Assembly (NCBI GenBank): GCA_036274495.1
Contig: DASUFP010000039.1
Span: 11,303-75,302, forward strand
Reading direction: 5' to 3'
DNA length: 64,000 nt
From: Bacteroidia bacterium
GTDB taxonomy: Bacteria; Bacteroidota; Bacteroidia; AKYH767-A; OLB10
Shown here: piece after piece, positions 1 through 64,000 of the stretch
Position numbering within the stretch: position 1 is the stretch's first letter
How the letters are laid out: every line of letters starts with the position of its first letter
The notes under the pieces: generated by a model
Told to the model about the DNA's origin: nothing
Seen by the model: the letters and a program-made list of their open reading frames with translations, nothing else
Database searches by the model: none
Translations under genes and position numbers: made by a program

Positions 1-3000
1 ACATTAGGGCCACCCATTTGTACTGTTGTATTACCGCCATTGGGGGCAATGATATCCGGCTTAGATCTTACAACTCCATTTACCGGTGTTCCACCGCGTG
101 ATGAAAAGTTTTGTGCTGGAGGACTAAATGATCCGCCATAAGCCGGTGTATTATCAAAGTTAACAGCACCAACTGTAATGGCACTATTTGCATTGGCTTG
201 TCCTACAATTGTAGAGGTACCGGTTGCGTATTCATCGAACGAAAGCTCACCGCGGAATACTAATATTTTAATGTTTGAATTAATTGTTCCGGCGGCACGA
301 ACCACAACAATGTTCGCCTGAACCGGGACTGTTCCGGGAACTATGAAAGGAAGCACTTCAAACGGGTCGCTTCCAAGGTTATTCCTGTTAAAGCCAAAAT
401 ACTGGGTACCGAATTTATTGGTAAGGTAAATATCATAATCGGTAAGAGATCCTGTTGTAGTCTGACCCAGCGAATAAATGGAGTCCTGCCATTGCAGCAC
501 CACGGTGTAACTGCCTGGTGGCAGTGTAACACTTAACAAATTATCACCTCCGCCAAAGTCGTGTGCTGTACCTGCGAGACCTAATGGTGCAGCCATAGGA
601 TTATAAACACTCTGATAAGACTTTGAATCGAAGTTTCCGGCAGCGACAAAATAGGAGACTCCAAGGGATGAGACAGAATCTACTGCTTTGGCAACGACAC
701 CGTCCTGAAAAAACGGAGAAGTTAACCAGGTAATATCGTCTGCAATTACATTGCATCCATTTTGTGCGCACTGAATTATTCCCTGGGCCATGTCACCTTC
801 ACTGATTGTTCCGGTTCTGAATCCAAGTGTTGCACCGGGAGCCACATCGTGTACAACCTGCATCATTGCACGACCTTCGTCGGAGCGTGCACCATAGGGA
901 TATTCTTTGATAACCTGAACAGGAGTGGTGTGTCCGTAAGGATTACCTGCTCCTGGCAGATCGCCGTTTACAATGTCGGTTGCAGCCGGGTTACCTAAAA
1001 CTGTATTATAGCTATCGGAAAGCACACAAACTTTCACACCTGTTCCATCAACATTAAATCCTTCTCTCACCAGATTTGTTCCTTGTGCGCTATCACCCTG
1101 AGTCAATGCAACACCGCTATTAATGATTGACGGATAAACAGGGCGAACGTAGTTTATCATACTGACGGCCGGTGGTAATGCGAGGTTAATCAGGTTTGCT
1201 ATCGGATATCTGCCGGTAATGATCAGCGGGTTGAGTCCGTTTGGAATGGTGTCGGTGAGGCCATAACCGGGTTGGTTATAAACGAGGTTGAAGACGTTTT
1301 GGGTCTGACCTTCTTTGGTAATAATTTCGATGTAAACGCTATCGCCGGCAAAGAAATAAACATCATTAATGGTATCTGATCCCACCACATAATTCAGGTA
1401 AAGCGAACTCAGTTCACAACCCAATACACCATAATCTTTACCACCTGCGCAGGGAGTATAGTAGGGAAGAATACAGGGGCCCTCTTCAATTACAACTGTA
1501 TCGGTTGAAGTACATCCGTTTGAAGGGTCTGTTACTGTAAGTTGATAAGTCGCAATGCCATCTACAACAGGAGTTGCGGTATTTTCACCTGATACGAAAC
1601 TTCCGGCTCCTGAGGTAGTCCAGGCAAAATCAACACCTGAAGTTGGTGAAGAACCGGAAAGCGGCACCTGCAAAATAGTGCATGTTAAAGCGTTCCCGGG
1701 ACCTGCTTCTGCTCCGGGAGCTGTAATATTTGAACCAACGGAAGCATTGTCAGTTGCTGTGCAGCCGTTTGACGGATCAGTAACGACCAATGTATATGTG
1801 CCGGCAGCATTTACTGTTGGAGTTGCACTTGTATTACCCGAAACAATTCCCGGACCGCTCCAGCTAAAAGAAGCTCCGCTTGTTACAGATGAACCATCGA
1901 GTGATAAAGAAGTCAGCGTACAGGTGAGCGTTTTGTCCGAGCCGGCATTTGCATCAGGCGGTGTGTTGTTTAAACTTACATCTGCCTGATCGGTTGAGGT
2001 GCATCCGTTAACAGGATTGGTTACTATTAAAGTATATGTTCCTGCAGCATTTACAGTTGGAGTAGCGGAGGTATTTCCCGAATCAATTCCGGGACCGCTC
2101 CAGCTATAGGAAACGCCTCCTGTAGATGACGAACCGTCCAACGTTAAGCTTGTTGTTGTACACGTGAGTGCCTTATCGAGCCCGGCATTTGCTCCTGGAG
2201 CTGTATTATTTAAACTTACATCCGCCTGATCGGTTGAGGTACACCCGTTAACAGGATTGGTAACTACCAACGTATACGTTCCGGTAGCATTAACAGTTGG
2301 AGTTGCACTTGTATTCCCTGAAACAATTCCGGGACCGCTCCAGCTATAGGAGACGCCTCCGGTAGATGATGAGCCGTTCAACGTTACGCTTGTTGTGGTA
2401 CAGGTAAGTGTTTTATCAAGTCCCGCATTTGCTCCGGGAACAGTGTTATTCTGATTTACAACAGCCTGATCGGTAGAAGTACAGCCGTTAACCGGATTGG
2501 TAACAACCAGCGTATAGGTGCCAATGGCATTGACTGTTGGAGTAGCGGAGGTATTTCCCGAAACAATTCCGGGGCCGCTCCAGCTGTATGAAACGCCTCC
2601 GGTAGATGATGAGCCGTCTAATGTTAAACTGGTTGTTGTGCAGGTAAGTGTTTTATCAAGTCCTGCATTTGCTCCGGGAACAGTGTTGTTCTGATTAACA
2701 ACGGCCTGATCAGTAGAAGTACAGCCGTTAACCGGATTGGTAACTACAAGTGTATATGTGCCAATGGCATTTACTGTTGGAGTGGCGGATGTGTTTCCCG
2801 AGACAATTCCCGGACCGCTCCAGCTGTACGAAACACCTCCGGTAGGTGATGAGCCGTCTAATATTAAACTGGTTGCTGTGCAGGTAAGTGTTTTATCGAG
2901 CCCTGCATTAGCGCCGGGAGGAGTGGTATTTGAGGTAACAACCGCCTGATCGGTTGCAGTGCATCCATTATTATCAACAGTCACAGTATATGTTCCTGTT

Positions 3001-4194
3001 GCATTGACAGTAGGTGTTGCAGTATTGCCGCCGGAAACAATTCCGGGGCCTGTCCAGCTGTAAGTAACACCGGGAGTAGTTGATGAACCGCTCAGTTGTA
3101 AAGAGGTTGTTGTGCAATTGAGAATTTTGTCGGGACCCGCATTAGCATTTGGCGTGGTACATAAAATAGGAGGAACAAAATTGACTGTTACACCGCTATT
3201 CAATATCACTTGTGTTCCGCTCCAAAAGGCACCGAACACTTCAGTGGTACCGGTACCCGAACCCATGTAAATTGCAGAATAAGGGGCATACACTGTTCCG
3301 TTCCAGCGTGTACCCCCGCCATTTCCGTTTGATATTGAAAATGCGTTAGGTCCTGCTCCGTGTGTTTCCAGAAAAATTCTGGCGGCACTTCCGCCATTTA
3401 TAAGTGAAGAACTGAATTTACCAAGATCTACATTCCCGTAAACAAAAATCCGAAACGTTCCTGTGGCAGAATTCAGAAAATTAAATTTGAATGTATTTGA
3501 GTTACCGGTGTTTGTAATGGCATTAAAAACATAAACACCGGGTCCTGAGAAAGTGATTGTCTTGTTTCCTGATAACGTCATATTGTTATAGGAGCCGGGG
3601 GTAATTGTAGTTGTTCCTGTGATATTAGTAGATCCGATAGCAGGGAATACATTAGGTGTTGGAAGCGATGGAAGCACAGGGAGATTAGGAGTACCAACAG
3701 AAAGTGTACCTCCGGGTGTAGGACCTGAATACGTTGTGCCGGGAGAATGAGTAACATTTCCGACAATGGTTCCGCTGCTGATGCTGATATTTCCGGCGGC
3801 ATCCACATTTCCGCCAACATATACACCTGAAGCTATATCAATTGCATTACCGGTAGTGCCGATGTTTGCGGCTGAAAGGTTTCCGCCAATCGTATGACTG
3901 CTTGAAAATTGGATTCTGCCTCTGCTGTGCACAGAACTTCCGATGCTGGTATTACCCGAAGAGGTCACCAGCACATAACTTCCAATCATTCCTGAAGGAA
4001 TAGAAATGGAAGATGAGATATCAACAGCATAACCGGGTGCAGCAGGAACTGTTGATACAGCTCCGGGAACAGTACCGTTACCTGCAAAAACTACGTAATC
4101 GGTCATTTGAGTCTGAGCAAATACTGCAGTCAACGGCAGGCATAGCACAACAGACATTACGGCCAAAAGCCGTTTCAACTTTTGAAACTGTTTC
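1..4194 (-). CDS. Giant secreted repeat protein, N-terminal part (C-terminus lies beyond the window start). It contains a signal peptide, a Gly/Ser/Thr-rich beta-helix-like region and tandem ~80-aa Ig-like/PKD-like repeats
   Basis: The minus-strand ATG at 4194 gives MKQFQKLKRLLAVMSVVLCLPLTAVFAQ, a signal peptide. The reading frame stays open to position 1. It is absent from the ORF track only because no stop codon lies within the window. Repeat units translate to ...GTYTLVVTNPVNGCTSTDQA... Confidence 0.6.
1981..2940. repeat. Four near-identical in-frame tandem 240-bp repeats inside the giant gene, encoding 80-aa Ig-like domains
   Basis: A 240-bp periodicity is visible directly (units start near 1981, 2221, 2461 and 2701) with more than 85 percent identity between units. 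Confidence 0.85.
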
Positions 4195-4691
4195 ATGGGG
4201 TTTTGGGGGGGATTGAAATTTGAAACTATTAGGGGGTCACTTTTACGGAGATGACTAAGTGTTCAATGGTTTTGTTGAAGGGGAAGCAAGTTAACAAATT
4301 TTTCAAAAAATCCACTATATTTTTTGATGAATCGTGGTTATTATATGATTAATAATCAATCTATTCGTGGTAAAATATTGGATTTAAATAATCTGACCTT
4401 TTCGCAAGTTGCTGACTTTCAATCATATAGTAATAGGCATGATTCCTCTTGTGCCAACAGCAAAAGTCTGAACAGTTTATTGAAATTGCATTTAAAATAC
4501 TACAGGTTTTCCTGTACGACCCTATTTCTGAAGGGGTGAAAAATCAGGCTTGTGATGCCTTTCTGTGATTTCTAGGATTATCAATTGTCAGATGGAATGT
4601 GAAGTCTGCTCCAGCCACATAGGGTTCAACTTCCAATAGGGGTAGTCTCAAACGGCATTTGAAAAGAGGACTGTGAGCTATGGTTTGCCGG

Positions 4692-5672
4692 TCAATTTCC
4701 AATTTTCACAAATCTGGAGAACTGCTGATATATTGGACCTTTCACCATAACTGTATACGCTCCAGGCTTCAACATTGAAATATTCACTTCTGCATTATTG
4801 TCAGTAGCGGCACTGTTTAAAACGATCCGGCCGGAGAGATCTGATATTTGGATTTGTGTATTTACATCCATAACAAAACCCCACAATTTGATTTGGTTCG
4901 ATGCCGGATTGGGATATAGGTGCAATTTGTTTATAACTGCCAGTTCATTTATGCCTGTCTCAACGCCGCAATCCTGCGGATCGGTGGATACACAAATGTC
5001 ATCAATGAGATAGTATGCATAATTAGAAGAGGGATCACCCAACACAACTGTTGTATTGGCGTCGTCAAAATAATTACCAATACCAATATGAGTATATGCA
5101 GAGTCGGCAATAAATGATCCGGATATTTGAGTCCAGTTAACGGAATCGGAAATGACCGCGGTTGTAAATACGTGTCCGTTGTTGAGAGCGGTGTCGGGGT
5201 TAAACATACTATGAGGTGCAGTAGTAAAACGCACTCCCAGTTTATCAGATGAATGGGTTGCCAGCAATTGTTCAACACTGCAAACCCATAGCGAAACAAA
5301 ATATTGCTGACCGGGCACCAGTGGCTGCTGGAGTTCGCGCCCTACAAACTCACGTGAGTTAGCTGCAAAATCGGCGAATGTAAACAGACCAATATATGCC
5401 TGCCCGGAATGAGGCACCTGAAATCCCCTGCTGTTAAATGGGGTGCCGAACATAGGGTTAGGAATATTGGCGCAACTGTGATAGTAATCAGGTGTGGTTG
5501 CCCATGTACTCCACCCATCTGCTTTATCGACCTGATTAATTTGTGTCGGACAACTGTTGTTGATTTCGAATCCCGGATTGGGTACCAGGTTTTGTGAAGC
5601 CGCCTCCTTGCCTGAAAGTATGAGGCAACAAACAATCAAATAAAAACTTTTCATCAGCAGGGGTTTCTTCAA
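4692..5672 (-). CDS. Secreted protein with T9SS C-terminal sorting domain (jelly-roll-like N-terminal domain)
   Basis: Signal peptide MKKPLLMKSFYLIVCCLILSG. The C-terminus LYPNPASNQIKL...GAYTVMVKG...FVKI matches Bacteroidetes T9SS C-terminal domains. Confidence 0.7.
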   Translation of the reverse strand: MKKPLLMKSFYLIVCCLILSGKEAASQNLVPNPGFEINNSCPTQINQVDKADGWSTWATTPDYYHSCANIPNPMFGTPFNSRGFQVPHSGQAYIGLFTFADFAANSREFVGRELQQPLVPGQQYFVSLWVCSVEQLLATHSSDKLGVRFTTAPHSMFNPDTALNNGHVFTTAVISDSVNWTQISGSFIADSAYTHIGIGNYFDDANTTVVLGDPSSNYAYYLIDDICVSTDPQDCGVETGINELAVINKLHLYPNPASNQIKLWGFVMDVNTQIQISDLSGRIVLNSAATDNNAEVNISMLKPGAYTVMVKGPIYQQFSRFVKIGN

Positions 5673-5753
5673 AAATAAAGAATAGCCCCTTCATTACCAA
5701 TACTTATCGCATATTGTCAAATGGAATTCAAATGTGCCACAAAACTTTTTGCT

Positions 5754-6296
5754 TTAAAACACATAACGAAAACTTAGGGCTCCATCAACATACATTGAGG
5801 CTCCACTATAAACATCAATAAATGGATGGATGTCAAGTCCGAGAGACAAAGGCGCATTGTTAAATTTATATTCCAATCCTAACACGCCGTCAATTCCCGG
5901 CACAACCGCTGAGGTGCCCTCATCTACTACATAAATATGTTCTCCCCGGTTTTTATAAACCCGGTAAGTGCCGTTGTAAGCAAAGAATCCCATGTGTATT
6001 CCGGCTCCAGGATAAAAAGAGAGTCCTGCGGCACCTTTGATCGGGATATGGTGTTCATATAAACCGGTTACAACAAAACTGTGATAACCAAAACCTGCAA
6101 TTCCTTCAATTGCATTTACAGAACCTAAAAAACTTTTAACCGAAATGCCGGAAGTATATCCTCCAAGGCGTAAACCAATGCCGGTTTTATAATCTTGTGC
6201 TTGTACAGAAGCTGTCGTAAAGAAGAGCGCAGCAAGTACTACTGTCATTTTTAGTTTTTTCATGTTGTTTAATTTTAGATTAGATATATTTATCAA
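5754..6296 (-). CDS. Outer-membrane beta-barrel protein (OmpW/porin-like small OMP). The true start is probably MKKLKM at 6263
   Basis: Signal peptide ending AQA, alternating Gly/aromatic beta-strand pattern, and a C-terminal ...SFRYVF aromatic residue. Confidence 0.6.
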   Translation of the reverse strand: MINISNLKLNNMKKLKMTVVLAALFFTTASVQAQDYKTGIGLRLGGYTSGISVKSFLGSVNAIEGIAGFGYHSFVVTGLYEHHIPIKGAAGLSFYPGAGIHMGFFAYNGTYRVYKNRGEHIYVVDEGTSAVVPGIDGVLGLEYKFNNAPLSLGLDIHPFIDVYSGASMYVDGALSFRYVF

Positions 6297-6305
6297 AAGG
6301 GGTGT

Positions 6306-6905
6306 TTATCTGCCACCTCCCAAATCCCATGTTGCGCCAATTAAAATACGTGATGGTCTTTCCAGTGAGTAATTATCATTGTTCCCCGAATCAACAATTC
6401 CTCCGTAGTGCGCATATATGCCAAGCCGCACAAATTTTACTCTTACACCCAGCCGGTATCCAAGTGCGTTTCTATTTAGATTCACATTTACAGCACCAAC
6501 ATTTTTAGTGTAACTCATAAGGTAATTCCAGGAAGGTCCTCCCTCAATTGCAATTGCGGGTAAAATATTTAGTCCGCAAATAACAGGAACTTCAAGAGTC
6601 GTGAATTCAAAATCAGTTTGCGTATTCGGAGCTTCCTGATTTTCAGATTGTAGGTTACCTCTCAGGAAACTCGCCAATACCATGGGTCTTACATAAATTC
6701 CCGGGCCATCAAAGCTGAGATAAGCACCGCCTTCAAATCCTTTTACAGAACTTAGGTCGGTTGAAACCTGAGAGAGTCCTTCGAGACGGACATAGTTGAT
6801 GGATGCGCCACCGGTTATTCCGGCAACCGGCGTTTGTGCATGAGTAGTCGCTGACAAAACGCAGCACATCAGCATCAATACTGAGTTGTGGAGTGCGGTT
6901 TTCAT
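6306..6905 (-). CDS. Outer-membrane beta-barrel protein, paralogous in type to the previous gene
   Basis: Signal peptide ending HAQT, amphipathic beta-strand pattern, C-terminal ...GATWDLGGGR. It sits in tandem with the preceding OMP gene. Confidence 0.55.
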   Translation of the reverse strand: MKTALHNSVLMLMCCVLSATTHAQTPVAGITGGASINYVRLEGLSQVSTDLSSVKGFEGGAYLSFDGPGIYVRPMVLASFLRGNLQSENQEAPNTQTDFEFTTLEVPVICGLNILPAIAIEGGPSWNYLMSYTKNVGAVNVNLNRNALGYRLGVRVKFVRLGIYAHYGGIVDSGNNDNYSLERPSRILIGATWDLGGGR

Positions 6906-7202
6906 TGGTTATAGGATTTTGTCTTGATTTAGAAGCCCAACAACCATGCCCTGCCCTATTTCAGAATTAACAAGCTGACCTGCATAATTTTAAATGCAAG
7001 TATCAACAGTCTGATTTCCCATTTTGGGAGATACATTTCCCTTTCCGGAACAGACTAACATCTATGATGCAACTTTTGAATCGGTTAAAAGCATCACCGT
7101 TTCAAAAGATGTTCAAATAATTCTGATGAAAAAATATGTCGGTTACAATTCGTCAACAGAAAAGTGACAACTGATTTTACTTAGAATTAAAAAATGTCAA
7201 AA

Positions 7203-7430
7203 TCAGTTTGTGCTGTAAGAAGAGGCTACAATTTTTTGTGTATGCGCTTCCTTATCCTTTTCGAAATAACGTATAAAATAAATTCCCGGAGAAACCTGAA
7301 ATGGAATTTGGTTTGAGAAGTGTTTTGTGTTTAATACTTTTCTGTCGTATACATCATAACCCATGTATACGCTAGTGCAGGATGTTGATTTTTTCAAATT
7401 CAAGAACGCGTTCATCGACTTAACCCACAA
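7203..7430 (-). pseudogene. Orphan T9SS C-terminal sorting domain fragment (remnant of a secreted protein gene)
   Basis: The 75-aa ORF ...QIPFQVSPGIYFIRYFEKDKEAHTQKIVAS has the characteristic T9SS C-terminal signature with no upstream passenger domain. Confidence 0.4.
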
Positions 7431-7574
7431 ATTTACTCCGACTAAACAATTGTGTTTGTTAAATGAAGATGGAAAAATTAATACTGGATTTATTCTGAAT
7501 GAATCCTCCGAAGAGTGTAATTGTCCGACAGATTAAAATGTATCCCCGATGATCGGTTTGCGAGAGTCATTTTA

Positions 7575-8180
7575 TAAAAATCCCCTTACAATTTGCTGCC
7601 GGGGATTTGTGAGGTTGACACCAGATTACCTCCCCCGCTTGCGCGGTGTCGGTGATCTGGTGTTGGGGGGCCGTTCTCCAATCCCTTTCCGCCGCTTCGC
7701 GGCTTCAGGGGATTTTTGTTTTTCCGCTCTTGATTCCAGATTACCTCCGCCGCTTCGCAGCGTCAGGGGATTTTTTGTTTTTCCGCTCTTGATTCCAGAT
7801 TACCTCCCCCGCTTGCGCGGTATCGGTGATCTGGTGTTGGGGGGCCGTTCTCCAATCTCTTGCCGCCGCTTCGCAGCATCAGGGGATTTTTGTTTTTCCG
7901 CTCTTGATTCCAGATTACCTCCCCCGCTTGCGCGGTGTCGGTGATCTGGTGTTGGGGGGCCGCTCACAATTCCCTTTCCGCCGCTTCGCGGCGTCAGGGG
8001 ATTTTTGTTTTTCCGCTCTTGATTCCAGATTACCTCCCCCGCTTGCGCGGTGTCGGTGATCTGGTTGGGGGGGGGCCGTTCTCCAATCCCTGGCCGCCGC
8101 TTCGCGGCGTCAGGGGATTTTTGTTTTTCCGCTCGCCCAGACTCGTCTGGCTCGCTTCAAAACAAAAATCCCCTCCGACT
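7575..8180. repeat. GC-rich tandem array of a structured 115-bp unit (~4.5 copies, one internally deleted 59-bp unit), ending in a long imperfect hairpin
   Basis: Units at 7621-7735, 7736-7794 (short), 7795-7909, 7910-8024 and 8025-~8134. Each unit holds the internal hairpins ccagattacc/ggtgatctgg and cgccgc-ttc-gcggcg. The array is bracketed by aaaatcccc (7578) and aaaacaaaaatcccct (8160-8173), the reverse complement of the unit motif aggggatttttgtttt. Confidence 0.85.
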
Positions 8181-8198
8181 TCGTCGGAAGGGATTGGT

Positions 8199-8215
8199 GA
8201 GGTCGCGAGCAGATT
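8199..8215. repeat. Distal att core: exact 17-bp direct repeat of the 3' end of tRNA-Cys (gaggtcgcgagcagatt)
   Basis: Identical to 49704-49720, which corresponds to the T-loop, 3' acceptor strand, discriminator and first C of the tRNA. Confidence 0.7.
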
Positions 8216-8274
8216 TCTGAGGGTCAGGGCTAATTGATTGATTTGACACGTTTTATGTCCATTTCCAATGAGCA

Positions 8275-8298
8275 GGTGAAGCAAAAGGTGAAGCAAAA
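8275..8298 (+). repeat. Candidate integrase arm-type sites (2x ggtgaagcaaaa) about 60 bp inside the distal att core
   Basis: Direct repeats ggtgaagcaaaaggtgaagcaaaa. The same motif family is found at 49563-49606 inside the other island end. Confidence 0.45.
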
Positions 8299-8325
8299 TG
8301 ACATTACATGTCCCATACAATGCAT

Positions 8326-11300
8326 TTAACGGGCTACGACAAATTTGAAATAGTACTTTTTTGCGCCGATTTGTAATGCTCCCAAATAAATACCATCATT
8401 CAAATTTTTAACATCCACCAAATAGGTACTTTCTTCCGGAGTTAAGCGTAGAGACCGTGTGCCTCCGGCAAGTTTCCCTTCAATGGTATAAATCTCAAGA
8501 TTAGTATTGAAAGACTTCTCAACATGTAACTCCAAAGTAAAACTGCCGGATGTAGGGTTAGGATAAATTGCCAAATTGTTATTGGAGTCTGAGTTTACCA
8601 ACCTTGGACTAATACAGATAGCAAGCTCTGAAGAAGTCAATGTACCGGAATTTAAGGATGTAAAATTCGCCAAATCACCCTCATTGCTAATAATCCCTGG
8701 ATTGTTTGTTTGTAAGTTTAAATTGGTTAACGTACTGGAGATATTGAGTTGGTTGCAGCCACTGTTACCTGTTGAATCAACTTTGACAATGTAGCCGGTT
8801 TGCGTTCCGGAATCAAGTATATGACCTGAAATAAAATACCCTCCATCCTGGCATTTTGTTAAAGATGATGCATGCTCATCAGTGAGGACATCACCATATG
8901 CCTTTGACCATATCAATACTCCGGTACTTGTAGTTCTGATGAGCAAAATCTGAGAACCATAACCCGAAACATTGCCGCTAAATGAAATCACATAGTCGCC
9001 ATTGTCTGCTTGAACAATTTCGCCTCTTTCATAGGAACTACTTATTGAAATCGGATTACTAATCCACTTAGACCAGGTCAGTGAACCATTAGCTCCAAGC
9101 TTCATCAGCGCAAATTTGTTATTGTAAGTCCCCATGACCATATACCCACCTTCAATAGATTTGACAATTGAACCACCTCCTATTTGGTCTGAAATATTAA
9201 AATGGGCCTTATTTTCCAATAAATTTCCCAATGTGTCATATTTCAAAAATAAGAATCCATCATAAAACCCATTGCCTGCATCATATTGCTCAACCGTTCC
9301 GATTGCTACGATTTCGTTATTGAATTGAATAATATCGCTAATAGAGCTGCTGTAACCATCAATAGTTCCGAAATTGTTTATCCAGTCCAGACTTCCTGAT
9401 GAGCCAATCTTTGCAACCATTGCTTTATACTCAAATGTTGCAGGGAAATACAATTTGCCACAAACCAAGTTCGCATTCGAGGTCATATTTATTACTTTGT
9501 TAAAGGTTGCCTGATAAGCGGGGTTCACAAAATTCGGGTCCTTTATTAAAAACCCATTTGCAATAACTCCTGCCGAATTAGCATGCATCAATATACCGCC
9601 AGTATAGCTATTGATTCCAGCGTTATATATTAATTGACCAGCACTGGAGGTGCCGCCACCGTTTGTCGGTAAAATATTCCAGGAATAGATAGTTCCAGTC
9701 GTCCAGTTATGTGCATTACCTTGGGATACACCATGAGCATCTGTTTTAATAATTAATGCATCTCCGGTTTGATTTGATATATTATTGTATAACCCAGTTA
9801 TAGTGTATCCTTGGTCAACATTTTGGAATGCATCGGTTAAAGCAAAGGCATTATTCACTTGTCGTTGAAAAGATATTGCTGGGCATAATTGACTTATTGT
9901 TGTTACTACTGACACTCTTGAACAGTTGAATCCATTAGTAACCGTGACAGAATACTGTCCGGAATCCTTTACCCATAAACTTTGAGCTGTTTCACCTAAT
10001 ATATCAATGTTGTTTTCCTTCCATTGATACGAATATGCATTTCCTATTGGAGCTACCAATTCTACACTATCGGGAGGACAAATACTTGACGAACCATTTA
10101 CAGTGATAGTTGCTGAAGGAGGCCCCGAAACAATTATTGTAGGTGAATTTCTCGTGCATCCGTTTGGACCAGTAATAGTGACTTTATAAGCGCCAGCCAT
10201 TGAAGCGTAATACGTTTGGTTTGTGGCACCAGAAATATTATTGCCATACCTCTTCCATTGATATGTATATCCAGTTCCTGTTCCCGTAGATAATAAAACT
10301 GAATCCCCAGTACAAAATCCTGTGTCCACGCTTGGTGTGATTGTGGCAGTAGGCAAGGGCAAGACTGTAACTAATATAGGATTCGACTTCTTTTTACAGC
10401 CACTTGAATTTGTGACCTCCACTTTATAGTTTCCGGTTGCTGTTGCTTGGTATGTTGAAGCAGTTGCACCGTTTAACGGATTGCTGTATTTATACCATTG
10501 GTAAGTGAGTCCTGAGCCCTGGTTTGCACTTAACGTGACATTACCTCCAGCACAAAATGTAGTGGCTCCTGAAGCGGTAATGCTTGCTGCGGGCTTGGGT
10601 ACAACGAATATCTCGACAGGTTGTGATTTCCTAAAACAGCCGTTGCTGTCTGTAACCAGAACTCTGTATTTACCGGCTGAAGTGGCCAGGTATGTTGAAC
10701 CCGATGTGGAATCAACCACATTACTGTATCTATACCACTTATAAGTATACCCTGTACCCACGTTGGCGTTTAGCGCTAAAGAGCTGCCAGCACAAATTGT
10801 TGTAGTACCTGCCGGAGTTATAGAGGCCGGTGGAGCTGATATTGATGTAACAAGTACAGGGGCTGAGTTTTTACTGCATCCGTTGGAATCAGTGACCCTC
10901 ACTTTGTAACTACCAGTTGTAGAAGCTGTATAACTGGAAGTTGTGGCTCCGTTTATTGCATTGCCGTATTTTGTCCATTGGTATGTCAATCCGAGCCCTG
11001 TGTTTGCATTAAGTACTACTGAGCCTCCCGCACAAAAATATGTGGAGCTAAGAGGGGTAGCGACTGCTTGTGGCAAAGAATGAACTGTAACTGGTAAAAA
11101 TGAAGATGTCGAACTACATCCTGAATTATTAGTTACAATTACTTGATAATTTCCACCAGTAGTGGCAGTATAAGAATCAGATGAAGCACCTTGAATTTCA
11201 ATTCCATCTTTTAGCCAACTGTATGTGTTTGTGCTACCTGTGTCAGTTTGAATAATCACGGAATTTCCGGAACAGAATGTTGTTGAACTTAATGGGGTTA

Positions 11301-14300
11301 TTGATGATGCAGGATTACCGACTACCGTTATATAATTGGGTATAGTAAGTGTATCTATCTTACCTGGAAAAGTTGCAATTAATGTGACATCGTATATTCC
11401 TGGAGTATTATATACAATTGATGGGTTGGGCAAAGTTGATGTTGAAGGTATACCTCCTGGGAATTGCCACATAACATTTGAAGCTACTGTAGATTGATTA
11501 ATAAATTCAACTATACCATTTGCACAAATCGAAGTATTATTGGCACCAATTCCTGCTATAAATATTGAAGTATCGCTATAGATGTGAATCGGCACAAATG
11601 CGGTAACACCATTATAAGACAGATTTAGAATAGAATCTCCTTGATTTTTTCCAATAATGAAGCCTTGTCCTAAATGCTGCGCAAGATTAGTGTCCAATGA
11701 AATTTGTAGATTTGGGTCATATGAAATATCTCTAATAATCCCATCACTAAATATTCCTTTGATATTTAATTTAGCAATGAGTCCTACAGTTAGTTCAAGC
11801 ACATTCGGTTCGGCGAATATTGAATCAATATAAGCATTGGTATTAACATTAATTTTTATTGAATCCAAACAGGTATAATTCAATGTATCACCACCCAAAC
11901 TAACCAAGTTGACTATTCCAATAGCTTCTTGAGGAATTATATAACTATACGTAAGATGTGCAGTGATAGAATCATGAAATTCCGGTTCAATAAAATTATT
12001 TCCGGCACCAAATAAAATTTTATTTACATTTCCATGACCTTGTACAGATACTGCAATTGTATCTCCAGCATTAAAACTTTGATAATTGCTTGGAAATTGA
12101 AAAGTTACACTATCGAGTAATGGCATTGAATATTGTATCGGCAATGAAACATTAATGGTTGCTGGATTAGGTTGAGGTTCATTAATTAGCCCTGGCTCAA
12201 ATCCATCCATTGTAAACTTTGATAAATCAATTGGACTACTATTAATTAAATCCGTTAATACTCCCAAGATGCTTGGATTTGATGAAGCTCCCATGTGGCA
12301 CTGGTCGCTATAATCAGTGTTACTAATTTGAAAGCTGGATTCTTGCGAATGAACATCTACGATGTTGTCATTCTCTTCGCCATTAAATATATCATGAACT
12401 GAATATGCATTTGCTGCAGCAAAAATAACAGCTCTGCAACCTCCATTTGATTCCAATATATTCTCATCTTGATTAGTTGAAATCAAATTTGAAGGCACTT
12501 TGTTCTGAATAGCAGTAGGAATATTTAAATTTGAAATTGCAGTACTATTTACTCTCAAATCTTCTATAGCCCCTTTATAAGGATTTCTTCCAGTTAGAAA
12601 CAGCATCGTTCTTACTTGGTCGTTATCTGGCCAACCTATGTTTCCATCAGGCCAATTCAAGTAATTTGCCATTTGAGAACCATAATGAGGTGTATTGACA
12701 GTAAGAAGTTTTTGAATTTCACCTTTATAATTTGAGCTTTGCAAATATAATCTTGCAAGTACTCCTCCCATGCTATGAGCAATTACTACTAATTTACCAC
12801 AGGAAAAATAATTTTGTCTTGCTTTATAAAATAAGTCTGTTCTACCATTTATTATTACAAATCTGTTTTGATTAAAATAGACATCATTTGTTGATTTATA
12901 ATCTAATCGAAGTGTAAGAAAGTTAGTTTGGTAGTTTACATCATTTGAGAATACGTTTCCAGGATATAAATTCGTAACAAGCAATTCCATTTCAAACTCC
13001 TTAAATGCATCTCTATCCCCCCACAATCCATGAACCATCATCAATGGAGCCCTATAAATGTGAATAGGGAAATTTATACCAGATATTGGTGTATTGCCAT
13101 TATATATTATTTGTAAGCTGCATTCTCTTTTTAATTGACTCAGCTCCATATATGTCGGATGATGATAAACGAATTCCAATTCATTTGTTCCAATTACTGT
13201 AGGTGTATCGAAATATCCATATTTCTCAATGTCGTTTTGAATTTGACCATTTTCATTAAGTAATCTCAAGTTAATTGTTGAAATATCTGTTGCAAAAACT
13301 CGAATTCTGGTCGCAGCAGAACCATCGGCACAGATTTTAACTGGATTTGATGTGGCAAATGGGCTACCAGCATAAAGTGTTAATGGCTGAGCAAGTGCAG
13401 GAATATTGCTAACTTGATTGATAAAAGTGATATCATTAACAGATGGAGGCAGAGTATTTACCGTCGCATATCCATAGTCACAATCATTACAGGTAGACTC
13501 GAACCCATTTATATAAACTTTACATGCATAATTGCCACTCACAGTTGCCGTGAATGAAGCATTTGCACCAAGAGCCGTTCCAGTACAAGAAGTTCCTGCA
13601 TACCATTTATACGCATAACTTCCACCTGAGCCTCCTGTAGCGATGCAAGTCATTAGTACTGACCCAGTCCCTGTATTATCATTTACATTTGAAGTTGGGC
13701 TTGAACAAGAAGATGTTATGGTTGCCATTCCATAGTCACAGGAAAAACAAGTTGATTCAAATCCTGAAATATATGCTTTGCAGGCATAGTTTCCGGATAC
13801 AGTTGTGAGATAAGTTGAGTTCGTTCCAATAGGAATTCCGGAACATGAAGTGCCACTATACCATTTGTAAAGAACACTACCACCAGACCCACCGGAAGTG
13901 ATGCATGTTAAAGTTACATTTGGATTGCCTGAACTATTATTCACTGTTGCAATAGGTGAAGTACAACCACCTGGTGCAATTAAATAGGGTCCACCACTGG
14001 TCATACCATCACTTACCCATCCGGTCAATTTTTGTGTTGTTCCTCCACTACTTGTATAGCAATTTGGTGTCAAATAAACTTCATACCAATTGTCCCCATT
14101 GATAACTTGTGGAGAAGAGGTGGTTCTTGCAAGCTTTTGATTTGGCTCAAAAGAAGCCCATTGGTAAGCATAACCAGTATTATATATCCATGTTTGTGAC
14201 CCGTTTGCAGAATTTTTGATTAATACTCCATTGATTGCGCTTGGCTGAACAATTAAATAATTATTTGGTGTACTGGAAATCCCAAAGAAATTTGTAGCCA

Positions 14301-14565
14301 CAAATGCCGTTGTAGGGTATCCTGCTTGTCCATGTGCATTAGGTATATCAAATTCGTACCAAGTATAACCACAGTTTGAACCAGTTGTGTTTATTACCAC
14401 AAATGAATGAGGGTCATTAACTTGTCCAAAAGATGTTGCTGACGTGCAATTTGCAGCACGGATATTTACATTTGTTCCATTGCATTTGTAGACAGATTGG
14501 GCAAAGGAATTTGAAAAAAGCAAGCAAAGATTAACTATTGTTAAAACGAGTGTTATACCTTTCAT
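8326..14565 (-). CDS. Giant (2079 aa) T9SS-secreted protein with an alpha/beta-hydrolase (lipase-like GxSxG) domain, beta-propeller-like repeats and multiple Ig-like repeats
   Basis: N-terminal signal peptide MKGITLVLTIVNLCLLFSNSFAQ. The AHSMGG nucleophile elbow lies in the central region. Repeated ...YQWxKxG..I.GATxSxYTAxxxGxYxVxVTxxNGC... Ig-like modules follow. The C-terminus IYPNPTSGSFTLEL...YLGALQIGAKKYYFKFVV is a T9SS C-terminal domain. Confidence 0.75.
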   Translation of the reverse strand: MKGITLVLTIVNLCLLFSNSFAQSVYKCNGTNVNIRAANCTSATSFGQVNDPHSFVVINTTGSNCGYTWYEFDIPNAHGQAGYPTTAFVATNFFGISSTPNNYLIVQPSAINGVLIKNSANGSQTWIYNTGYAYQWASFEPNQKLARTTSSPQVINGDNWYEVYLTPNCYTSSGGTTQKLTGWVSDGMTSGGPYLIAPGGCTSPIATVNNSSGNPNVTLTCITSGGSGGSVLYKWYSGTSCSGIPIGTNSTYLTTVSGNYACKAYISGFESTCFSCDYGMATITSSCSSPTSNVNDNTGTGSVLMTCIATGGSGGSYAYKWYAGTSCTGTALGANASFTATVSGNYACKVYINGFESTCNDCDYGYATVNTLPPSVNDITFINQVSNIPALAQPLTLYAGSPFATSNPVKICADGSAATRIRVFATDISTINLRLLNENGQIQNDIEKYGYFDTPTVIGTNELEFVYHHPTYMELSQLKRECSLQIIYNGNTPISGINFPIHIYRAPLMMVHGLWGDRDAFKEFEMELLVTNLYPGNVFSNDVNYQTNFLTLRLDYKSTNDVYFNQNRFVIINGRTDLFYKARQNYFSCGKLVVIAHSMGGVLARLYLQSSNYKGEIQKLLTVNTPHYGSQMANYLNWPDGNIGWPDNDQVRTMLFLTGRNPYKGAIEDLRVNSTAISNLNIPTAIQNKVPSNLISTNQDENILESNGGCRAVIFAAANAYSVHDIFNGEENDNIVDVHSQESSFQISNTDYSDQCHMGASSNPSILGVLTDLINSSPIDLSKFTMDGFEPGLINEPQPNPATINVSLPIQYSMPLLDSVTFQFPSNYQSFNAGDTIAVSVQGHGNVNKILFGAGNNFIEPEFHDSITAHLTYSYIIPQEAIGIVNLVSLGGDTLNYTCLDSIKINVNTNAYIDSIFAEPNVLELTVGLIAKLNIKGIFSDGIIRDISYDPNLQISLDTNLAQHLGQGFIIGKNQGDSILNLSYNGVTAFVPIHIYSDTSIFIAGIGANNTSICANGIVEFINQSTVASNVMWQFPGGIPSTSTLPNPSIVYNTPGIYDVTLIATFPGKIDTLTIPNYITVVGNPASSITPLSSTTFCSGNSVIIQTDTGSTNTYSWLKDGIEIQGASSDSYTATTGGNYQVIVTNNSGCSSTSSFLPVTVHSLPQAVATPLSSTYFCAGGSVVLNANTGLGLTYQWTKYGNAINGATTSSYTASTTGSYKVRVTDSNGCSKNSAPVLVTSISAPPASITPAGTTTICAGSSLALNANVGTGYTYKWYRYSNVVDSTSGSTYLATSAGKYRVLVTDSNGCFRKSQPVEIFVVPKPAASITASGATTFCAGGNVTLSANQGSGLTYQWYKYSNPLNGATASTYQATATGNYKVEVTNSSGCKKKSNPILVTVLPLPTATITPSVDTGFCTGDSVLLSTGTGTGYTYQWKRYGNNISGATNQTYYASMAGAYKVTITGPNGCTRNSPTIIVSGPPSATITVNGSSSICPPDSVELVAPIGNAYSYQWKENNIDILGETAQSLWVKDSGQYSVTVTNGFNCSRVSVVTTISQLCPAISFQRQVNNAFALTDAFQNVDQGYTITGLYNNISNQTGDALIIKTDAHGVSQGNAHNWTTGTIYSWNILPTNGGGTSSAGQLIYNAGINSYTGGILMHANSAGVIANGFLIKDPNFVNPAYQATFNKVINMTSNANLVCGKLYFPATFEYKAMVAKIGSSGSLDWINNFGTIDGYSSSISDIIQFNNEIVAIGTVEQYDAGNGFYDGFLFLKYDTLGNLLENKAHFNISDQIGGGSIVKSIEGGYMVMGTYNNKFALMKLGANGSLTWSKWISNPISISSSYERGEIVQADNGDYVISFSGNVSGYGSQILLIRTTSTGVLIWSKAYGDVLTDEHASSLTKCQDGGYFISGHILDSGTQTGYIVKVDSTGNSGCNQLNISSTLTNLNLQTNNPGIISNEGDLANFTSLNSGTLTSSELAICISPRLVNSDSNNNLAIYPNPTSGSFTLELHVEKSFNTNLEIYTIEGKLAGGTRSLRLTPEESTYLVDVKNLNDGIYLGALQIGAKKYYFKFVVAR

Positions 14566-14813
14566 GTGGTTTTCGGTTAGGTGATTGATGAAAGATTTTA
14601 ATGATTACAGGTGTTAATAAAATCTTGGTCATAAGATTATAAAATATCCATGTAACTATCAATACCCGAATACATTGCTCCTTTAAATTACCTATATAGA
14701 TTAAAAACACTATTATATTAATATTCAATGCTTTACCACAAATGGCCTTAATCTCACCATATCCCAATCCCAAATTAAATTGAATTATCATTCATTAAGG
14801 ACTATTATATTTT

Positions 14814-15614
14814 TTGGCTAAGAAGTACATTTATCGCCTAAATATTGTGATTTTTAGGTTTAGAAAAGTTCAACCCATGAATAATGTCATTCCAATTGTG
14901 ATTGCCTTTCATCCTTCAACCAGCAGATTCATTCACATTGATGAAGCCAGTAATGGACTATCTTGTAATTGTGTTTGCATTCAATGCAATGAAAAGCTTG
15001 AAGCCATACAAGGCAATAAAAGAAAGAGGCATTTCCGGCACCACGTTAATACCAACTGCGTAGGAGCAAAGGAAACTGCCCTTCATGAGTTAGGTAAGCA
15101 AATACTGGTTGAAAATAATCGGATTAATATCCGTAACCATGGTATCATTACATATTCCAATGCAATTGCTGAAAAAAGATTAGAAAAATATCGACCAGAT
15201 GTTACTGCGTTTTATGAAGGTCAACCTATATATTTCGAAATTTTTGTGTCTCATGCTGTTGATAAAGAGAAGGCCAAATTTTTCTCTGACAACAAAATTA
15301 AATCCTTAGAAATTGATTTAAGCAAAAGCTTGACGGCCAATTTTGATGAAATAAAACAAATGGTTTTGGAAAAGACTCAACTGCAAACCGTATTCTATTG
15401 GGAAGATATTTCCGAATTGCCTTTAATTGATAGGAAGTATGATGTCAGATTTTTTGAAAGCCTTATTTTATTCTTAGTTATTCTCTTGGCTTTCATTGGC
15501 ATCCTAAAACTCATGAAAAACAAAAACAAATTAAATTATACCTTCATCGCAAAATCTTCATATCAAAAGCTGAAAAACAAACCTTATGGCCTACGAAAAA
15601 CCTATTACAATTAA
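14814..15614 (+). CDS. CoiA-like family protein (competence protein CoiA-like predicted nuclease) with C-terminal hydrophobic segment. The start could be the downstream Met at 14874
   Basis: Motif LSCNCVCIQCNEKLEAIQGNKRKRHFRHHVNTNCVGAKETALHELGKQIL matches the CoiA N-terminal Zn-ribbon/HFAH/EH signature. The gene overlaps the next gene by 29 bp. Confidence 0.5.
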   Translation: MAKKYIYRLNIVIFRFRKVQPMNNVIPIVIAFHPSTSRFIHIDEASNGLSCNCVCIQCNEKLEAIQGNKRKRHFRHHVNTNCVGAKETALHELGKQILVENNRINIRNHGIITYSNAIAEKRLEKYRPDVTAFYEGQPIYFEIFVSHAVDKEKAKFFSDNKIKSLEIDLSKSLTANFDEIKQMVLEKTQLQTVFYWEDISELPLIDRKYDVRFFESLILFLVILLAFIGILKLMKNKNKLNYTFIAKSSYQKLKNKPYGLRKTYYN

Positions 15615-17361
15615 GGATGCGATTGAGAATATTCAAAAGAAGAAGTACGTTCTTCCATCAATTCAAAGAGAATTTGTATGGGAGGCAAATCAAATTGAAA
15701 AATTATTTGATTCTCTGCTTAGAGACTATCCTATTAGCACTTTTCTATTCTGGAATGTTGAAAAACTAAAAATTAATGAATTTCAATTTTATGAGTTTCT
15801 TCAACATTACCATGAGCGTGATGCGACTCATAACCCAAAGGCATCTTTAGCTAATGACGAGGATGTAATTGCAATTCTTGATGGACAACAACGCTTAACT
15901 TCACTTTTCATAGCCTTGAAGGGCACATATGCTGAAAAATTACCATATTATTCCTGGGATAGCAATAAAGCTTTCCCCAAGAAAAAGTTATACATTAACT
16001 TAATTAAGGAAGCCGAAGATGTTGAAATGTTATACAATTTTAAGTTCCTAACTGAAGAGGAAATCAAAAATCAATCTGACGGCTTTTATTGGTATGAAGT
16101 AAGTAATATTTTCGACATCAAGGAATATCCAGATGTAATGACCTTTTTAATTTCGAGTGGATTGACTGATTCCTCCAAATATACAGATGAACAGATTCGA
16201 TTCTCTATGAATACCATGAATAATCTGTATAATGCTATTCATCAAAAAGGAACAATTAATTTCTACCTGGAGCGAAGTGATAAACTTGATAAAGTGTTAC
16301 AGATATTCATCAGAATTAACAGTGGTGGAACAAAATTGAGTTATTCTGATTTATTATTGTCTGTAGCAACTGCACAATGGCAAGAAAAAGATGCCAGGCA
16401 AGAAATTCATGATTTTGTTGACGAATTAAATGGTATAGGCCAAGGTTTTGATTTTGACAAAGATTTCGTTTTAAAATCCTGCTTAGTATTAGGGGATTTT
16501 AATGATGTAAAATTTAAAGTTGACAATTTTACTAAAACCAATATGCTAAAGATTGAGTCTCTGTGGAATAATATTACTCAATCTGTTTACACCGCAGTAA
16601 AATTGGTATCAAATTTTGGATTTAATCGTTCAACCCTTACATCCGCAAACACCCTCATTCCAATTGCATACTATTTAATGAAGAATAATCATGACGAGGC
16701 CTTTTTGACCAAGACCAAGTTTGAGCTTGAACGACAAAAAATACGACAATGGCTTCTTAGAGTATTACTCAAAAGAGTTTTTAGTGGCACACCTGATAAT
16801 CTTTACCCACAATTAAGAAAACTTATCAATGACGGCAATGGCGAATTCCCTCTCCAATCAATAATTGAATTTTATAGAGGCACAAATAAGAGTATAATAT
16901 ATAATTCAGATGATATAAACACTCTTGTTGAAATGGAATATGGAAACAAGTTTTCGTTTGCTGCTTTAGCAATAATTTATCCGGAACTGAACCTCGTTCA
17001 TACGTTTCATATGGACCACATCCATCCAAAAAAATTCTTTAGTGAAGTAAAGCTCAAGAAGAGGGGTATAATTCCCGAACACATTAAATTCTTCCTTGAA
17101 AATTATAACAAACTGAGTAATATTCAACTATTGGAAGGCAATTTGAACAAACAAAAAAATGGAACAGAATTATCCTCATGGTTAAATGATAATTTCAAAA
17201 CCAGCTCAGCATCTCAAGCATTTAAAATGCTTCATATGATACCTGAAAACATTTCTTTAGAATTGGATAATTTTCAGCAATTCTACAATGTGAGAAAATC
17301 GCTATTGGTAAACAAGTTTTCGGAAATATTACTTGACCCAACACATGCAAATGCAAATTAA
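15586..17361 (+). CDS. GmrSD-family type IV (modification-dependent) restriction endonuclease (DUF262 ParB-like NTPase + DUF1524 His-Me nuclease)
   Basis: N-terminus YVLPSIQREFVWEANQIEKLFDSLLRDYPISTFLFW is the DUF262 signature. C-terminal HMDHIHPK is the DUF1524 HNH-like motif. Confidence 0.75.
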   Translation: MAYEKPITIKDAIENIQKKKYVLPSIQREFVWEANQIEKLFDSLLRDYPISTFLFWNVEKLKINEFQFYEFLQHYHERDATHNPKASLANDEDVIAILDGQQRLTSLFIALKGTYAEKLPYYSWDSNKAFPKKKLYINLIKEAEDVEMLYNFKFLTEEEIKNQSDGFYWYEVSNIFDIKEYPDVMTFLISSGLTDSSKYTDEQIRFSMNTMNNLYNAIHQKGTINFYLERSDKLDKVLQIFIRINSGGTKLSYSDLLLSVATAQWQEKDARQEIHDFVDELNGIGQGFDFDKDFVLKSCLVLGDFNDVKFKVDNFTKTNMLKIESLWNNITQSVYTAVKLVSNFGFNRSTLTSANTLIPIAYYLMKNNHDEAFLTKTKFELERQKIRQWLLRVLLKRVFSGTPDNLYPQLRKLINDGNGEFPLQSIIEFYRGTNKSIIYNSDDINTLVEMEYGNKFSFAALAIIYPELNLVHTFHMDHIHPKKFFSEVKLKKRGIIPEHIKFFLENYNKLSNIQLLEGNLNKQKNGTELSSWLNDNFKTSSASQAFKMLHMIPENISLELDNFQQFYNVRKSLLVNKFSEILLDPTHANAN

Positions 17362-17411
17362 TTGACCTTTCACTATAACTTTATTAGATGCTCAAAAACA
17401 ATAAATATAAA

Positions 17412-18278
17412 TTATTCGGAATTCAACCGTTTAATATTTTTTGATAATGAAATCTGATTCATAAAATCCATTAAAAACCCATGGAATTTTAAATAGTATA
17501 AATATGGGGCACTTTCCACTCTATTAATTATTTGTTTTTGAGTATCATATTGCATACCTCCCCTATGAGTTTTGTTTCTCATCAATTTAATCTCTTCAAA
17601 GGTCAACAGAATGTCCTTAAATCGTTCTTCAGACAATACTTCCTCGTCAAAGTATAAGTAATACACCAGAAGTCGGAATCTTTGAAGAATCTCCTTGATG
17701 TCATTTTTCGTGGCATCTTTGAAATAATTGTCATAATCCGCTCCAGTATAATATTTATTACTTGGCTTAAATTTTATTCTTAGAATTGTTGACTCCAAAG
17801 AAAACCCTTTCCTTGATTTATCCTGCTGCTGGGTAATTTTATTATACCAAGTATTGGTAATCAGTTGTAACTTTCTATCTAATTTAAATTTATCAAATAA
17901 AGTTGAGTTTTCATAAATTGCATTTATAACACACTCCAGTTGCTGATATATGGAAACACAAAATCGCTCAAAATCATCCCTTCGTTTTTGATGTTCCATT
18001 TCAACAAAATCACTAACCAATTTTCTTTGAACTTCCGTTGACAATAGGTTATAAATACCTAAACATCCATAAAATTCCTGAGCTTGCTTGAATATGACCG
18101 GCTCCACTGCCTGTTCATGCACCAACCTTATAACTGAATTAGCAAATTCCTTCCCTGCCAGAGTGTAGAACTTCTCCTTAGCAGAAATTACATCTGAATG
18201 CTCCTTACCCAGTGTCCGTTCAAGAATATCTATTTGCTCTTGAATATCCATTAAGAATCGCAGCCTGTTCAATTCCAT
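17412..18278 (-). CDS. Retron-associated hypothetical protein (candidate effector), translationally coupled to the reverse transcriptase. No recognizable domain
   Basis: The start codon overlaps the RT stop at 18278. The 288-aa protein is alpha-helical and unassigned. Confidence 0.5.
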   Translation of the reverse strand: MELNRLRFLMDIQEQIDILERTLGKEHSDVISAKEKFYTLAGKEFANSVIRLVHEQAVEPVIFKQAQEFYGCLGIYNLLSTEVQRKLVSDFVEMEHQKRRDDFERFCVSIYQQLECVINAIYENSTLFDKFKLDRKLQLITNTWYNKITQQQDKSRKGFSLESTILRIKFKPSNKYYTGADYDNYFKDATKNDIKEILQRFRLLVYYLYFDEEVLSEERFKDILLTFEEIKLMRNKTHRGGMQYDTQKQIINRVESAPYLYYLKFHGFLMDFMNQISLSKNIKRLNSE

Positions 18279-19450
18279 TACAATTTATATTTTAACATAG
18301 CATTTTCTACCCCTTCAGATTCCCATATATTCAATATTTCAAGAATTGATTTGGTTTCAACATTCGAGTTTAAATCAATTGAAACGGATTCTGGTGTTTT
18401 CATTACCAGGCTCTGGTATTTCTCAAGCATTCGCTTTACAATAACATCATCCTTGCCTCTCACCATACTGATAAAATCAATCCGGCCCTTTAAAACATTG
18501 GTCAAGGACTTTCTTGTTGAATCTATCAGATAAACCTTGGTTTTATCAATATCTGAATTTAGTCGCTTTTGTGCGAATTCAAACCCAAAGCTATCCCATA
18601 CATATAATAGTAATCTGGTATAACCCATGTAACTTTGATTAACGTTCACTTTCCTATTAACAATTAAGCCGGTTACTTCCTGGCGATTTTTCCACGATTG
18701 TAGGCGTACTTTAGTTTCATTGATATTATACTTTTCATCCTTCACTATTTTTTCAATTTTGTCGATGAAGTCATCAATGAAAATATCTTTGTTCGAAGAA
18801 AATGTTATATCATCAGCATACCTCGAATACCTACATCCATTCTCTTTACTAAGCTTAAACAATTTTCGGTCGAGCCTTTGGCAGACAATATTCGTTAATA
18901 TTGGTGATGTAGGAGCCCCTTGCGGTAGAACCCCATTTTCACAACATAGGTTTGCAATCAAAAATGCAAGCGGCTCTTTATCTCCGGAGAGATTGAATGG
19001 GTTTAACCCTAAAACCGTTTTGACACGACGGAAATCTGTTGAAGGAAAGAATTCCTTTAAATCAATATTGTAAACAAATGCTTTATCTACATGAATCTTC
19101 GCATTATGGACAATACTTTTTTGATAAACAAATCCGGTAGCACAATGGTGAGGATTAAAAATAGCAGTAAAAATAACTGAAATGGCTTTCTGTAATAATT
19201 TCAGCGAAGCTATAGGAGCAGAAATATCTCTTGTATCACCATTCTTCTTTGGAATTTGAAATGTTTTATAGCGGGAGTTCTTTTTAAAAGCAAGGAATCG
19301 TAGAGTTTTAGCCTCAAACTTAATAGGCTTTTTTACATTTGGGTAAAGCTTTCCTAAAACATGATTAATTAATCCCGTCAGTTGCTTTTCATTTAACACC
19401 TGGGGATACCGTTTCCGAATTTCGTTTAATAATTCCTTTTCAATTTTCAT
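18278..19450 (-). CDS. ret: Retron-type reverse transcriptase
   Basis: RT motifs FQIPKKNGDTRDISAP, LPQGAPTSP and YSRYADDITFSS (YADD). Retron-specific NAxxH (VHNAKIH) and VTG (RQEVTGLIVN) motifs are present. The true start is the Met of MKIEKE at 19450 (the track ORF extends upstream into the ncRNA). Confidence 0.8.
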   Translation of the reverse strand: MKIEKELLNEIRKRYPQVLNEKQLTGLINHVLGKLYPNVKKPIKFEAKTLRFLAFKKNSRYKTFQIPKKNGDTRDISAPIASLKLLQKAISVIFTAIFNPHHCATGFVYQKSIVHNAKIHVDKAFVYNIDLKEFFPSTDFRRVKTVLGLNPFNLSGDKEPLAFLIANLCCENGVLPQGAPTSPILTNIVCQRLDRKLFKLSKENGCRYSRYADDITFSSNKDIFIDDFIDKIEKIVKDEKYNINETKVRLQSWKNRQEVTGLIVNRKVNVNQSYMGYTRLLLYVWDSFGFEFAQKRLNSDIDKTKVYLIDSTRKSLTNVLKGRIDFISMVRGKDDVIVKRMLEKYQSLVMKTPESVSIDLNSNVETKSILEILNIWESEGVENAMLKYKL

Positions 19451-19453
19451 AAA

Positions 19454-19649
19454 ATGGGTGCCCGATGGATTTTCTCTTATGGATGAACACAGCCTTTCTT
19501 TCAAAAAAAAGAAAAACTTTAAGCATGTAATGAAACTGTTCTTCCAGGTTTTCAACGCCAAAGTGCGAGCGCAGAATCCACGTAGGAACATTACAAATAA
19601 CCATCAGCAATCGTGATGTAGAATCAAAATCTCTTATTCGGGCACCCAT
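19454..19649 (-). ncRNA. msr-msd: Retron msr-msd non-coding RNA (candidate) bounded by 12-bp a1/a2 inverted repeats
   Basis: The inverted repeat atgggtgcccga (19454-19465) and tcgggcacccat (19638-19649) flanks ~170 nt immediately upstream of the RT start, as in known retrons. Confidence 0.5.
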
Positions 19650-19679
19650 GATACACACAATGATAAATAAAATAATCAA

Positions 19680-20666
19680 TTAATTTAGAAAGGTTGGGGG
19701 ATTGATTCTCAAATGATTAGTAAGTTTTTGTGTGCCAGGTAAACTCTGTCCACCATCATACCACCTCTGGTCTGCAGCAGCAATCTTCTTCATCCGGGCT
19801 TCCCCAATCTTCTCAATCATTTTAACCTTCCGGTCATAGTTTGATTCCGGGTGCTTCATTTTTAGTAAAACCACCAGAAATTCTACCATCATCAATAGTC
19901 CGGTAAAAATGAAATACATGATTCCCATAGCCCAGTCTGAAAACACCAGTTCAAACGTAGCCTTAATCCTGTTTAACAACATTCCTTCTCCAAATGAAGC
20001 TCTGACAAGTTGTTCAGAAGAATCCTTTTCGGAATCTGATAGCTGTTGAAGTTTTACCATGTCGGCATTGCGATTCTGGAATTCAGCATACTGTTTATCT
20101 GCTAATAAACTTTTCAAGGCCGTCACTTTTCCACTACCATACTTTCCGGTTCCATATGTACCATCGGATTCAGCTTTAACATCCTGTACCCCTCGTTGCC
20201 AATCCTGGAAAGCAACATCCGATTTCTGTTGCGCTTCGACTATTCTGGCTGCAAAATCCGATTCCACTTTTTTCCTTTCTGCATCGACTTTTACTTCCAA
20301 AGTTTGAGCAAGGTGATGGTCGATATCTTCTTTGAATACAATCTCATCAATGATAACAGAGCCGATTGTTGCAACAAAAAATCCCAGCAGCAATCTGATA
20401 ACACTGATGGTACCACAACAATCAGCAAGTATAATGGAACGGTCAATCAGGAAGACAACAAATCCTGCAATTGAGCCGGCAATAATTCCATTGAATGCTG
20501 ACATATGGAAAATCTGAGTAGCCATACCGTAACCGGTGAGGAACCATAAGATGACAGGGAGAAAAAGTGCGTTAGCAAACATCATCACTTTTTTCTTACT
20601 GGTAGGTGTATCGTTGACTAACATGTTGTAGTCATCGCCGGTGATTTTAGAGGAGAATTTGAGCAT
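19680..20666 (-). CDS. Membrane protein with N- and C-terminal transmembrane helices flanking a coiled-coil region (DUF4407-like architecture)
   Basis: Hydrophobic segments FANALFLPVILWFLTGYG, IIAGSIAGFVVFLI and GIMYFIFTGLLMMVEFLVVLL. The central region is Lys/Glu/Gln-rich and coiled-coil-like. Confidence 0.55.
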   Translation of the reverse strand: MLKFSSKITGDDYNMLVNDTPTSKKKVMMFANALFLPVILWFLTGYGMATQIFHMSAFNGIIAGSIAGFVVFLIDRSIILADCCGTISVIRLLLGFFVATIGSVIIDEIVFKEDIDHHLAQTLEVKVDAERKKVESDFAARIVEAQQKSDVAFQDWQRGVQDVKAESDGTYGTGKYGSGKVTALKSLLADKQYAEFQNRNADMVKLQQLSDSEKDSSEQLVRASFGEGMLLNRIKATFELVFSDWAMGIMYFIFTGLLMMVEFLVVLLKMKHPESNYDRKVKMIEKIGEARMKKIAAADQRWYDGGQSLPGTQKLTNHLRINPPTFLN

Positions 20667-20725
20667 GGTTAATGAGGTTAAAAGGTTAATAATTTTGTTG
20701 GTTGAATCATGTTTTAACAGGGATG

Positions 20726-21343
20726 TCAGTTAAACATCCCTGTTGTTTGAGCGAACAGTTTCGCCTCCTGGTACTCCCTGCATCCACGCAGGTAGCCTTC
20801 CCGGTATTGATGAATGGCTTTCATGACCAGTCCTTCATCTTCCGCCGAATAAGCCTTCTCAGCCTCCAACTTACTGATGTTGGATTCAATCTCTGAAATA
20901 CGGAGGTCAAGTTGTTCGCTCAGCCTTTCGGATAAGCCACGGGTCTCAATCTCTTGGTTGCGCAGTTGGAAAATCTCCTGCTTGCGAACATCAATTGCCC
21001 GGTCGATAATCTGACGAAAACTTGCCCGGATGATTGAAAGTTTCTGTTGCAGAAACTCCGTTGTATGCATGGCATAACCATCATTAAACCCGGTAGAAGA
21101 AAAATCAGCCTGCATGAACTCCTGCAGTGGACTCAATTGCTCTTGTTCCGGTTGTTCAACCGGCGGAGGTGTATTATCCACGAACAACCCTTTCAACAGG
21201 TCATTTGCGAATTCAGTTGAAGAATTGGATTCAACTGGTTGAGTTTCCAGTTGAGAATTGCTGGGCTCAGTTTTCGCTCCGAAGCCGAAGAGCTTTCTCA
21301 AGAAGTTCATAAGTGAATGGGTTAAAAGGTTAAAATTTTTCAT
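20726..21343 (-). CDS. Hypothetical coiled-coil protein
   Basis: 205-aa ORF that overlaps the upstream HNH gene by 14 bp. Heptad-like charged C-terminal half. Confidence 0.45.
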   Translation of the reverse strand: MKNFNLLTHSLMNFLRKLFGFGAKTEPSNSQLETQPVESNSSTEFANDLLKGLFVDNTPPPVEQPEQEQLSPLQEFMQADFSSTGFNDGYAMHTTEFLQQKLSIIRASFRQIIDRAIDVRKQEIFQLRNQEIETRGLSERLSEQLDLRISEIESNISKLEAEKAYSAEDEGLVMKAIHQYREGYLRGCREYQEAKLFAQTTGMFN

Positions 21344-21692
21344 TTGAAGGTGAGTTAATAGGGAAGGATGGTATTGTGAATAATTGATGCCCCCTTTCGT
21401 GGCATTCCCGGCACAGGGTTACCAGATACTTGTTCGCATATTGCCAGGGTAATCGTTTCTGGCCTGTTTTGGCGCAGAAATGGTACTGCCGGTGGTGGAC
21501 ATCCAAATACTTCGTAGAACCGCAATTCAGGCATTTATGTCCATCCCTGTTCAGGATTACTTTCCGCTTCTCCCTCCATTGAGTAAATTGAAGCAGTCTG
21601 GCGTATTCCGGTTGATTATTGATTATTTCTGACATCAGATTAGAATTTGTTGTGATGCCAGTCCATTGACAAAAATGTGTCCAGATTGGCAC
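21330..21692 (-). CDS. HNH endonuclease (small standalone His-Me finger nuclease). The likely start is MSEIINN near 21635
   Basis: HKCLNCGS...LDVHHR...LVTLCRECHERGH is the Cys4 Zn-finger HNH signature. Confidence 0.7.
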   Translation of the reverse strand: MPIWTHFCQWTGITTNSNLMSEIINNQPEYARLLQFTQWREKRKVILNRDGHKCLNCGSTKYLDVHHRQYHFCAKTGQKRLPWQYANKYLVTLCRECHERGHQLFTIPSFPINSPSNEKF

Positions 21693-21699
21693 CTATTTG

Positions 21700-22120
21700 T
21701 ATATCAATTGATTATAATTTTATCATCTATCATATTATGATTTATAATATCATTTTATGATATTATATCAACGTCTTTCGAAGTTCAATTGAACAGAATA
21801 TGATGTCTTTTCCCATTTGAGGAGCTTGGAAAAGCGTGATGAAAAACAGTAAAATCCTGATATTCAGTTAGTAAACGAAACCGACAGTTAACCGCAGTTA
21901 AGGGTAATAAAGAAAAGCATAGTAAACTGAAACTTGAATAAACTAAAAGCAGAATGAACCTAAACAGAAAAATAAACCTATCCGGACCTTAACCTCAGTT
22001 AAGGGTATTATAGTAAACTACAGTAAAGTAAATCATAGGAAAGATTAATAAACCCAAAGAAAAAAAAAGCAGAGTATAGGAAAACCCGCACCTTAACCTG
22101 GCTTACCGGTCACACACCAA
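21700..22120. repeat. AT-rich intergenic region with palindromic ATCATATTATGAT-like elements and ~100-bp imperfect direct repeats (cagttaagggta... x2-3)
   Basis: ttaaccgcagttaagggtaa at 21890, ttaacctcagttaagggtat at 21989 and ccttaacctggcttacc at 22091. The stretch lies upstream of the minus-strand HNH operon. Confidence 0.35.
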
Positions 22121-22132
22121 ACCTCAATTTAA

Positions 22133-22513
22133 TTAACCAACAGGAAATTTTATTTTAAAGGCTGTTGAACAAAATGCCTGAACAATATAAGACAACATTT
22201 CTGAATCCATTTTTTGAGTACGGAATTTTTTCTGGATATGGTATTTCCCATTAAATCGAACAACTGAGAAAACCGCCTTTTCCGTACAGTCCGAAGAAAT
22301 CACAAAAAAATATTTGCACTTGATAAAATGACCCCACCGGTCAGCAACCGGTTCCAGCTTATAAATACGGTAGCGGTATATTTCGGCAACCTTTTCCGAA
22401 CTGCATCCTTCCAATGCCTTTTGAATAAATCCCGAAGGCAATTCAATTGGAATTAAATCATCGTTCATAAATATACCATACGAATAATGATGATTGCTTA
22501 TTGATAGTAACAA
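22133..22513 (-). CDS. Hypothetical protein
   Basis: 126-aa ORF with no recognizable motif. Confidence 0.35.
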   Translation of the reverse strand: MLLSISNHHYSYGIFMNDDLIPIELPSGFIQKALEGCSSEKVAEIYRYRIYKLEPVADRWGHFIKCKYFFVISSDCTEKAVFSVVRFNGKYHIQKKFRTQKMDSEMLSYIVQAFCSTAFKIKFPVG

Positions 22514-22540
22514 ATCGAATTTTTATTTCGTAACTTAATA

Positions 22541-23077
22541 ATGAATCCTGTAAAAGGCTCCCAAGATAAAATAAACTGGGATGAGGTCATTATTTATGTG
22601 AGACCGGTAATCAGGAAGGCAATCAACAAACATGTTTTTTCAAAAGACCGGTTTCTTCTCCAGGACATCGAACAGGAAATCATTATCAAAATATACAACA
22701 AATTCCATTTGTTCAATCAGGATAAATCATTAAACGATTGGGTATATATTGTCTCAGTAAATCATATTCTGGATGTATTGAGAAAAATAAAACGAACAAC
22801 AGTTACTAACGAAAATCACTCTCGTTCAATTGATAATTGCCCTATACCAAGGGTTGAATCAATAAAGGTTTCTCCTTCAATTGAACTTTTAAACCAACTA
22901 CCTATAAAGTACAAAGAAATTATCATTAAAAAATACATTCAGGGATACAAACAAAAAGAAATCGCCATTCAGCTGGGTTTACCCATCGGTACAGTTTCAT
23001 CCCGAATTCAGAAAGGAATCAGCATTCTGAAATGCATGGTTCAAAATGAAAGCTTATCCCATTCAGACTGCCTGTAA
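22541..23077 (+). CDS. RNA polymerase sigma-70 family (ECF-type) sigma factor
   Basis: Region-2-like DIEQEIIIKIY...DWVYIVSVNHILDVLRK and region-4 helix-turn-helix YKQKEIAIQLGLPIGTVSSRIQKGISILK. Confidence 0.6.
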   Translation: MNPVKGSQDKINWDEVIIYVRPVIRKAINKHVFSKDRFLLQDIEQEIIIKIYNKFHLFNQDKSLNDWVYIVSVNHILDVLRKIKRTTVTNENHSRSIDNCPIPRVESIKVSPSIELLNQLPIKYKEIIIKKYIQGYKQKEIAIQLGLPIGTVSSRIQKGISILKCMVQNESLSHSDCL

Positions 23078-23652
23078 AAGTAGAATTCCACGGGCATATC
23101 ATTAATCACTTTTAAATAAATCCCGTCATCTTCGTTCAATTTCAGATATTTTACTGAACACCTTTCATTTGCATGATTTGTGATTTTATTTTCGTCAGGA
23201 ATATACCGGGAATATTCTTCAATTGAACAATCATTTATTGATTCATTTTTAAATAGGTCAATGTGAGAATAAACATATCGGAAAAGAAACGGGTTTGACT
23301 GCATGGTCACCGGTTGAAAGAAATTAATATCTTGATTCGGTATAATGTCACTCATTACATTACTTTGTTCTGAATTATATCTGCCGTTATGCTTTAACTC
23401 AACTGGCTGAAAATAATAAACTGAAAAGGTTTCCCTTTCAATCATACTGAATAAAAGCACTTTTACTGAAGTATCATATTCAATTGAAGAGGAATCATTG
23501 TTGAGGACATTTCTGAGGTGAGCTTTTACATCCTCAAATTGAAAAATAATATCAGGTAAGCTTGATTCAACTGAATACCATCCATCAGGGGTTCGGAAAA
23601 ATTCTACGAAAAAGAGGTCATCCCCAACTGCATTTTTAGCAAAGTATCTCAC
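23041..23652 (-). CDS. Hypothetical protein
   Basis: 203-aa ORF convergent with the sigma factor gene. Confidence 0.35.
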   Translation of the reverse strand: MRYFAKNAVGDDLFFVEFFRTPDGWYSVESSLPDIIFQFEDVKAHLRNVLNNDSSSIEYDTSVKVLLFSMIERETFSVYYFQPVELKHNGRYNSEQSNVMSDIIPNQDINFFQPVTMQSNPFLFRYVYSHIDLFKNESINDCSIEEYSRYIPDENKITNHANERCSVKYLKLNEDDGIYLKVINDMPVEFYFYRQSEWDKLSF

Positions 23653-23800
23653 CTATAAATAATTTATCAGGAGAAAAGTGGATAATCCTGGATTATGATA
23701 CTTTTCTCCTGGGCTTCTATTTCATGCAGGAAACTAAACAGTTGAAATACATATTATCTCAACCATTCAAAACTGAAAGGAAACGCCATTTATCCACTTT

Positions 23801-24388
23801 TTAAAGATTTAAATACGCATCTTTGATTATTTGCTGGCTAAGCCCAATGTATTTTCTGGTTATCGCTGTTGACGTGTGGTTGAAAATAGAGGATAATAAA
23901 ATTAACGATGCTTCACTCCGGTCATTAATTTCATAAACCCTACGCCCGAATGTTTTACGAAGGGTATGACTACTTGGATTCTGTACTTTTATTTTAAATT
24001 TATAAAACATTTTGTGCAACCGTCGATTGATGTGTTGTCGAGTATATGGCTTCCCATTCCGGCTGCAGAAAACGAATTGATTTGCATCCTTATTGTTCTG
24101 AATATTCAAATTGATAAATACCAGGTTGATAATTTCAATTAGTGAATTATTCAGAGCGATTTTCCTGAACTTTCCTGTTTTCCCTTCATGAAGGGCAATT
24201 TCATTTTTGTTTATTAATTGCTCCCACTTCAATTGAAGAATATCTCCGATTCTCATTCCACAGAAACCACCAAGACTAACAAAGAGGAGCAATTTATATT
24301 CACCTGTTTTTTTCAATGATTCGATTAAAACCAGAAATTGTCCCCAATCCATACCGGAGCATTCTGTAAGTTGATTTTGCTTTGCCAT
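23801..24388 (-). CDS. Tyrosine recombinase catalytic domain only (N-terminally truncated integrase remnant, probably non-functional)
   Basis: GMRIGD (box I Arg), HTLRKTF (His-x-x-Arg) and RKYIG (catalytic Tyr) are present in 195 aa with no core-binding domain. No ORF continues upstream. Confidence 0.55.
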   Translation of the reverse strand: MAKQNQLTECSGMDWGQFLVLIESLKKTGEYKLLLFVSLGGFCGMRIGDILQLKWEQLINKNEIALHEGKTGKFRKIALNNSLIEIINLVFINLNIQNNKDANQFVFCSRNGKPYTRQHINRRLHKMFYKFKIKVQNPSSHTLRKTFGRRVYEINDRSEASLILLSSIFNHTSTAITRKYIGLSQQIIKDAYLNL

Positions 24389-24533
24389 GTTGTTTTTTAA
24401 TAGATACGTTTCATTTTCCCCGTTTAATTATGGAAAGTGAAACTCCAATTGGTAAATCCACTAATCGACAAAACAAAAATGAATGATATTCAATTGATTG
24501 ATAAAAACGGGTTCACTTATACCAGAAGTGAAC

Positions 24534-24947
24534 TTATTCAACAGGGATTCCGGTCAATTCCGACAAGCGAATTCGCTCATGATTGGTGGTTTCGATGAAA
24601 AATTTTAACCAGATGTATTTTTCTCTGACAAAGTACGGTCTGATAGCTTCCATTATCCAATTTATCTGCTTTGGATTGTCTGACGAGCAATAATGTTCAA
24701 ATGGTAGTGAAATGAAATGCATGCTATCCTGATGACCTGATTCAATCCCAACCAGGCTGATATTGAAGAATGATATTCTGTTTAGTAAAGTTGGAAGGTC
24801 ATCAAATGAACAAAGCACAAAGTCGGAATCGTGGACCATTCCTTCCAGTATAAATTCAATCATTAACACCTTCTCAAATTGCAATGCAGGTGATGTGAAT
24901 AAAAGTGAATTGAATTTTATTCTTGCCAGTTTTGTAATCAGTACCAT
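24534..24947 (-). CDS. Hypothetical protein
   Basis: 137-aa ORF. Confidence 0.3.
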   Translation of the reverse strand: MVLITKLARIKFNSLLFTSPALQFEKVLMIEFILEGMVHDSDFVLCSFDDLPTLLNRISFFNISLVGIESGHQDSMHFISLPFEHYCSSDNPKQINWIMEAIRPYFVREKYIWLKFFIETTNHERIRLSELTGIPVE

Positions 24948-24990
24948 ATTTCAGTAATACGAAACCGACTACAAATCTGATTAATTGAAT

Positions 24991-26439
24991 TTATGAAAAC
25001 ATGTCGGGGTCAATATTAGCATCCTTCATCTTTTTCACCAACGTATTCACACTTCCATATCCAATTGCCAATCGTGTTTGTTCTTTGTTTCCGTTTTTCA
25101 GTTTGAGCACACGTTTAATATGTTCAGCTTCTACATGCTCAATCCTAAGTGGATTTTCTATCGGACTTACAATCATGCGTTCAGGCAAATCCTTTACTTG
25201 GACCAGACCATCACAAAAAATATGCAGTTTAGCAATCAAATTTTCAAGCTCACGCAGATTGCCTGGAAAATGATAATTCAACATAACTTCCATAGATTGT
25301 TTGTCGAACTCCAACAGTTTGGTTCGCTTTAGTTTTTTCTTGTAAAGTTTATTAAAAAACTCAATCATGTTTTTTAGCTCTGCTTTCCCCCTTTCCAGCA
25401 AGGCCGGTATATGTAATTCGCCAACAGCAAGCCGATAATATAAGTCCCACCGAAATTTATCCTCTTCACATCTCTTAATCAGGTTTTGATTGGTAGCACA
25501 AATTATCCTGACATCCACTTTTTCGGGTTTACCTCCAACCGGGTGTATTTCCTTCTGTTGTATGACTCGCAACAAAGCTTGTTGCATATAAGGGCTGATA
25601 TCACCAATTTCATCAAGAAAAATACTTCCTTTATCTGCTTCATGGAATAAGCCAGGCGCATCCTTGCCTGCCCCGGTAAAAGCCCCCTTTTTATAACCGA
25701 ACAGTCTTGATTCAAGAAGCTGGTCTCCTATACCGGCACAATTGAATACAATGAATGGTTTCCCTTTACGTGTTGATTGTTCGTGCACATAATTTGCCAG
25801 GTGCTCTTTACCGACTCCACTCATACCTAATATCAATGTTGTGATGTCATCGGTATGTGCAATTTTTAATGCCTGGTCATAAACTGGCTGAATCGAATCG
25901 GTTATTATATAATCAGAATCCTGTTTTGGTTTACCCGATTTCGATAACTCATTATCGAGTATAGTTACTGCCGTCGGGATTTGACTTTGTTCAAAGTTAA
26001 TTTCAACGAGCTCCGGCCTTTCCTTGCTTTTCGTGAATTTAGCTTCTCTTGATTGGAGTAATCTTGTCTTATAATTACCCCCCAGATGTATGAAATACCA
26101 GGCAATCTGCATTTGTGGGGTTCCCGGACTAACGAAAATATCAATCTCATCATCCTTTATGGATAGCATCCATCGCTCGACTTTCTGCCTGATTTCATTT
26201 ACATTAATTACATCATCCACACCCAAGTAAACAATTTCGAATTCCCTGCCTTTAAACTTTTTGGACAATAAGGTAAAAAGCTTTAGCGCACGCAAATCGT
26301 CCTCTTTTGCGCTCGACAAAATGTAATGTTTATCATGCTCGAAAAAGTTGCTATGGAACGAACATGTAGGTCCACTTTCAATTGCCTCTCCATCTTTGAA
26401 ATCATGCTGGAACGCTAACCAACTTACAAGAATTTTCAT
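24991..26439 (-). CDS. RtcR-like sigma-54-dependent transcriptional activator (N-terminal CARF-like domain + AAA+ sigma-54 interaction domain with GAFTGA + C-terminal helix-turn-helix)
   Basis: Walker A GMSGVGKE. FGYKKGAFTGAGKD contains the GAFTGA loop. The C-terminal Fis-type helix-turn-helix is present. N-terminal DIFVSPGTPQMQIAWYFIHLG closely parallels the E. coli RtcR CARF motif IHITTGTHVAQICWFLL. Confidence 0.8.
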   Translation of the reverse strand: MKILVSWLAFQHDFKDGEAIESGPTCSFHSNFFEHDKHYILSSAKEDDLRALKLFTLLSKKFKGREFEIVYLGVDDVINVNEIRQKVERWMLSIKDDEIDIFVSPGTPQMQIAWYFIHLGGNYKTRLLQSREAKFTKSKERPELVEINFEQSQIPTAVTILDNELSKSGKPKQDSDYIITDSIQPVYDQALKIAHTDDITTLILGMSGVGKEHLANYVHEQSTRKGKPFIVFNCAGIGDQLLESRLFGYKKGAFTGAGKDAPGLFHEADKGSIFLDEIGDISPYMQQALLRVIQQKEIHPVGGKPEKVDVRIICATNQNLIKRCEEDKFRWDLYYRLAVGELHIPALLERGKAELKNMIEFFNKLYKKKLKRTKLLEFDKQSMEVMLNYHFPGNLRELENLIAKLHIFCDGLVQVKDLPERMIVSPIENPLRIEHVEAEHIKRVLKLKNGNKEQTRLAIGYGSVNTLVKKMKDANIDPDMFS

Positions 26440-26498
26440 TATGTATCAGTATTTGACATGTAAATGTAATTATTGATAGACCCAAAAATAATATATAT

Positions 26499-27806
26499 TT
26501 GTATTTCAGCAAATTAATATTTGGAACATCAATTGAAAACGTATTAGGGTCAAACTATAAGCCAAAATCTATGAAAAACACCCTGATTTGCCCAAACTGT
26601 CGCCATGAAATTGATATAGAAAAAGCCTTGTTTGACCAGATTGCTTCACGGCAAAATGCTGAAATTCAACGTAAAAGAAAGGAATTGGAAGCATTAATAT
26701 CCGAACAGGAGAGTGTACTCCAGGAAAGGGAAGCCGAACTGAAAAACAAGATAGCTACTCAGGAGGAAGTTCTGAATTCCAAATTGAAGGAAAGGGAAGC
26801 CCAGATGAAAGAAAAACTCCGGTTGGAAATTTCCGATTGTTTAAGGATGGAAGTGGAAGAAAATAGGTTGAAAATGGAAGAGCAAAAATCCGAACTTAAC
26901 GCTCTTAAAAAAAGGGAGTTGGGTTTGCTCAGGGAGAAAGAAAAACTGGAGCAGGAACGCCAGGATATGGAATTAACTTTACAGCGCAAACTCACGGAAG
27001 AAAAAACCGCCCTGGAGGAAAGAGTTCGGAAACAAGAGCAAGAGTCCAACTTTCTCAGAAATCAGGAAAAAGATGAGCTTATTAATAATCTGAATCTCCA
27101 AATGAGCGATATGAAGCGCAAGTTGGAGCAGGGCTCCATGCAAAGCCAAGGTGAAATCCTCGAGCTGGAGTTGGAACGGATGCTGACAGCGCAATTCCCC
27201 TTTGATGATATCAGGGAGGTACCAAAAGGGGTAAACGGAGCGGATTTAGTTCAGGAAGTTAAGAATATTCGTCAGCAAAAGTGTGGTAGCATTTTATACG
27301 AAACCAAACGTACGAAGAACTTCAGTCCGACCTGGATTGATAAACTGAAATCCGACCAGCGAACTGTAGCTGCTGAAATAGCAGTACTCGTAACAGAAGT
27401 TCTACCAAAAGGAATGACACATTTTGGTTTGATGAATGGAGTTTGGATTTGTACATTTCAGCAAGTAAATTCACTGGTATTGGCACTCAGAGAAGGGTTA
27501 TTACAGATACAAGATGTCCGAGCTTCCGGTGAAAACAAATCCGGCAAGATGGCGCAGCTTTACGAATACCTAACCAACCAAGAATTTGCAGGGCAAATTC
27601 AGGCAATAGTCGACGGATTTGTGGGACAAAAAGATTTGCTTGAACGGGAAAAACGGTCGATGCAAGCTGTTTGGAAGCAACGAGAAAAACAAATTGAGAT
27701 GTGTACACAATCCGCCATAAGCTTATATAGCACCATTAAAGCTATTGCAGGGCACAATTCGATTTCAATTTCTTCATTGGAATTGCCAATTAACCAATTG
27801 ACCTAA
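26499..27806 (+). CDS. DUF2130-like protein (N-terminal zinc ribbon, long coiled coil, conserved C-terminal domain). The likely start is MKNTLICPNC at 26571
   Basis: CPNCRHEID zinc ribbon, a ~180-aa Glu/Lys/Leu-rich coiled coil and a conserved C-terminal region. It is the first gene of the plus-strand defense operon. Confidence 0.5.
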   Translation: MYFSKLIFGTSIENVLGSNYKPKSMKNTLICPNCRHEIDIEKALFDQIASRQNAEIQRKRKELEALISEQESVLQEREAELKNKIATQEEVLNSKLKEREAQMKEKLRLEISDCLRMEVEENRLKMEEQKSELNALKKRELGLLREKEKLEQERQDMELTLQRKLTEEKTALEERVRKQEQESNFLRNQEKDELINNLNLQMSDMKRKLEQGSMQSQGEILELELERMLTAQFPFDDIREVPKGVNGADLVQEVKNIRQQKCGSILYETKRTKNFSPTWIDKLKSDQRTVAAEIAVLVTEVLPKGMTHFGLMNGVWICTFQQVNSLVLALREGLLQIQDVRASGENKSGKMAQLYEYLTNQEFAGQIQAIVDGFVGQKDLLEREKRSMQAVWKQREKQIEMCTQSAISLYSTIKAIAGHNSISISSLELPINQLT

Positions 27807-27844
27807 TTAAACAATAAAAATTACATTTATTATATATTCAATTC

Positions 27845-30391
27845 ATGAGTGAAGACAATAATTCATCACAAAATTTTTTTAATACAATACGTTCGATACG
27901 TTCATTAGCACATATTTATGCAACAAATAGTGTTTTACTTTTTTTCTTTTACCTGAAGAGACTTGGATTGATTAATGACAAGTTGCTGTCGAGCAAATCT
28001 CAACTCAAATTTAATCTGCATAAAGCCATTCAAAATTCTTACAATTCAGATAGGATACTATATTCGGAACTTCAAATACTCTACAAGCTAAATGAAGAAA
28101 ATATTAATAACATACCCGAAGCTATATTAAATCAGATTCTGGGTAACATTGTTAACCTTGAGGATAGAGCAGATAATTTGATTATTAAAAATAATGTTGA
28201 ACAACTTATAAGTTCAATGGTCTCTACAAATGATAGAGAAATCGGATTATCATTTATGCCGTCGGAAGTGACAAAATTAATGTGCCAATTATCAGAAGCA
28301 AAGTCTGGCGATTATGTATATAATCCCTATGCCGGATTAGGCTCCTTGGGAGCGTATTTACCTCAAGACATTCATTTTATTGGGCAAGAATTAAATAAGA
28401 GCACATGGGCATTAGGATTTTTGAGAACTACCTTAGGCATGAATAACCCCAATTACAAATTTGTACAAGGTGATTCAATTGATGATTTTGGCTGCTTCAA
28501 ATACATTAATGAAAATCCCTATAAGTTTAAAAATTGGAATCAAAATAAACTTTACAGCCATATAATTTCCTGTCCTCCATTTGGTCTGAAAACTGCCTAT
28601 AGTGGAAAAAATGGAGAAATAATATCCGTATCATCCGAATTTCATTTGATTGAATCGGGAATTAAACTTTTAAGCAATAACGGAAAGCTCATTGCATGTA
28701 TTTCAAATGGATTTTTATTCAGACAAGGCAAGGAGGCTGAATTAAGAAAATATTTGGTAGAAAACGATTTGATTGAAACAGTCATATCACTTCCAAGCAA
28801 TCTGTTGTATAATACAGCTATCCCTACTTCCATCTTGTTAATTAATCAAAACAAGGCATTGAAAGGAAAAATCAAATTTATAGAAGGAAGACAATTAATT
28901 AGCACAGAAGATTTGCGACTTAATGTGTTGGATTTTGAAAGGATATTGAATTTATCCACATCAATTAATGATGGAGAATATCTCAGAATCGCTCCTATGG
29001 AACTGGTGGCACTTAATGAATACAATTTAATGCCCTCCAGGTATTTTCAAAAGTTTATTCCAGGAGAGCCCTTGAGCAATTTCTGTGAAATATTAAGATT
29101 TGGAAGAGATGAACAGTCATTAACTGGAAAATTTATTAGAATCCGAGACTTAAAGGGGGACCCGGCAGATTTTAGAATTAACACAAATAGCATTGCTGAA
29201 ATAAAATTACCATCGTATGCTGTTAAGATTAATAAATCCTGTCTTTTGGTTAGCACAAATTGGAAATCATTAAAACCAACCTATTTTAACTACGAAGGGA
29301 CCCCTCTTTTTTCTGGCAATGACATTATTGCAATTACATTTGATGAAAATAAAGTCAATCTTGGTTTTCTAATTGAAGAGCTTTCGTCTAAGTCTATCTT
29401 AGAACAAATAGATTTGTTGACAACAGGAACAACAGTTCCCCGATTATCAAAACAAGATTTACTCAATTTAAAGTTAGTACTCCCTCCTCTTGCAGAGCAG
29501 AATGCGAAATTTATGGGATTTATAGCAGGAGTAGCGGAATTAAAAAAAAGGGAGCTTGAATCATTTGCTAAAATAAATGGACTTGAAAATGAATTGTATG
29601 AACAAAATACATTTCTTCGTCACAAATTAGCTGGTCCTGTTAGTAATGCCCTTGGTGCATTTGAAAATATTTTTTCCATTCTCAATAGTGAAGTTGTAAG
29701 TAAACTTCCGGATGTCATGAATTTTAAACTTACTTCGAATCATCTTTATAGTTTGAATGATTATATAAACATACTGAAGAAAGGACTTGATGATATTTCT
29801 GACTCCGTAAAGAAGAAAATTACATTTGACATCAATTTTGCTAATAAAGTTAAATCTCCAATTGACATTCTCGCTTTTATAAACGCATATGTCAAGATTA
29901 AAAAGGAAAATCCAACATTAAATTACTCTATAGATGTAAAGTATGATAGTCCCGGATTTTTAGATGAAAACACTGAAACCGAATCAATAATTTATGTGAA
30001 CGGGAATGAAGAATTACTTACTGATTTATTTGATAATCTCTTAGAAAACGCTCAGGTGCATGCTTTTACCCAAGGAGCAAACAATAGAATCGAATTTTAT
30101 ATAATACCATATATAGTAAATGAAGATAAGCCCGAAATATGTATTTTGGTCTCTAACAATGGTAAGCCGTTTCCAGATGACGATGATTTAGTGTTTTCCA
30201 AAAATGGAAGTAAGGCGGGTCCAAATTCTGGTGATGGATTTGGGGGGTACTATGTTAGTGAGATTATAAAATTTCATGATGGCAAATGGGATATTATAGA
30301 TGAAACAGGACCGGAGGGTTTACCAAATACTGATTTGGCAACAACAATTGATATTACATTACCAGTAATTTCGAGTGATGCAAAAATATAA
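27845..30391 (+). CDS. Fusion protein: HsdM-like N6-adenine DNA methyltransferase domain + HsdS-like target recognition domain + histidine kinase (HisKA H-box + HATPase_c)
   Basis: Methyltransferase motif I VYNPYAGLGSLGAYL. Motif IV ISCPPFGL is a Cys variant of NPPF. The TRD ends with the type I S-subunit signature VLPPLAEQNAKF. The H-box is FLRHKLAGPVSNALGAFENIF. The ATPase N, G1 and G2 boxes are LLENAQVHA, VSNNGKPF and GDGFGGYYVSEII. Confidence 0.75.
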   Translation: MSEDNNSSQNFFNTIRSIRSLAHIYATNSVLLFFFYLKRLGLINDKLLSSKSQLKFNLHKAIQNSYNSDRILYSELQILYKLNEENINNIPEAILNQILGNIVNLEDRADNLIIKNNVEQLISSMVSTNDREIGLSFMPSEVTKLMCQLSEAKSGDYVYNPYAGLGSLGAYLPQDIHFIGQELNKSTWALGFLRTTLGMNNPNYKFVQGDSIDDFGCFKYINENPYKFKNWNQNKLYSHIISCPPFGLKTAYSGKNGEIISVSSEFHLIESGIKLLSNNGKLIACISNGFLFRQGKEAELRKYLVENDLIETVISLPSNLLYNTAIPTSILLINQNKALKGKIKFIEGRQLISTEDLRLNVLDFERILNLSTSINDGEYLRIAPMELVALNEYNLMPSRYFQKFIPGEPLSNFCEILRFGRDEQSLTGKFIRIRDLKGDPADFRINTNSIAEIKLPSYAVKINKSCLLVSTNWKSLKPTYFNYEGTPLFSGNDIIAITFDENKVNLGFLIEELSSKSILEQIDLLTTGTTVPRLSKQDLLNLKLVLPPLAEQNAKFMGFIAGVAELKKRELESFAKINGLENELYEQNTFLRHKLAGPVSNALGAFENIFSILNSEVVSKLPDVMNFKLTSNHLYSLNDYINILKKGLDDISDSVKKKITFDINFANKVKSPIDILAFINAYVKIKKENPTLNYSIDVKYDSPGFLDENTETESIIYVNGNEELLTDLFDNLLENAQVHAFTQGANNRIEFYIIPYIVNEDKPEICILVSNNGKPFPDDDDLVFSKNGSKAGPNSGDGFGGYYVSEIIKFHDGKWDIIDETGPEGLPNTDLATTIDITLPVISSDAKI

Positions 30392-31544
30392 CGTGATTTG
30401 GTTTGACGACCAATTTGACACATTAAATATCATACGAGAAGAAGCCCATTTAGCTGGCATTTCACTTGTTGGATTTTCTGACGCTCAGTCTGGTTTGCAT
30501 GAATTAGAGAAAAATTCACATTTGTATGATGCAGCCTTAGTCGATGGGAATTTCTTCATTAAACCTGGATTAAATTCTGACCAAGTTAGTGATGAAGCTC
30601 TTGACATTGTAGCTAAAGCTTTTCTTAGGCTTGAAACAAAAAAAATTATCCCATGGTTTATTCTTTCTGGTCAAGCCAATTTTACAAAAGGTGGAAACAA
30701 GTATGCTGATGTATATAAAAATGGAGAAGTTTTTGACAAAATAAATGAAAGTTCTCGTCAGGAATTATGGAATAAAATAAAAGAGGCAGCAAACCATCAA
30801 CCTGACACTCAACTTCGGCACAAATATCGTATGATTTTTGAGTTGTGCGATGAGAATTATCTGGGTATACATATGTCTGAAACATTGATGGGATTGATTC
30901 ATTTGCTTAAAGATGATTCAGAAGTGGAGCAAGGACTCCAATCTTGGAATACAATCCGGAAAGTAATTGAAAGATGTTTCATTGTACTTAACCGAATTGG
31001 CTTAATACCAGATGAGATAAATCGAACTTCTGGAAGTATAAATGGGTCAGGCTTGTTTTTGGCGGGCAAGCATTCCGATTTTCGATTGAAAAAAGAAATA
31101 GCTCCACCTGTAATTAATTTTATGATTCATAATTTGTTAGAACTTACACAAGACGGCTCTCATTCAAAAGAAGAATTAAAGCTTAAAGTAGATTTATTTG
31201 TAAAAAATCAACCAACCGGTTTTCTATTTAAAAGTAGCATTTATCAACTTTTGGAGATTCTAATTTGGCTTAAGAGCATTATTGACACTTATCCATCAAT
31301 AGATGACAACAAAAACCTTATTGAACTTCGAAGCGTCTCAAATACTGCCATTTATGAAGGCGAAATTGAACAAGACGAGCGTAAAAATTTTCACTGTGGA
31401 GAATATTTGTTAAACTTTCGTTTAGTAAATGAAAGTTACAAGGTTGGTGATATTATCAGAATATTGGATTTCACCTCTAACAACAATTCAAGAACAAATA
31501 TTTTTTATTCAAAATTTGCAACTAAATTTATAAAGATAACTTAA
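30375..31544 (+). CDS. Receiver (REC) domain protein with ~250-aa C-terminal domain of unknown function (candidate output/effector). It overlaps the kinase-fusion gene by 17 bp
   Basis: N-terminus VIWFDDQ...YDAALVDGNF...IPWFILSGQ...TKGGNK fits the REC Asp-Asp/Asp/Ser-Thr/Lys pattern. The C-terminal part is unassigned. Confidence 0.5.
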   Translation: MMQKYNVIWFDDQFDTLNIIREEAHLAGISLVGFSDAQSGLHELEKNSHLYDAALVDGNFFIKPGLNSDQVSDEALDIVAKAFLRLETKKIIPWFILSGQANFTKGGNKYADVYKNGEVFDKINESSRQELWNKIKEAANHQPDTQLRHKYRMIFELCDENYLGIHMSETLMGLIHLLKDDSEVEQGLQSWNTIRKVIERCFIVLNRIGLIPDEINRTSGSINGSGLFLAGKHSDFRLKKEIAPPVINFMIHNLLELTQDGSHSKEELKLKVDLFVKNQPTGFLFKSSIYQLLEILIWLKSIIDTYPSIDDNKNLIELRSVSNTAIYEGEIEQDERKNFHCGEYLLNFRLVNESYKVGDIIRILDFTSNNNSRTNIFYSKFATKFIKIT

Positions 31545-31551
31545 TAATCTC

Positions 31552-33027
31552 ATGACCCAAAAACAACTCGAAGACTACCTGTGGGGCGCAGCCAACATCT
31601 TGCGTGGAATGATTGATGCTGCCGATTTCAAGCAGTATATTTTTCCTTTGCTGTTTTTTAAACGAATCAGTGATTTGTGGGATGAGGAATTTGAAATTGC
31701 CAAAGTGGAGAGCGGTGGCGACTTAAAATACGCTGAGTTTGCCGAAAATCATCGGTTCCAGATTCCGAAAGGATGTCATTGGAACGATATCCGAAAAAAG
31801 ACGGTGGATGTAGGAGCCGCTTTGCAAAAGGCATTAACCGGTATTGAGAAGGCTAATTTTGAAATGCTACATGATGTATTTGGTGATGCCCAATGGACGA
31901 ACAAACGCCGGATGAGTGATGAAAAAATGCTCGACCTAATAGAACATTTCAGTAAAATGAATTTGAGTGTGAGTAATGTGCCCCACGACTTGATGGGGGA
32001 AGGGTATGAATACCTCATCAAAAAATTTGCGGATGACAGCGGGCACACGGCTGCGGAGTTTTATACCAATCGCACTGTGGTAAAACTCATGACCCAGATT
32101 ACAGACCCCAAAAGCAAAGAGAGTATATACGACCCGACATGTGGAAGTGGCGGAATTTTACTAAGTGCTGCCCTACATTTGAAAGAGCAAGGTAAAGAAT
32201 ACCGAACATTGAAGCTGTACGGACAGGAGTTGAACCTGATAACCTCTGCTATTGCCCGTATTAATATGTTTATGCATAACGTGGATGAGTTTCTTATTGT
32301 CCAAGGCGATACCCTTGACAGCCCACAAATTCTTGAAAACGATGAGTTGAAGCAATTTGATGTTATTATGGCCAATCCTCCTTATAGTGTAAAGAAATGG
32401 AGCCAGAAAAAGTGGATGAATGACCCTTTTGGACGTAATATCTGGGGTACGCCTCCCCAGGGTTGTGCCGATTATGCCTTCCAGCAGCACATTATGAAAA
32501 GCCTGAACCCTGTTACAGGACGTAGTGTGGTATTGTGGCCTCACGGAGTATTATTCCGGGATGCGGAAAATGAAATCCGTAAAAAAATGATTGAGGAAGA
32601 TTATGTGGATGCGGTTATCGGGCTTGGGAAAAATCTGTTTTACAACAGTAGTATGGAAAGTTGTTTGCTGGTGTGTAGGATGAAAAAGCCAAAGGAGCGA
32701 AAAGGAAAGATTATTTTCATTGATGCCAAAGATGAACTTAGAGTTGAGCGGACTAATGCCTGGTTGGAGCCACAGCACATTAAGAAGATAAGCGATGCAT
32801 ATTGGAAGTTTAAAGATATTGACGGTTTTGCCAAAGTAATCTCTAATAAGGAAGTGTTGGTTAACAATGGTAATCTCAGCTTACCACTCTACGTGAAGCA
32901 ATCTACTAATGCATCTGAACACAATACTCAAGAGTTAATTTCCGAAATTAAAGATAGACAGAAACAAATCAATAAGTCTATTGATAATTTGGTTGCTCAT
33001 CTTAAACAAATTGGAATAGAATCATGA
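31552..33027 (+). CDS. hsdM: Type I restriction-modification system methyltransferase subunit HsdM
   Basis: HsdM N-terminal domain LEDYLWGAANILRG. Motif I YDPTCGSGGIL. NPPY motif MANPPYSV. Confidence 0.9.
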   Translation: MTQKQLEDYLWGAANILRGMIDAADFKQYIFPLLFFKRISDLWDEEFEIAKVESGGDLKYAEFAENHRFQIPKGCHWNDIRKKTVDVGAALQKALTGIEKANFEMLHDVFGDAQWTNKRRMSDEKMLDLIEHFSKMNLSVSNVPHDLMGEGYEYLIKKFADDSGHTAAEFYTNRTVVKLMTQITDPKSKESIYDPTCGSGGILLSAALHLKEQGKEYRTLKLYGQELNLITSAIARINMFMHNVDEFLIVQGDTLDSPQILENDELKQFDVIMANPPYSVKKWSQKKWMNDPFGRNIWGTPPQGCADYAFQQHIMKSLNPVTGRSVVLWPHGVLFRDAENEIRKKMIEEDYVDAVIGLGKNLFYNSSMESCLLVCRMKKPKERKGKIIFIDAKDELRVERTNAWLEPQHIKKISDAYWKFKDIDGFAKVISNKEVLVNNGNLSLPLYVKQSTNASEHNTQELISEIKDRQKQINKSIDNLVAHLKQIGIES

Positions 33028-34184
33028 AGTTGAATAAGCATAAGTGGGGTTCGGTTAAGCTTTCCGAGGTTTGCGAAAAAACTCAAAATGTTGATATACG
33101 CAAGCAATCAGGAATATTCAGTTATATTGATATTGGGTCTATTAATTCTGATGCAAAAAGAGTATCTGAAGTCCAAATGCTGAATTGGTCAGAAGCTTCT
33201 TCAAGAGCAAGACAAATAATTCATAAAGGAGATACTCTTTTTTCAACTGTACGAGTCAATCTCGAAAGAATTGCGTTTATTGATAAGGAAATTCCTAATG
33301 CGATTGCCTCTACTGGATTTACTGTTATAAGAGCCAATAAAAAGGCTTTGCCAGAATTCTTATTTTACTCAACAAGTTCTCCGGAATTTATAGAAAGACT
33401 TTGCAAATTGCAAAAGGGGACTGCTTATCCTGCGGTTTCTGATAGAATAGTCTTTAATGAAGTTATTCCCCTCCCCTCACTCGCCGAACAAAAGCAAATA
33501 GCCGAATTATTTCAAAGCATTGAAGCTGCCATGGAACAGGTGGAGGGGCAGGAGAGGAATTTGAGGACACTTCAAAAATCCTTAGTCAATGGCTTAGTTG
33601 GCAAAAAACCAGTCTTTGGAGATTTATTGAACGCAAAAAACTGCACCCCTACAACCTTTGGTGAAATAGCCGAGTGCGACAAAAAGTACCCTGAGCATGA
33701 ATTAGAGGCGGAACGGTTTGTTGGTTTGGAGAATATTGAGGCTGATAACTTTCAACTGCTTGGTTATGGATTAGTTGCCAATGGAACCACTTTTTCCAAA
33801 CGGTTTTGCACTGGAGATGTATTGTTTGGGAAGCGAAGAGCATACTTAAAAAAAGTTGCAGTCGCAGATTTTAATGGTATATGTTCAGGTGACATCCTGG
33901 TAATAAGAGCTAAGGCTAAGAAAATGCTGCAGGGGCTTTTGCCATATTATATTTCAGCAGATGCATTCATTCAACATGCCGTCAGTACTTCTGCAGGCTC
34001 TTTATCTCCACGGACCAAATGGAAAGATTTAGCTGACTTCGAGATTTCAATACCTGATATAAAAACACAGGAGAAAATACTGGCAATCCTTAGTCAGTTT
34101 GATAATACTATTAATCAGCTCAAACAGCAGAAGGTGACATTGAAAAATTTGAAGCAAAAGTTACTGAATGAGATTTTGGGGTAA
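33024..34184 (+). CDS. hsdS: Type I restriction-modification system specificity subunit HsdS (two target recognition domains)
   Basis: Two TRDs separated by the conserved PLPSLAEQKQIAELF region, with C-terminal LKQKLLNEIL. The gene overlaps the end of hsdM. Confidence 0.85.
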   Translation: MKLNKHKWGSVKLSEVCEKTQNVDIRKQSGIFSYIDIGSINSDAKRVSEVQMLNWSEASSRARQIIHKGDTLFSTVRVNLERIAFIDKEIPNAIASTGFTVIRANKKALPEFLFYSTSSPEFIERLCKLQKGTAYPAVSDRIVFNEVIPLPSLAEQKQIAELFQSIEAAMEQVEGQERNLRTLQKSLVNGLVGKKPVFGDLLNAKNCTPTTFGEIAECDKKYPEHELEAERFVGLENIEADNFQLLGYGLVANGTTFSKRFCTGDVLFGKRRAYLKKVAVADFNGICSGDILVIRAKAKKMLQGLLPYYISADAFIQHAVSTSAGSLSPRTKWKDLADFEISIPDIKTQEKILAILSQFDNTINQLKQQKVTLKNLKQKLLNEILG

Positions 34185-34327
34185 TAGTATAGTATTGGGA
34201 TTCAATATTATAAGTTTAATTTTTTATGTCTCAGTAAAAAGGGGGCCAAGTTATATTAAAAAATTTGTCTTAGATTTGTGTTGTTCGTTTTCTGAGTGAC
34301 CTAACCCTGTGGTTAATCTAAAGTCAA

Positions 34328-36559
34328 ATGAAAATGAACAAAAAACCTTCACCTGAACCTGAAACAAAGGTTGCAAGAATCATTGGGTTATTCAAGACTT
34401 CTCCAACAGAAGCTTTTCAATCATTACTCGAAGAAGGAATTTTCTTTAACCACAAGCAAAGTGTCAATTTTTGGCAGAGTTATTCTGCAATTTACTCTGA
34501 TGAACTTGTTGTATCATTTCCTGAATCAACAGAATTATTCAACAAGTTGGTTTGGCTCAAACTGTTCCATGATTTAAATCAATTCTATAATTCGGAAAAG
34601 GATAAAAACCTAAAAGAGTTATATGCTCTCAATCCGAATCAAAAAGATTTTGTTCAAGCCCTATTTCTTTGTCTTGAACTTGGAACCTATAGTTATCCAT
34701 ACTCGACCTTTCCGATTTATTCTGGAGATTCCCTCACGGCAATTAAAACTATCCTTAAGGAAGTAAAACATCGCTTAAATCCCCAGAAACCATCTCCATA
34801 CTCCCCTGCACTTGCTCAAACGTGCAACACTCTGTTAAAAATCCAGATAGATTTGGATTCGCTCGAAGAATTCGTTGATGCATATGTATGGGCAGGACTT
34901 GAAATGGAGAAACTGAAAGATTTGCAAGGATTTTCATTATCCATTTCAGAACGAAATAAAAAAGAGCTCAATCCACTTGTATTAAATCAAATAAAGACGA
35001 TAATAAAGCGAACATATAAACAAACAGAATCACATGCTGGGATTTCGACAGAAAAACACTTTATAAAGAACGACCCTAAATGGAAGTCCAATGAAGGTAT
35101 ATTAGGGGCAATTGCCTTACATGGGGCAACTATCCATTCAAAAACACCTGGAATAACAGCGATAAATGCTGAGCCTGGAGAGTTTCCGGAATTAGACGTA
35201 ACCAATCCGCATTCTATTAATTCAATTGCGAAGAAAGCCATTGAAACATTTTTGACTCACAATTTTCATTTACAGCTAAGACAAGCAATCTCCAGTGTTT
35301 ATCAACCTAATGATGAGATAGATATCAAGACAATTCAGATTGAAGTCAAACCAAACATGTTTTTTTCACTTTTCGAGTTGATAGCTGCAATGTCAAGTCT
35401 GATTTCATGGTCGGATGCATATAGGTATTTCGCAGATTTTCCAGACAGTGGAAGCATCAAGTCTATCAAGAGGAAACTTTACCATCAGCTATCAAGCCAG
35501 GATGCAGATTTATCTGAGTTTGAAAAACACGAAATAATTAACTGGAAAATCGTGAGCGAATTTCAATTAATCAATTCAGCTCCAGAAAATATTTTCTATG
35601 CCTTATTGAGCTCAGATAGTATTATCAATAAATTTCGGGATGTTGAAGAATTAAGGGACAAGTCTCCGATTGAACTTGAATCTATTTTACATTTATTTTC
35701 AGATTTGAATATTAAAACGCCTTTTAATCCAATTTATACTGTTAATAGTGATTACTATTTTGCTAATCACAGTTGTCTTTTCAATATGAATCGCATGTTA
35801 TATGACAATTACATTTCAGATGAATTGTTCAATTCAAAAAAGCCCACGGGAAAGCAAAGAAAACATGTAGGGGATTTACAGAAAAATCGGGAATTACAAT
35901 TTGGCAATTCGATTTCAGATGTTTTTAAAGAAATAACTCCATATAGTAAAGCAAATATAAAATTTGATGGAACCAATCCTAAATATAATTTCGGTGATTT
36001 AAAGGGTGAACTGGATACGGCTGTTTATTTCGAGTCAGAAAACATATTGTTTGTAATTGAGGTGAAGTTAAGTAATGTTGCTCCAAGGAGCGAAAAAAGA
36101 AAATACACTTGGGTATACAATAATATTGCAAATAAACATAAAGTAAATTCGGGAGTAAATCAAATCAAGAAGGATTTAAAGTTATTAAGTATTGGTGTCG
36201 GGTTACAATTAATTTCAGAGGAGATTAACGCTCCGAGTACAATTACAAATCCCCGTGTTTATCCAATAATCATTACTGATAATTTCTTTGCTGACCATGA
36301 AGAATTCATATACAATGAGAGAGGAGATAAGGTTCGTTGCATCAGTTATTTTGAACTTAAACATCTCATTTTAAACAAACCGATTCACGAACAGCAAAAA
36401 TTGCCTGAATTAAAAGGAGAATCAATCGCATCACAATTAATAAAGGCAATTGATAACAATTTATTTTGGAAATTCATTACTGATGAGGCTGCAAACTATT
36501 CATACACCAAGTCCCTCACTGCCATCAATGATGAATTCAAAATAACTATGAAGATATAG
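34328..36559 (+). CDS. Large hypothetical protein (743 aa) with C-terminal PD-(D/E)xK-like nuclease motif, inserted between hsdS and hsdR
   Basis: GELDTAVYFESENILFVIEVKLS fits the Asp...Glu-x-Lys restriction-endonuclease-fold motif. No other recognizable domain. Confidence 0.4.
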   Translation: MKMNKKPSPEPETKVARIIGLFKTSPTEAFQSLLEEGIFFNHKQSVNFWQSYSAIYSDELVVSFPESTELFNKLVWLKLFHDLNQFYNSEKDKNLKELYALNPNQKDFVQALFLCLELGTYSYPYSTFPIYSGDSLTAIKTILKEVKHRLNPQKPSPYSPALAQTCNTLLKIQIDLDSLEEFVDAYVWAGLEMEKLKDLQGFSLSISERNKKELNPLVLNQIKTIIKRTYKQTESHAGISTEKHFIKNDPKWKSNEGILGAIALHGATIHSKTPGITAINAEPGEFPELDVTNPHSINSIAKKAIETFLTHNFHLQLRQAISSVYQPNDEIDIKTIQIEVKPNMFFSLFELIAAMSSLISWSDAYRYFADFPDSGSIKSIKRKLYHQLSSQDADLSEFEKHEIINWKIVSEFQLINSAPENIFYALLSSDSIINKFRDVEELRDKSPIELESILHLFSDLNIKTPFNPIYTVNSDYYFANHSCLFNMNRMLYDNYISDELFNSKKPTGKQRKHVGDLQKNRELQFGNSISDVFKEITPYSKANIKFDGTNPKYNFGDLKGELDTAVYFESENILFVIEVKLSNVAPRSEKRKYTWVYNNIANKHKVNSGVNQIKKDLKLLSIGVGLQLISEEINAPSTITNPRVYPIIITDNFFADHEEFIYNERGDKVRCISYFELKHLILNKPIHEQQKLPELKGESIASQLIKAIDNNLFWKFITDEAANYSYTKSLTAINDEFKITMKI

Positions 36560-36606
36560 TGCATAGGTGAGTTATCGGAGAATCCGATAATCTAAATCTC
36601 ACCACT

Positions 36607-37476
36607 ATGCAAAATTCTTCATTACCCAAAATCCCGTCCGTTAACTTTCACTTATGGGAACCCTGCAACATGCGTTGCGGATTTTGTTTTGCCACCTTCC
36701 AGGATGTAAAACAAACTGTTTTACCAAAAGGGCACCTTCCAAAAGATGATGCCCTGAGAATTGTAAAACTTCTGGCAGATGCCGGTTTTCAGAAAATCAC
36801 CTTTGCCGGTGGAGAGCCTACACTCTGCCCCTGGCTCACTGAGCTTATCGTTGAAGCAAAAAATGCCGGGATGACTACCATGATAGTTACAAATGGTACC
36901 GGCCTTAGCAACTCTTTCCTAAAACAGAACCGGGAATATCTGGACTGGATAGCCATCAGTATTGACAGCATCTCTCCTGAGACCAACATGGCTTCGGGCA
37001 GAGCTATCTCTGGTAACAGACCGTTAAGTTTAGCGCAATATCAGTTACTGATTGCACAGATTCATCAGTTTGGATACAACCTGAAAATTAATACCGTTAT
37101 AAACCGGTTAAATTATTTGGAAGACCTGAATGAATTTATCCGGTTTGCCAATCCTAAACGATGGAAGGTTTTGCAGGCACTGCCAATAGTTGGACAGAAC
37201 GACCGGAAAATTGATGCATTCAAAATTTCACAGCAGGAGTTCAACTTTTTCCTTCATACCCACCGGAAGTTGCATCACTTGTTAGTGCCTGAAACCAACT
37301 CTCAGATTTTAGGGTCATACGTAATGGTGGACCCAGCCGGGAGGTTTTTCGATAATTTCGAAGAAAAGCACCGGTACAGTATGTCGATTTTGGAGGTTGG
37401 GGCTCAACAAGCTTTGACGCAGGTGCATTATGATGCCTTAAAATTCCAAGACAGAGGTGGAATATATGATTGGTAG
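36607..37476 (+). CDS. Prokaryotic viperin homolog (pVip), a radical SAM antiviral enzyme
   Basis: CNMRCGFCF radical SAM cluster motif. Extended identity to human viperin is visible by eye: VNFHLWEPCNMRCGFCFATF vs NYHFTRQCNYKCGFCFHTA; YLDWIAISIDS vs YLDILAISCDS; LKINTVINRLN...NPKRWKVLQALPIVGQN vs FKINSVINRFN...NPVRWKVFQCLLIEGEN; LVPETNSQILGSYVMVD vs LVPESNQKMKDSYLILD. It ends in a C-terminal Trp like viperin. Confidence 0.85.
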   Translation: MQNSSLPKIPSVNFHLWEPCNMRCGFCFATFQDVKQTVLPKGHLPKDDALRIVKLLADAGFQKITFAGGEPTLCPWLTELIVEAKNAGMTTMIVTNGTGLSNSFLKQNREYLDWIAISIDSISPETNMASGRAISGNRPLSLAQYQLLIAQIHQFGYNLKINTVINRLNYLEDLNEFIRFANPKRWKVLQALPIVGQNDRKIDAFKISQQEFNFFLHTHRKLHHLLVPETNSQILGSYVMVDPAGRFFDNFEEKHRYSMSILEVGAQQALTQVHYDALKFQDRGGIYDW

Positions 37477-37485
37477 TTTCACGGG

Positions 37486-37790
37486 AAACATGTCGATTAT
37501 TTTAACTATTTTCGACACGTTATTGGCTTATGTCGATTTTATCAACATATAGGACAAGTTTTAAATTCAACCATCATTTAAATATATTTATTTGATATTC
37601 AACTATATATCAAACATTTTAAGTGTTTGTAAACCTCTATCTTGAAATCCTAAAACGTACTTTATTGAAATTCAAATAAATATAACTTTCAAAAACAAAA
37701 TATCCTTAGAATAGTTGGGAAGACTCTTGCATGTGTCGATTTTATTGTAGATTTTCGACATATCGAAAGCTCATGTCGAGCCTGTATACA
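37486..37790. promoter_or_regulatory. Two copies of a 28-bp AT-spaced dyad TGTCGA-N16-TCGACA plus extra half-sites in the pVip-Fic intergenic region (candidate operator)
   Basis: tgtcgattattttaactattttcgaca at 37490-37517 and tgtcgattttattgtagattttcgaca at 37734-37761. Additional tgtcga half-sites at 37530 and 37774. Confidence 0.3.
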
Positions 37791-37794
37791 TATC

Positions 37795-38877
37795 ATGAAT
37801 AGAACAGACCCCTTTAATCAGCTTCCGGATTTACCTCCCAAAACGGACCTTGAAAGCCCGGAATTTCTCAAAGCCAGTATCAAAGCCAGCAGGTTATTAG
37901 CTGAATTGAAAGGGTATTGTCAAACACTCCCAAACCCCAGACTACTGATAAATACCATAGTGCTACAGGAAAGTAAAGATAGCTCCGCAATTGAAAATAT
38001 TGTTACCACCCAGGATGAACTGTACAGAGCAGTTGCTTCTATTGACGACGGAGATGGATTTGGTGCAGCAACAAAGGAAGTGTTATGGTATCGTGAAGCA
38101 CTGTACCATGGATTGGATTTAATGAGAAGCCGGGGGTTGACCACAAATACCCTCATTGCCATCATGCGGAAATTGAAAAATACAGATGAGGGTATTCGAA
38201 AAAACACAGGCACCAAGCTTGCTAATCCAACCACAAAAGAAATAATCTATACGCCACCCGAAGGAGAAACGCTCTTAAGAGAAAAACTCACTTCACTTGA
38301 AAAATTCATGCATAATGACAAGGATGATATTGATGTATTGATAAAAATGGCACTCATTCATTATCAATTTGAGGCAATTCACCCATTTTCCGATGGCAAT
38401 GGTAGAACAGGTAGAATTTTAAATGTGTTGTATCTGGTACAAAAGGAGCTATTAAATATCCCGGTATTATATATGAGTTCTTATATCATCCAAAGAAAAG
38501 GTGATTACTATCGTTTACTCCGTGAAGTAACAGAAAATCAAAATTGGAGAGGTTGGATATTGTTTATGCTTCAAGCTGTATCCGAGACGGCTGAAATCAC
38601 GCTTGCAAAGATTGATGAAATCCAGAAGTTGAAAAAGGAAATGACCGGAACGGTAAAAGATGTGCTAAAAAATTCATACAACAGCGAATTAGTCGATTTA
38701 ATGTTTAGCTTTCCGTATTTGAAAATTAAAATTTTGGAAAAACACGATATTGCCCAGAGACAAACTGCATCAGTGTACTTGCAAAAGCTCGCAAATGTTG
38801 GTATTCTCCAGCCTATGAAAGTCGGAAAGGAAATGTATTATATCAATCACAGACTCATGAAACTTTTTAGCAACTAA
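37795..38877 (+). CDS. Fic family protein (AMPylation/Fido domain with C-terminal winged helix)
   Basis: Canonical Fic motif HPFSDGNGRTGR. Confidence 0.85.
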   Translation: MNRTDPFNQLPDLPPKTDLESPEFLKASIKASRLLAELKGYCQTLPNPRLLINTIVLQESKDSSAIENIVTTQDELYRAVASIDDGDGFGAATKEVLWYREALYHGLDLMRSRGLTTNTLIAIMRKLKNTDEGIRKNTGTKLANPTTKEIIYTPPEGETLLREKLTSLEKFMHNDKDDIDVLIKMALIHYQFEAIHPFSDGNGRTGRILNVLYLVQKELLNIPVLYMSSYIIQRKGDYYRLLREVTENQNWRGWILFMLQAVSETAEITLAKIDEIQKLKKEMTGTVKDVLKNSYNSELVDLMFSFPYLKIKILEKHDIAQRQTASVYLQKLANVGILQPMKVGKEMYYINHRLMKLFSN

Positions 38878-38882
38878 TTTTT

Positions 38883-41861
38883 ATGTCATTTAATGAACTT
38901 AATGCGGTAGAACATTTTATCATTCACCAGTTAACCGGTGTAAATCTGAATGATGTTCAAAAGAGTCGTGCGGAAGATGGTCCGGTATCGTATGCAAACG
39001 AACCGAAGTGGAGATATGTTCAATCTGAACTGCTAAAACGGGATATATCTGATGTACTGCTGGAATCCGAATTGAAGGATGCTCTTTACAGATTAAATCC
39101 ACAGTTGAATGGTAGCTCTGAAAAGGCAGATGAAATAATTCATAAACTCAGAGCGATTCTAATAACAGTTAACAATGTAGGACTTGTAAGAGCTAACGAA
39201 GAGTTTTCAAAATGGCTCCGTAATGAAATGACGTTGCCTCTTGGTAAGAATCATGAACACATCACCATCAGGTTAATTGACTTTGAGCAGGTAGAAAACA
39301 ACAGTTATATTCTAACTAACCAATTAAACTTTCGGGCACGGGAAACTAAAATTCCTGACATCGTAATGTATGTCAATGGTATTCCGCTTGTAATTGGCGA
39401 AGCGAAGACACCGGTACGTCCTGCCGTGACCTGGTTTGATGGTGCCCATGACATTCATCAAATTTATGAGAATGCAATACCGCAACTATTCGTCCCAAAT
39501 ATCTTTTCATTTGCAACGGAAGGCAAAGAGCTGTTCATTGGTGGTGTCCGAACTCCACTTGAATTTTGGGCTCCCTGGCGAATTGAAGTCGAAAAAGACG
39601 AACTAAGTCATTTTGCCGGTCTGAACGATGTGGCGAAACAGCTAACACACTTGCTGAAACCCTCAACTGTTCTGGATATTCTCCAGTTCTACACAGTTTA
39701 TGCAACCAGCAGCAAGAAAAAGAAAATCAAAGTGGTGTGCAGGTATCAGCAATATGAGGGCGCAAATGGTATTGTGGAGCGTGTGAAAGAGGGGAAAATC
39801 AAGAAAGGACTCATTTGGCACTTCCAGGGTTCCGGTAAATCGTTGCTGATGTTGTTTGCAGCTCAGAAATTGCGAAAACAGCAAGACTTGCATAATCCTA
39901 CGGTCTTGATAGTGGTTGACCGAACCGACCTGGATACTCAGATAGCAGCAACTTTTAATACTGCCGAGGTTCCCAACATGGTTACAACCGACAACATAAA
40001 GCAACTGCACAAATTACTCGAACAAGATACCCGCAAAATCATTATCACCATGGTTCACAAGTTCAAGGAAGCGTATGCTGATATGAACACACGGGAGAAC
40101 ATCATTGTGATGGTGGATGAAGCTCATCGAACGCAAGAAGGTGATTTGGGTAGAAAAATGCGAAGCGCACTTCCAAATGCTTTTCTTTTCGGACTAACCG
40201 GTACTCCCATCAATAAAGCAGATAAAAACACTTTCTGGGCTTTTGGAGCTGAGCAGGATTCGGGAGGATATATGAGCCGGTATACTTTCCAGGACAGCAT
40301 CCGTGATAATGCTACCCTACCATTACATTTTGAACCCCGATTACCAAATTATCATATCGACAAAGAAAGTCTCGATGTTGCTTTCAGGGAGATGGCAAAT
40401 GACCTAAGTGAAGAAGACCGGAATAAACTTAGCCAGAAGGCTGCAAATATGTCGGTCTTTCTAAAATCTCCTGAGCGAGTAAAAACCATTGTTGCCGATA
40501 TCGCAGAACATTTTAAAGCACACGTTGAGCCGGAAGGTTTAAAGGCGATGATAGTTACTCCGGACAGGTATGCTTGCATCCAGTACAAGGAAGAACTGGA
40601 TAAACTCATGGGTGCTGAATGCAGTGCGGTTGTTATCAGTACATCCGCAAACGATGATTATGAATTCAAACAGAAATGGGGACTTGATAAAGATGCACAG
40701 GAAAAGGTGGTGGAGAAATTTAATGATTCTGATTCGCCATTGAAGTTTCTCATTGTGACAGCCAAACTTCTAACAGGGTTCGATTCTCCCATTCTGCAAA
40801 CCATGTACCTGGATAAATCATTAAAAGACCATACTCTCCTACAAGCGATTTGCAGAACAAACAGACTATTTCCCAATAAAACATTTGGTAGAATCGTAGA
40901 TTATTTCGGTGTGTTTGACGATACAGCCTCTGCCCTGGCGTTTGACGAAGCCAGTGTAAAGGCAGTTATCACTAATTTACAAGAGTTGCGTGACAAATTA
41001 CCTGAGTGGATTGACAAATGCCTTTCTCATTTCTCTGGAGTTGATAGGACTCTTGGCGGATTTGAAGGATTACAAAAAGCTCAGGATTGTATTAACACAA
41101 ATGAGAAGCGTGATGCATTCGCCAAAGACTACAGCAGCTTGTGCAAATTATGGGAAGCCCTTTCACCTGACCCGGTATTAAATCAATATCAGAAAGATTA
41201 CAAATGGCTGTCGCAGGTATATACAAGTGTAAAACCTGCTTCAGATGATAATGGCCGTTTGCTCTGGCATGCACTTGGTGCACAAACAACAGCTCTAATT
41301 CACGAACACATTCATGTTACAGGCATCAACAAAGAGATGGAAGAGTTGGTGCTGGATGCCGAAGTGATTGATGACTTAATGAATAAAAAAGACCCAAACA
41401 AGGCAAAGAAAGTGATGATTATATTAATTGGCCGTTTGAAGAAACACGGCAATAATCCAATCTTTAAAAAGCTAAGTGAACGACTGGAAATCATACGTAG
41501 CAAAGCAGAACAAGGCCTCATTAATTCAGTTGAGTTTATCAAGGAACTGTGTCAAATTGCGAAGGAGACACTGCAGGCGGAAAAAGGCATTGAAACTAAA
41601 GTCGAGCAGAAATCTGGCAAAGCTGCACTAACTGAATTGTTTTTGGAATTAAAAACCGACACCACTCCAGCAATCGTAGAACGAATCGTTAATGACATTG
41701 ACGAAATCGTTCGAATTGTCCGTTTTGACGGATGGCAGGATTCTACGGTAGGCGAGCGGGAAGTGAAAAAAGAACTCCGGAAGGTGCTTTGGACAAAATA
41801 TCAAATAAAAGATGAGGAGTTGTTTAATAGGGCGTATGATTATATAAGGGAATATTATTAA
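38883..41861 (+). CDS. hsdR: Type I restriction-modification system restriction subunit HsdR
   Basis: SF2 helicase motif I FQGSGKS and DEAH box VMVDEAHRTQ. Length 992 aa. It directly follows the hsdM/hsdS cluster. Confidence 0.9.
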   Translation: MSFNELNAVEHFIIHQLTGVNLNDVQKSRAEDGPVSYANEPKWRYVQSELLKRDISDVLLESELKDALYRLNPQLNGSSEKADEIIHKLRAILITVNNVGLVRANEEFSKWLRNEMTLPLGKNHEHITIRLIDFEQVENNSYILTNQLNFRARETKIPDIVMYVNGIPLVIGEAKTPVRPAVTWFDGAHDIHQIYENAIPQLFVPNIFSFATEGKELFIGGVRTPLEFWAPWRIEVEKDELSHFAGLNDVAKQLTHLLKPSTVLDILQFYTVYATSSKKKKIKVVCRYQQYEGANGIVERVKEGKIKKGLIWHFQGSGKSLLMLFAAQKLRKQQDLHNPTVLIVVDRTDLDTQIAATFNTAEVPNMVTTDNIKQLHKLLEQDTRKIIITMVHKFKEAYADMNTRENIIVMVDEAHRTQEGDLGRKMRSALPNAFLFGLTGTPINKADKNTFWAFGAEQDSGGYMSRYTFQDSIRDNATLPLHFEPRLPNYHIDKESLDVAFREMANDLSEEDRNKLSQKAANMSVFLKSPERVKTIVADIAEHFKAHVEPEGLKAMIVTPDRYACIQYKEELDKLMGAECSAVVISTSANDDYEFKQKWGLDKDAQEKVVEKFNDSDSPLKFLIVTAKLLTGFDSPILQTMYLDKSLKDHTLLQAICRTNRLFPNKTFGRIVDYFGVFDDTASALAFDEASVKAVITNLQELRDKLPEWIDKCLSHFSGVDRTLGGFEGLQKAQDCINTNEKRDAFAKDYSSLCKLWEALSPDPVLNQYQKDYKWLSQVYTSVKPASDDNGRLLWHALGAQTTALIHEHIHVTGINKEMEELVLDAEVIDDLMNKKDPNKAKKVMIILIGRLKKHGNNPIFKKLSERLEIIRSKAEQGLINSVEFIKELCQIAKETLQAEKGIETKVEQKSGKAALTELFLELKTDTTPAIVERIVNDIDEIVRIVRFDGWQDSTVGEREVKKELRKVLWTKYQIKDEELFNRAYDYIREYY

Positions 41862-41872
41862 AATATCTTAAC

Positions 41873-42676
41873 ATGGATTATAATATCAAGGAGCATGGGG
41901 ATTGGCTCGAAAAGCAGGCAGCAGACTATATTAATACAAATATTCCCGCATACGAACTGATTTGGAAATCGTTAATTGGTCACAAGGGAAATGGGCAAAT
42001 GGCGACAATGCAAAATCTCAATGATTCAGCAGCACGAACAAGAGTTGATTTTGCTCAACATCATTATACAATTCTTGAATCCCTTTATTTTATGCAATTG
42101 ATGGCAGATGATGAAAATAAAATCAAAACAATAATTTCATTTGAGCAATATAGAATAGTCATAAATCAAATAATGTCTTTTCAGGCATATTCGGGAAGGC
42201 TCAGAGATAATATAGGAGAGTGCTTTTTTTTAATAGCCCCCAAGGAAGAAGCCGAAAAAGCCATAAAAAAACTGGAAGAGTTTTACAACGAACGTCATAT
42301 TTATATTCACGGTAGAAAGGTTCCATTTTCAATTGATGCCGACAATATTTTTAAAATTGCTTTGGTAAAACGTAGTACTATTTCTTCTACAGGGTTTGGA
42401 AAAGATATGCCATGGGAATCCATTTCAGACAAAGAAATGAATTACTTAACTGATACATTCAATAAATCGCTCACTGAACTAAAACCATTAGTACAAGGAT
42501 TGCTGAGTAATCTTTACCAATTTGTAAATAAGTTTATACATAAAAGTGGCGGAAAGTTAATCTTTGGGTATTCTGCAAATTTGGAATCCCCAATTTCCTC
42601 ATCAATTAATCCGGCTCCTTCAGCATCGGCATATTTTCCGGATATAAATTCATCTGGCGGAAACTATTTGTCATAA
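41873..42676 (+). CDS. Hypothetical protein
   Basis: 267-aa ORF immediately downstream of hsdR. Confidence 0.35.
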   Translation: MDYNIKEHGDWLEKQAADYINTNIPAYELIWKSLIGHKGNGQMATMQNLNDSAARTRVDFAQHHYTILESLYFMQLMADDENKIKTIISFEQYRIVINQIMSFQAYSGRLRDNIGECFFLIAPKEEAEKAIKKLEEFYNERHIYIHGRKVPFSIDADNIFKIALVKRSTISSTGFGKDMPWESISDKEMNYLTDTFNKSLTELKPLVQGLLSNLYQFVNKFIHKSGGKLIFGYSANLESPISSSINPAPSASAYFPDINSSGGNYLS

Positions 42677-42711
42677 ATCTCCAGAATTTTCTAATCCAAA
42701 ACATGTAACTT

Positions 42712-44202
42712 TTGAAAGTATTACTGGATACAAATATTATTATTCATAGAGAAGCAAGTCGGGTAATCAACCAGGATATTGGAATCTTATTTAATTGGCT
42801 GGATAGACTACATTATATAAAATGCGTTCATCCACTTTCTGCAGACGAATTAGGTCGACATCAGGATATAAAGACCGTGCAAACTATGCATGCAAAGTTG
42901 CAGAATTACCAAATTTTGCAAACACCAGCACCCCTACATGAAAAAGTAAAACAAATAAGTTCTGGAATTGATGTTTCACCAAATGACATTGAAGATACAA
43001 AGCTTTTAAATGAGGTGTTTTGTGAAAGAGTAGATTTTCTAATTTCAGAAGATAAGAAAATTCACGCCAAAGCTGCTTTACTTGGAATTTCACCGAAAGT
43101 TTTTAGAATAGATTCCTTTTTAGAAAAGGTCACTGCAGAAAATCCCGATTTTGTAAATTATCAGGTCCTTTCTGTAAGAAGGGATTATTTTGGAAACATA
43201 AATCTTAATGATGAATTCTTTGATAGCTTTAGAGGTGACTATGTAGGATTTGACAAATGGTATAACGGGAAAGCTGGTGACAACGAAAAGGCATATGTTT
43301 GTTATGAAGAAGGCACTTTGAAAGCGTTTTTATTCCTCAAAGTAGAAAATGAAAATGAAAACTATTCTGAATTAAATCCGGGTTTTCCCAAAAAGAAAAG
43401 ATTAAAAATCGGCACCTTCAAAGTTGTAAGCAATGGATTACGTTTAGGCGAAAGGTTTCTAAAAATTATATTCGACAATGCCCGGCAATATAAAGTTGAT
43501 GAAATATATGTCACCATTTTTGATAAGCGGCCCGAATTGCTAAGCCTCATTAATCTACTTGAGAAATTTGGTTTTAGGTATCATGGTGAGAAAACATCTC
43601 AATCAGGAATTGAAAAAGTATATGTTCGTGATTTTTCTAAAATTACTGATGACCAAAACCCCAAAAATACATTTCCCTGGCTTTCCAAAACAAGTGATGT
43701 ATATATTATACCAATACGTCCTGAATATCATACCGATTTATTACCTGATTCAATGTTAAGAACTGAATCAGCCATCAATTTTATAGAAAATGAACCTTAT
43801 CGGAACGCTATTAGCAAAGTTTATGTGTCACATTCACAAACCCGTAATTTGAGAACAGGAGATATAATTGTTTTTTACCGTAGCGGAGGTATACATAAGG
43901 GTGTAGCAACTACAATTGGAATAGTTGAGAATGTGATTATTCCATCTACACTTGAAGAACTTATCAGTGTGTGCCGAAAACGGACCGTATTAACTGAATC
44001 CGAATTGGCAGAATACTGGAACAGGTTTTCAAACTTAAAACCATTCGTGATTAACTTCTTATATGCATTCTCATTTAAGAAACGGATGAATTTAAAAGGT
44101 ATGTTAGATAATGGTATACTTGCTAACATGGATATGGTGAAAACTATTACCAAAATGGAAAGAGAATCCTTAGTTAATCTAATAATTTCGTGCGGAATAT
44201 GA
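42712..44202 (+). CDS. Multidomain protein: N-terminal PIN-like nuclease domain + GNAT acetyltransferase-like domain + C-terminal ASCH/PUA-like domain
   Basis: MKVLLDTNIII...ISED gives the PIN acidic residues. RLKIGTFKVVSNGLRLGERFLK fits the GNAT R-x-x-G-x-G/A acetyl-CoA loop. The C-terminal VYIIPIRPEYHTDLLPD...GDIIVFYRSGG...IGIVENV resembles the ASCH fold. Confidence 0.45.
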   Translation: MKVLLDTNIIIHREASRVINQDIGILFNWLDRLHYIKCVHPLSADELGRHQDIKTVQTMHAKLQNYQILQTPAPLHEKVKQISSGIDVSPNDIEDTKLLNEVFCERVDFLISEDKKIHAKAALLGISPKVFRIDSFLEKVTAENPDFVNYQVLSVRRDYFGNINLNDEFFDSFRGDYVGFDKWYNGKAGDNEKAYVCYEEGTLKAFLFLKVENENENYSELNPGFPKKKRLKIGTFKVVSNGLRLGERFLKIIFDNARQYKVDEIYVTIFDKRPELLSLINLLEKFGFRYHGEKTSQSGIEKVYVRDFSKITDDQNPKNTFPWLSKTSDVYIIPIRPEYHTDLLPDSMLRTESAINFIENEPYRNAISKVYVSHSQTRNLRTGDIIVFYRSGGIHKGVATTIGIVENVIIPSTLEELISVCRKRTVLTESELAEYWNRFSNLKPFVINFLYAFSFKKRMNLKGMLDNGILANMDMVKTITKMERESLVNLIISCGI

Positions 44203-44570
44203 GAGTTGTTTTATCTATTAAACCGGAATTTGCAGACAAAATATTCGATGGCTCAAAGAAATTTGAGTTTCGAAGGAGCATCTTCAAAAATCCTGATGTA
44301 AGTCGAATCGTTGTGTATGCCTCTTCCCCGGTTCAAAAAATAATTGGAGAGTTTGAGGTTGAACAAATTTTAGTACATGACTTAAAAACTCTTTGGAATA
44401 TAACAAAGGATTATTCAGGTATTTCAAAGAATTATTTTTATGAATATTTTAATGATAAGGAGAAGGGATTCGCTATTAAAATTAAAAACACTAAGAAATA
44501 TAAAAAGCCGAAGTGTATACGAAAGGATTTCAACCTATTTCCCCCACAGTCCTTCTTGTATTTAATTTAA
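44190..44570 (+). CDS. ASCH domain protein
   Basis: VVLSIKPEFADKIFDGSKKFEFRR is the classic ASCH N-terminal signature. It overlaps the preceding gene by 13 bp. Confidence 0.7.
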   Translation: MRNMRVVLSIKPEFADKIFDGSKKFEFRRSIFKNPDVSRIVVYASSPVQKIIGEFEVEQILVHDLKTLWNITKDYSGISKNYFYEYFNDKEKGFAIKIKNTKKYKKPKCIRKDFNLFPPQSFLYLI

Positions 44571-44950
44571 GTATAACATTTGAGAATTGTATTTTACTAA
44601 ACATACATTCTCTCCTTTTTTCTAAATCCATTAAACTTTATTGTATATCAGAGACCTGCCAAAATTTGACGGGCTTAAACCAGGGAATCGGGGTCCTGCC
44701 ATTCCCTCTGAAGATAAGTACTGAACAAACTCCAATTTCTTAGGAGCTTATTTAACAGGCTATTTTTACACTCTTATATTCGTATCTTATTTTGTACCTA
44801 ATGCCTTATTTACTCATTGAAAGGAATACTTATTCTCGTGATTTACAGCATCATTTAAGAATTTCTGCTCAACCAATCAAGTATGATTCTTAAAATTTTT
44901 TCCGGCCAAATTTTTTTCTGAAATTTAGGGTGCGTATTAATAAGTAAATT

Positions 44951-45811
44951 ATGGAAGATAAGAAAACTCTCACGTTACGTGAATTTAACCTTTGCGGTGA
45001 AATTTCCATTCATAATTTCCGTACAGAAGCTGTCGGACTAACAGGCGACATAACAGATTTGTTAAGAATATACCTTGGACTTGATACCGATGAAGAAATT
45101 GAAAAGCTAATTTACAATTACCCTGTGGCCCTTGGCGAGGATGAAGAGGACGAAATTCACTATTTTAATTCAAAAACTTGGGTTGAAAAAACAATTTATA
45201 GGGCAATTGAAAAACTTTTTAAGCAGACCGGGTATGAGGTAGATTTCCATCCAGCGTTAGTATTGACACTTTTTTTGAAAAACAGATATAACTTTATTAA
45301 CATACCGGTTGATTTATTTGAAAAGGTTCAGTCGCCATATGAATTATATCAGTTTTTTAAAACTACGGATGATTCAACTTTGTCCAGTTTGAAAATAAAA
45401 TTAAGTACTTCGGTCAACACAAATATTTTAACATTGGATATTAAGTCCTATCAATTCATGAAACGGGCTATTGAATATTATTCAAATTCCCCAGATGGAG
45501 AACATTACATTGATGATATAAAATCGGATTACGCAATCATGTCAGGTATCATCGAAAAAATGCAGCAAGTAAATCAAAATAATATAAAACAAGCTAAGAA
45601 CGACTTTCGACATTACTTCATTCCAATCGTGGATAACTATTATCATAAAACAATTACTAATGCAAGACTAAGGTCACTTGTTATTGGGGAATTGCTGACA
45701 ATGATTATACCAAAGAGCATGGTTTTTAAAGGGAATTCCAGTAATATTGAAGCTAAGGCGGACTTCTATTATCGAAATATTCGGAAATATTTTCCGAAAA
45801 CAAAAAAATAG
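44951..45811 (+). CDS. Hypothetical protein
   Basis: 286-aa ORF. Confidence 0.35.
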   Translation: MEDKKTLTLREFNLCGEISIHNFRTEAVGLTGDITDLLRIYLGLDTDEEIEKLIYNYPVALGEDEEDEIHYFNSKTWVEKTIYRAIEKLFKQTGYEVDFHPALVLTLFLKNRYNFINIPVDLFEKVQSPYELYQFFKTTDDSTLSSLKIKLSTSVNTNILTLDIKSYQFMKRAIEYYSNSPDGEHYIDDIKSDYAIMSGIIEKMQQVNQNNIKQAKNDFRHYFIPIVDNYYHKTITNARLRSLVIGELLTMIIPKSMVFKGNSSNIEAKADFYYRNIRKYFPKTKK

Positions 45812-45994
45812 AGTAATTGTCTATGGTGTGGATATATTTTCAGAATTATAACACCATTGCAATCGCAATATGTTAAGGTTGTTACTGCTTATTTCCTGAG
45901 AAATGCTACTTATCGAATTTCGCAAATATTTTAAAGTAGCAACTGGGAAATTAACACCTGATAATTTTGCACTGAATTTCAAACTCAGTGTAAA

Positions 45995-46585
45995 ATGGAC
46001 ACAAACAAAGGTGGCAGAATTGCAAAAACTGCTTCAGACTATTTCGGCATCACTTCAGTAAGAGATGCTAATTTCAGAGAATTAAAAAGGAGGTTCGGAA
46101 GTGCCGGAGTGGATATTTATCTGCTCATTCTCCAATTGATGGCGCAATCTTCATTTTTTCTTTTTCCACTAAACCCTGTTAATCTTCGTAGAATCCAGGA
46201 AGAGGACCTTGTCAATCCGGAGAAATTCGATGCGGTTGTAAAATATTGCGTCGAAGAACTCCAGATTCTGGACAAGCCGTTATATGATAATGGGTATTTA
46301 TTCAGCGTGAACTTCGTCCGGACATTTAATAAAGCGGGTTTGTTTCGGCAACGCAAATACACAGCTGTTCATGTACTGAATGCCGCTAATCACTTTCGAC
46401 CTGGTCACCCACCCTTGACTCTTGAGGATAGGTTGGAAATGATAGCCCAGGGTAATCTTCCATCCGGAAATGGGCATGACAATAGTATTCAGGATGCTGA
46501 TGAGGATAAGCCTACCCCTCCTAAAAAGGATAATAATAATGATGACAATATACCTCTGCTGGGTGAAAATGAGCTTCCGTTCTGA
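45995..46585 (+). CDS. DUF4373 (Lin1244/Lin1753-like N-terminal domain) protein, typical of Bacteroidetes phage/integrative-element replication modules
   Basis: N-terminus GGRIAKTASDYFGITSVRDANFRELKRRFGSAGVDIYLLILQLM follows the DYF..D.N.R...+...G..G..IY pattern. It sits directly upstream of the integrase. Confidence 0.4.
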   Translation: MDTNKGGRIAKTASDYFGITSVRDANFRELKRRFGSAGVDIYLLILQLMAQSSFFLFPLNPVNLRRIQEEDLVNPEKFDAVVKYCVEELQILDKPLYDNGYLFSVNFVRTFNKAGLFRQRKYTAVHVLNAANHFRPGHPPLTLEDRLEMIAQGNLPSGNGHDNSIQDADEDKPTPPKKDNNNDDNIPLLGENELPF

Positions 46586-46587
46586 CC

Positions 46588-47922
46588 ATGTCTTCTACAG
46601 TAATAACGGAAAAGTCAGCGTATCCGATGGTGACCTATACACCATCCTTTATGACCATAAACGAGCGAAAATGCAGGCTGACAGTACGTTTTCATCTGAA
46701 AATCACCAAAGCCAATCATGGTGAATTCCCACTTTATCTCCGCATCATATATAAAAGAATTAAAGTTGAACTCAGCACAGGACTATTAATTAGTCCGGAT
46801 GAATGGAACTTCAAAACCGGGGAACTGCGCTACAAACACCAGCATACAGAGGTACATCAAAAACTAATTGCATTGGAATCGCAAGTGTACCAGATTTCAA
46901 AGCATCGTGAATTAAAAGGTCTGAAAGTCAGCTCATCAATAATAAAACAAATAATAAGAAACAAAATGAATATAGACACACCGATAGGGCATGGGAGTTT
47001 ACTTATAGCCTACCTTAAATCGTATATCGAATTTATCAAGGGAATCAATAAAGAGTATACTCCTGGAACTGTACAACACTATGTAACTCTGGTAGGCCAC
47101 CTTGAAAATTTCATAAAGTCATTGGGATTAATCGACATCCCGATACATGTGGTTGACACTCGGTTTATTCAGGGGTTCGATGACTTCTTAATGACCTGGA
47201 TAAATCCAAAACTGGGTCGTGCTATGAATCGGAATACCGCAAACCGCAATCATTCAAAATTGAACCCTTTACTAACACGAGCAGTGTTGGAGAAGTTAAT
47301 TCATTCGAACCCGTATGCCGGTTTCAAACTGAAACGAGCGAAGCCAAAGTCTGATTACTTGGTGGACCACGAAATTCAACTTCTTATAAATAAGCGACTC
47401 GATAACAATTCGCTGGAAACCGTCCGTCTGTATCTTTTGATGTCCATATTCATGGGTGGGGTTCGATTCAGCGACCTTAAAAATGTTAAGTCTTACAATA
47501 TCATCGAGGAGGATGGATTCTACTTTTTGCATATTCACCGACAGGAGAAAACGGATGCCAGCGTGCTCACCCCATTGCTTCCATGTGCAGTTGAAATATT
47601 TAGTAAGTACCAATGGTGCCAAGATGAAGAGGGTTACATATTGCCGAGACTCACTCAACAGAAATTGAATGAATATTTGAAAACATTGGCTGATTTATGT
47701 GGTGTCCAAAAGAGGATGACTCACAAAATAGCCAGGCATACATTCGCCACAACCATATGCAGTCAGCACGGTGTACCACGTCATTTAATTGCTGCCTGGC
47801 TGGGCCATTATTCTCAAATCCGAACCACCGACATTTATGCTCGTGTGACAAAGCAAGAATCAATGATTTGGGTCAAAAAACTTTGGGAAATCTATAACAA
47901 GCCTGAATACATTCTTAAGTAA
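46588..47922 (+). CDS. int: Tyrosine-type site-specific integrase (Bacteroidetes phage-integrase family with N-terminal arm-binding domain)
   Basis: Catalytic region ARHTFATTICSQHGVPRHLIAAWLGHYSQIRTTDIYARV carries the Arg/His-x-x-Arg/Tyr motifs. Full length 444 aa with N-terminal DNA-binding domain. Confidence 0.9.
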   Translation: MSSTVITEKSAYPMVTYTPSFMTINERKCRLTVRFHLKITKANHGEFPLYLRIIYKRIKVELSTGLLISPDEWNFKTGELRYKHQHTEVHQKLIALESQVYQISKHRELKGLKVSSSIIKQIIRNKMNIDTPIGHGSLLIAYLKSYIEFIKGINKEYTPGTVQHYVTLVGHLENFIKSLGLIDIPIHVVDTRFIQGFDDFLMTWINPKLGRAMNRNTANRNHSKLNPLLTRAVLEKLIHSNPYAGFKLKRAKPKSDYLVDHEIQLLINKRLDNNSLETVRLYLLMSIFMGGVRFSDLKNVKSYNIIEEDGFYFLHIHRQEKTDASVLTPLLPCAVEIFSKYQWCQDEEGYILPRLTQQKLNEYLKTLADLCGVQKRMTHKIARHTFATTICSQHGVPRHLIAAWLGHYSQIRTTDIYARVTKQESMIWVKKLWEIYNKPEYILK

Positions 47923-47943
47923 CCTATCATATCAATCTAATAT

Positions 47944-48789
47944 ATGTACGACTTTGACCGTTATTACAACCATTGCCCAAAAACTTACCTCCTGAAGGCT
48001 ATCGGAGGAAAATTTCGTTCCCGTTCAAAAATTGTTGGTGAACTCATTAGACTCATTCGTGCCAACCAACGCTATGAATTCAGGGAGCCATTTGCATTCG
48101 GAGGAGCCATCACATTTGAAATGATGCGACAAACCAACATTCATAAATATTGGATGAATGACAGGGACCCAGCTGTGACCTGCTTTTGGATAGCCGTGAG
48201 GGATTCTGCCGACTTGTTGATTGAACACCTGGTTCAATCAACCCCGAATGACAAGCAGTATGATGAATACCGGCATCAATTGCTGGCATTGAGGAGTGTT
48301 CCCAGAAGCAAGTACGAGATTGTATATGTCGCTCTAATGAAATTAGTGATTCAAAGGCTCTCTTACTCTGGTTTGGGTACCATGGCATCACAGCCTTGTA
48401 AAAATAAAAGCGTGCGCTGGAACCGTGAGAATCTCACCAGTGAGTTAGAGATATTGTCAGCATTAATGAATGACAATACAGTCCGAATTACCAATCATGA
48501 TTTTGAGCCCATGCTTACCGACACTTCACGGCAGGCGTTAATTTATTTAGACCCTCCATATTTTCATAAGGGTAAGGGTCTATATCAGTATAACATGGAT
48601 GTGGACGACCATGTTCGGCTGGCTTGCATTTTAAAAAATACGCCTCACCCATTTGTGCTCAGTTATGACGATTGCGAGGAGGTCCGTGACCTCTATGGTG
48701 GTTGGACTAAGTTTAATTTGCTTCCATTTGAGTATACCAGCAAGAATCAGCGCAACACTCAAAATGAATTACTCATCATTCGTAAATAA
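47944..48789 (+). CDS. Dam-family (D12 class) N6-adenine DNA methyltransferase, orphan
   Basis: AIGGKF and EPFAFGGAITFE (motif I), and IYLDPPYF (DPPY motif IV). Confidence 0.8.
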   Translation: MYDFDRYYNHCPKTYLLKAIGGKFRSRSKIVGELIRLIRANQRYEFREPFAFGGAITFEMMRQTNIHKYWMNDRDPAVTCFWIAVRDSADLLIEHLVQSTPNDKQYDEYRHQLLALRSVPRSKYEIVYVALMKLVIQRLSYSGLGTMASQPCKNKSVRWNRENLTSELEILSALMNDNTVRITNHDFEPMLTDTSRQALIYLDPPYFHKGKGLYQYNMDVDDHVRLACILKNTPHPFVLSYDDCEEVRDLYGGWTKFNLLPFEYTSKNQRNTQNELLIIRK

Positions 48790-48797
48790 TTAATCAC

Positions 48798-49193
48798 ATG
48801 CACATACAAATCAATCAAAAATATTATTATGAAGACGAACTGACCTTCATTGCCGTTTATCAAAACATGGAAGACCAACATTGTTATTATCACTACCGTG
48901 AAACTTTATTGTTGGCCGGGGATGGAACATACATTTTAAAATGTCAAGGGAATCCTGGTTCTCGATATCACAGAACTAAACATGGAGTTCCTGTCAGGTC
49001 GCTTTATTTCAAGCATGAACCTCATCCTGGAATTTGGCTGTTGCAACACGGGCATCAGCGTTTGGCCGGCTTAATGTTTACTGAGTTGCGGCCTTCAATT
49101 GAAGCTGAACTTCTTTCAAAATATATCTATACTGAACCAAAAAACTGCGATTCACTATACGACTCACTGATAACTCCCAATACAGATATTTAA
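48798..49193 (+). CDS. Hypothetical protein
   Basis: 131-aa ORF inside the island near the tRNA end. Confidence 0.3.
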   Translation: MHIQINQKYYYEDELTFIAVYQNMEDQHCYYHYRETLLLAGDGTYILKCQGNPGSRYHRTKHGVPVRSLYFKHEPHPGIWLLQHGHQRLAGLMFTELRPSIEAELLSKYIYTEPKNCDSLYDSLITPNTDI

Positions 49194-49197
49194 AAAA

Positions 49198-49524
49198 ATG
49201 AATTCACAACAAGCATTAGAAGCAATTTGCAATGAAGCGAACCGACAGGTTGATTCAAATAACTGGTTTTCGGTTGAAAGGGAAATTGATGGATATAAAA
49301 TGATGCCCGGTTTTGAAAATCATGAATGTGACGAACCAGATTACAGGGAACGAATTGAAGATTTTAACTATACAGGGAAAATCTTCATAGCAGCACCTTT
49401 TATTAATAAATTAATTGAAGTCCCGGAGGAATTGTATGATTCGGCTGACGACATTGTTGCTTTTTCTTACTGGATGCAATATGTTGGAAATGCTATTGTG
49501 GAAAGCTACCGTGACATCCGATAA
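49198..49524 (+). CDS. Hypothetical protein
   Basis: 108-aa acidic ORF. Confidence 0.3.
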   Translation: MNSQQALEAICNEANRQVDSNNWFSVEREIDGYKMMPGFENHECDEPDYRERIEDFNYTGKIFIAAPFINKLIEVPEELYDSADDIVAFSYWMQYVGNAIVESYRDIR

Positions 49525-49562
49525 TATGGAGAAGAGGCTGAAATTTCCATGGAAAACCTGCA

Positions 49563-49606
49563 GGTGAAACATTTTATACCTCTGGTGAAACAAAAGGTGA
49601 AACAAA
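49563..49606 (+). repeat. Candidate integrase arm-type sites (3x ggtgaaaca...) about 100-140 bp inside the tRNA-proximal att core
   Basis: ggtgaaacatttt, ggtgaaacaaaa, ggtgaaacaaa. Same motif family and orientation as 8275-8298. Confidence 0.45.
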
Positions 49607-49636
49607 TGGGGTTATTTTATAGATATTTTCAGAATT

Positions 49637-49690
49637 ACCCGAAAAAAAGAAACCCTGGTTATCAATGAGATACCAGGGTTCTTATTTGGA
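49637..49690. terminator. Bidirectional rho-independent terminator (hairpin aaccctggt/accagggtt flanked by A-run and T-run)
   Basis: Stem 49651-49659 / 49672-49680 with a 12-nt loop. On the minus strand it is followed by tctttttttcggg, directly downstream of the tRNA 3' end. Confidence 0.55.
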
Positions 49691-49702
49691 GGTTACCCTC
49701 CC

Positions 49703-49775
49703 GGAGGTCGCGAGCAGATTCGAACTGCTGTACAAGGTTTTGCAGACCTCTACCTAGCCTCTCGGTCACGCGACC
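49703..49775 (-). tRNA. tRNA-Cys (anticodon GCA)
   Basis: Minus-strand sequence GGTCGCGTGACCGAGAGGCTAGGTAGAGGTCTGCAAAACCTTGTACAGCAGTTCGAATCTGCTCGCGACCTCC. It has a 7-bp acceptor stem, a T-arm AGCAG-TTCGAAT-CTGCT, and an anticodon loop CTGCAAA with U33 and GCA at positions 34-36. The variable loop is short. Confidence 0.85.
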
Positions 49776-49875
49776 ATTTTTGTGATTCAATCAACAAACT
49801 GGTTGGTAACTGAATGCGGTGACAAAAGTAATGTTTTTCTCTCTTTCTACCTTGGCCCGAGGTAAAGGTTACTGA

Positions 49876-50247
49876 TTATTCCAATTTACCGGAAAACAAT
49901 GTAACAGTAGCTTTCCCCAGATATCCGTTGTTGATGGGCGGACGGTGTTTTGAAACACTTAACCGGATGGTGGTCGCCCCGGGAAATGCCTCTTTTAATG
50001 CCTGCAATATTCTGGCAGCCACATTTTCAATGAGTTTGGAGCGAATGGCCATCTGTTCTCTGACAATGCGGTGCACCGTTACATAATCGATAGTCCCCGA
50101 CAATTCATCCTTTTCGCATGCAACAGCAGTATCAGCAGTAAATTCAACATCAATTGTGAAATCAGTGCCTATACGCGATTCCTCATTCAGACAGCCATGA
50201 AAAGCCCTGCACCTGATGTCGCTTATGGTAATGGTAGTGAGGCTCAT
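49876..50247 (-). CDS. folB: Dihydroneopterin aldolase
   Basis: FHGCLNEESRIGTDFTIDVEF...TIDYVTVHRIV...LIENVAARI matches the FolB family pattern. 123 aa. Confidence 0.7.
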   Translation of the reverse strand: MSLTTITISDIRCRAFHGCLNEESRIGTDFTIDVEFTADTAVACEKDELSGTIDYVTVHRIVREQMAIRSKLIENVAARILQALKEAFPGATTIRLSVSKHRPPINNGYLGKATVTLFSGKLE

Positions 50248-50263
50248 AAGAGATTCCCGTTCG

Positions 50264-51802
50264 TTATTTTATTTCCGGAAGAGCCTTCAGCGCCTTTTCA
50301 ATTCGGGTCACAACATCCTCTTTACCAAGCAATTCCATCATTTCAACCAGGGAGGCTCCCGAGGAAACACCTGTAATCAATACCCTGAGCAGCTGTTTGT
50401 CAACTTTATCGCCACCTGTTTCAACTACAGCAATCATCTGATTGATTCCGCTCATATCCCAGCTGTCGGCCTGATTAAAAACAGCATGCAGCTTATTCAT
50501 GGCGGCAGATGATGTCAGGTTCCATTTTTTCTCTATCACTTTTGAATCGTAAGTGCCCGGTATTTCAAAGAAGTAGGAACCTAACTCCCAAAATTCATTT
50601 ACAAAGTGGGCCTTTTCACGAATCAATTCGCAAAACCGCTCTACAAATTGTTGGCTGCGGTTTATATTCTTTGACTTCAGCACTTTATCGAATTCGAGTG
50701 CAAGCTCATGTAACGAGTGTTTTCTGAGGTATTGCTGGTTGAACCACCTTGTTTTCTCAGGATCAAATTTGGCTCCCGACTTACTGACCCTTTCAAATGA
50801 AAAGGCCTGAATGAGTTCGTCCATCGAAAACAACTCCTGGTTGGTACCGGGATTCCAGCCCAAAAGGGCTAACATATTTACAAATGCTTCAGGGTAATAA
50901 CCCTTCTCCCGGTAACCCGATGATTGTTCGCCGGTATTGGGATCGGTCCAGTTTAACGGGAATACCGGAAACCCAAGCCGGTCGCCATCCCGTTTGCTGA
51001 GCTTTCCATTTCCGTCGGGCCGGAGCAATAAAGGCAGGTGGGCATATCGGGGCATTTGTTCTTCCCAGCCTAAATACCTGTAAATCAATATGTGAGCAGG
51101 GGCAGACGGGAGCCATTCCTCGCCTCTGACGGCGTGACTGATCTCCATCAGAACATCATCTATAATATGTGCCAGATGGTAGGTAGGCATTCCATCGGAT
51201 TTCAGCAGTACCTTATCATCCACCTGAGCCGAATTAACACTTACCCATCCTCGTATAATATCCTCAAAACGAATCTCTTCGTTCCTGGGAACATTTAACC
51301 TTATCACATAAGGATCTCCTGACGCAATTCTTTTAGCTACTTCATCTTCACTGAGTGTCAGTGAATTTTTCATCGACTGCCTCACAATGGCATTGTATTG
51401 AGGTGCCACAACCTTGGCTGCAGTAAGCCTTTGACGCATAGCCTCGAGTTCCTCCGGAGTATCAAAAGCATAGTAAGCATGGCCGTCATGAACAAGCTGC
51501 ATCGCATATTTAAGGTAAATCCCTTCGGCTTTACGTTCCGATTGCCTGTAAGGAGCGTGGGGGCCACCTGCCGAAACGCCTTCATCAATATGAATCCCGC
51601 ACCAGTTCAGTGCTTCAATAATATATTCCTCAGCACCCGGCACATACCGTGTCTGGTCTGTATCCTCAATGCGCAGCAGGAAATCGCCACCATGTTTTTT
51701 GGCAAACAGGTAATTAAATAAAGCTGTACGGACGCCACCCATGTGCAATGGCCCAGTAGGACTGGGAGCGAATCGGGTACGTACGCGTCGACCGGTATTC
51801 AT
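50264..51802 (-). CDS. gltX: Glutamate--tRNA ligase (glutamyl-tRNA synthetase)
   Basis: HIGH-type motif RFAPSPTGPLHMGG, KLSKR (KMSKS variant), 512 aa. Confidence 0.9.
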   Translation of the reverse strand: MNTGRRVRTRFAPSPTGPLHMGGVRTALFNYLFAKKHGGDFLLRIEDTDQTRYVPGAEEYIIEALNWCGIHIDEGVSAGGPHAPYRQSERKAEGIYLKYAMQLVHDGHAYYAFDTPEELEAMRQRLTAAKVVAPQYNAIVRQSMKNSLTLSEDEVAKRIASGDPYVIRLNVPRNEEIRFEDIIRGWVSVNSAQVDDKVLLKSDGMPTYHLAHIIDDVLMEISHAVRGEEWLPSAPAHILIYRYLGWEEQMPRYAHLPLLLRPDGNGKLSKRDGDRLGFPVFPLNWTDPNTGEQSSGYREKGYYPEAFVNMLALLGWNPGTNQELFSMDELIQAFSFERVSKSGAKFDPEKTRWFNQQYLRKHSLHELALEFDKVLKSKNINRSQQFVERFCELIREKAHFVNEFWELGSYFFEIPGTYDSKVIEKKWNLTSSAAMNKLHAVFNQADSWDMSGINQMIAVVETGGDKVDKQLLRVLITGVSSGASLVEMMELLGKEDVVTRIEKALKALPEIK

Positions 51803-51927
51803 TGTTATTTAATAAAGGATGGCAAAGGTAACATTTTTACCCACCTCATGTAAGCCTACACAAGGCATCTGTACCTGTTTACCAAATAGATTGAAAACAG
51901 ATAATCGGTAGGACTATTTTTGCGCTC

Positions 51928-52335
51928 ATGGTTACCCTCGAAACTGTTTTGTTCACCAGTGATGTGGTGGATATCTTTCACGACACCGACAATCATTACG
52001 TTCACATGCAGTGGAAACGCTTTGCCGATTCAAAACAGTTCAGGGATGCTCTTGAGCTTGGATTTGATCAGGTTGTTGAATACAACATTACCGGTTGGCT
52101 GGGCAATCTGAAACACATGGAATCGATATTGCCGGCTGATGAAGAATGGGCCGCTAATGTATGGCTTCCTAAACTTGCCAAAACAGGAGTTACCAAAATG
52201 GCTATAGTGACTTCACTCGATTTTTTTAACAATGTTGCCGTCAAGCGGATTATGCAAACCGCCGATCCTGTTATCCATTTTGAAACGCGTTATTTTGTCG
52301 ATTTGCAGGACGCGCGTGACTGGCTCTCAAAATAG
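51928..52335 (+). CDS. Hypothetical protein
   Basis: 135-aa ORF followed by a terminator hairpin. Confidence 0.4.
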   Translation: MVTLETVLFTSDVVDIFHDTDNHYVHMQWKRFADSKQFRDALELGFDQVVEYNITGWLGNLKHMESILPADEEWAANVWLPKLAKTGVTKMAIVTSLDFFNNVAVKRIMQTADPVIHFETRYFVDLQDARDWLSK

Positions 52336-52361
52336 TTTTTTCGGTTCCCCCCTTCATACTA

Positions 52362-52401
52362 AAGCCGGCAAAATTGCCGGCTTCTTAATTATTATTTTTT
52401 T
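52362..52401 (+). terminator. Rho-independent terminator (aagccggc-aaaatt-gccggctt followed by T-run)
   Basis: Perfect 8-bp GC-rich stem, then cttaattattattttttttg. Confidence 0.6.
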
Positions 52402-52431
52402 TGTCGTCGGTTAGACTCACAAAACCGATTA

Positions 52432-52815
52432 TCAGGTAACAGGAAGTCCATCCAAAATTTTACCTATTTCATCAAACGCGGCTTTATCTTTTATGATATA
52501 ATTTTCGGCGCCATGTGATATTGTTTGCAAAGCCACGCCGTAACTTTTTTGTCCCGACAGAAATACACAATGTGATTTTGGTGAAATTTTTTTCAATTTC
52601 ATCATCGTTTCTATTCCCGAGAGTCCTTTCAAATTCACAGAGTCGAGGTGGTAATCAATTATAACCAGTTCCGGATCGAGATAAGCATTGGTGAGGGCAT
52701 CTTCTCCCGTCATAAAATGTTTTACCTCCCACATTGGTCTCGACTTCAAATAATCCTGAAGCATTTCGGCAAACATCGGGTCATCTTCAATGATAAAAAG
52801 CTTTCTTTTGCTCAT
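52432..52815 (-). CDS. Single-domain response regulator (CheY-like receiver)
   Basis: KLFIIEDDP...LVIIDYHLD...VFLSGQ...K gives the REC Asp-Asp, Asp, Ser and Lys positions. 127 aa. Confidence 0.75.
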   Translation of the reverse strand: MSKRKLFIIEDDPMFAEMLQDYLKSRPMWEVKHFMTGEDALTNAYLDPELVIIDYHLDSVNLKGLSGIETMMKLKKISPKSHCVFLSGQKSYGVALQTISHGAENYIIKDKAAFDEIGKILDGLPVT

Positions 52816-52958
52816 GTTCGGTAATTACTGATTAGCTCTGCTAAAATACAAAAAATAGATCGTGTTTTACCTCCTGCGATTCATGAATTATTCCGCCACA
52901 CCGTCAACCTGAACGATCTTATGATTTTCATATCTTTATCGATTAAGAAAATACGATT

Positions 52959-54383
52959 ATGAAAAAATTATTCCCGCTTATCCTGTTAATCAGTCTGTTT
53001 GCTTTACGGACCCAGGCACAGGGTATTGATAAGCCTCAGTTTCAGATTGAGACACATAGGGCAGGAAACTACCTGGGGACTTTCAACATTGAGCTATTCC
53101 CGCTAATTGCTCCATTGGCCACGCACAATTTTGATAGTCTTGTTACAGAGCAGTTTTACGACAGCACGGCCTTTCACAGGGTAGTTCCGGGATTTGTGAT
53201 TCAGGGCGGCGACCCCAATTCCATAAGCGGACCTATATCGACCTGGGGGCAGGGGCAGCCGTGGCAGCCGACTGTCCCGGCCGAGTTTAGTGCGGTGCGG
53301 CATGTCAGGGGTATCTTAGGCGCAGCTCGCGACAGCGATCCGAACAGTGCCAATTCCCAGTTTTATATCTGTGTTGCCAACGCCACTTTTCTTGACGGCA
53401 ACTATACTGTTTACGGAAAAGTTATCAGCGGCATGGAGGTAGTTGACACCATTGTCGCCTCTCCGCGTGATGCGAATGATGTACCCTTGCAGAAAATTGA
53501 TATGTTTGTTACGTATACCGGCGTCAACGACAGTGTGCCGGATCCTCCTGCACTCACCTCTCCGGCTGACGGATCATCAGGCATTTTAAATACCCAGTTT
53601 TTTACCTGGACAGCTGTTCCGGGTGCTGTGTTGTACACCATGGAATTCAGCACCGACCCGACCTTTTCTGTAATTGATATTACTGCAAACAGCGGCACTA
53701 ATTCATTAATTGTTACTTCTCTTGGCGGCTCGACACTTTATTACTGGAGAGTAAAAGCAAATAACGGCGGACATGAGAGTGTGCCATCACCTGTTTTCAG
53801 TTTTACCTCTGCTACTGCGGCAGCCACATTAATTTATCCGGCTGATACAAGTACCGGCATTCCTGTGAACCCGGTATTTCAATGGTCAGCTGTTCCAAAT
53901 GCTACCAGCTACACGCTGCAGGTTAGCACCTCGTCGACCTTTACTACCGCTTCAATGATATATAACACAGCCGGCATTACAGATACTTCGATGCAGGTAA
54001 ACGGACTCAATTCAAATTCGCTCTACTACTGGCGCATACGATCGGCCGATGGCTCTCAACAAGGCTTTTATTCAACCAAATTTACTTTTACTACCGGAAC
54101 AAGCAGTGGTGTTAATGAATTATCGAACGACTTTAATTTACTTCGCCTGTATCCCAATCCTGCATCCGCAACATTAAATCTGGAAATAAGCGCAAGTCAG
54201 ACCGAACCTATGCAACTTCTCATTTCCGATGTTACCGGAAAAATTGTTGCTTCGTCGGAGTGGGAAATGCCTCATGCGATCAGCAACAAAAACATTGACA
54301 TTTCAAATCTTGAAGCAGGAATGTATTTTTTAATCCTGCAAAACCGTTCCGGTTCGCTGCAGCGAAGGTTTACCGTTGAATAA
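52959..54383 (+). CDS. Secreted cyclophilin-type peptidyl-prolyl cis-trans isomerase with fibronectin-III-like repeats and T9SS C-terminal sorting domain
   Basis: Signal peptide. Cyclophilin motif FHRVVPGFVIQGGDP. FN3-like repeats. C-terminal LYPNPASATLNLEI...GMYFLILQ...RFTVE. Confidence 0.8.
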   Translation: MKKLFPLILLISLFALRTQAQGIDKPQFQIETHRAGNYLGTFNIELFPLIAPLATHNFDSLVTEQFYDSTAFHRVVPGFVIQGGDPNSISGPISTWGQGQPWQPTVPAEFSAVRHVRGILGAARDSDPNSANSQFYICVANATFLDGNYTVYGKVISGMEVVDTIVASPRDANDVPLQKIDMFVTYTGVNDSVPDPPALTSPADGSSGILNTQFFTWTAVPGAVLYTMEFSTDPTFSVIDITANSGTNSLIVTSLGGSTLYYWRVKANNGGHESVPSPVFSFTSATAAATLIYPADTSTGIPVNPVFQWSAVPNATSYTLQVSTSSTFTTASMIYNTAGITDTSMQVNGLNSNSLYYWRIRSADGSQQGFYSTKFTFTTGTSSGVNELSNDFNLLRLYPNPASATLNLEISASQTEPMQLLISDVTGKIVASSEWEMPHAISNKNIDISNLEAGMYFLILQNRSGSLQRRFTVE

Positions 54384-54496
54384 TTTTCTGCCATGTTGAT
54401 TGCAATTGGTCTTAGGGCTGATTAATTTTTGATTGTGCTGGATATTTGAATGAATTAGTATATTGATCATTCACATTTGATATTCATACAATCATT

Positions 54497-55546
54497 TTGG
54501 AAGACTATATTAAGGGACGGGGTTCTCAAATAAACACTCGAAACCGGTTTTCGAAACACGAGCAGGTACTTGAGCATTTCGAAGGCATAGATGAACTGCC
54601 CGATCCTGACAGCGGAACAGAAGTATTTGTTGATCACCCAAAACAAATTGTCAATAAAATCGACAGTCCTGATTTGCCATTTTTATATTCACTCAATCCG
54701 TATCAGGGGTGTGAGCACGGATGCTCCTACTGTTATGCACGTAATGCACATCAATACTGGGGGTTTAGTGCCGGTCTCGATTTTGAGCGAAAAATAATTG
54801 TGAAGCCCGATGCCGCCAGGTTGTTAAAAAAATTTTTCGGCAACAAAAATTATACTCCTGCTTCCATCAGCATGTCAGGTAATACCGACTGCTATCAACC
54901 TTTGGAACGCAAGTACCGGATTACAAGAAGTTTGCTTGAAGTTTTTCTTCAATACCGGCATCCCGTTGGCATAATTACCAAAAATGCGTTGATATTACGC
55001 GATCTGGATTTACTTAAAGAACTTGCTTCGATGCAGCTTGTGCAAGTGTACATCTCTCTTACAACACTGAATGAGGAATTACGGCGCATAATGGAACCGA
55101 GAACTGCCTCATCAGCACAACGACTGAAAGTTATTGAAACCTTTTCGGCGAATGGTATTCCGGTTGGTGTTATGACAGCTCCCATTATTCCCGGGCTCAA
55201 CAGCGATGAAATCCCGCAATTACTGAAAGCTGCCGCCGACCACGGTGCCCTGGCGGCAGGCTATACCATGGTGCGGCTGAATGGCTCTGTAAAAGAAATT
55301 TTTGGTGATTGGCTGATAAAAAATCGTCCTGATGCGGCGCAAAAAGTCTGGAATCACATAAAGAACGCACACGGGGGCTCCGTTAGCGACAGTCGTTCCG
55401 GAACACGGATGCGCGGAGAAGGAAATATGGCTGAATCGGTAAGTCAGGTTTTTAAATTGTTCTCAAAAAAATATTTTGAAGGCCGCCATATGCCTGAATA
55501 CAACATGACACATTTCCTGAGGCCGGGACAAATGAGTCTGTTCTGA
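54497..55546 (+). CDS. Radical SAM protein of the PA0069/SplB-like (DNA-repair photolyase-like) family
   Basis: NPYQGCEHGCSYCYA is the C-x3-C-x2-C motif in the family-typical context. 349 aa. Confidence 0.6.
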   Translation: MEDYIKGRGSQINTRNRFSKHEQVLEHFEGIDELPDPDSGTEVFVDHPKQIVNKIDSPDLPFLYSLNPYQGCEHGCSYCYARNAHQYWGFSAGLDFERKIIVKPDAARLLKKFFGNKNYTPASISMSGNTDCYQPLERKYRITRSLLEVFLQYRHPVGIITKNALILRDLDLLKELASMQLVQVYISLTTLNEELRRIMEPRTASSAQRLKVIETFSANGIPVGVMTAPIIPGLNSDEIPQLLKAAADHGALAAGYTMVRLNGSVKEIFGDWLIKNRPDAAQKVWNHIKNAHGGSVSDSRSGTRMRGEGNMAESVSQVFKLFSKKYFEGRHMPEYNMTHFLRPGQMSLF

Positions 55547-55578
55547 AGCAGCTTGACATACCGGCAAGTTGCTTCACT

Positions 55579-56802
55579 TCACGTTTCCTGATAATCCAAT
55601 TCTTTTCCGAATGTTTCCGGAAGTGTAATAACACCGGTTAATGCAAGCATCCAAACAAATACACCTGTAACAATCAGGCTGGATGTTAAGGATAAACCAA
55701 ACGCATGTTCGAGCCACATATGAAACGGGATGAGGAGCGTGACGGCACCTCTCATAAAATTGGTGACGGTTGCCGTAACCAGCACCCTCAGATTAGTCCC
55801 GAAATGTTCGGCTGTTGCAGTAACAAATACCGATAAATAGCCACAACCCAGCCCCATAAGAAAAGAGGTGGTATACACGTTGTATCCGCTATTGAGAAGC
55901 ATAAAATGCATAACGGTAACGGCACATGCGAAAACCATATATCCCAGAATTACTTTCTTTCGTGTTTTGAATACCTGGCTTAAAATTCCGCTCGATAAAT
56001 CGCCGGCGGTAATACCGATCTGAAAGAGAATAAAACATTTAGTAAGCAGGAGTCCGTCTATGCCATGGTCGGCGGCAAGTTCAGGGGAAAGTGTTATCAG
56101 CAAACCCACACTGTACCATATCGGGATTCCGATTAACACGCACATAAGATAGGTGAGCGATCGTTTCCGGGAAGAAAACAGGAGTCTGAACGAACCGCGT
56201 GCTAACGTTTTGCTTTTTATAGCGGCGTTAAACATTTCCGATTCGAGCGATTTTAAGCGAAAGAGCAGCAACAGCAATCCTGCTATGCCGGCAAATAGAA
56301 AGGCCTGCCGCCAGGGCAACAGGTCACCGGCTATTCCGGCTGCAACGGCCCCACAGGCGCCTAAAGTGGCAACGAGTATAGTGCCATACCCGCGCCGTTC
56401 AACTGTCATGGTTTCGCTTACCAGTGTAATACCGGCACCCAGTTCGCCGGCGAGTCCAAGACCGGCAAGAAAACGGATAAGTGCATACCAGTTCACGTCA
56501 TGGACGTAAGCGTTAGCAATATTTGAAAGTGAGTACAAAATAATGGAGCCGAACAATACCGTCACGCGGCCTTTTTTATCGCCTATGATTCCCGTTATGA
56601 TGCCTCCGGTCATCATTCCAAACATCTGAATGGCCAACAACTTTTCGCCCGCAGCCGTGAGATCGGGGCCGCTGAATCCCATTTCCTTCAAGCTGGGAAT
56701 ACGGTAGATATTAAAGAGAAAAAGGTCGAAGGCATCGATAAAAAAACCCATTCCTGCTGCCAGCACTCCGATATTGAAAACAGAACCATGCAATTTCCCC
56801 AT
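55579..56802 (-). CDS. MFS transporter
   Basis: Twelve hydrophobic helices. MFS motif GDKKGRVTVL in the loop between helices 2 and 3. Confidence 0.7.
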   Translation of the reverse strand: MGKLHGSVFNIGVLAAGMGFFIDAFDLFLFNIYRIPSLKEMGFSGPDLTAAGEKLLAIQMFGMMTGGIITGIIGDKKGRVTVLFGSIILYSLSNIANAYVHDVNWYALIRFLAGLGLAGELGAGITLVSETMTVERRGYGTILVATLGACGAVAAGIAGDLLPWRQAFLFAGIAGLLLLLFRLKSLESEMFNAAIKSKTLARGSFRLLFSSRKRSLTYLMCVLIGIPIWYSVGLLITLSPELAADHGIDGLLLTKCFILFQIGITAGDLSSGILSQVFKTRKKVILGYMVFACAVTVMHFMLLNSGYNVYTTSFLMGLGCGYLSVFVTATAEHFGTNLRVLVTATVTNFMRGAVTLLIPFHMWLEHAFGLSLTSSLIVTGVFVWMLALTGVITLPETFGKELDYQET

Positions 56803-57681
56803 AGTGCGTCAAATATAAAAGTAACATCTCATTTTCATGGTATGACCCAGGTCATTTGGGATGCAGTCCTTAAAAAGGTATCTTTGAATCTTCAATCAGG
56901 CGAACAGGTGTCATCTCTCAAAAAATCGCTTTCAGAATTCCTTGAAGAAGTAGGAGGTATCGCATCCTTTTCGGGCCGGGTTATTTCCGAAGGCTGGCGG
57001 CCCCGATATGAATGGCAGGAGTTTTTGCGGCAGTGTTACATCATCGGCTATATGTCGTTGCCACTGGTCGGCATTACTGCGTTTATCATGGGCATGGTTC
57101 TTACTGTTCAGTCACGTCCTACACTCGCCGAATTCGGTGCCGAATCGATGTTGCCTGCCATGGTTGCGATTTCCGTTGTGCGTGAAATCGGTCCGGTCAT
57201 CACCGCGCTCATATGTGCGGGAAAAATTGGCTCCAGCATAGGCGCAGAGTTAGGATCGATGAAAGTGACCGAACAGATTGACGCGATGGAAGTATCGGGG
57301 ACCAATCCGTTTAAATATCTTGTTGTTACGCGCGTGATTGCCGCGACCATTATGGTACCGATGCTGGTTGTTATTGCCGATCTGATATCGATGTACGCCT
57401 CCTATATTGGAGTTAATATTAAAGATGTGGTTAGTTTTAAATTATACACCAGCCAGGTTTTCAACACTCTTGAATACAGCGATTTTCTTCCTGCCTATCT
57501 CAAATCCTACTTTTTTGGGTTTGCCATTGGCGTGGTGGGTTGCTATAAGGGATACAATTCAAAAAAGGGAACAGAGGGTGTTGGACATTCCGCTAATTCA
57601 TCGGTGGTGGTTGCCTCATTACTGGTGTTTATAATTGATCTGATAGCCGTACAAATTACTGATGCTTTGAATTTAAATTAA
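56788..57681 (+). CDS. mlaE: MlaE-family ABC transporter permease (the start is probably an internal Met near 56842)
   Basis: Polytopic permease with the conserved MlaE core ...GPVITALICAGKIGSSIGAELGSMKVTEQIDAMEVSG... Confidence 0.75.
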   Translation: MQFPHSASNIKVTSHFHGMTQVIWDAVLKKVSLNLQSGEQVSSLKKSLSEFLEEVGGIASFSGRVISEGWRPRYEWQEFLRQCYIIGYMSLPLVGITAFIMGMVLTVQSRPTLAEFGAESMLPAMVAISVVREIGPVITALICAGKIGSSIGAELGSMKVTEQIDAMEVSGTNPFKYLVVTRVIAATIMVPMLVVIADLISMYASYIGVNIKDVVSFKLYTSQVFNTLEYSDFLPAYLKSYFFGFAIGVVGCYKGYNSKKGTEGVGHSANSSVVVASLLVFIIDLIAVQITDALNLN

Positions 57682-58464
57682 ATGGATACCCAAGCCGTAA
57701 CGACGCATCAAAAGAGTGCCACTCCAGATGAACCTGTTATCGAAGTAACAGGCCTGTACAAATCATTTGGAAGCAATCATGTGCTCAGAGATTTTCATAT
57801 TACGGTGAAACGAGGCGAAAATGTAGTTGTACTCGGGAAGTCAGGCAGCGGGAAATCGGTATTGATAAAATGTATTGTCGGATTGCTGACTCCGGATGCG
57901 GGATCCATTAAAGTTCTTGGCCGAGAAATTACCAATATGAACAGCAACGAACTGGATCTGATAAGAGTACATATTGGTTTTCTTTTTCAGAACAGCGCCT
58001 TGTACGACTCAATGACGGTGCGGGAAAATCTGGAGTTCCCCATGCGGCGGCATTTATCACATCTTTCAGAAGACGAATCGAATGCACTGGTGGTTGAAGC
58101 ACTTGAAAATGTCGGGTTGAGTCATACCATTGACATGATGCCGGTGGAGCTTTCAGGAGGTATGCGTAAGCGCATCGGCCTTGCGAGAACGCTGATATTA
58201 AAACCCGATCTTGTTTTGTACGACGAGCCTACCACAGGTCTCGATCCGATTACCGGAAGAGAGATCGTGGACCTTATGCTTAAACTTCAGAAAAAATACA
58301 ACACTTCGTCCATCATTATCAGTCACGATATGGAGGTAGCACATGTTACGTCCAATCGAGTAATTGTATTGGTTGAGGGACGGAATTATGCTGAAGGCAC
58401 CTTTAATGAACTCAAACAATCCAACGATCCCAAAGTGAAACAATTTTTCAGCTCGGTAACATGA
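57682..58464 (+). CDS. mlaF: ABC transporter ATP-binding protein (MlaF-like)
   Basis: Walker A GKSGSGKS, ABC signature LSGGMRKR, Walker B LVLYDEPTTGLD. Confidence 0.85.
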   Translation: MDTQAVTTHQKSATPDEPVIEVTGLYKSFGSNHVLRDFHITVKRGENVVVLGKSGSGKSVLIKCIVGLLTPDAGSIKVLGREITNMNSNELDLIRVHIGFLFQNSALYDSMTVRENLEFPMRRHLSHLSEDESNALVVEALENVGLSHTIDMMPVELSGGMRKRIGLARTLILKPDLVLYDEPTTGLDPITGREIVDLMLKLQKKYNTSSIIISHDMEVAHVTSNRVIVLVEGRNYAEGTFNELKQSNDPKVKQFFSSVT

Positions 58465-59420
58465 AAAAAAACGCGGTCAACAACATTAAACTGGGAATAT
58501 TTGTAGTAGCAGGCTCAGTTATCCTGATTGCCGGATTATATATGATCGGCAGTAACAGAAATATTTTCGGCAACACCATTCGGGTCAGGTCAAACTTTTA
58601 TAATGTAAACGGACTCATGCCGGGAAACAATGTACGGTATGCCGGAATTGATATTGGCACGGTAGACAAAATAAGTATTGAAAACGACTCGAGTGTTACC
58701 GTATACATGATCATTGAAAACAAGCAAAAAAAGTTCATCAAAAAAAATTCAGTTGCTGCAATCGGCACCGATGGGCTGATGGGAAACAAACTGGTTAATA
58801 TAAATCCGGGTATTGAAAACGCGCCCACCATTGAAGACGGAGATGTTATTGCTTCGGTAAAACCGGTAGAAAGCGATGAAATGATACGTACGTTGAATGC
58901 GACAAACGATAATCTGGCAGCCATTACCGGTGACTTACGAAAATTCACCTCGCGGCTTAACAAAGACCGTGGTATATTAAAATTTATAGAAGACAGTGCC
59001 TCCGCCGAAAATATCCGCCTCGCGCTTGAACATTTCAGAGAGGTTGCTGAAAATGCCAGCACCATAAGTTCGCGCTTAAATAAAATAGCTTACGATCTGG
59101 ATTTAAACAGGGGTGTAGCGGGGGTATTGCTTAACGATACTGCTGCCGCAACACAGCTGAAAAGCACTTTAGCCAGTCTGGATGCCGTTTCGGACAGTCT
59201 GCAATACATCTCATCAGGCCTAAGAACCTTTACCGACAACATCAATCGTCCCGGCGGGTTACTTGAGGCGGTGAGTGCTGACACAAGTCTTGCTAATGAT
59301 GTAAAGTCAAGTGCAAAAAACATTCATGAAGGCACCGAACTGCTTAATGAAAACTTAAAGGCCATGCGGCAGAGTCCCTTGTTCCGCAAATACTTTAAAG
59401 ACAAAGGCAAAAAGCCCTGA
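58461..59420 (+). CDS. mlaD: MlaD/MCE-family substrate-binding protein
   Basis: N-terminal TM anchor and MCE domain (...FYNVNGLMPGNNVRYAGIDIGTV...). It completes the permease/ATPase/MCE operon. Confidence 0.7.
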   Translation: MKKNAVNNIKLGIFVVAGSVILIAGLYMIGSNRNIFGNTIRVRSNFYNVNGLMPGNNVRYAGIDIGTVDKISIENDSSVTVYMIIENKQKKFIKKNSVAAIGTDGLMGNKLVNINPGIENAPTIEDGDVIASVKPVESDEMIRTLNATNDNLAAITGDLRKFTSRLNKDRGILKFIEDSASAENIRLALEHFREVAENASTISSRLNKIAYDLDLNRGVAGVLLNDTAAATQLKSTLASLDAVSDSLQYISSGLRTFTDNINRPGGLLEAVSADTSLANDVKSSAKNIHEGTELLNENLKAMRQSPLFRKYFKDKGKKP

Positions 59421-59422
59421 TT

Positions 59423-60340
59423 TCATTTTGTATTATATTGCTGTAACAGATCTGAAAAATGCGGATGGGTTTTTAGCTGTGTAAGCAAATCCTTCTGACT
59501 TTCTGCAACTGTATTCAGTGTGCTAAGTTGCAAGCCGAGCCAACCGGCAACCAGCTGATAAATGAGAGACGCATTTTTACCTGATGCGCTGATAGCATTG
59601 ACAGAAGCGGCGCCACTTGATTTTGACAGCTTTACATCACCGGCATCTACAACCAGCGGATGATGCACAAATCCAACAGCTGAGAAACCGGATTGCAACA
59701 AGCTATCGATATACAACTGACACGCCGTTGAGGTTATAAGATCACGGCCTCTAACAATCAGGTTTATATTGTAAAACAGGTCATCCGCTAAAGAAGCAAT
59801 CTGATATGCGGGTCTGCCATTCTTACTTCTGATTACAAACGAGCCTGTTGTAGTATTGAGGTTCACCAGTTGCGGACCGGCTAATACATCTGCAAACCGG
59901 ATCACATCACTGTTTGTTGTGTTCAGCCGCCAGGCTGTATCGCTTTGTGTTAATGGAATTCCTTTATGGATACATGTTCCAGGATACGGCCCATCAGGCA
60001 ATTGACTGCGCGAACAGGTGCAGGCAAAAACACTGTTGTGTTGCTGTGCCAATTTCGACAAGAAGGATTCATAGTGATCAATGCGATTTAGCTGGCTCCA
60101 GTTTTTTTGAAAATCATCGGGGCCTTCGGGGCCCTCATCGTAATCGAGATTTAAAAAGTCAAGTGTATTAAAAATATCCTCGACAAATTCCGGTCGTGTC
60201 CGCTCGTTGTCAAGATCATCAATCCGCAAAAGTATTTTACCACCGGCAGCACGAGCAAGGAGCCAGGTTAGCACAAAAGAGGCAGCATTCCCAACATGAA
60301 GATAACCACTCGGGGTTGGCGCAAACCGGGTTTTGATCAT
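59423..60340 (-). CDS. gluQ: Glutamyl-Q tRNA(Asp) synthetase (truncated GluRS paralog)
   Basis: RFAPTPSGYLHVGNAASF HIGH-like motif. 305 aa, a catalytic domain without an anticodon-binding domain. Confidence 0.7.
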   Translation of the reverse strand: MIKTRFAPTPSGYLHVGNAASFVLTWLLARAAGGKILLRIDDLDNERTRPEFVEDIFNTLDFLNLDYDEGPEGPDDFQKNWSQLNRIDHYESFLSKLAQQHNSVFACTCSRSQLPDGPYPGTCIHKGIPLTQSDTAWRLNTTNSDVIRFADVLAGPQLVNLNTTTGSFVIRSKNGRPAYQIASLADDLFYNINLIVRGRDLITSTACQLYIDSLLQSGFSAVGFVHHPLVVDAGDVKLSKSSGAASVNAISASGKNASLIYQLVAGWLGLQLSTLNTVAESQKDLLTQLKTHPHFSDLLQQYNTK

Positions 60341-60408
60341 TAAACAAAGATAGGTGCCGGAATATTAAATGCCATTAACTAAAATCGGGCACCTCAACAA
60401 AACGCCGG

Positions 60409-61623
60409 TTATGCGTGGTTGTTTTTATTTAATGCTTTCATAGCAAAATATGCCGAAAAAAGACATAACAACGCACCGGCAGCAAATGGAATTCCAGGAA
60501 AGTAAACGGGGGCTTTGGGTGAGGTAAACACGGCAAACAAATTGGTCATTAAGAGCGGTCCTACAATTGAGGTGACGCTTATCAGGCTGGTGAGTCCTCC
60601 CTGCAATTCACCCTGTTCGTTGGGCGGAACCTGATTAGCCATAATACCCTGCAAGGCAGGTCCGGCAATTCCGCCTAAGCAATAGGGAACTAAAATGGCA
60701 AACATCATCCAGCCTTTGGAAGCCATTGCAAACAAACTCAACCCAACGGCATAAGTAAGAATCCCAACTGTTACCGAGCGTTTCGGTCCCAGCTTAGGAT
60801 TTATTTTTCTTATCAGCATTCCCTGCACAATGGCTACCATAAGTCCTGCAAAGCCGAGTGAATATCCAACCATGGCTTCACTCCAGCCGAATTTTTCCAT
60901 TGTAAAAAACGCCCATGTTGACTGCACAGCATGGGCTGCGATATAAATCAAAACCAGCGAAGTCACTAAACCGGAAATCAACGGATATCTTGTCAGCGAC
61001 TTTAACGTGCCGACGGGATTTGCCCGTTTCCAATCGAATTTGCGGCGGTGGTCCACCGAAAGTGATTCGGGAAGAATAAAATATCCATACAGCCAGTTTA
61101 TCAATGTGAGAATGGCCGCAGCAAAAAATGGGATCCGGGGACCATATTGTCCGAGGAATCCGCCAAACACCGGACCGATAATAAATCCCAAACCAAAAGC
61201 CGCACCGACGATTCCAAAATTCTGAGCACGCTTTTCAGGCGTACTGATATCAGCGATATAGGCAGTAGCAGTTGTAAAGCTGGCACCGGTTATTCCGGCA
61301 ATAATCCGTCCAACAAAGAGCCATCCCAGCGTCGGGGCCACGGCAAGCAGAAGGTAATCAATACCGAAACCAAAAAGCGAAGCAAGCAGTACCGGTCTGC
61401 GGCCATACCTGTCGCTTAAGCCGCCAATAACAGGAGAAGCCAGAAACTGCATTATGGCATAGGCAAAAACCAGCCAGCCGCCGATGCTTGCCGCTTTGCT
61501 CAAAGAGACATCAGAAAGATGCATGATGAGTTTGGGCATCACCGGAATGATGATTCCCAGCCCTGTAATATCAATAAGTAATGTTACGAAAATGAACCCC
61601 AATGCGGGTTGACGGCCTGCCAT
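60409..61623 (-). CDS. MFS transporter (DHA1/TetA-like efflux family)
   Basis: [11 protein letters not shown] motif A and twelve TM helices. Confidence 0.8.
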
Positions 61624-61678
61624 ACTGCTAAATGTGCGGCTAATTTAGGAAAAGAAGAACCTCCTTTACAAAGAACGA

Positions 61679-62032
61679 TCAAAAAGGAGCCAGCACCTGC
61701 AATTTCACTTTGAACTGCTCAAGCGTTTCATGTACATAGGCTGTTACCTGCTGTTCGTTGCGGATGTTTATGTCGCGCAATTGCGGGTACAGGTTCTCGG
61801 CAAAATGATCAAAGGACTCTTTGATCTGCATGTACTCAGAAAATCTCTCGCGCGCAGTGGGCCCTTCGGCAACAGCCGCAAAGTAAAAGAAGTCGCCATT
61901 TTCACAAAGTCCCGATGAACAAAAGGCCATATCCTCAAACGTTTTTTGTTTGAGCAGTTCCTGTTCCGCAGCCGAAAAGAGTCGCTCTGTCTGAGCAACC
62001 ATTTGTTGTACTGAGGCAACAAATTCACTCAT
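61679..62032 (-). CDS. Hypothetical protein
   Basis: 117-aa ORF. Confidence 0.35.
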   Translation of the reverse strand: MSEFVASVQQMVAQTERLFSAAEQELLKQKTFEDMAFCSSGLCENGDFFYFAAVAEGPTARERFSEYMQIKESFDHFAENLYPQLRDINIRNEQQVTAYVHETLEQFKVKLQVLAPF

Positions 62033-62329
62033 TCAGCGAACTACTTTCAGAATCTCTCTTTCCGAAGAACGCACATGAGCCTTTAGCCGGTTATACCATT
62101 CCTGCCAGGCTGCATTAGCCATTCCGGAAGTAAGCATGGTTTCATACTCGGCTAGTGTTTCAAACGGCGATTCAAGAATTACCCTGTAAGAAGTACCTGT
62201 GAAATCGCTGAGAATGCGATCGCGTTCGGTGCCGGGGAAAAGTTTTTTATCATACGCCTCATCAAGAAGCTGCTTAACGTGACGGAAGTGACCGAATTCG
62301 AGATGAAAGATGTCGCGGACAATGTACAT
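62033..62329 (-). CDS. Hypothetical protein
   Basis: 98-aa ORF adjacent to the previous one. Confidence 0.35.
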   Translation of the reverse strand: MYIVRDIFHLEFGHFRHVKQLLDEAYDKKLFPGTERDRILSDFTGTSYRVILESPFETLAEYETMLTSGMANAAWQEWYNRLKAHVRSSEREILKVVR

Positions 62330-62341
62330 GACTTTAACGTT

Positions 62342-63007
62342 TTAAGGTTTGGTGATTGATGTTGTTCTGATTAACTTATATTGTTGCTCATTAACAAAAT
62401 AATGTCTTTTCACATATTCTCCGAGTGCAGCGTGCAAGGCAGTGGTGTTCCCAAACAGACAAGGGTCTTTGTCGAAGTTGTCCATAAAATAAACCGGCCA
62501 TCCTGAAGATTGCACTGCCTGCTTTAATTTTTCAGCTGAAATATCGGCGTATCTGATACTGTCCTTTGAAGCAGTGATTAGTCTTACAATATATTTTTTC
62601 TCCATGTAAAAAATATCTGCATCATTAAGCTGTTCGGCCAATGTTACATTCCCGATTGCTCGTGTTAATTCGACAAAAGTCTCACCTTCGGCTTTAAATA
62701 AAACGACATTGTATTTGAGCGTATCCGTTTTGGAGTTGTGTTCAGATTTTATCCGAAGTTCGGCATACATGGTGTTTGGAAATAATCCCGACCCGGTAAA
62801 AAAATCAGGGTCCATTTGCGCCAACACCAACTCATTGTCTTTTGAAACACCTCCGCTGTCTGTTACCCAGGTCCAGCTTCCATAAATTCCATCCGGCACC
62901 GCAATGGTTTCACCGGGATTTACCCAATGATTGATACTATAAGGTGTAGTGCAAGCGGCTGACAGAACTATCAGTATACAAATCCAGCCTTTTGATATAC
63001 GGTTCAT
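62342..63007 (-). CDS. Putative lipoprotein
   Basis: Signal peptide with lipobox-like LSAACTT. Confidence 0.45.
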   Translation of the reverse strand: MNRISKGWICILIVLSAACTTPYSINHWVNPGETIAVPDGIYGSWTWVTDSGGVSKDNELVLAQMDPDFFTGSGLFPNTMYAELRIKSEHNSKTDTLKYNVVLFKAEGETFVELTRAIGNVTLAEQLNDADIFYMEKKYIVRLITASKDSIRYADISAEKLKQAVQSSGWPVYFMDNFDKDPCLFGNTTALHAALGEYVKRHYFVNEQQYKLIRTTSITKP

Positions 63008-63051
63008 CTATCCGAAAGTACGAAAACCGGATGTGAATAACAAACGTGGTA

Positions 63052-63963
63052 TCAGGGCAGCTTGATGACATGAGAATGGACGGTAGTTGTGCCTTTGGCA
63101 ACTACCGAATAGAGTCCTGCTGCAAAATCACTGAAGTCGATAGTTGTTTGTGTTTGCCCTTTTTGTAAGCGCTTTTCGAATACGGTTGCGCCGGAGGCAT
63201 TGACCACTGTGAGTAAAATAAAAGTATCCGGTTCGGGCAGCGCAATGTTAAGGGTGGATTGCACAGGAACCGGAAACAATACCATGGAATGTTCGGCTCC
63301 CACTTGCATGACATCTGTAGTGATGGCACAGACATAGGGCAGCGGATTTAATTCGATTGGCAATCCCGGCGTAAGTGTTACTCCTGATAATCCGGAATAA
63401 CCGGGAGCGTATCGCTGAATTTTAAATACCGTATTTTGAACCGGCGTAGTTCCCTGATTCAATACCCCAACTGCCGAGACGGGATTTATATACTTCCACA
63501 CCTGAGTGCCGGTTGAATCTATTTCAAAAAAAGTACCTGAAGGGCCTTCACAAATCAACAAATTTCCATTTGCCTGCATTTGAACACCGGAAATATTTGC
63601 TCCAAAAAACGAAGTGTCGGGTTGAGACGGCCATGTTAGTTCAGTGACCTGCGGTCCGTAAGGTTGTCCGGCAGTTAACTGGTAACCGCCTCCCGGCAGC
63701 AATGGCGGCTGAATAATTTCGATGGTAGAATAGTTTCCTGCAGGACGTCCAAATCCATTGTTAAAGCACATAATGGATCCGCCATGGGGTAACGAATCGG
63801 CAATCCATTGCACATCGTGCTGTCCGAATAATTTCTGATCGAATACCGTTCCTCTCTGATAGGCAAACGGGTTTCCCCAGCGATACAACAGATCGCCACC
63901 GGCACCCGCATTTCCTCCTGAATGCGAAGCTGCTTCCGAAGTGGTAGTGCTGTGATCAATCAC
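63052..63963 (-). CDS. T9SS C-terminal-domain secreted protein (the N-terminus may extend beyond the window end)
   Basis: The C-terminus ...LLTVVNASGATVFEKRLQKGQTQTTIDFSDFAAGLYSVVAKGTTTVHSHVIKL is a T9SS sorting domain. No clear signal peptide at the listed Met, which suggests a start upstream of 64000. Confidence 0.55.
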   Translation of the reverse strand: MIDHSTTTSEAASHSGGNAGAGGDLLYRWGNPFAYQRGTVFDQKLFGQHDVQWIADSLPHGGSIMCFNNGFGRPAGNYSTIEIIQPPLLPGGGYQLTAGQPYGPQVTELTWPSQPDTSFFGANISGVQMQANGNLLICEGPSGTFFEIDSTGTQVWKYINPVSAVGVLNQGTTPVQNTVFKIQRYAPGYSGLSGVTLTPGLPIELNPLPYVCAITTDVMQVGAEHSMVLFPVPVQSTLNIALPEPDTFILLTVVNASGATVFEKRLQKGQTQTTIDFSDFAAGLYSVVAKGTTTVHSHVIKLP

Positions 63964-64000
63964 CCATATCTCTCCAAACTGATGTACACTTAAGATTATT

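What the first reader, a model, noticed from the sequence alone, without database searches (positions are those of the whole stretch)
27845..28640. Non-canonical CPPF motif IV in the fused methyltransferase domain
Seen in sequence: where N6-adenine methyltransferases carry (D/N/S)PP(Y/F/W), this domain reads ISCPPFGL. Established knowledge: the first residue of this tetrad hydrogen-bonds the target amino group and is essential for catalysis. Inference: the domain may bind DNA and/or AdoMet without methylating, acting as a sensor for the fused kinase. The downstream canonical HsdM (NPPY) would then supply the real methylation.
Basis: partly seen in the sequence, partly recalled or inferred. Interest (0 to 1): 0.5.

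Follow-up and report, generated by a model that had tools for sequence, protein, structure and literature searches.

The report
Methylase-like sensor kinase, variable catalytic site
A DNA-methylase domain fused to a bacterial signalling kinase carries cysteine where the catalytic asparagine should be, and across more than a hundred related genomes this one residue varies freely while the cofactor-binding residues stay fixed, which suggests the domain serves as the kinase's sensor and not mainly as an enzyme.

Summary
Observation confirmed. ORF 27845-30391 (+, 848 aa) reads ISC243PPFGL at the family-aligned motif IV. The Cys codon is TGT at 28571-28573.

The protein is HsdM-like N-domain + N6-adenine MTase + one HsdS-type TRD + histidine kinase (invariant H593, intact N/G boxes). 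The next gene encodes a receiver-domain protein, and a canonical type I R-M operon follows.

The Cys is not an error. CPPF recurs in at least 3 other lineages (TGC/TGT). It is also not a family signature.

- Among 149 representatives at 50% identity, the first residue is N 67, S 23, T 20, H 13, A 10, C 4.
- Only 48% of these are canonical (D/N/S)PP(Y/F/W); in 80 species genomes the figure is 70%.
- The adjacent HsdM genes in those loci (and this window) are canonical in 69 of 69 cases.
- Position 243 is as variable as an average column (2.5 bits). The SAM-binding motifs I-III and the two prolines are near-invariant.

Its link to the downstream HsdM is not supported:
- HsdM is present whatever the motif state.
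- 13 of 71 loci lack it, including one CPPF locus.
- The fused TRD is conserved and does not track the variable HsdS.

The WYL-fusion-receiver cassette occurs in at least 118 species genomes, mostly Bacteroidota. I found no description of it in the searchable literature. Catalytic loss itself was not tested.

The parts
27845..30391 (+). 848-aa fusion protein: HsdM_N-like helical domain + N6-adenine MTase + one HsdS-type TRD + DHp + HATPase_c (sensor histidine kinase)
   Evidence: ORF list. Pfam hits: N6_Mtase E 2e-34, Eco57I, Methylase_S, HATPase_c. AF2 model pLDDT 82. Foldseek top hits are HsdM, PacII M1M2S, CamA, M.BseCI and M.TaqI.
28199..29053 (+). MTase catalytic domain (aa 119-403)
   Evidence: Pfam N6_Mtase match over aa 119-403. 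PDB HsdM sequence hits 3lkd and 7bst.
28316..28345 (+). Motif I, VYNPYAGLGS (AdoMet-binding loop, aa 158-167)
   Evidence: N160, P161, G164 and S167 are near-invariant in both canonical and non-canonical family members.
28571..28582 (+). Motif IV, C243-P-P-F (the flagged feature); Cys codon TGT 28571-28573
29060..29488 (+). Single HsdS-type target recognition domain (aa 406-548), ending in LPPLAEQ
   Evidence: Pfam Methylase_S and PADLOC Specificity_I hits. Only the framework part matches the window's HsdS. It is as conserved as the MTase core across the family.
29489..29824 (+). Long helix continuing from the HsdS conserved-region helix into a DHp-like hairpin (aa 549-660); phospho-acceptor candidate H593 (codon 29621-29623)
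   Evidence: H593 is invariant in 51 of 51 sequences. Helices 549-617 and 637-657 appear in the AF2 model, with low pLDDT (52-65) over 571-600.
29825..30388 (+). HATPase_c catalytic (CA) domain (aa 661-848) with N box (N731, N735), G1-like NNG (771-773) and G2 GxGG (798-801)
   Evidence: Pfam HATPase_c 27.2 bits against a cut-off of 26.4 on the C-terminal fragment. Near-invariant residues listed.
30378..31544 (+). Cognate response regulator: REC + helical domain + small C-terminal OB (S1/CSD-like). Its start overlaps the fusion's stop.
31552..33027 (+). Canonical HsdM (NPPY), 7 nt after the partner gene
   Evidence: Pfam N6_Mtase E 2e-88 plus HsdM_N. Motif IV is canonical.
33024..34184 (+). 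HsdS with two TRDs
   Evidence: Pfam Methylase_S, two stretches.
38883..41861 (+). HsdR of the same type I system, separated from HsdS by three inserted genes
   Evidence: Sequence. Used as the HsdR query that recovers HsdR in related loci.

Best explanation
The ORF encodes a sensor histidine kinase. Its input module is a complete HsdM-like methyltransferase plus one HsdS-type TRD.

In this family the module is kept for what it binds: AdoMet, and probably DNA or a flipped base in the PP-aromatic pocket. Methyl transfer is dispensable, so the first residue of motif IV drifts. In this genome it is Cys. By established knowledge of (D/N/S)PP(Y/F/W) enzymes, Cys is a poor hydrogen-bond acceptor for the target N6 amino group and should cripple catalysis.

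Ligand binding is proposed to travel through the long helix that runs from the HsdS-type conserved-region helix into the DHp helix carrying H593. This would set autophosphorylation and phosphotransfer to D56 of the REC-helical-OB protein encoded next.

The WYL-fusion-REC cassette usually sits directly upstream of a type I R-M operon. It most likely regulates or backs up that operon.

Shown here: domain architecture; intact kinase and receiver residues; conserved synteny; hypervariability of position 243; invariance of SAM motifs; recurrence of Cys.

Inferred: loss of catalysis; the signalling route; what is sensed. Candidates for the signal are DNA state, AdoMet level, or DNA-mimic anti-restriction proteins.
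For: Motif IV states:
- 14 of 51 orthologs are non-canonical.
- 78 of 149 representatives at 50% identity are non-canonical: N 67, S 23, T 20, H 13, A 10, C 4.
- 24 of 80 species genomes are non-canonical.
- Controls: ordinary HsdM hits 69/70 canonical; adjacent HsdM in those loci (and this window) 69/69 canonical. Fisher p = 1.7e-5 and 4e-16.

Constraint:
- Entropy at 243 is 2.51 bits, the 57th percentile of MTase columns. In HsdM it is 0.11 bits, the 3rd percentile. P244 and P245 are 0.33 and 0.10 bits.
- Motif I (N160, P161, G164, S167), motif II (E182) and motif III (D210, S211) are near-invariant in both canonical and non-canonical members.
- No alternative canonical tetrad exists in any of the 78 non-canonical members.
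- Parsimony gives at least 74 changes at the site, an Asn root and at least 3 origins of Cys. L017 and L086 are 54% identical and both keep Cys.

Kinase and partner:
- H593 is invariant and the N/G boxes are conserved. HATPase_c is detected.

Context:
- WYL, fusion, partner, HsdM, HsdS, HsdR is the order in most of 80 loci.
- The fused TRD is as conserved as the MTase core (0.39-0.41 vs 0.43 pairwise identity). Neighbouring HsdS is 0.23 and HsdM 0.32.

Literature:
- The first residue of motif IV hydrogen-bonds the flipped adenine and is crucial for catalysis (PMC10050889).
- A degenerate EPPL motif marks the non-catalytic, RNA-binding METTL14 (PMC10915109).
Against: - Asn is still the commonest residue (45-71%). 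About 78% of members keep an oxygen-bearing acceptor (N/D/S/T/Q/E), so many members may be active and weak selection for hydrogen bonding cannot be excluded.
- Cys is nearly isosteric with Ser, a canonical residue. The backbone carbonyl of the first Pro also accepts a hydrogen bond, so residual activity of CPPF is possible.
- No methylome, biochemistry or ligand data exist for any member.
- The 50%-identity representative set is more diverse than the HsdM control set, so raw entropies are not strictly comparable. I therefore rely on percentiles and on the HsdM genes from those loci (and this window).
- The window protein lacks the upstream WYL gene found in most loci and is a long-branch member. 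It deviates at otherwise conserved W215 and D238.
- The helix linking the TRD to H593 has low model confidence.
Confidence: 0.55

Rival explanations
1. The CPPF variant is still an active DNA methyltransferase. Cys, like Ser/Thr in SPPF/TPPF members, together with the Pro backbone carbonyl positions the amino group well enough. The kinase is regulated by, or regulates, real methylation, making this a self-marking sensor in the manner of BREX PglX.
For: Every other catalytic-domain feature is intact: motifs I-III, the PP pair, F246 and the motif VIII-like GFLFR. N/S/T/C are single-nucleotide neighbours (AAY-AGY-TGY, ACY). S and T together make up 29% of representatives, and SPP(Y/F) is a canonical motif. 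Cys persists across 54% divergence between L017 and L086.
Against: Ala, Ile, Phe, His and loss of the aromatic residue (L/I/M/S/V at position 4) also occur repeatedly. The site is no more constrained than an average column. The HsdM genes from those loci (and this window) never vary. If self-methylation were the self/non-self mark, the at least 39 canonical/non-canonical switches should be autoimmune. No natural active CPP(F/Y) enzyme turned up in the text search.
Confidence: 0.25
2. The MTase-TRD module is an adaptor that docks onto the adjacent type I enzyme as an alternative M/S subunit contacting HsdR or HsdM/HsdS. It reports the enzyme's assembly or activity state to the kinase and does not read DNA or AdoMet itself.
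For: It retains an HsdM_N-like N-terminal domain and the HsdS-type helix. It is almost always in an operon with hsdMSR, with overlapping or 7-nt-spaced genes in the window.
Against: 13 of 71 loci have the cassette without a type I system within 4 kb. The accompanying HsdM and HsdS belong to very different families (median identity 0.24 and 0.22), while the cassette is conserved. Strict conservation of the AdoMet-binding motifs is unexplained by a pure adaptor role.
Confidence: 0.12
3. The codon is an assembly or sequencing artefact, or the gene is a decaying pseudogene in this MAG.
For: There is a single contig for this exact protein and no independent strain copy was found. The protein is a long-branch, divergent member.
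Against: Asn to Cys needs two substitutions. The 848-aa ORF is intact and all kinase and SAM-binding residues are present. CPPF recurs independently in L012, L017/L086 and P0157.
Confidence: 0.04

Closest known systems
Type I R-M methyltransferase subunit HsdM (plus half an HsdS), e.g. EcoKI/EcoR124I M subunits; PDB 3lkd, 7bst
   Same: Same fold and motif order: HsdM_N-like helical N-domain, motifs I-III, the PP core of motif IV, an HsdS-type TRD and the LPPLxEQ helix.
   Different: The first residue of motif IV is Cys here and is hypervariable in the family. M and TRD are fused in one chain, as in gamma-class type II/IIG enzymes. A histidine kinase follows. The protein scores far below the HsdM equivalog cut-off (80 vs 242.75 bits). 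The TRD does not diversify.
METTL14 (EPPL pseudo-methyltransferase partner of METTL3)
   Same: An N6-adenine MTase fold with a degenerate motif IV, retained as a nucleic-acid-binding scaffold (PMC10915109). The family here even contains EPPF and xPPL members.
   Different: METTL14 is uniformly degenerate, and the review doubts that it binds SAM. Here the SAM-binding motifs are near-invariant, about half of the members remain canonical, and the output is a fused kinase and not a heterodimeric partner enzyme.
BREX BrxX/PglX methyltransferase (and the Pgl system's PglW kinase + PglX)
   Same: An MTase-TRD protein used by a defence system as the SAM-dependent recogniser of DNA sites, not only as a modifier (PMC11842806). 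By my own recollection, not checked here, Pgl/BREX type 2 also combines a kinase with an MTase.
   Different: PglX keeps NPPY and must methylate self DNA. Its kinase is a separate Ser/Thr kinase. No PglZ or BrxC is present here. PADLOC gives no BREX-type hit for the kinase part or the partner.
Two-component anti-phage or regulatory modules: Detocs, and the CapK/CapS kinase-repressor pairs upstream of immune operons
   Same: A kinase with a phospho-acceptor partner encoded with, or upstream of, immune genes (PMC13373217). A WYL (BrxR-like) regulator sits upstream, as at many defence operons.
   Different: The input domain (MTase-TRD) and the output (REC-helical-OB) differ. No PADLOC model matches the window's kinase part or its partner at E<=1; an orthologous partner has one weak hit, PDC-M16B at E 0.011. 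The Detocs resemblance is recalled from memory and was not tested beyond PADLOC.

Membership tests
N6-adenine DNA methyltransferase, gamma class / N6_Mtase (PF02384) | Rossmann-like MTase fold and a significant profile match | tested here: met
   Pfam E 2.1e-34, 119.7 bits against a cut-off of 20.4. Foldseek hits to HsdM, PacII, CamA and M.TaqI.
N6-adenine DNA methyltransferase, gamma class / N6_Mtase (PF02384) | AdoMet-binding motifs I-III (Gly-rich loop, acidic residue after beta2, D/N after beta3) | tested here: met
   NPYAGLGS, E182 and D210-S211 are present. These positions are near-invariant in the family.
N6-adenine DNA methyltransferase, gamma class / N6_Mtase (PF02384) | Catalytic motif IV (D/N/S)PP(Y/F/W) | tested here: not met
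   CPPF at aa 243-246, with no other such tetrad in the protein.
N6-adenine DNA methyltransferase, gamma class / N6_Mtase (PF02384) | Methyl transfer to adenine N6 in DNA | not testable with these tools
   Needs a methylome or an enzyme assay.
Type I R-M subunit HsdM (TIGR00497 equivalog) | Score above the curated equivalog cut-off; HsdM_N domain; separate HsdS subunit | tested here: not met
   80.1 bits against a cut-off of 242.75. No PF12161 hit. The TRD is fused in cis.
Two-component sensor histidine kinase | Conserved phospho-acceptor His in a helical DHp hairpin | tested here: met
   H593 is invariant in 51 of 51 sequences within FLRHKLAGP. Helices 549-617 and 637-657 are present. No HisKA Pfam hit, so the DHp assignment rests on the model and on conservation.
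Two-component sensor histidine kinase | HATPase_c domain with N, G1 and G2 boxes | tested here: met
   The C-terminal fragment scores 27.2 bits against a cut-off of 26.4. The whole protein scores 24.5, just below. N731, N735, N771-N772-G773 and G798/G800/G801 are near-invariant.
Two-component sensor histidine kinase | Cognate receiver-domain partner | tested here: met
Two-component sensor histidine kinase | Autophosphorylation and phosphotransfer | not testable with these tools
   Biochemical assay needed.
Pseudo-methyltransferase (METTL14-like non-catalytic MTase fold) | Degenerate motif IV | tested here: met
   CPPF here. 52% of family representatives are non-canonical.
Pseudo-methyltransferase (METTL14-like non-catalytic MTase fold) | Demonstrated absence of catalysis | not testable with these tools
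   Inferred only from the role of the first residue (PMC10050889).
Known defence systems with an MTase plus kinase/ATPase (MADS, BREX/Pgl, Detocs) as modelled in PADLOC | Matches to system-specific components beyond the generic MTase and specificity domains | tested here: not met
   Only generic MTase_I and Specificity_I hits, plus mad2 and mad5 (MTase and S homologs), were found. The window's kinase part and its partner give 0 hits at E<=1. An orthologous partner gives one weak hit, PDC-M16B at E 0.011.

The most novel reading that the evidence does not exclude
The WYL-(MTase-TRD-histidine kinase)-(REC-helical-OB) cassette is an undescribed two-component system, widespread in Bacteroidota. 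A SAM-loaded, catalytically dispensable DNA-methyltransferase module would be the kinase's sensory input. It would detect a phage-linked cue such as AdoMet depletion by SAM lyases, DNA-mimic anti-restriction proteins, or a particular DNA state. It would then phosphorylate an OB-fold effector or regulator that guards or gates the neighbouring type I restriction system. The drifting motif IV, including this Cys, would be the evolutionary footprint of an enzyme converted into a receptor.
Probability: 0.35. Interest if true: 0.8.

Novelty: new variant of a known kind. Interest (0 to 1): 0.6.

Why it matters
Histidine kinases are known with many input domains. I found no description of one whose input is a whole DNA methyltransferase plus a target-recognition domain.

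If the module is a receptor, it gives a direct handle on how bacteria couple the state of DNA, AdoMet or the restriction machinery to phospho-signalling next to a type I R-M system. It would also be a natural example of an enzyme becoming a sensor, caught in the process: half of the lineages have already lost the canonical catalytic tetrad while all keep the cofactor site.

Several cultured Bacteroidota carry members with different motif IV states, so the question can be tested directly. In practical terms, genome annotation and methylome-to-gene assignment should not count these genes automatically as active 'N-6 DNA methylases'.

Tried and rejected
1. Pairwise BLASTP and phmmer against HsdM proteins misplace motif IV. 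NPPY aligns to 'INENP-YKF' in a clade-specific insertion. I rejected this in favour of the family and profile alignments and the AF2 strand assignment.

2. Sequencing error. Rejected because CPPF recurs elsewhere. A metagenome scan for strain variants of the codon found nothing, so there is no read-level check.

3. Hypothesis that loss of the motif correlates with having an adjacent HsdM. No association, p=0.51.

4. Hypothesis that the fused TRD copies a TRD of the neighbouring HsdS. Only the framework region matches, E 2e-5.

5. Membership in MADS, Detocs or BREX. PADLOC gives only generic MTase and S hits, and nothing for the window's kinase part or its partner.

6. Literature searches for the fusion, for CPPF motifs and for TOTE systems returned nothing relevant. 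Willcock et al. 1994 could not be retrieved.

8. The AFDB fold library was unavailable.
Full report
**What is in the sequence.** ORF 27845-30391 (+) encodes 848 aa. Residues 240-247 read I-S-C-P-P-F-G-L. The Cys codon is TGT at 28571-28573.

Pfam finds N6_Mtase (aa 119-403, E 2e-34), Eco57I, Methylase_S (aa 459-554) and HATPase_c (aa 721-840). The C-terminal fragment on its own passes the HATPase_c gathering score.

An AF2 model built on 51 homologs (pLDDT 82) shows five parts:
- a helical N-domain;
- the Rossmann-like MTase, with strand beta4 at 237-242 so that C243 opens the motif IV loop;
- a beta-rich TRD;
- a 69-residue helix (549-617) starting at the HsdS-type LPPLAEQ and containing H593, followed by a second helix (637-657);
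- an alpha/beta ATPase domain.

Foldseek's best PDB matches are HsdM subunits, PacII M1M2S, and single-chain gamma-class MTases such as CamA, M.BseCI and M.TaqI.

**Is C243 really the motif IV position?** Yes. In the 51-sequence family alignment it shares a column with the N of NPPF/NPPY. When 70 ordinary HsdM hits are aligned to the family's MTase profile, 69 place NPP[YF] in the same four columns.

Pairwise BLASTP with the window's own HsdM instead matches NPPY to 'INENP-YKF' (aa 221-228). That segment is a clade-specific insertion modelled as helix, so I treat it as a chance match. The protein has no other (D/N/S)PP(Y/F/W) tetrad.

**Family picture.**
- A word-indexed search gave 51 full-length fusions. 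Their first residue of motif IV is N 38, H 4, T 2, S 2, and one each of C, E, D, A and V. Including broken PP or a lost aromatic residue, 14 of 51 are non-canonical.
Among the 149 that cover the site: N 67, S 23, T 20, H 13, A 10, C 4, D 4, I 3, Q 2, E/Y/F 1 each. Only 71 (48%) are canonical.
- In species-dereplicated genomes, 118 carry a relative. Of the 80 loci fetched, nearly all from Bacteroidota, 56 are canonical and 3 read CPPF.
- The HsdM genes lying next to these fusions are canonical in 69 of 69 cases. Fisher tests against HsdM controls give p = 1.7e-5 and 4e-16.

Column entropy makes the same point. Position 243 has 2.51 bits, the 57th percentile of MTase-domain columns in the fusion family. 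In HsdM it has 0.11 bits, the 3rd percentile. P244 and P245 stay at 0.33 and 0.10 bits.

The AdoMet-binding residues are near-invariant, and equally so in canonical and non-canonical members: motif I N160/P161/G164/S167, motif II E182, motif III D210/S211.

Fitch parsimony on an NJ tree gives an Asn root, at least 74 changes at this site, at least 39 canonical/non-canonical switches, and at least 3 origins of Cys (the tree is approximate).

**The Cys itself.** CPPF occurs in P0157, P0190 and P0213, and in genomes L012, L017 and L086, with TGC, TGC and TGT codons. Each has non-Cys nearest neighbours, except for the L017/L086 pair, which are 54% identical and both keep Cys. So the Cys is a real, recurrent and stable state. 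It is not a sequencing error, and it is not a family hallmark.

N (AAY), S (AGY), C (TGY) and T (ACY) are single-step mutational neighbours. This fits drift among small residues.

**Signalling context.**
- H593 is invariant and the N and G boxes are conserved.
- Its C-terminus is a small OB. In orthologs this region hits S1/CSD-like models weakly (PF22707 E 2e-6; PF08206). Its helical middle domain is unassigned.
- HsdM starts 7 nt after it, followed by HsdS. After three inserted genes (a 743-aa unknown, a prokaryotic viperin, and Fic) comes HsdR.

Across loci the usual order is WYL-WCX regulator, fusion, REC partner, HsdM, HsdS, (inserts), HsdR. The window lacks the WYL gene and instead has DUF2130 ending 38 nt upstream of the fusion's start.

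- HsdM lies within 4 kb downstream in 42 of 50 canonical and 16 of 21 non-canonical loci, p=0.51.
- Thirteen loci have the cassette without a type I system nearby, including CPPF locus L017.
- The fused TRD evolves at the pace of the MTase core (pairwise identity 0.39-0.41 vs 0.43). The neighbouring HsdS (0.23) and HsdM (0.32) belong to diverse families.
- The window's fused TRD matches its HsdS only in the framework region.

So nothing suggests that the fusion reads the mark written by the adjacent HsdM. A conserved TRD points to a conserved ligand and not to a diversifying R-M specificity.

**Interpretation.** Established knowledge holds that the first residue of (D/N/S)PP(Y/F/W) accepts a hydrogen bond from the flipped base's amino group and is critical (PMC10050889). 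A degenerate motif marks the non-catalytic METTL14 (PMC10915109).

Together with the family pattern, this gives my best reading. The MTase-TRD module is the input domain of a two-component kinase, selected for AdoMet binding and probably DNA or base binding. Methyl transfer is dispensable, and in this genome it is probably crippled.

Frequent motif loss also argues against a BREX-like scheme in which the protein's own methylation is the self mark. Each loss would then be autoimmune.

What is sensed remains open; candidates are AdoMet level, DNA state, or DNA-mimic anti-restriction proteins. The TRD-helix-to-DHp relay is an inference from a monomer model with low confidence over residues 571-600.

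Caveats:
- Asn remains the plurality residue.
- About 78% of members keep an oxygen acceptor.
- Cys is isosteric with the canonical Ser.
- No activity data exist for any member.

**Comparison and novelty.** The domain belongs to the HsdM/gamma-class fold but fails the motif IV criterion and the HsdM equivalog score. The kinase and receiver criteria that can be tested in silico are met.

PADLOC has no model for the window's kinase part or its partner, and NCBIfam has none for the partner. Ten full-text searches found no description of this fusion (among others). That library is incomplete, so a prior description cannot be excluded.

I rate this a new variant of known kinds: a two-component system with a new input domain, and a partly pseudo-enzymatic MTase.

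Noticed in passing
window 28505-28528 (aa 221-228, INENPYKF): Inside a roughly 16-aa insertion between motif III and beta4 lies a sequence that BLASTP aligns to the HsdM's NPPYSVKKW, missing one Pro. Relatives P0003, P0005 and P0008 have an insertion at the same place but without this resemblance. Probably chance.
   Followed up: partly
window 34328-37476: Three genes are inserted between hsdS and hsdR. A 743-aa ORF (34328-36559) has no Pfam, PADLOC or NCBIfam hit. A prokaryotic viperin (pVip; radical SAM) sits at 36607-37476. A Fic/SoFic-like protein follows at 37795-38877. Other loci carry GmrSD-type genes in the same slot.
   Followed up: partly
window 24991-26439 (-) and 26499-27806 (+): An RtcR-like CARF-sigma54 activator (PADLOC RtcR_PspF2, E 2e-126) is divergently oriented from a DUF2130 gene. 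The DUF2130 gene ends 38 nt before the fusion gene's start. The window lacks the WYL regulator found upstream of the fusion in most other loci. Locus L003 has RmuC in the same position.
   Followed up: no
window 15586-20666: Further defence-island content: a GmrSD_N protein (15586-17361), a reverse transcriptase (18278-19591, -) with an adjacent 288-aa unknown (17412-18278, -), and DUF4407 (19680-20666, -).
   Followed up: no
window 46588-48789: A tyrosine integrase (Arm-DNA-bind_5/Phage_int_SAM_5) is followed by a D12-class (Dam-like) adenine methyltransferase. Together with a short integrase-like ORF at 23801-24388 (-), this suggests the region is part of an integrative element ending before gltX (50264-51802, -).
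   Followed up: no
L010-L089 (related loci): The WYL-fusion-REC cassette is more conserved than the type I systems it precedes (HsdM median identity 0.24). In 13 of 71 loci it stands without a type I system. This suggests a portable three-gene module.
   Followed up: partly
family alignment A1, motif I: The family's motif I is NPFAGLASF. N replaces the usual D/E, and the second Gly of GxG is Ala in about 80% of members. The window protein has the more canonical GLG. The effect on AdoMet binding is unknown.
   Followed up: no
window 8326-14565 (-): A 2079-aa secreted protein with a PGAP1-like lipase domain, PKD repeats and a T9SS C-terminal sorting domain. Unrelated to the finding. A similar protein lies next to the cassette in L081.
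   Followed up: no

Follow-up and report, generated by a model that had tools for sequence, protein, structure and literature searches.

Why do three genes stand between the specificity and restriction genes of a Type I restriction-modification (RM) operon in a Bacteroidia bacterium, and do they belong to the RM system, to each other or to neither? The window analysed here is the whole stretch of 64,000 nucleotides, and on its + strand the ORF list gives the order hsdM, hsdS, X743 (an ORF of 743 aa), pVip, a Fic gene and hsdR. The frame of the operon consists of three genes:

31552..33027, + strand: hsdM, Type I RM methyltransferase subunit, 491 aa (Pfam HsdM_N and N6_Mtase, 297 bits)
33024..34184, + strand: hsdS, specificity subunit, 386 aa (Pfam Methylase_S, two stretches)
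38883..41861, + strand: hsdR, restriction subunit, 992 aa (Pfam HSDR_N, SWI2_SNF2, ResIII and T1R_D3)

The hsdS and hsdM genes overlap by 4 nt, hsdR starts 5 nt past the end of the Fic gene, and by Pfam a Type I RM system is complete in one operon on one strand, with HsdM, HsdS carrying two target-recognition domains, and HsdR carrying a nuclease and an SF2 motor. The initial annotation had described the locus as such an operon, with hsdM and hsdS contiguous, hsdR following only after three inserted genes, and guest genes lodged in the hsdS-hsdR gap; the ORF list and the Pfam domains of the flanks bear this out, as does a second locus, L012, where the same hsd frame encodes proteins with amino acid identities of 92% (HsdM), 87% (C-terminal part of HsdS) and 96% (HsdR). 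Because L012 holds other cargo in this frame (an HD phosphohydrolase, a 338-aa ORF, X743, pVip, and a NOV_C protein where the window has Fic), the hsdS-hsdR gap is a variable cargo slot. Guest genes within Type I RM operons, pVips and SoFic-type Fic proteins are as such ordinary and already known. The three guests are nevertheless unequal, in that X743 and pVip belong together in a single conserved bicistronic cassette, which recurs in many contexts other than RM loci, and Fic is independent, exchangeable cargo.

For the radical SAM gene, the initial annotation had proposed a viperin without an adjacent kinase, had called for an HMM check of its membership, and had named a MoaA-like housekeeping enzyme as the case that would speak against it.

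36607..37476, + strand: pVip, prokaryotic viperin, 289 aa, without a kinase domain (NF038283, PADLOC, solved viperins)

The protein scores 318.1 bits against the NCBIfam equivalog model NF038283 'viperin family antiviral radical SAM protein' (cutoff 180) and 179 bits against the eukaryotic viperin model, and PADLOC pVip models match it at 288-461 bits. Solved viperins align with residues 6-289, end to end and including the C-terminal extension (E 1e-46 to 2.5e-46), and the C terminus, RGGIYDW, stays in alignment with viperins up to the terminal aromatic residue. The [4Fe-4S] cluster motif CxxxCxxC is present as CNMRCGFC (C20-N-M-R-C24-G-F-C27), Pfam Radical_SAM matches at 67.7 bits, and an identical protein already carries the viperin family name at NCBI. 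The generic radical SAM core, which is common to MoaA, yields 76.3 bits against the MoaA model TIGR02666; set against the viperin scores, the full-length alignment and the position of the gene in a defence island adjoined by an integrase and a tRNA gene, a MoaA-like housekeeping identity can be practically dismissed. Judged by these comparisons, the gene encodes a true prokaryotic viperin, the product of which would presumably be a ddhNTP (3'-deoxy-3',4'-didehydro-NTP chain terminator). Its separation from kinases also stands: no nucleotide kinase is encoded beside pVip in the window, and Pfam, NCBIfam and PADLOC detected no kinase domain in pVip, X743 or their neighbours. The pVip clade is large and Bacteroidota-rich, with ~40% of the close relatives listed being fused to a cytidylate-kinase domain, and a kinase fusion is present in the homologous cassette of L002/L003. 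Partners reported for pVips in the papers searched are NMP kinases, which accompany 12% of bacterial pVips (bioRxiv 10.1101/2023.09.13.557418), and the HicA and RelE RNases (10.1101/2023.12.08.570793). By sequence, the 289-aa protein belongs fully among the described pVips (Bernheim et al. 2021), a set that takes in kinase-associated and kinase-fused forms. What sets it apart is its partner, an upstream PD-(D/E)xK protein of ~740 aa, with a structured, start-occluding RNA between the two and no kinase.

That partner, X743, is what is new here, and from its sequence and predicted fold it represents a previously undescribed family of nuclease-like proteins.

34328..36559, + strand: X743, 743 aa, new family; N-terminal ~530 aa mainly helical, followed by a predicted C-terminal PD-(D/E)xK nuclease domain
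35930..36556, + strand: predicted nuclease domain of X743, ~aa 535-743, with D563, E571, E578-x-K580 and D651/D656/H657

The conserved start codon is probably the second ATG, at 34334, a small correction to the ORF start at 34328. No match to X743 was obtained with Pfam, NCBIfam, PADLOC (E <= 0.01) or PHROG, and the family is rare, with ~80 cluster representatives among 1.84 billion and named hosts that are all Bacteroidota. In agreement with the earlier description of a large nuclease-like guest, the C-terminal end of the predicted fold is a FokI/Upx-like PD-(D/E)xK nuclease of the restriction-endonuclease-like alpha/beta type, in which the catalytic D...(D/E)xK signature lies on adjacent strands (D563 in strand 560-568, E578-V-K580 in strand 573-580). 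D563 and K580 are invariant in 49/49 representatives; position 578 holds E in 24 of them and Q in another 24, and as most core-clade proteins have Q, catalysis may rest on E571 or be altered, leaving the activity of many relatives uncertain. No second conserved nuclease site was found, and the candidate PND329...E339xK341 is not conserved in distant relatives. The structure closest to the predicted fold is probably Upx (PDB 9wuf), a defence in which one protein is both sensor and nuclease and phage terminase is the activator (PMC13601566; PMC13099982), although a profile of 33 X743 homologues searched against all PDB sequences retrieved no Upx chain at E <= 10. Upx has 1272 aa, three domains and a second, N-terminal nuclease site, whereas X743 is shorter, at 743 aa, and showed no such conserved site; moreover, Upx acts alone, and core-clade X743 is tied to pVip.

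How firmly the two genes are tied can be seen from other loci. By tblastn, 17 contig groups, unrelated in their flanks, have a pVip gene directly 3' of X743, the gap being ~40-66 nt (~47-48 nt in most loci), with identities of 30-86% for X743 and 45-89% for pVip. One alternative is that X743 and pVip are independent single-gene defences hitch-hiking as a mini defence island, and that the hairpin between them serves only mRNA stability or processing. This would fit with distant X743 relatives (23-29% identity) standing alone in defence islands (L016, L017), with intact X743 lacking pVip in L007 and L015, with the absence of X743 from most pVips of the clade (3402 pVip homologues vs ~80 X743 representatives), and with Upx working as a single protein. 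However, order, strand and short spacer persist amid the unrelated flanks even where X743 identity has fallen to 30%, and the two solitary intact copies look like secondary losses: the sequence of L007 diverges exactly at the hairpin start, and L015 has kept the hairpin, lost pVip and continues in unrelated DNA. These decay forms point to an ancestral X743-pVip pair, and, with the evidence from the leaders given below, hitch-hiking seems unlikely, if still worth serious consideration.

The cassette also appears to carry its own promoter.

34271..34278, + strand: TAGATTTG, match to the Bacteroidota -7 promoter consensus TAnnTTTG, putative X743-pVip promoter (positional conservation)

A TA..TTTG-type box occupies the same position in most of 13 aligned loci, with a few divergent loci off by one or two bases, and upstream of it the flanks are unalignable. 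As the TAnnTTTG pattern by itself is not enriched in the window, the evidence lies in this conserved position, from which TAGATTTG is the probable promoter of the cassette. The promoter bears on a further explanation, namely that X743-pVip guards the Type I RM system as PrrC does, firing when phage anti-restriction proteins inhibit HsdMSR. PrrC, whose gene lies within a Type I locus, senses RM inhibition and is the classic precedent (PMC12707154); here, as with prrC in EcoprrI, accessory genes separate the restriction gene from the modification genes. The cassette is inside an RM operon in the window and in L012 and directly after another hsdR in L013/L014/L021, and a distant X743 relative lies beside hsdM/hsdS in L016. 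Yet such co-location is expected of any defence-island gene, and among the loci checked the Hsd proteins of the window find matches only at L012, in the L013 group and at L016; elsewhere the cassette is flanked by a Type III-like RM system and a group II intron (L001) or placed among housekeeping genes (L002/L003 and L004/L005). Unlike in EcoprrI, the cargo is a pVip cassette plus SoFic. Since the cassette, with a probable promoter of its own, is mostly found outside RM loci, there is no sign that it depends functionally on the RM complex, and a guardian role is highly improbable.

Both genes of the cassette are preceded by structured RNA, and the two leaders are of the same type.

34281..34341, + strand: structured 5' leader of X743 (MFE -18.3 kcal/mol, z -5.25; covariation)
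36560..36611, + strand: structured intercistronic leader of pVip, a nested hairpin (MFE -21.9 kcal/mol, z -6.24; covariation)

In the X743 leader, the outer helix pairs the 5' end of the transcript with the AUG region and is followed by a middle helix (GAC/GUC), an inner hairpin (UAACC/GGUUA) and an unpaired AAUCUAAA. Over 12 loci, pairing holds in 89.4% of cells, vs 25-51% with the partners slid, and compensatory changes are seen in 9/18 pairs, a result reached by 0/500 shuffles. The pVip hairpin begins 6 nt past the X743 stop codon in the window (range 3-9 nt) and ends in the pVip AUG; it has an outer helix GGUGAG/CUCACC, extended over the AUG in the window, an inner hairpin UUAUCGGA/UCCGAUAA and an unpaired loop AAUCUAAAU. 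For this leader, 14 distinct sequences give 91.4% of cells paired vs 31-53% slid, with compensatory changes in 11/16 pairs (0/500 shuffles equal), and RNAalifold predicts the same structure de novo. A covariance model built on it finds exactly one + strand copy, at 48-79 bits, in every pVip-bearing locus searched and in L015. Neither leader matched Rfam (cmscan of positions 34000-39000, E <= 1; one chance CAESAR hit elsewhere). Their common architecture comprises an outer helix, an inner hairpin, an exposed AAUCUAAA ~10 nt before the AUG, and a buried start codon. The exposed AAUCUAAA may be a general initiation signal and not a cassette-specific regulatory site. The arrangement AAUCUAAA-N10-AUG is also found ahead of an unrelated host gene (window 6274-6282, minus strand).

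It could be argued that both leaders act as DNA, either as repressor operators or as cruciform or recombination sites at the cassette junctions. The breakpoints of L007, at the hairpin start, and of L015, after the hairpin, are as expected from a recombination hot spot, and L032, where pVip is solitary, has the conserved TAATCTAAA too, upstream of a promoter-like sequence that precedes the gene. Nevertheless, the helices covary and their sequence is not conserved, several G-U pairs would correspond to A-C mismatches in the opposite strand, each element has a start codon at its end, and in the window the covariance model of the pVip leader scores 70.8 bits on the + strand vs 22.7 bits on the - strand. 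The G-U pairs and this asymmetry point to RNA and not to a DNA palindrome, and a role of the leaders at the DNA level is very unlikely. As read from the sequences, X743-pVip is a mobile unit of two genes in fixed association, and it brings along its own probable promoter and, over the start codons, two conserved RNA hairpins.

For the working of this unit, we lean with modest confidence towards an hsdS-hsdR gap that serves as a cargo slot for two independent guests, a self-contained X743-pVip anti-phage cassette under tight translational control and a SoFic-type Fic gene. X743 would be a single chain joining a presumed sensor or regulatory N-terminal part of ~530 aa to a Mg-dependent FokI/Upx-type PD-(D/E)xK nuclease, pVip would turn NTP into the chain terminator, and a Bacteroidota-type promoter would drive both. 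In each cistron, the leader helix would bury the start-codon region around a small hairpin followed by the exposed AAUCUAAA. Bacteroidota do not rely on Shine-Dalgarno pairing, and the ribosomes of Bacteroidia depend on an unstructured start region, so both leaders should hold X743 and pVip levels low. As the pVip leader begins so close to the X743 stop codon, its 5' arm should be opened by a ribosome that terminates on X743, which should make the pVip start accessible; pVip synthesis would then depend on, and be proportional to, the translation of X743. We infer this coupling from the anatomy of the spacer, a covarying helix that runs from just past the stop codon to the AUG and by which the translation of the two genes would be physically linked; both this helix and the use of one leader type on the two genes argue against mere hitch-hiking. 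Like known translational coupling or occlusion hairpins, the pVip-leader helix hides the downstream start, begins within the footprint of the ribosome terminating upstream and shows compensatory substitutions; unlike these and other cis-regulatory leader RNAs, it belongs to no Rfam family, its architecture is used twice per cassette, and it occurs in a non-Shine-Dalgarno phylum.

Functional cooperation between X743 and pVip may occur but is not required by the data, because distant X743 proteins stand alone, most pVips of the clade occur without X743, and pVips, in work credited to Bernheim et al. 2021, are reportedly protective alone under heterologous expression. It is doubtful that X743-pVip is an unrecognised two-component anti-phage system with interdependent activities, in which both genes are silenced by a new class of paired riboregulatory leaders (a start-occluding helix plus the exposed AAUCUAAA) that opens on infection. 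If the activities were interdependent, viperin chain terminators might yield stalled or 3'-blocked transcripts or transcription complexes that the Upx-like nuclease recognises and destroys; alternatively, X743 might sense a phage protein and license pVip.

The other guest of the favoured two-guest slot, the Fic gene, would be exchangeable cargo with its own upstream region.

37795..38877, + strand: SoFic-type Fic protein, 360 aa, with Fic_N, Fic and a C-terminal SoFic-like winged-helix domain (Pfam; PADLOC SoFic, 382 bits)
37492..37517, no strand: inverted repeat TGTCGA-N14-TCGACA (read from the sequence)
37734..37760, no strand: second copy of the inverted repeat, TGTCGA-N15-TCGACA (read from the sequence)

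A Fic enzyme had been expected among the guests, and the Pfam domains and the PADLOC match agree. SoFic itself is reportedly a Fic-domain defence gene, credited to Millman et al. 2022. The protein of the window shares with SoFic the three-domain composition and an intact active-site motif, HPFSDGNGRTGR, which conforms to HxFx(D/E)GNGRxxR, and its inhibitory motif is SSAIEN. It differs from SoFic in scoring 457.9 bits against NF046030, below the NCBIfam equivalog cutoff of 550, and in its place immediately upstream of hsdR, behind an AT-rich spacer of 318 nt that separates it from pVip. This spacer carries the two TGTCGA...TCGACA inverted repeats, the second of which lies 35 nt before the Fic start codon, and the repeat is possibly an operator.

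The initial annotation had described window positions 31552-41861 as a Type I restriction-modification (RM) operon carrying guest genes, and this interpretation is right: the six ORFs are arranged in tandem on the plus strand, with the ORF list and Pfam agreeing that three extra genes split hsdR from hsdM and hsdS. The operon is surrounded by a defence island of about 23 kb (26499-49775), whose features are as follows.

Gene order and repeats of the RM operon and its defence island (window coordinates)
left bound of the island: DUF2130 gene
27845-31544: 848-aa fusion and 389-aa ORF, directly upstream of hsdM
31552-33027, plus: hsdM (Pfam HsdM, Type I restriction-modification)
33024-34184, plus: hsdS (Pfam HsdS, Type I restriction-modification)
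34328-36559, plus: X743, the large nuclease-like ORF (ORF list)
36607-37476, plus: pVip, the prokaryotic viperin gene (ORF list, viperin models)
37492-37517: inverted repeat TGTCGA-N14-TCGACA
37734-37760: inverted repeat TGTCGA-N15-TCGACA
37795-38877, plus: SoFic-type Fic gene (ORF list, Pfam)
38883-41861, plus: hsdR (Pfam HsdR, Type I restriction-modification)
41873-44570: 267-aa ORF (no match), PDC-M11A and PDC-M11B, after hsdR
46588-47922: tyrosine integrase, right side of the island
47944-48789: Dam-type methylase, right side of the island
49703-49775, minus: tRNA-Cys, right bound of the island

The viperin (already annotated), the SoFic enzyme, the RM system and the principle of guest genes are known. 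What the locus adds is an X743 family with no earlier description, the bicistronic arrangement that this family conserves with pVip, and two covarying leader RNAs; it appears to be a pVip system in which both the dedicated partner and the regulation are new. None of these three was found in the searchable literature, the coverage of which is incomplete, nor was any association of pVip with a nuclease or with the defence protein Upx found in that literature, outside which most subscription journals lie.

For pVip, the HMM check bears out the assignment of the 289-aa protein to the prokaryotic viperins, with 318 bits for NCBIfam NF038283 (cutoff 180) versus 76 bits for MoaA, and three PADLOC pVip models also match. 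Solved viperins align over the full length, including the C-terminal RGGIYDW (E ~1e-46), the motif CNMRCGFC is present, and the identical protein at NCBI is named 'viperin family antiviral radical SAM protein [Bacteroidia bacterium]'. The clade is large and mainly found in Bacteroidota (3402 homologues at E <= 1e-40), with a cytidylate kinase fusion in about 40% of its close members among the matches listed. The best PADLOC model is likewise a kinase fusion, its match being confined to the viperin part (positions 177-460), and Pfam, NCBIfam and PADLOC detect no kinase in or beside the window copy, as had been claimed. A kinase hidden in X743 was considered and rejected, as no kinase or P-loop family of Pfam or NCBIfam matches it. 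Elsewhere in the clade, pVips adjoin LytTR response regulators and histidine kinases (L030 3815-8137; L032 3437-5882); in the former locus, from Lacinutrix, a 97-aa ORF and then an NT5C-type 5'-nucleotidase lie downstream of a kinase-pVip fusion, and a chromosomal hot spot with START_2, Aminotran_4, DUF179 and HU is common to L030 and L031. A conserved 46-48-aa ORF (...NKGT.G.NK.Y....GNRGKQLNPNQ...) was observed near pVip or X743 genes of two unrelated loci (L030 5796-5936; L015 10756-10902).

For X743, no match was obtained in Pfam, NCBIfam, PADLOC or PHROGs. Among 5.8 billion proteins 33 relatives were found, all full length at about 735 aa and without a name, and the family profile gave only 83 matches to 1.84 billion cluster representatives. 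Wherever the locus has an organism name the host belongs to Bacteroidota (Bacteroidia, Chitinophagales, Marinoscillum, Crocinitomicaceae). Searches of PHROGs, plasmids, phage genomes and IMG/VR viral contigs returned nothing, and there is thus no sign of the X743-pVip cassette being phage- or plasmid-borne. The ORF has two in-frame ATGs 6 nt apart (34328 and 34334); alignments with homologues begin at the second, the ATG that also lies within the conserved leader helix, and the protein is probably 741 aa long.

The AlphaFold model of X743, built from the 33-sequence alignment, is confident (pLDDT 85, pTM 0.84) and has D563 and E578-x-K580 on successive strands. This motif is the most conserved feature of the family: D563 and K580 are invariant among 49 full-length representatives, members at about 25% identity included, E and Q are equally frequent at position 578, and E571, N583, Q612, D651, D656 and H657 are near-invariant. 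The motif had first been picked out by eye. A candidate second nuclease site, YQPND329...E339xK341, comparable to the Upx N-terminal domain, was dropped because the more distant relatives do not preserve it. Upx, which is activated by the phage large terminase, defends as a single protein of 1272 aa and carries a FokI-like nuclease at its C-terminus (PMC13099982; PMC13601566). X743 resembles it in architecture but not in sequence, since neither PADLOC nor a profile search against PDB sequences revealed any similarity, and X743 is therefore called Upx-like in architecture and not a member of the Upx family. The PDB-sequence search matched only 2q9r, a DUF-type helical protein, and that marginally (E 0.004-0.006). 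As X743 is a compact unannotated family with this recently solved terminase sensor as its only structural relative, it could widen the Upx class.

The pairing of X743 with pVip is conserved across contigs fetched via X743 homologues, pVip lying 3' of X743 in the same orientation, with a spacer between them that measures about 40-66 nt and in most loci about 47-48 nt. The pair was found in the window and in the contig groups L001, L002/3, L004/5, L006, L008, L009, L012, L013/14/21, L019, L020, L022, L023, L025, L026, L027 and L029, with identities to the window copies of 86%-30% for X743 and 89%-45% for pVip. The flanks are unrelated between loci, comprising in L001 a Type III-like RM system that includes a Fic gene, along with a group II intron, housekeeping genes in L002 and L004, and in L013 a different hsdR, itself preceded by AbiEii, immediately before the pair; the pair in L027 is on a 723-kb metagenomic contig, and in L002/L003 its pVip is fused to cytidylate kinase. 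The exceptions look secondary: in L007 divergence after the X743 stop codon starts exactly where the spacer hairpin is expected to begin, in L015 the hairpin is kept and followed by unrelated DNA, in L010 X743 is broken, and in a Bacteroidota MAG chromosome (L009 8001-11141; CP064983.1) frameshifts split both genes and leave the spacer hairpin intact, reflecting decay of the cassette or else errors in the assembly. The more remote X743 relatives (23-29% identity) are solitary in their defence islands; one adjoins hsdM/hsdS and another an MmeI-type methylase, a PLD-helicase and HigB. Judged from these gene neighbourhoods, X743 therefore appears to be a family of stand-alone defence nucleases in which one clade gained and retained pVip, and the stand-alone X743 relatives together with the many solitary pVips show that any biochemical cooperation of the two proteins is not obligatory for either family.

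The cassette probably has its own promoter. In an alignment of the 160 nt before X743 from 13 loci, conservation sets in about 75 nt before the start codon and opens with a box of the TAnnTTTG type (TAGATTTG, window 34271-34278), matched by most loci and missed by one or two bases in a few divergent ones; TAnnTTTG is the Bacteroidota -7 promoter consensus, and the box, conserved in position, is read as a promoter. A sigma-70 promoter and terminator scan was uninformative (43 found versus 38 expected), sigma-70 being the wrong promoter model for Bacteroidota, and found no intrinsic terminator between genes.

Both cistrons are preceded by structured leaders of the same architecture, neither of which matches Rfam. 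In the X743 leader the transcript 5' end pairs with the AUG region (z -5.25), the outer helix enclosing a GAC/GUC helix, a UAACC/GGUUA hairpin and unpaired AAUCUAAA; across 12 loci 89% of cells are paired versus 25-51% with the partners slid, and 9 of 18 pairs show compensatory changes. In the pVip leader the outer helix extends from 3-9 nt past the X743 stop codon to 0-3 nt before the pVip AUG, reaching over the AUG in the window (z -6.24), and encloses an inner UAUCGG/CCGAUA hairpin and unpaired AAUCUAAAU. Here 91% of cells are paired over 14 distinct sequences (31-53% when slid), compensatory changes affect 11 of 16 pairs, a number equalled by no shuffle, and RNAalifold returns the same structure unaided. 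In L015 and in every pVip-bearing locus that was searched, the covariance model found exactly one plus-strand copy (48-79 bits), its only other matches being on the window minus strand (22.7 bits) and, at chance level, elsewhere on the plus strands of L009 and L020 (18.5 bits, E 0.31). The G-U pairs and this strand asymmetry argue for an RNA.

The sequence TAATCTAAA lies 10-11 nt before both start codons. Its sole other occurrence in the 64-kb window (6274-6282, minus strand) is preceded by a small GATA/TATC hairpin and stands 10 nt before the ATG of a gene that is unrelated and encodes a signal-peptide/secreted protein (MKKLKMTVVLAALFF...), and TAATCTAAA may therefore be a general initiation-region signal, access to which would be regulated by the helices. 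Of the five ATCTAAA heptamers in the window, three are placed 10-11 nt ahead of a real start codon, a hint that this bacterium has a general motif of the initiation region that has not been described.

Ribosomes of Bacteroidia initiate without Shine-Dalgarno pairing, guided instead by the structure of the mRNA and by adenines upstream of the start (PMC6847099). It is plausible that the leaders keep both cistrons at low translation, and that a ribosome terminating on X743 would reach the 5' arm of the pVip leader, so that pVip translation would be coupled to that of X743. By analogy with Upx, X743 may serve as a sensor-nuclease and pVip would provide ddhNTP chain terminators, the two together forming a two-armed cassette. 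Viperins are among the clearest links of bacterial to human antiviral immunity, and the partners known for them in bacteria are nucleotide kinases and small RNase toxins. A dedicated, conserved partnership of pVip with a large sensor-nuclease-like protein would, if true, be a new way to deploy chain-terminator chemistry and would offer a natural setting in which to test whether a nucleotide-analogue arm and a nuclease arm act in synergy. As candidate cis-regulatory RNAs, the two covarying leaders are short and easily tested by reporters, and they come from the Bacteroidia, where translation initiation rules are unusual and few elements of this kind are known.

A related contig with the same RM frame (L012) shares 92% amino acid identity with the window in hsdM, 87% in hsdS (C-terminal part), 96% in hsdR, 86% in X743 and 89% in pVip. 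Its hsdS-hsdR gap holds, in order, an HD/HD_assoc phosphohydrolase, a 338-aa ORF, X743, pVip and a NOV_C protein, with no Fic gene between hsdS and hsdR; SoFic is therefore independent, exchangeable cargo, and the two contigs together document directly that this gap is an exchangeable cargo slot. The 360-aa Fic protein of the window is of the SoFic defence type, with Fic_N, Fic and SoFic-like C-terminal domains (Pfam), the motif HPFSDGNGRTGR and 382 bits for PADLOC SoFic; its score is under the NCBIfam SoFic equivalog cutoff. The AT-rich 318-nt spacer from pVip to its gene contains the two inverted repeats, which may be operators, as SoFic has a C-terminal winged-helix domain; half-sites occur at about 37530 (ATGTCGATTTTATC) and 37773 (CATGTCGAG). 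Upstream of the pair in L001 (451-7104), a Fic gene again lies between methylase and restriction genes (N6_N4 methylase, Fic protein, ResIII helicase) of a Type III-like operon, followed by a group II intron reverse transcriptase.

For the island as a whole, the order runs from the DUF2130 gene through the 848-aa fusion and its 389-aa partner, the RM operon, the 267-aa ORF and PDC-M11A/B to the tyrosine integrase, the Dam-type methylase and tRNA-Cys, the last three at the right edge suggesting an integrative element inserted at the tRNA gene. The same integrase type is downstream in L012. The 848-aa protein combines an N6 methylase, a specificity-like domain and HATPase_c, with weak PADLOC matches to MADS mad2/mad5, and the 389-aa ORF, which overlaps the end of the fusion gene, has no family match; the two, kept in L012 as 900 aa and 288 aa, may be a separate methylation-associated defence system. 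Past hsdR, the PADLOC candidate system is matched strongly (PDC-M11A 681 bits, PDC-M11B 174 bits).

Beyond the X743-linked loci, the covariance model gave nothing convincing in L030 or L032, and in Winogradskyella rapida (L031 3462-6879) the sequence before the pVip gene scored only 13.7 bits (E 0.42). This pVip is 64% identical to that of the window and follows an unrelated 820-aa TPR protein, directly after hsdR; the possibility that the 820-aa protein is a divergent X743 was rejected (hhalign probability 0.15). By eye, the start codon of this pVip lies within a similar hairpin with exposed CAATCTTAAAT, and the combination of a large upstream partner and a pVip start that is occluded may extend beyond the X743 cassette.

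Follow-up and report, generated by a model that had tools for sequence, protein, structure and literature searches.

A PIN-GNAT-ASCH fusion gene and its coupled ASCH partner on a tRNA-Cys island of a Bacteroidia bacterium: a candidate toxin/antidote-type module of the PDC-M11 family

Two overlapping genes lie on the + strand of the stretch of Bacteroidia DNA analyzed here (64,000 nucleotides; the window). Gene A (42712..44202, +) is an open reading frame with a TTG start and encodes a 496-aa fusion of PIN, GNAT-fold, and ASCH-like segments, and gene B (44199..44570, +) encodes a ZmASCH-type ASCH protein of 123 aa when read from its ATG. An earlier inspection of the letters alone (the sequence-only reading) had proposed two overlapping reading frames, a PIN-GNAT-ASCH fusion and a standalone ASCH partner, and both the frames (42712..44202 and 44190..44570) and the architecture were borne out. 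The same reading gave B 126 aa and a 13-bp overlap with A. That longest open reading frame does exist (44190..44570, +, GTG start), but the start of gene B is most likely the ATG at 44199, which gives a 123-aa product and a 4-bp overlap in which the stop of A and the start of B share the letters ATGA (44199..44202, +). The NCBI model of gene B (P0121) is likewise 123 aa long. In 74 of 79 related loci B follows A in the same orientation, the remaining five having too little downstream sequence for a judgment, and the 4-bp overlap recurs in 42 of the 74. The ATGA overlap indicates that A and B are translationally coupled. We conclude that both genes are real, as protein A has more than 5143 database homologues and protein B more than 2291. 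Protein A is 100% identical to an NCBI "PIN domain-containing protein" from a Bacteroidia metagenome-assembled genome. A scan for sigma-70 promoters and terminators around the pair, made with a model that lacks Bacteroidota promoters, was uninformative and returned no terminator on the + strand.

The pair belongs, with near certainty, to the published "(PIN)-GNAT-EVE + ASCH" two-gene family, which PADLOC lists as candidate PDC-M11. The PDC-M11A model (PDLC04422) matched protein A at an E value of 2.7e-205, with residues 1-491 aligned to profile positions 1-489 of 501, and the PDC-M11B model (PDLC04425) matched the whole of protein B at an E value of 5e-52. PADLOC PDC systems are candidates by definition. 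The likeness takes in the three-domain large protein, the downstream ASCH partner, and the link to type I restriction-modification and defense islands. A computational description of the architecture was given by Iyer et al. 2013 (cited through PMC7641849 and PMC5499597). It is also the architecture of families PIN_15 and PIN_17 of Matelska et al. 2017 (PMC5499597), and Bell, Wolf, and Koonin 2020 (PMC7641849) reported the same PIN-GNAT-EVE + ASCH architecture and partner and stated that all of the modules were still uncharacterized. Our search of the literature on PDC-M11, GNAT-EVE, GevT/GevA, and ASCH together with antitoxin found no experimental study.

Homologues of the pair are annotated as the GevT toxin and the GevA antitoxin in GenBank entry PV340567.1 (Escherichia phage PhiR47_2), and the study behind these labels was not found in the literature search. 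GevT, which is encoded by a lambdoid E. coli prophage, is 36% identical to residues 154-467 of protein A, that is, to the GNAT domain and barrel (E value of 7e-58), and GevA is 49% identical to protein B (E value of 2e-46). The gevT and gevA genes overlap and have the same order as A and B. GevT, however, is a 357-aa protein without a PIN domain, of which the 496-aa protein A is a PIN-bearing relative. Moreover, gevTA is prophage borne and directly follows cI, whereas the A-B pair resides on a tRNA-integrated island. The phage pair, in the PIN-less form, is present in 275 of 5426 complete E. coli genomes (approximately 5%). The family as a whole comprises 1890 clusters at 50% identity from bacteria, archaea, prophages, and plasmids, and homologues of 54-78% identity are scattered patchily over many bacterial and archaeal phyla. 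Fusions of A to B are rare. One natural fusion (P0244) is matched on its C terminus by the B-family model at an E value of 4e-34, and in longer forms, of about 620 aa, an ASCH domain is found at the N terminus.

The N terminus of protein A (approximately residues 1-145; 42712..43146, +) is predicted to be a PIN nuclease domain, an assignment made by profile alignment and conserved acidic residues. The PIN-like signature noticed earlier, LLDTNIII (residues 4-11) and ISED (residues 111-114), proved sound: protein A aligned to the whole PIN_3 profile (1-115 of 115), and D6, D95, D114, and the S112-x-D114 motif are all present. The PIN_3 score of protein A is below threshold (15.4 bits against a cutoff of 27), and 26 of 28 close homologues match the profile, with a best E value of 1.2e-7. 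Among 92 diverse full-length members of the A family, D6, D95, and D114 are each retained in 77, a Thr or Ser at position 112 is retained in all, and D6 is lost to Gly in 12. The PIN region is weak in the AF2 model of protein A (pLDDT of 35-69 over the first 70 residues). PIN-less GNAT-PUA forms of about 350 aa are common and widespread in the family, and sequence comparison marks GNAT-PUA as the universal core.

Residues 155-310 or thereabouts (43174..43641, +) form a GNAT-fold domain, which is the best-conserved part of the A family, with a mean pairwise identity of 63%, the other domains having 56-60%. The sequence-only reading had recognized a GNAT-like acetyl-CoA loop, RLGERFLK, in an R-x-x-G-x-G/A context. 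The fold itself was upheld, as the beta4-alpha3-beta5-alpha4 core is present and the loop falls in the beta4-alpha3 loop N241-G-L-R-L-G-E-R248 (43432..43455, +), with strand at 230-238 and helix at 243-259. This loop occupies the place of GNAT motif A, yet its sequence is noncanonical. When the Naa50 motif A, R-G-I-G-I-G, was aligned to N241-G242-L243-R244-L245-G246, the last Gly alone was retained, and protein A does not carry the R/Q-x-x-G-x-G/A motif that binds the acetyl-CoA pyrophosphate. Among diverse members, more than 90% keep G242 and G246. The GNAT-like domain of these proteins was also found to be without a canonical motif A by Matelska et al. 2017, who judged it to be degenerate and probably inactive (PMC5499597).

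Domain searches, which had been named as the check on both folds, recovered ASCH from Pfam in protein B but no Pfam acetyltransferase family at an E value of 1 or below in protein A or in any of 28 homologues. Protein A scored at an E value of 2.2e-23 against phrog_13728, an "acetyltransferase," and a diverse GNAT-only profile of the A family matched Naa50 at an E value of 1.7e-4. The diverse profile was required for a match to PDB sequences; a profile of close homologues was insufficient and gave chance hits alone. Eight polar residues of the domain are near invariant (K210, E212, K232, K237, E247, Y266, T268, and E301), and these line beta4, alpha3, and beta5, where the cofactor is located in GNAT enzymes. 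The C terminus (approximately residues 322-496; 43675..44199, +) was confirmed to be a PUA-like beta-barrel related to ASCH or EVE, without the GxKxxExR octapeptide, and it is likely a nucleic acid reader. BLASTP of this domain against protein B returned nothing (E value of 17), and the two are related in profile-profile comparison only.

Protein B, to judge from its conserved residues, looks like a catalytically competent ASCH protein. The ASCH assignment had been made before from sequence and is now secured by a score above the Pfam cutoff (24.8 versus 21.2 bits) and by a full-length match to ZmASCH at an E value of 4e-13. The ASCH octapeptide is G18-S-K20-K-F-E23-F-R25 (GxKxxExR; 44250..44273, +), and in 75 B sequences K20, E23, and R25 are conserved at 100% and G18 at 97%. 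Protein B also retains Y40 and S118, which correspond to the ZmASCH residues Y47 and S128 required for nucleic acid binding and cleavage. Lys53, used by ZmASCH in binding, is unconserved in B. The YqfB-type N4-acetylcytidine amidohydrolases share with B the ASCH fold and the octapeptide Lys, but B carries Glu23 where their GK[T/S]R octapeptide has Thr or Ser, and Glu23 places B with ZmASCH in the GKER subgroup. The Lys/Glu dyad of B is common to the Glu-type tRNA ac4C erasers TthASCH, EOLA1, and TRIP4, in which it is essential for removal of ac4C from tRNA (2026 preprint). Thus, a deacylase role for B is plausible, as B has the GxKxxExR dyad on which ac4C removal depends in other ASCH proteins. 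Mean pairwise identity is 59% for A and 57% for B, and such similar divergence is atypical of a fast-evolving antitoxin.

ZmASCH itself (ZMO0922 of Zymomonas mobilis; PDB 5GUQ and 5GUS) has been described as an Mg-dependent single-stranded RNA ribonuclease that binds both single-stranded RNA and single-stranded DNA. Free ac4C was not hydrolyzed by ZmASCH and ac4C was not lowered in vivo; activity was seen on purified tRNA in vitro only. Whether ZmASCH belongs to such an operon was examined: the PDC-M11B models match it, but its upstream neighbor in Z. mobilis is an unrelated secreted protein of 375 aa. ZmASCH is therefore an orphan with no A-type neighbor, unlike B, and B-type proteins can thus work alone.

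The island that carries the pair spans approximately 41.5 kb and is inserted at tRNA-Cys. Its integrase end is about 5 kb away from the pair, and HsdR precedes the pair by 850 bp, a single small gene intervening. The island also encodes viperin, SoFic, GmrSD, a reverse transcriptase, and RtcR-CARF. An N6-methylase or HsdR-like gene was found within 10 kb in approximately 9 of 79 related loci, and we conclude that linkage to type I restriction-modification is recurrent but not obligatory in this clade. The genes that flank the pair (267 aa, 41873-42676; 286 aa, 44951-45811) gave no match in Pfam, PADLOC, or PHROG, and 80 related loci contain no homologue of either. Both were therefore rejected as components of the system.

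We favor, tentatively and at a little under even confidence, a toxin/antidote-like abortive defense in which A is a nucleic acid effector and B counteracts it. The GevT/GevA labels, the PADLOC PDC-M11 listing, and the location of the pair in a defense island argue for this interpretation, and they fit the toxin-antidote or defense pair near the island end that was first proposed from the letters alone. Published predictions had already put this idea forward (Iyer 2013, cited through PMC7641849 and PMC5499597). Against it stand the missing motif A and the lack of a Pfam GNAT match in A, the ribonuclease activity of ZmASCH and its failure on free ac4C and in vivo, the orphan state of ZmASCH, and the similar divergence of A and B. 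The barrel of A, having lost the catalytic octapeptide, would dock A on nucleic acid that is single stranded or modified, with RNA the most likely candidate. The GNAT-fold site would then transfer an acyl group to the target or bind an acyl-CoA-like ligand, and the intact PIN nuclease may add cleavage in the PIN-bearing subfamily. ATGA coupling would cause B to be made in a fixed ratio with A, and B would bind the same kind of ligand and counteract A, most plausibly by hydrolysis of the acyl mark and alternatively by binding of A. With A so countered, the cell would tolerate the module for as long as neither infection nor loss of the element upset the A/B balance, and the net effect would be a toxin/antidote-type abortive defense on a mobile island beside a type I restriction system. 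The analysis itself showed the domains and their conserved residues, the coupling, co-occurrence, and occasional fusion of A and B, and the setting on a mobile island; the toxicity of A, its acyl transfer and substrate, the way in which B acts as antidote, and protection against phage are inferred. A more specific version, in which immunity runs on a reversible nucleic acid acylation switch, seems improbable: there, the divergent GNAT domain, guided by the dead barrel, would write an N-acyl mark (e.g., N4-acetylcytidine) on RNA or DNA, the ASCH partner would erase it through the Lys/Glu dyad, and PIN would cleave marked or unmarked molecules, making a writer/reader/eraser/nuclease system.

The position of the pair just after HsdR raises another explanation, that the barrels read modified bases, PIN cuts, GNAT is structural or regulatory, and the whole widens the range of type I restriction-modification as a type IV-like accessory. 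Recognition of modified bases is established for EVE and ASCH domains, PIN-GNAT-EVE is often linked to type I systems, and an ASCH-HsdS fusion occurs in Methanohalophilus (Bell et al., PMC7641849). Moreover, BapA, an ASCH-fold protein of a defense operon, removes glucose from glucosyl-5hmC phage DNA, and the noncanonical motif A also speaks for this explanation. Type I genes, however, are nearby in just the approximately 9 of 79 loci, the homologues are labeled toxin and antitoxin, and GNAT is the best-conserved domain of A. The nuclease cannot be the core activity, as PIN-less forms are common and Gly occupies PIN position 6 in 12 of 92 members, and we consider a restriction accessory unlikely. 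The same two observations weigh on the proposal that PIN is the only toxin, with a degenerate, inactive pseudo-GNAT as scaffold (Matelska et al. 2017) and an ASCH partner that binds or cleaves RNA as antitoxin or regulator. Protein A does have intact PIN acidic residues, a missing motif A, and no Pfam GNAT match, and ZmASCH does bind single-stranded RNA and DNA and cleave the RNA. Nonetheless, PIN-less GNAT-PUA proteins are widespread and are the ones that carry the toxin label, D6 is lost in 12 of 92 full-length members, and the near-invariant polar cluster at the GNAT cofactor site would be unusual for a dead domain. A toxin that acts through PIN alone is thus doubtful.

If GNAT is the active part, A might instead work in the classical manner of AtaT, TacT, and ItaT, acetylating the amino group of aminoacyl-tRNA to block translation, with ASCH reversing the damage as YqfB does. 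The pair shares the GNAT fold and two-gene toxin/antidote logic with these systems, its homologues bear toxin/antitoxin labels, ASCH proteins have amidohydrolase chemistry, and aminoacyl-tRNA is a possible target according to Bell et al. (PMC7641849). Both analogies had been drawn in the sequence-only reading, and neither fared well. Protein A has no sequence relation to the standard acetyltransferase families, lacks motif A, and has a PIN domain and a barrel in addition, and its partner is an unrelated ASCH protein encoded downstream rather than an RHH/DUF1778 protein encoded upstream; Pfam gave neither A nor B an RHH/DUF1778 match. Moreover, known ASCH enzymes act on N4-acylcytosine and not on N-alpha-acetyl-aminoacyl esters, and B belongs with the Glu-type ZmASCH, which did not attack free ac4C or show activity in vivo, rather than with the Thr-type YqfB. 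We therefore regard an AtaT/TacT-type mechanism as very unlikely. Lastly, PUA and ASCH domains are common in RNA modification enzymes and ZmASCH is a chromosomal orphan in a housekeeping neighborhood, such that A and B could be a housekeeping RNA modification pair with no role in conflict. The patchy distribution across phyla at 54-78% identity, the residence on mobile DNA (an integrated island, prophages, and plasmids), and the defense-island neighbors make that scarcely credible.

Toxin/antidote-type abortive defense is the interpretation that we tentatively prefer. The locus adds no new kind of system and belongs to an already cataloged family. What it adds is a well-delimited example, with an intact PIN domain, tight coupling, adjacency to type I restriction-modification, and a tRNA-Cys island. 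The family is widespread and located in defense islands, yet our search turned up no published biochemical activity of its large protein. Should the GNAT domain acylate nucleic acid and ASCH reverse it, reversible base acetylation would for the first time be seen to underlie an immune system, and ASCH deacylases would gain a physiological role.

The large gene A and the small ASCH gene B directly downstream form a pair that PADLOC-DB lists as the candidate system PDC-M11. Matelska et al. 2017 (PMC5499597) described families PIN_15 and PIN_17 as PIN-GNAT-PUA proteins accompanied by a second PUA/ASCH gene, and called the GNAT domain degenerate. Bell, Wolf and Koonin 2020 reported that nearly all "(PIN)-GNAT-EVE" operons include an ASCH gene, that many also have one for an AAA_17 ATPase, and that they often adjoin type I restriction-modification (RM) genes; they described the modules as all experimentally uncharacterised and credited Iyer et al. 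2013 with proposing nucleic-acid base acetylation. We consider it close to certain that the pair belongs to this PDC-M11 or (PIN)-GNAT-EVE plus ASCH family.

A occupies 42712-44202 (+; TTG start, 496 aa) and matches, at 100% identity, a Bacteroidia MAG protein that NCBI names "PIN domain-containing protein". More than 5143 relatives of A and 2291 of B are in the database, and thus both genes are real. The 126-aa ORF that the sequence-only reading assigned to B is present at 44190-44570 (+; GTG start) and shares 13 bp with A, but its start is likely ATG 44199. The NCBI model of B begins at that codon and has 123 aa, the ATG and the TGA stop of A share bases as ATGA, and a 4-bp overlap recurs in 42 of 74 related loci. 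Thus, the true overlap is most likely 4 bp. Such a start/stop overlap is the usual sign of translational coupling.

The architecture proposed from the sequence, PIN-GNAT-ASCH with a separate ASCH gene, is correct. The expected N-terminal acidic signature is present as D6, D95, and D114, together with an S/T112-x-D114 motif; each Asp is kept by 77 members of a diverse set of 92 full-length relatives, 12 of which have Gly at position 6. The whole Pfam PIN_3 profile aligned to residues 2-116 of A, at a score under the cut-off for A itself, and was matched by 26 of 28 close homologues (best E 1.2e-7). An AlphaFold2 model of A built from 28 homologues (mean pLDDT 78, pTM 0.72) was poor in the PIN region and good in the middle domain (83-93). 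The C-terminal barrel is remotely homologous to B (hhalign probability 81%, E 1.2e-5, 120 columns). The ASCH octapeptide (GxKxxExR) is absent from the barrel, where PDSxLxTE stands instead, followed by a poorly modelled insertion. Weak Pfam EVE matches from 13 of 28 homologues account for the published domain name "EVE".

The GNAT domain is the best conserved part of the A family, with mean pairwise identity of 63%; the corresponding values are 60% in PIN and 56% in the barrel. No Pfam acetyltransferase family matched any of 28 homologues at E<=1, and a profile from 28 diverse GNAT regions found Arabidopsis Naa50 in the PDB (E 1.7e-4) across beta4-alpha3-beta5-alpha4. The acetyl-CoA loop had been placed at RLGERFLK in an R-x-x-G-x-G/A context, and the alignment corrects this. 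Motif A of Naa50 (R-G-I-G-I-G) lies opposite N241-G242-L243-R244-L245-G246, so that only the last Gly of the canonical R/Q-x-x-G-x-G/A is retained, plus a conserved G242. A non-canonical motif A agrees with Matelska et al. 2017. Near-invariant in the family are Y177, W183, K210, E212, K232, K237, G242, G246, E247, Y266, T268, F288, and E301, many of which map in the model to beta4, alpha3, and beta5. These elements form the cofactor-holding region in GNAT enzymes.

B is a basic protein (pI 9.7) that passed the Pfam ASCH cut-off and matched the Zymomonas mobilis protein ZmASCH (PDB 5GUQ, 5GUS) over its full length (E 4e-13). ZmASCH (locus L081, 6001-6447), the one close relative of B that has been studied biochemically, falls within the PDC-M11B sequence family, the model of which scores it at E 6.3e-28; its gene is an orphan that adjoins argJ and a secreted-protein gene, with no A-type gene nearby. 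Across 75 sequences, octapeptide residues K20, E23, and R25 are 100% conserved and G18 97%, and Y40, Q117, and S118 are likewise invariant. Y40 and S118 are equivalent to ZmASCH Y47 and S128, mutants of which are weaker in nucleic-acid binding and RNA cleavage. The Lys/Glu dyad is required for tRNA ac4C removal in TthASCH, EOLA1, and TRIP4 (2026 preprint). ZmASCH removed ac4C only from purified tRNA; it left free ac4C intact and did not reduce ac4C levels in vivo. The analogy of B to YqfB does not hold, however, as B is of the Glu-type (GKER) subgroup and YqfB is Thr-type.

The family is wide, and its membership varies around a constant core. A single scan across species-representative genomes yielded 80 loci (54-78% identity), spread over Bacteroidota, Thermodesulfobacteriota, Chloroflexota, Planctomycetota, Verrucomicrobiota, Bacillota, and archaea, which clearly points to horizontal transfer; an exhaustive search gave 1890 clusters at 50% identity. 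Of 79 loci, 74 have B downstream of A and on its strand, and the sequence ends too early in the other 5. An AAA_17 kinase-like gene immediately precedes A in 25 of 79 loci (as in L001, 4783-5313) and a gene of ~311 aa separates A from B in 8 (as in L035, 11497-12432), neither of which is found in the window; a 349-aa gene lies upstream in 4 (as in L007, 8949-9998). A-type proteins are of ~500 aa (PIN-GNAT-barrel), ~350 aa (without PIN), or ~620 aa, the last with an additional, different ASCH domain fused N-terminally (P0257, P0264, P0272, P0283, P0345). Moreover, P0244 carries PIN-GNAT-barrel and then a B-type ASCH in one chain. Such fusions speak for an ASCH partner that works in physical association with A.

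PIN-less homologues of A also occur in 16 phage records. In the lambdoid Escherichia phage PhiR47_2 (L084, 2225-4411), the homologues of the pair are annotated as toxin GevT (36% identity to A residues 154-467, E 7e-58) and antitoxin GevA (49% identity to B, E 2e-46), encoded immediately downstream of cI on the same strand. In the lambda map, this slot is occupied by rexAB. No paper in the literature searched explains the Gev names. Of 5426 complete E. coli genomes, 275 carry the gevTA DNA, and we note that RefSeq there names gevT "hypothetical protein" and gevA "ASCH domain-containing protein".

In the window, the pair sits in an apparent integrated island. Seventeen bp of the tRNA-Cys 3' end (GAGGTCGCGAGCAGATT) occur as exact direct repeats at 8199-8215 and 49704-49720, a match with a chance expectation in the window of ~4e-4. 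The repeats resemble att sites and flank a low-GC stretch of ~41.5 kb; the tRNA-Cys gene lies at 49703-49775 (-) and a tyrosine integrase at 46588-47922. Just inside the left repeat is a 2079-aa protein with PKD, PGAP1-like esterase, and T9SS Por_Secre_tail sorting domains (8326-14565, -). Likely further defence genes are a GmrSD-like DUF262 gene (15586-17361), a 288-aa gene (17412-18278, -) adjoining a reverse transcriptase (18278-19591, -), and a DUF4407 gene (19680-20666, -). An RtcR-like CARF-AAA-HTH regulator follows (24991-26439, -; PADLOC RtcR_PspF2, E 1.7e-126). A DUF2130 gene (26499-27806), a gene that joins N6-methylase, specificity domain, and HATPase_c in 848 aa (27845-30391), and an overlapping 389-aa gene (30375-31544) may form a modification-based system of their own. 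The type I RM operon is interrupted: between HsdM (31552-33027) and HsdS (33024-34184) on one side and HsdR (38883-41861) on the other lie a 743-aa gene (34328-36559), a gene for a prokaryotic viperin (36607-37476), and SoFic (37795-38877). The pair follows HsdR after one 267-aa ORF (41873-42676, +; gaps of 11 bp to HsdR and 35 bp to A), and its placement at the "island end" was therefore roughly right. The 267-aa ORF, which may be an uncharacterised defence-island gene, had no Pfam, NCBIfam, PADLOC, or PHROG match and no homologue in the 80 related loci, and a 286-aa ORF downstream of the pair (44951-45811, +) likewise had no family match and no homologue in related loci.

How A and B act may be read in several ways. 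A could be a classical AtaT/TacT-type toxin, as the sequence-only reading supposed, but the absence of Pfam acetyltransferase matches and the non-canonical motif A place it outside that group. Alternatively, the GNAT domain could be dead, as its description as degenerate might suggest, and A a PIN-only toxin. The universal core, however, consists of GNAT domain, barrel, and ASCH partner, with PIN optional, and thus the core activity should reside in the conserved GNAT site and be directed by the barrel. The pair could instead be a modified-base reader attached to restriction, given its position behind HsdR; RM genes lie within 10 kb of the pair in only ~9 of 79 related loci. Finally, it could be a housekeeping RNA-modification pair, an unlikely reading given the patchy spread of the family across phyla.

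We favor a toxin/antidote or defence role, which we hold to be somewhat probable, while the acylation/deacylation chemistry is a tentative proposal that may well be wrong. The interpretation reached from the sequence repeats published predictions, and the locus adds one member to a known, still uncharacterised candidate family. In such a system, A would be an effector on nucleic acid by way of acyl transfer, to which the subfamily found here would add PIN cleavage, and a catalytically competent ASCH partner B would restrain it, for a net outcome that may be toxin/antidote-like in a defence setting.
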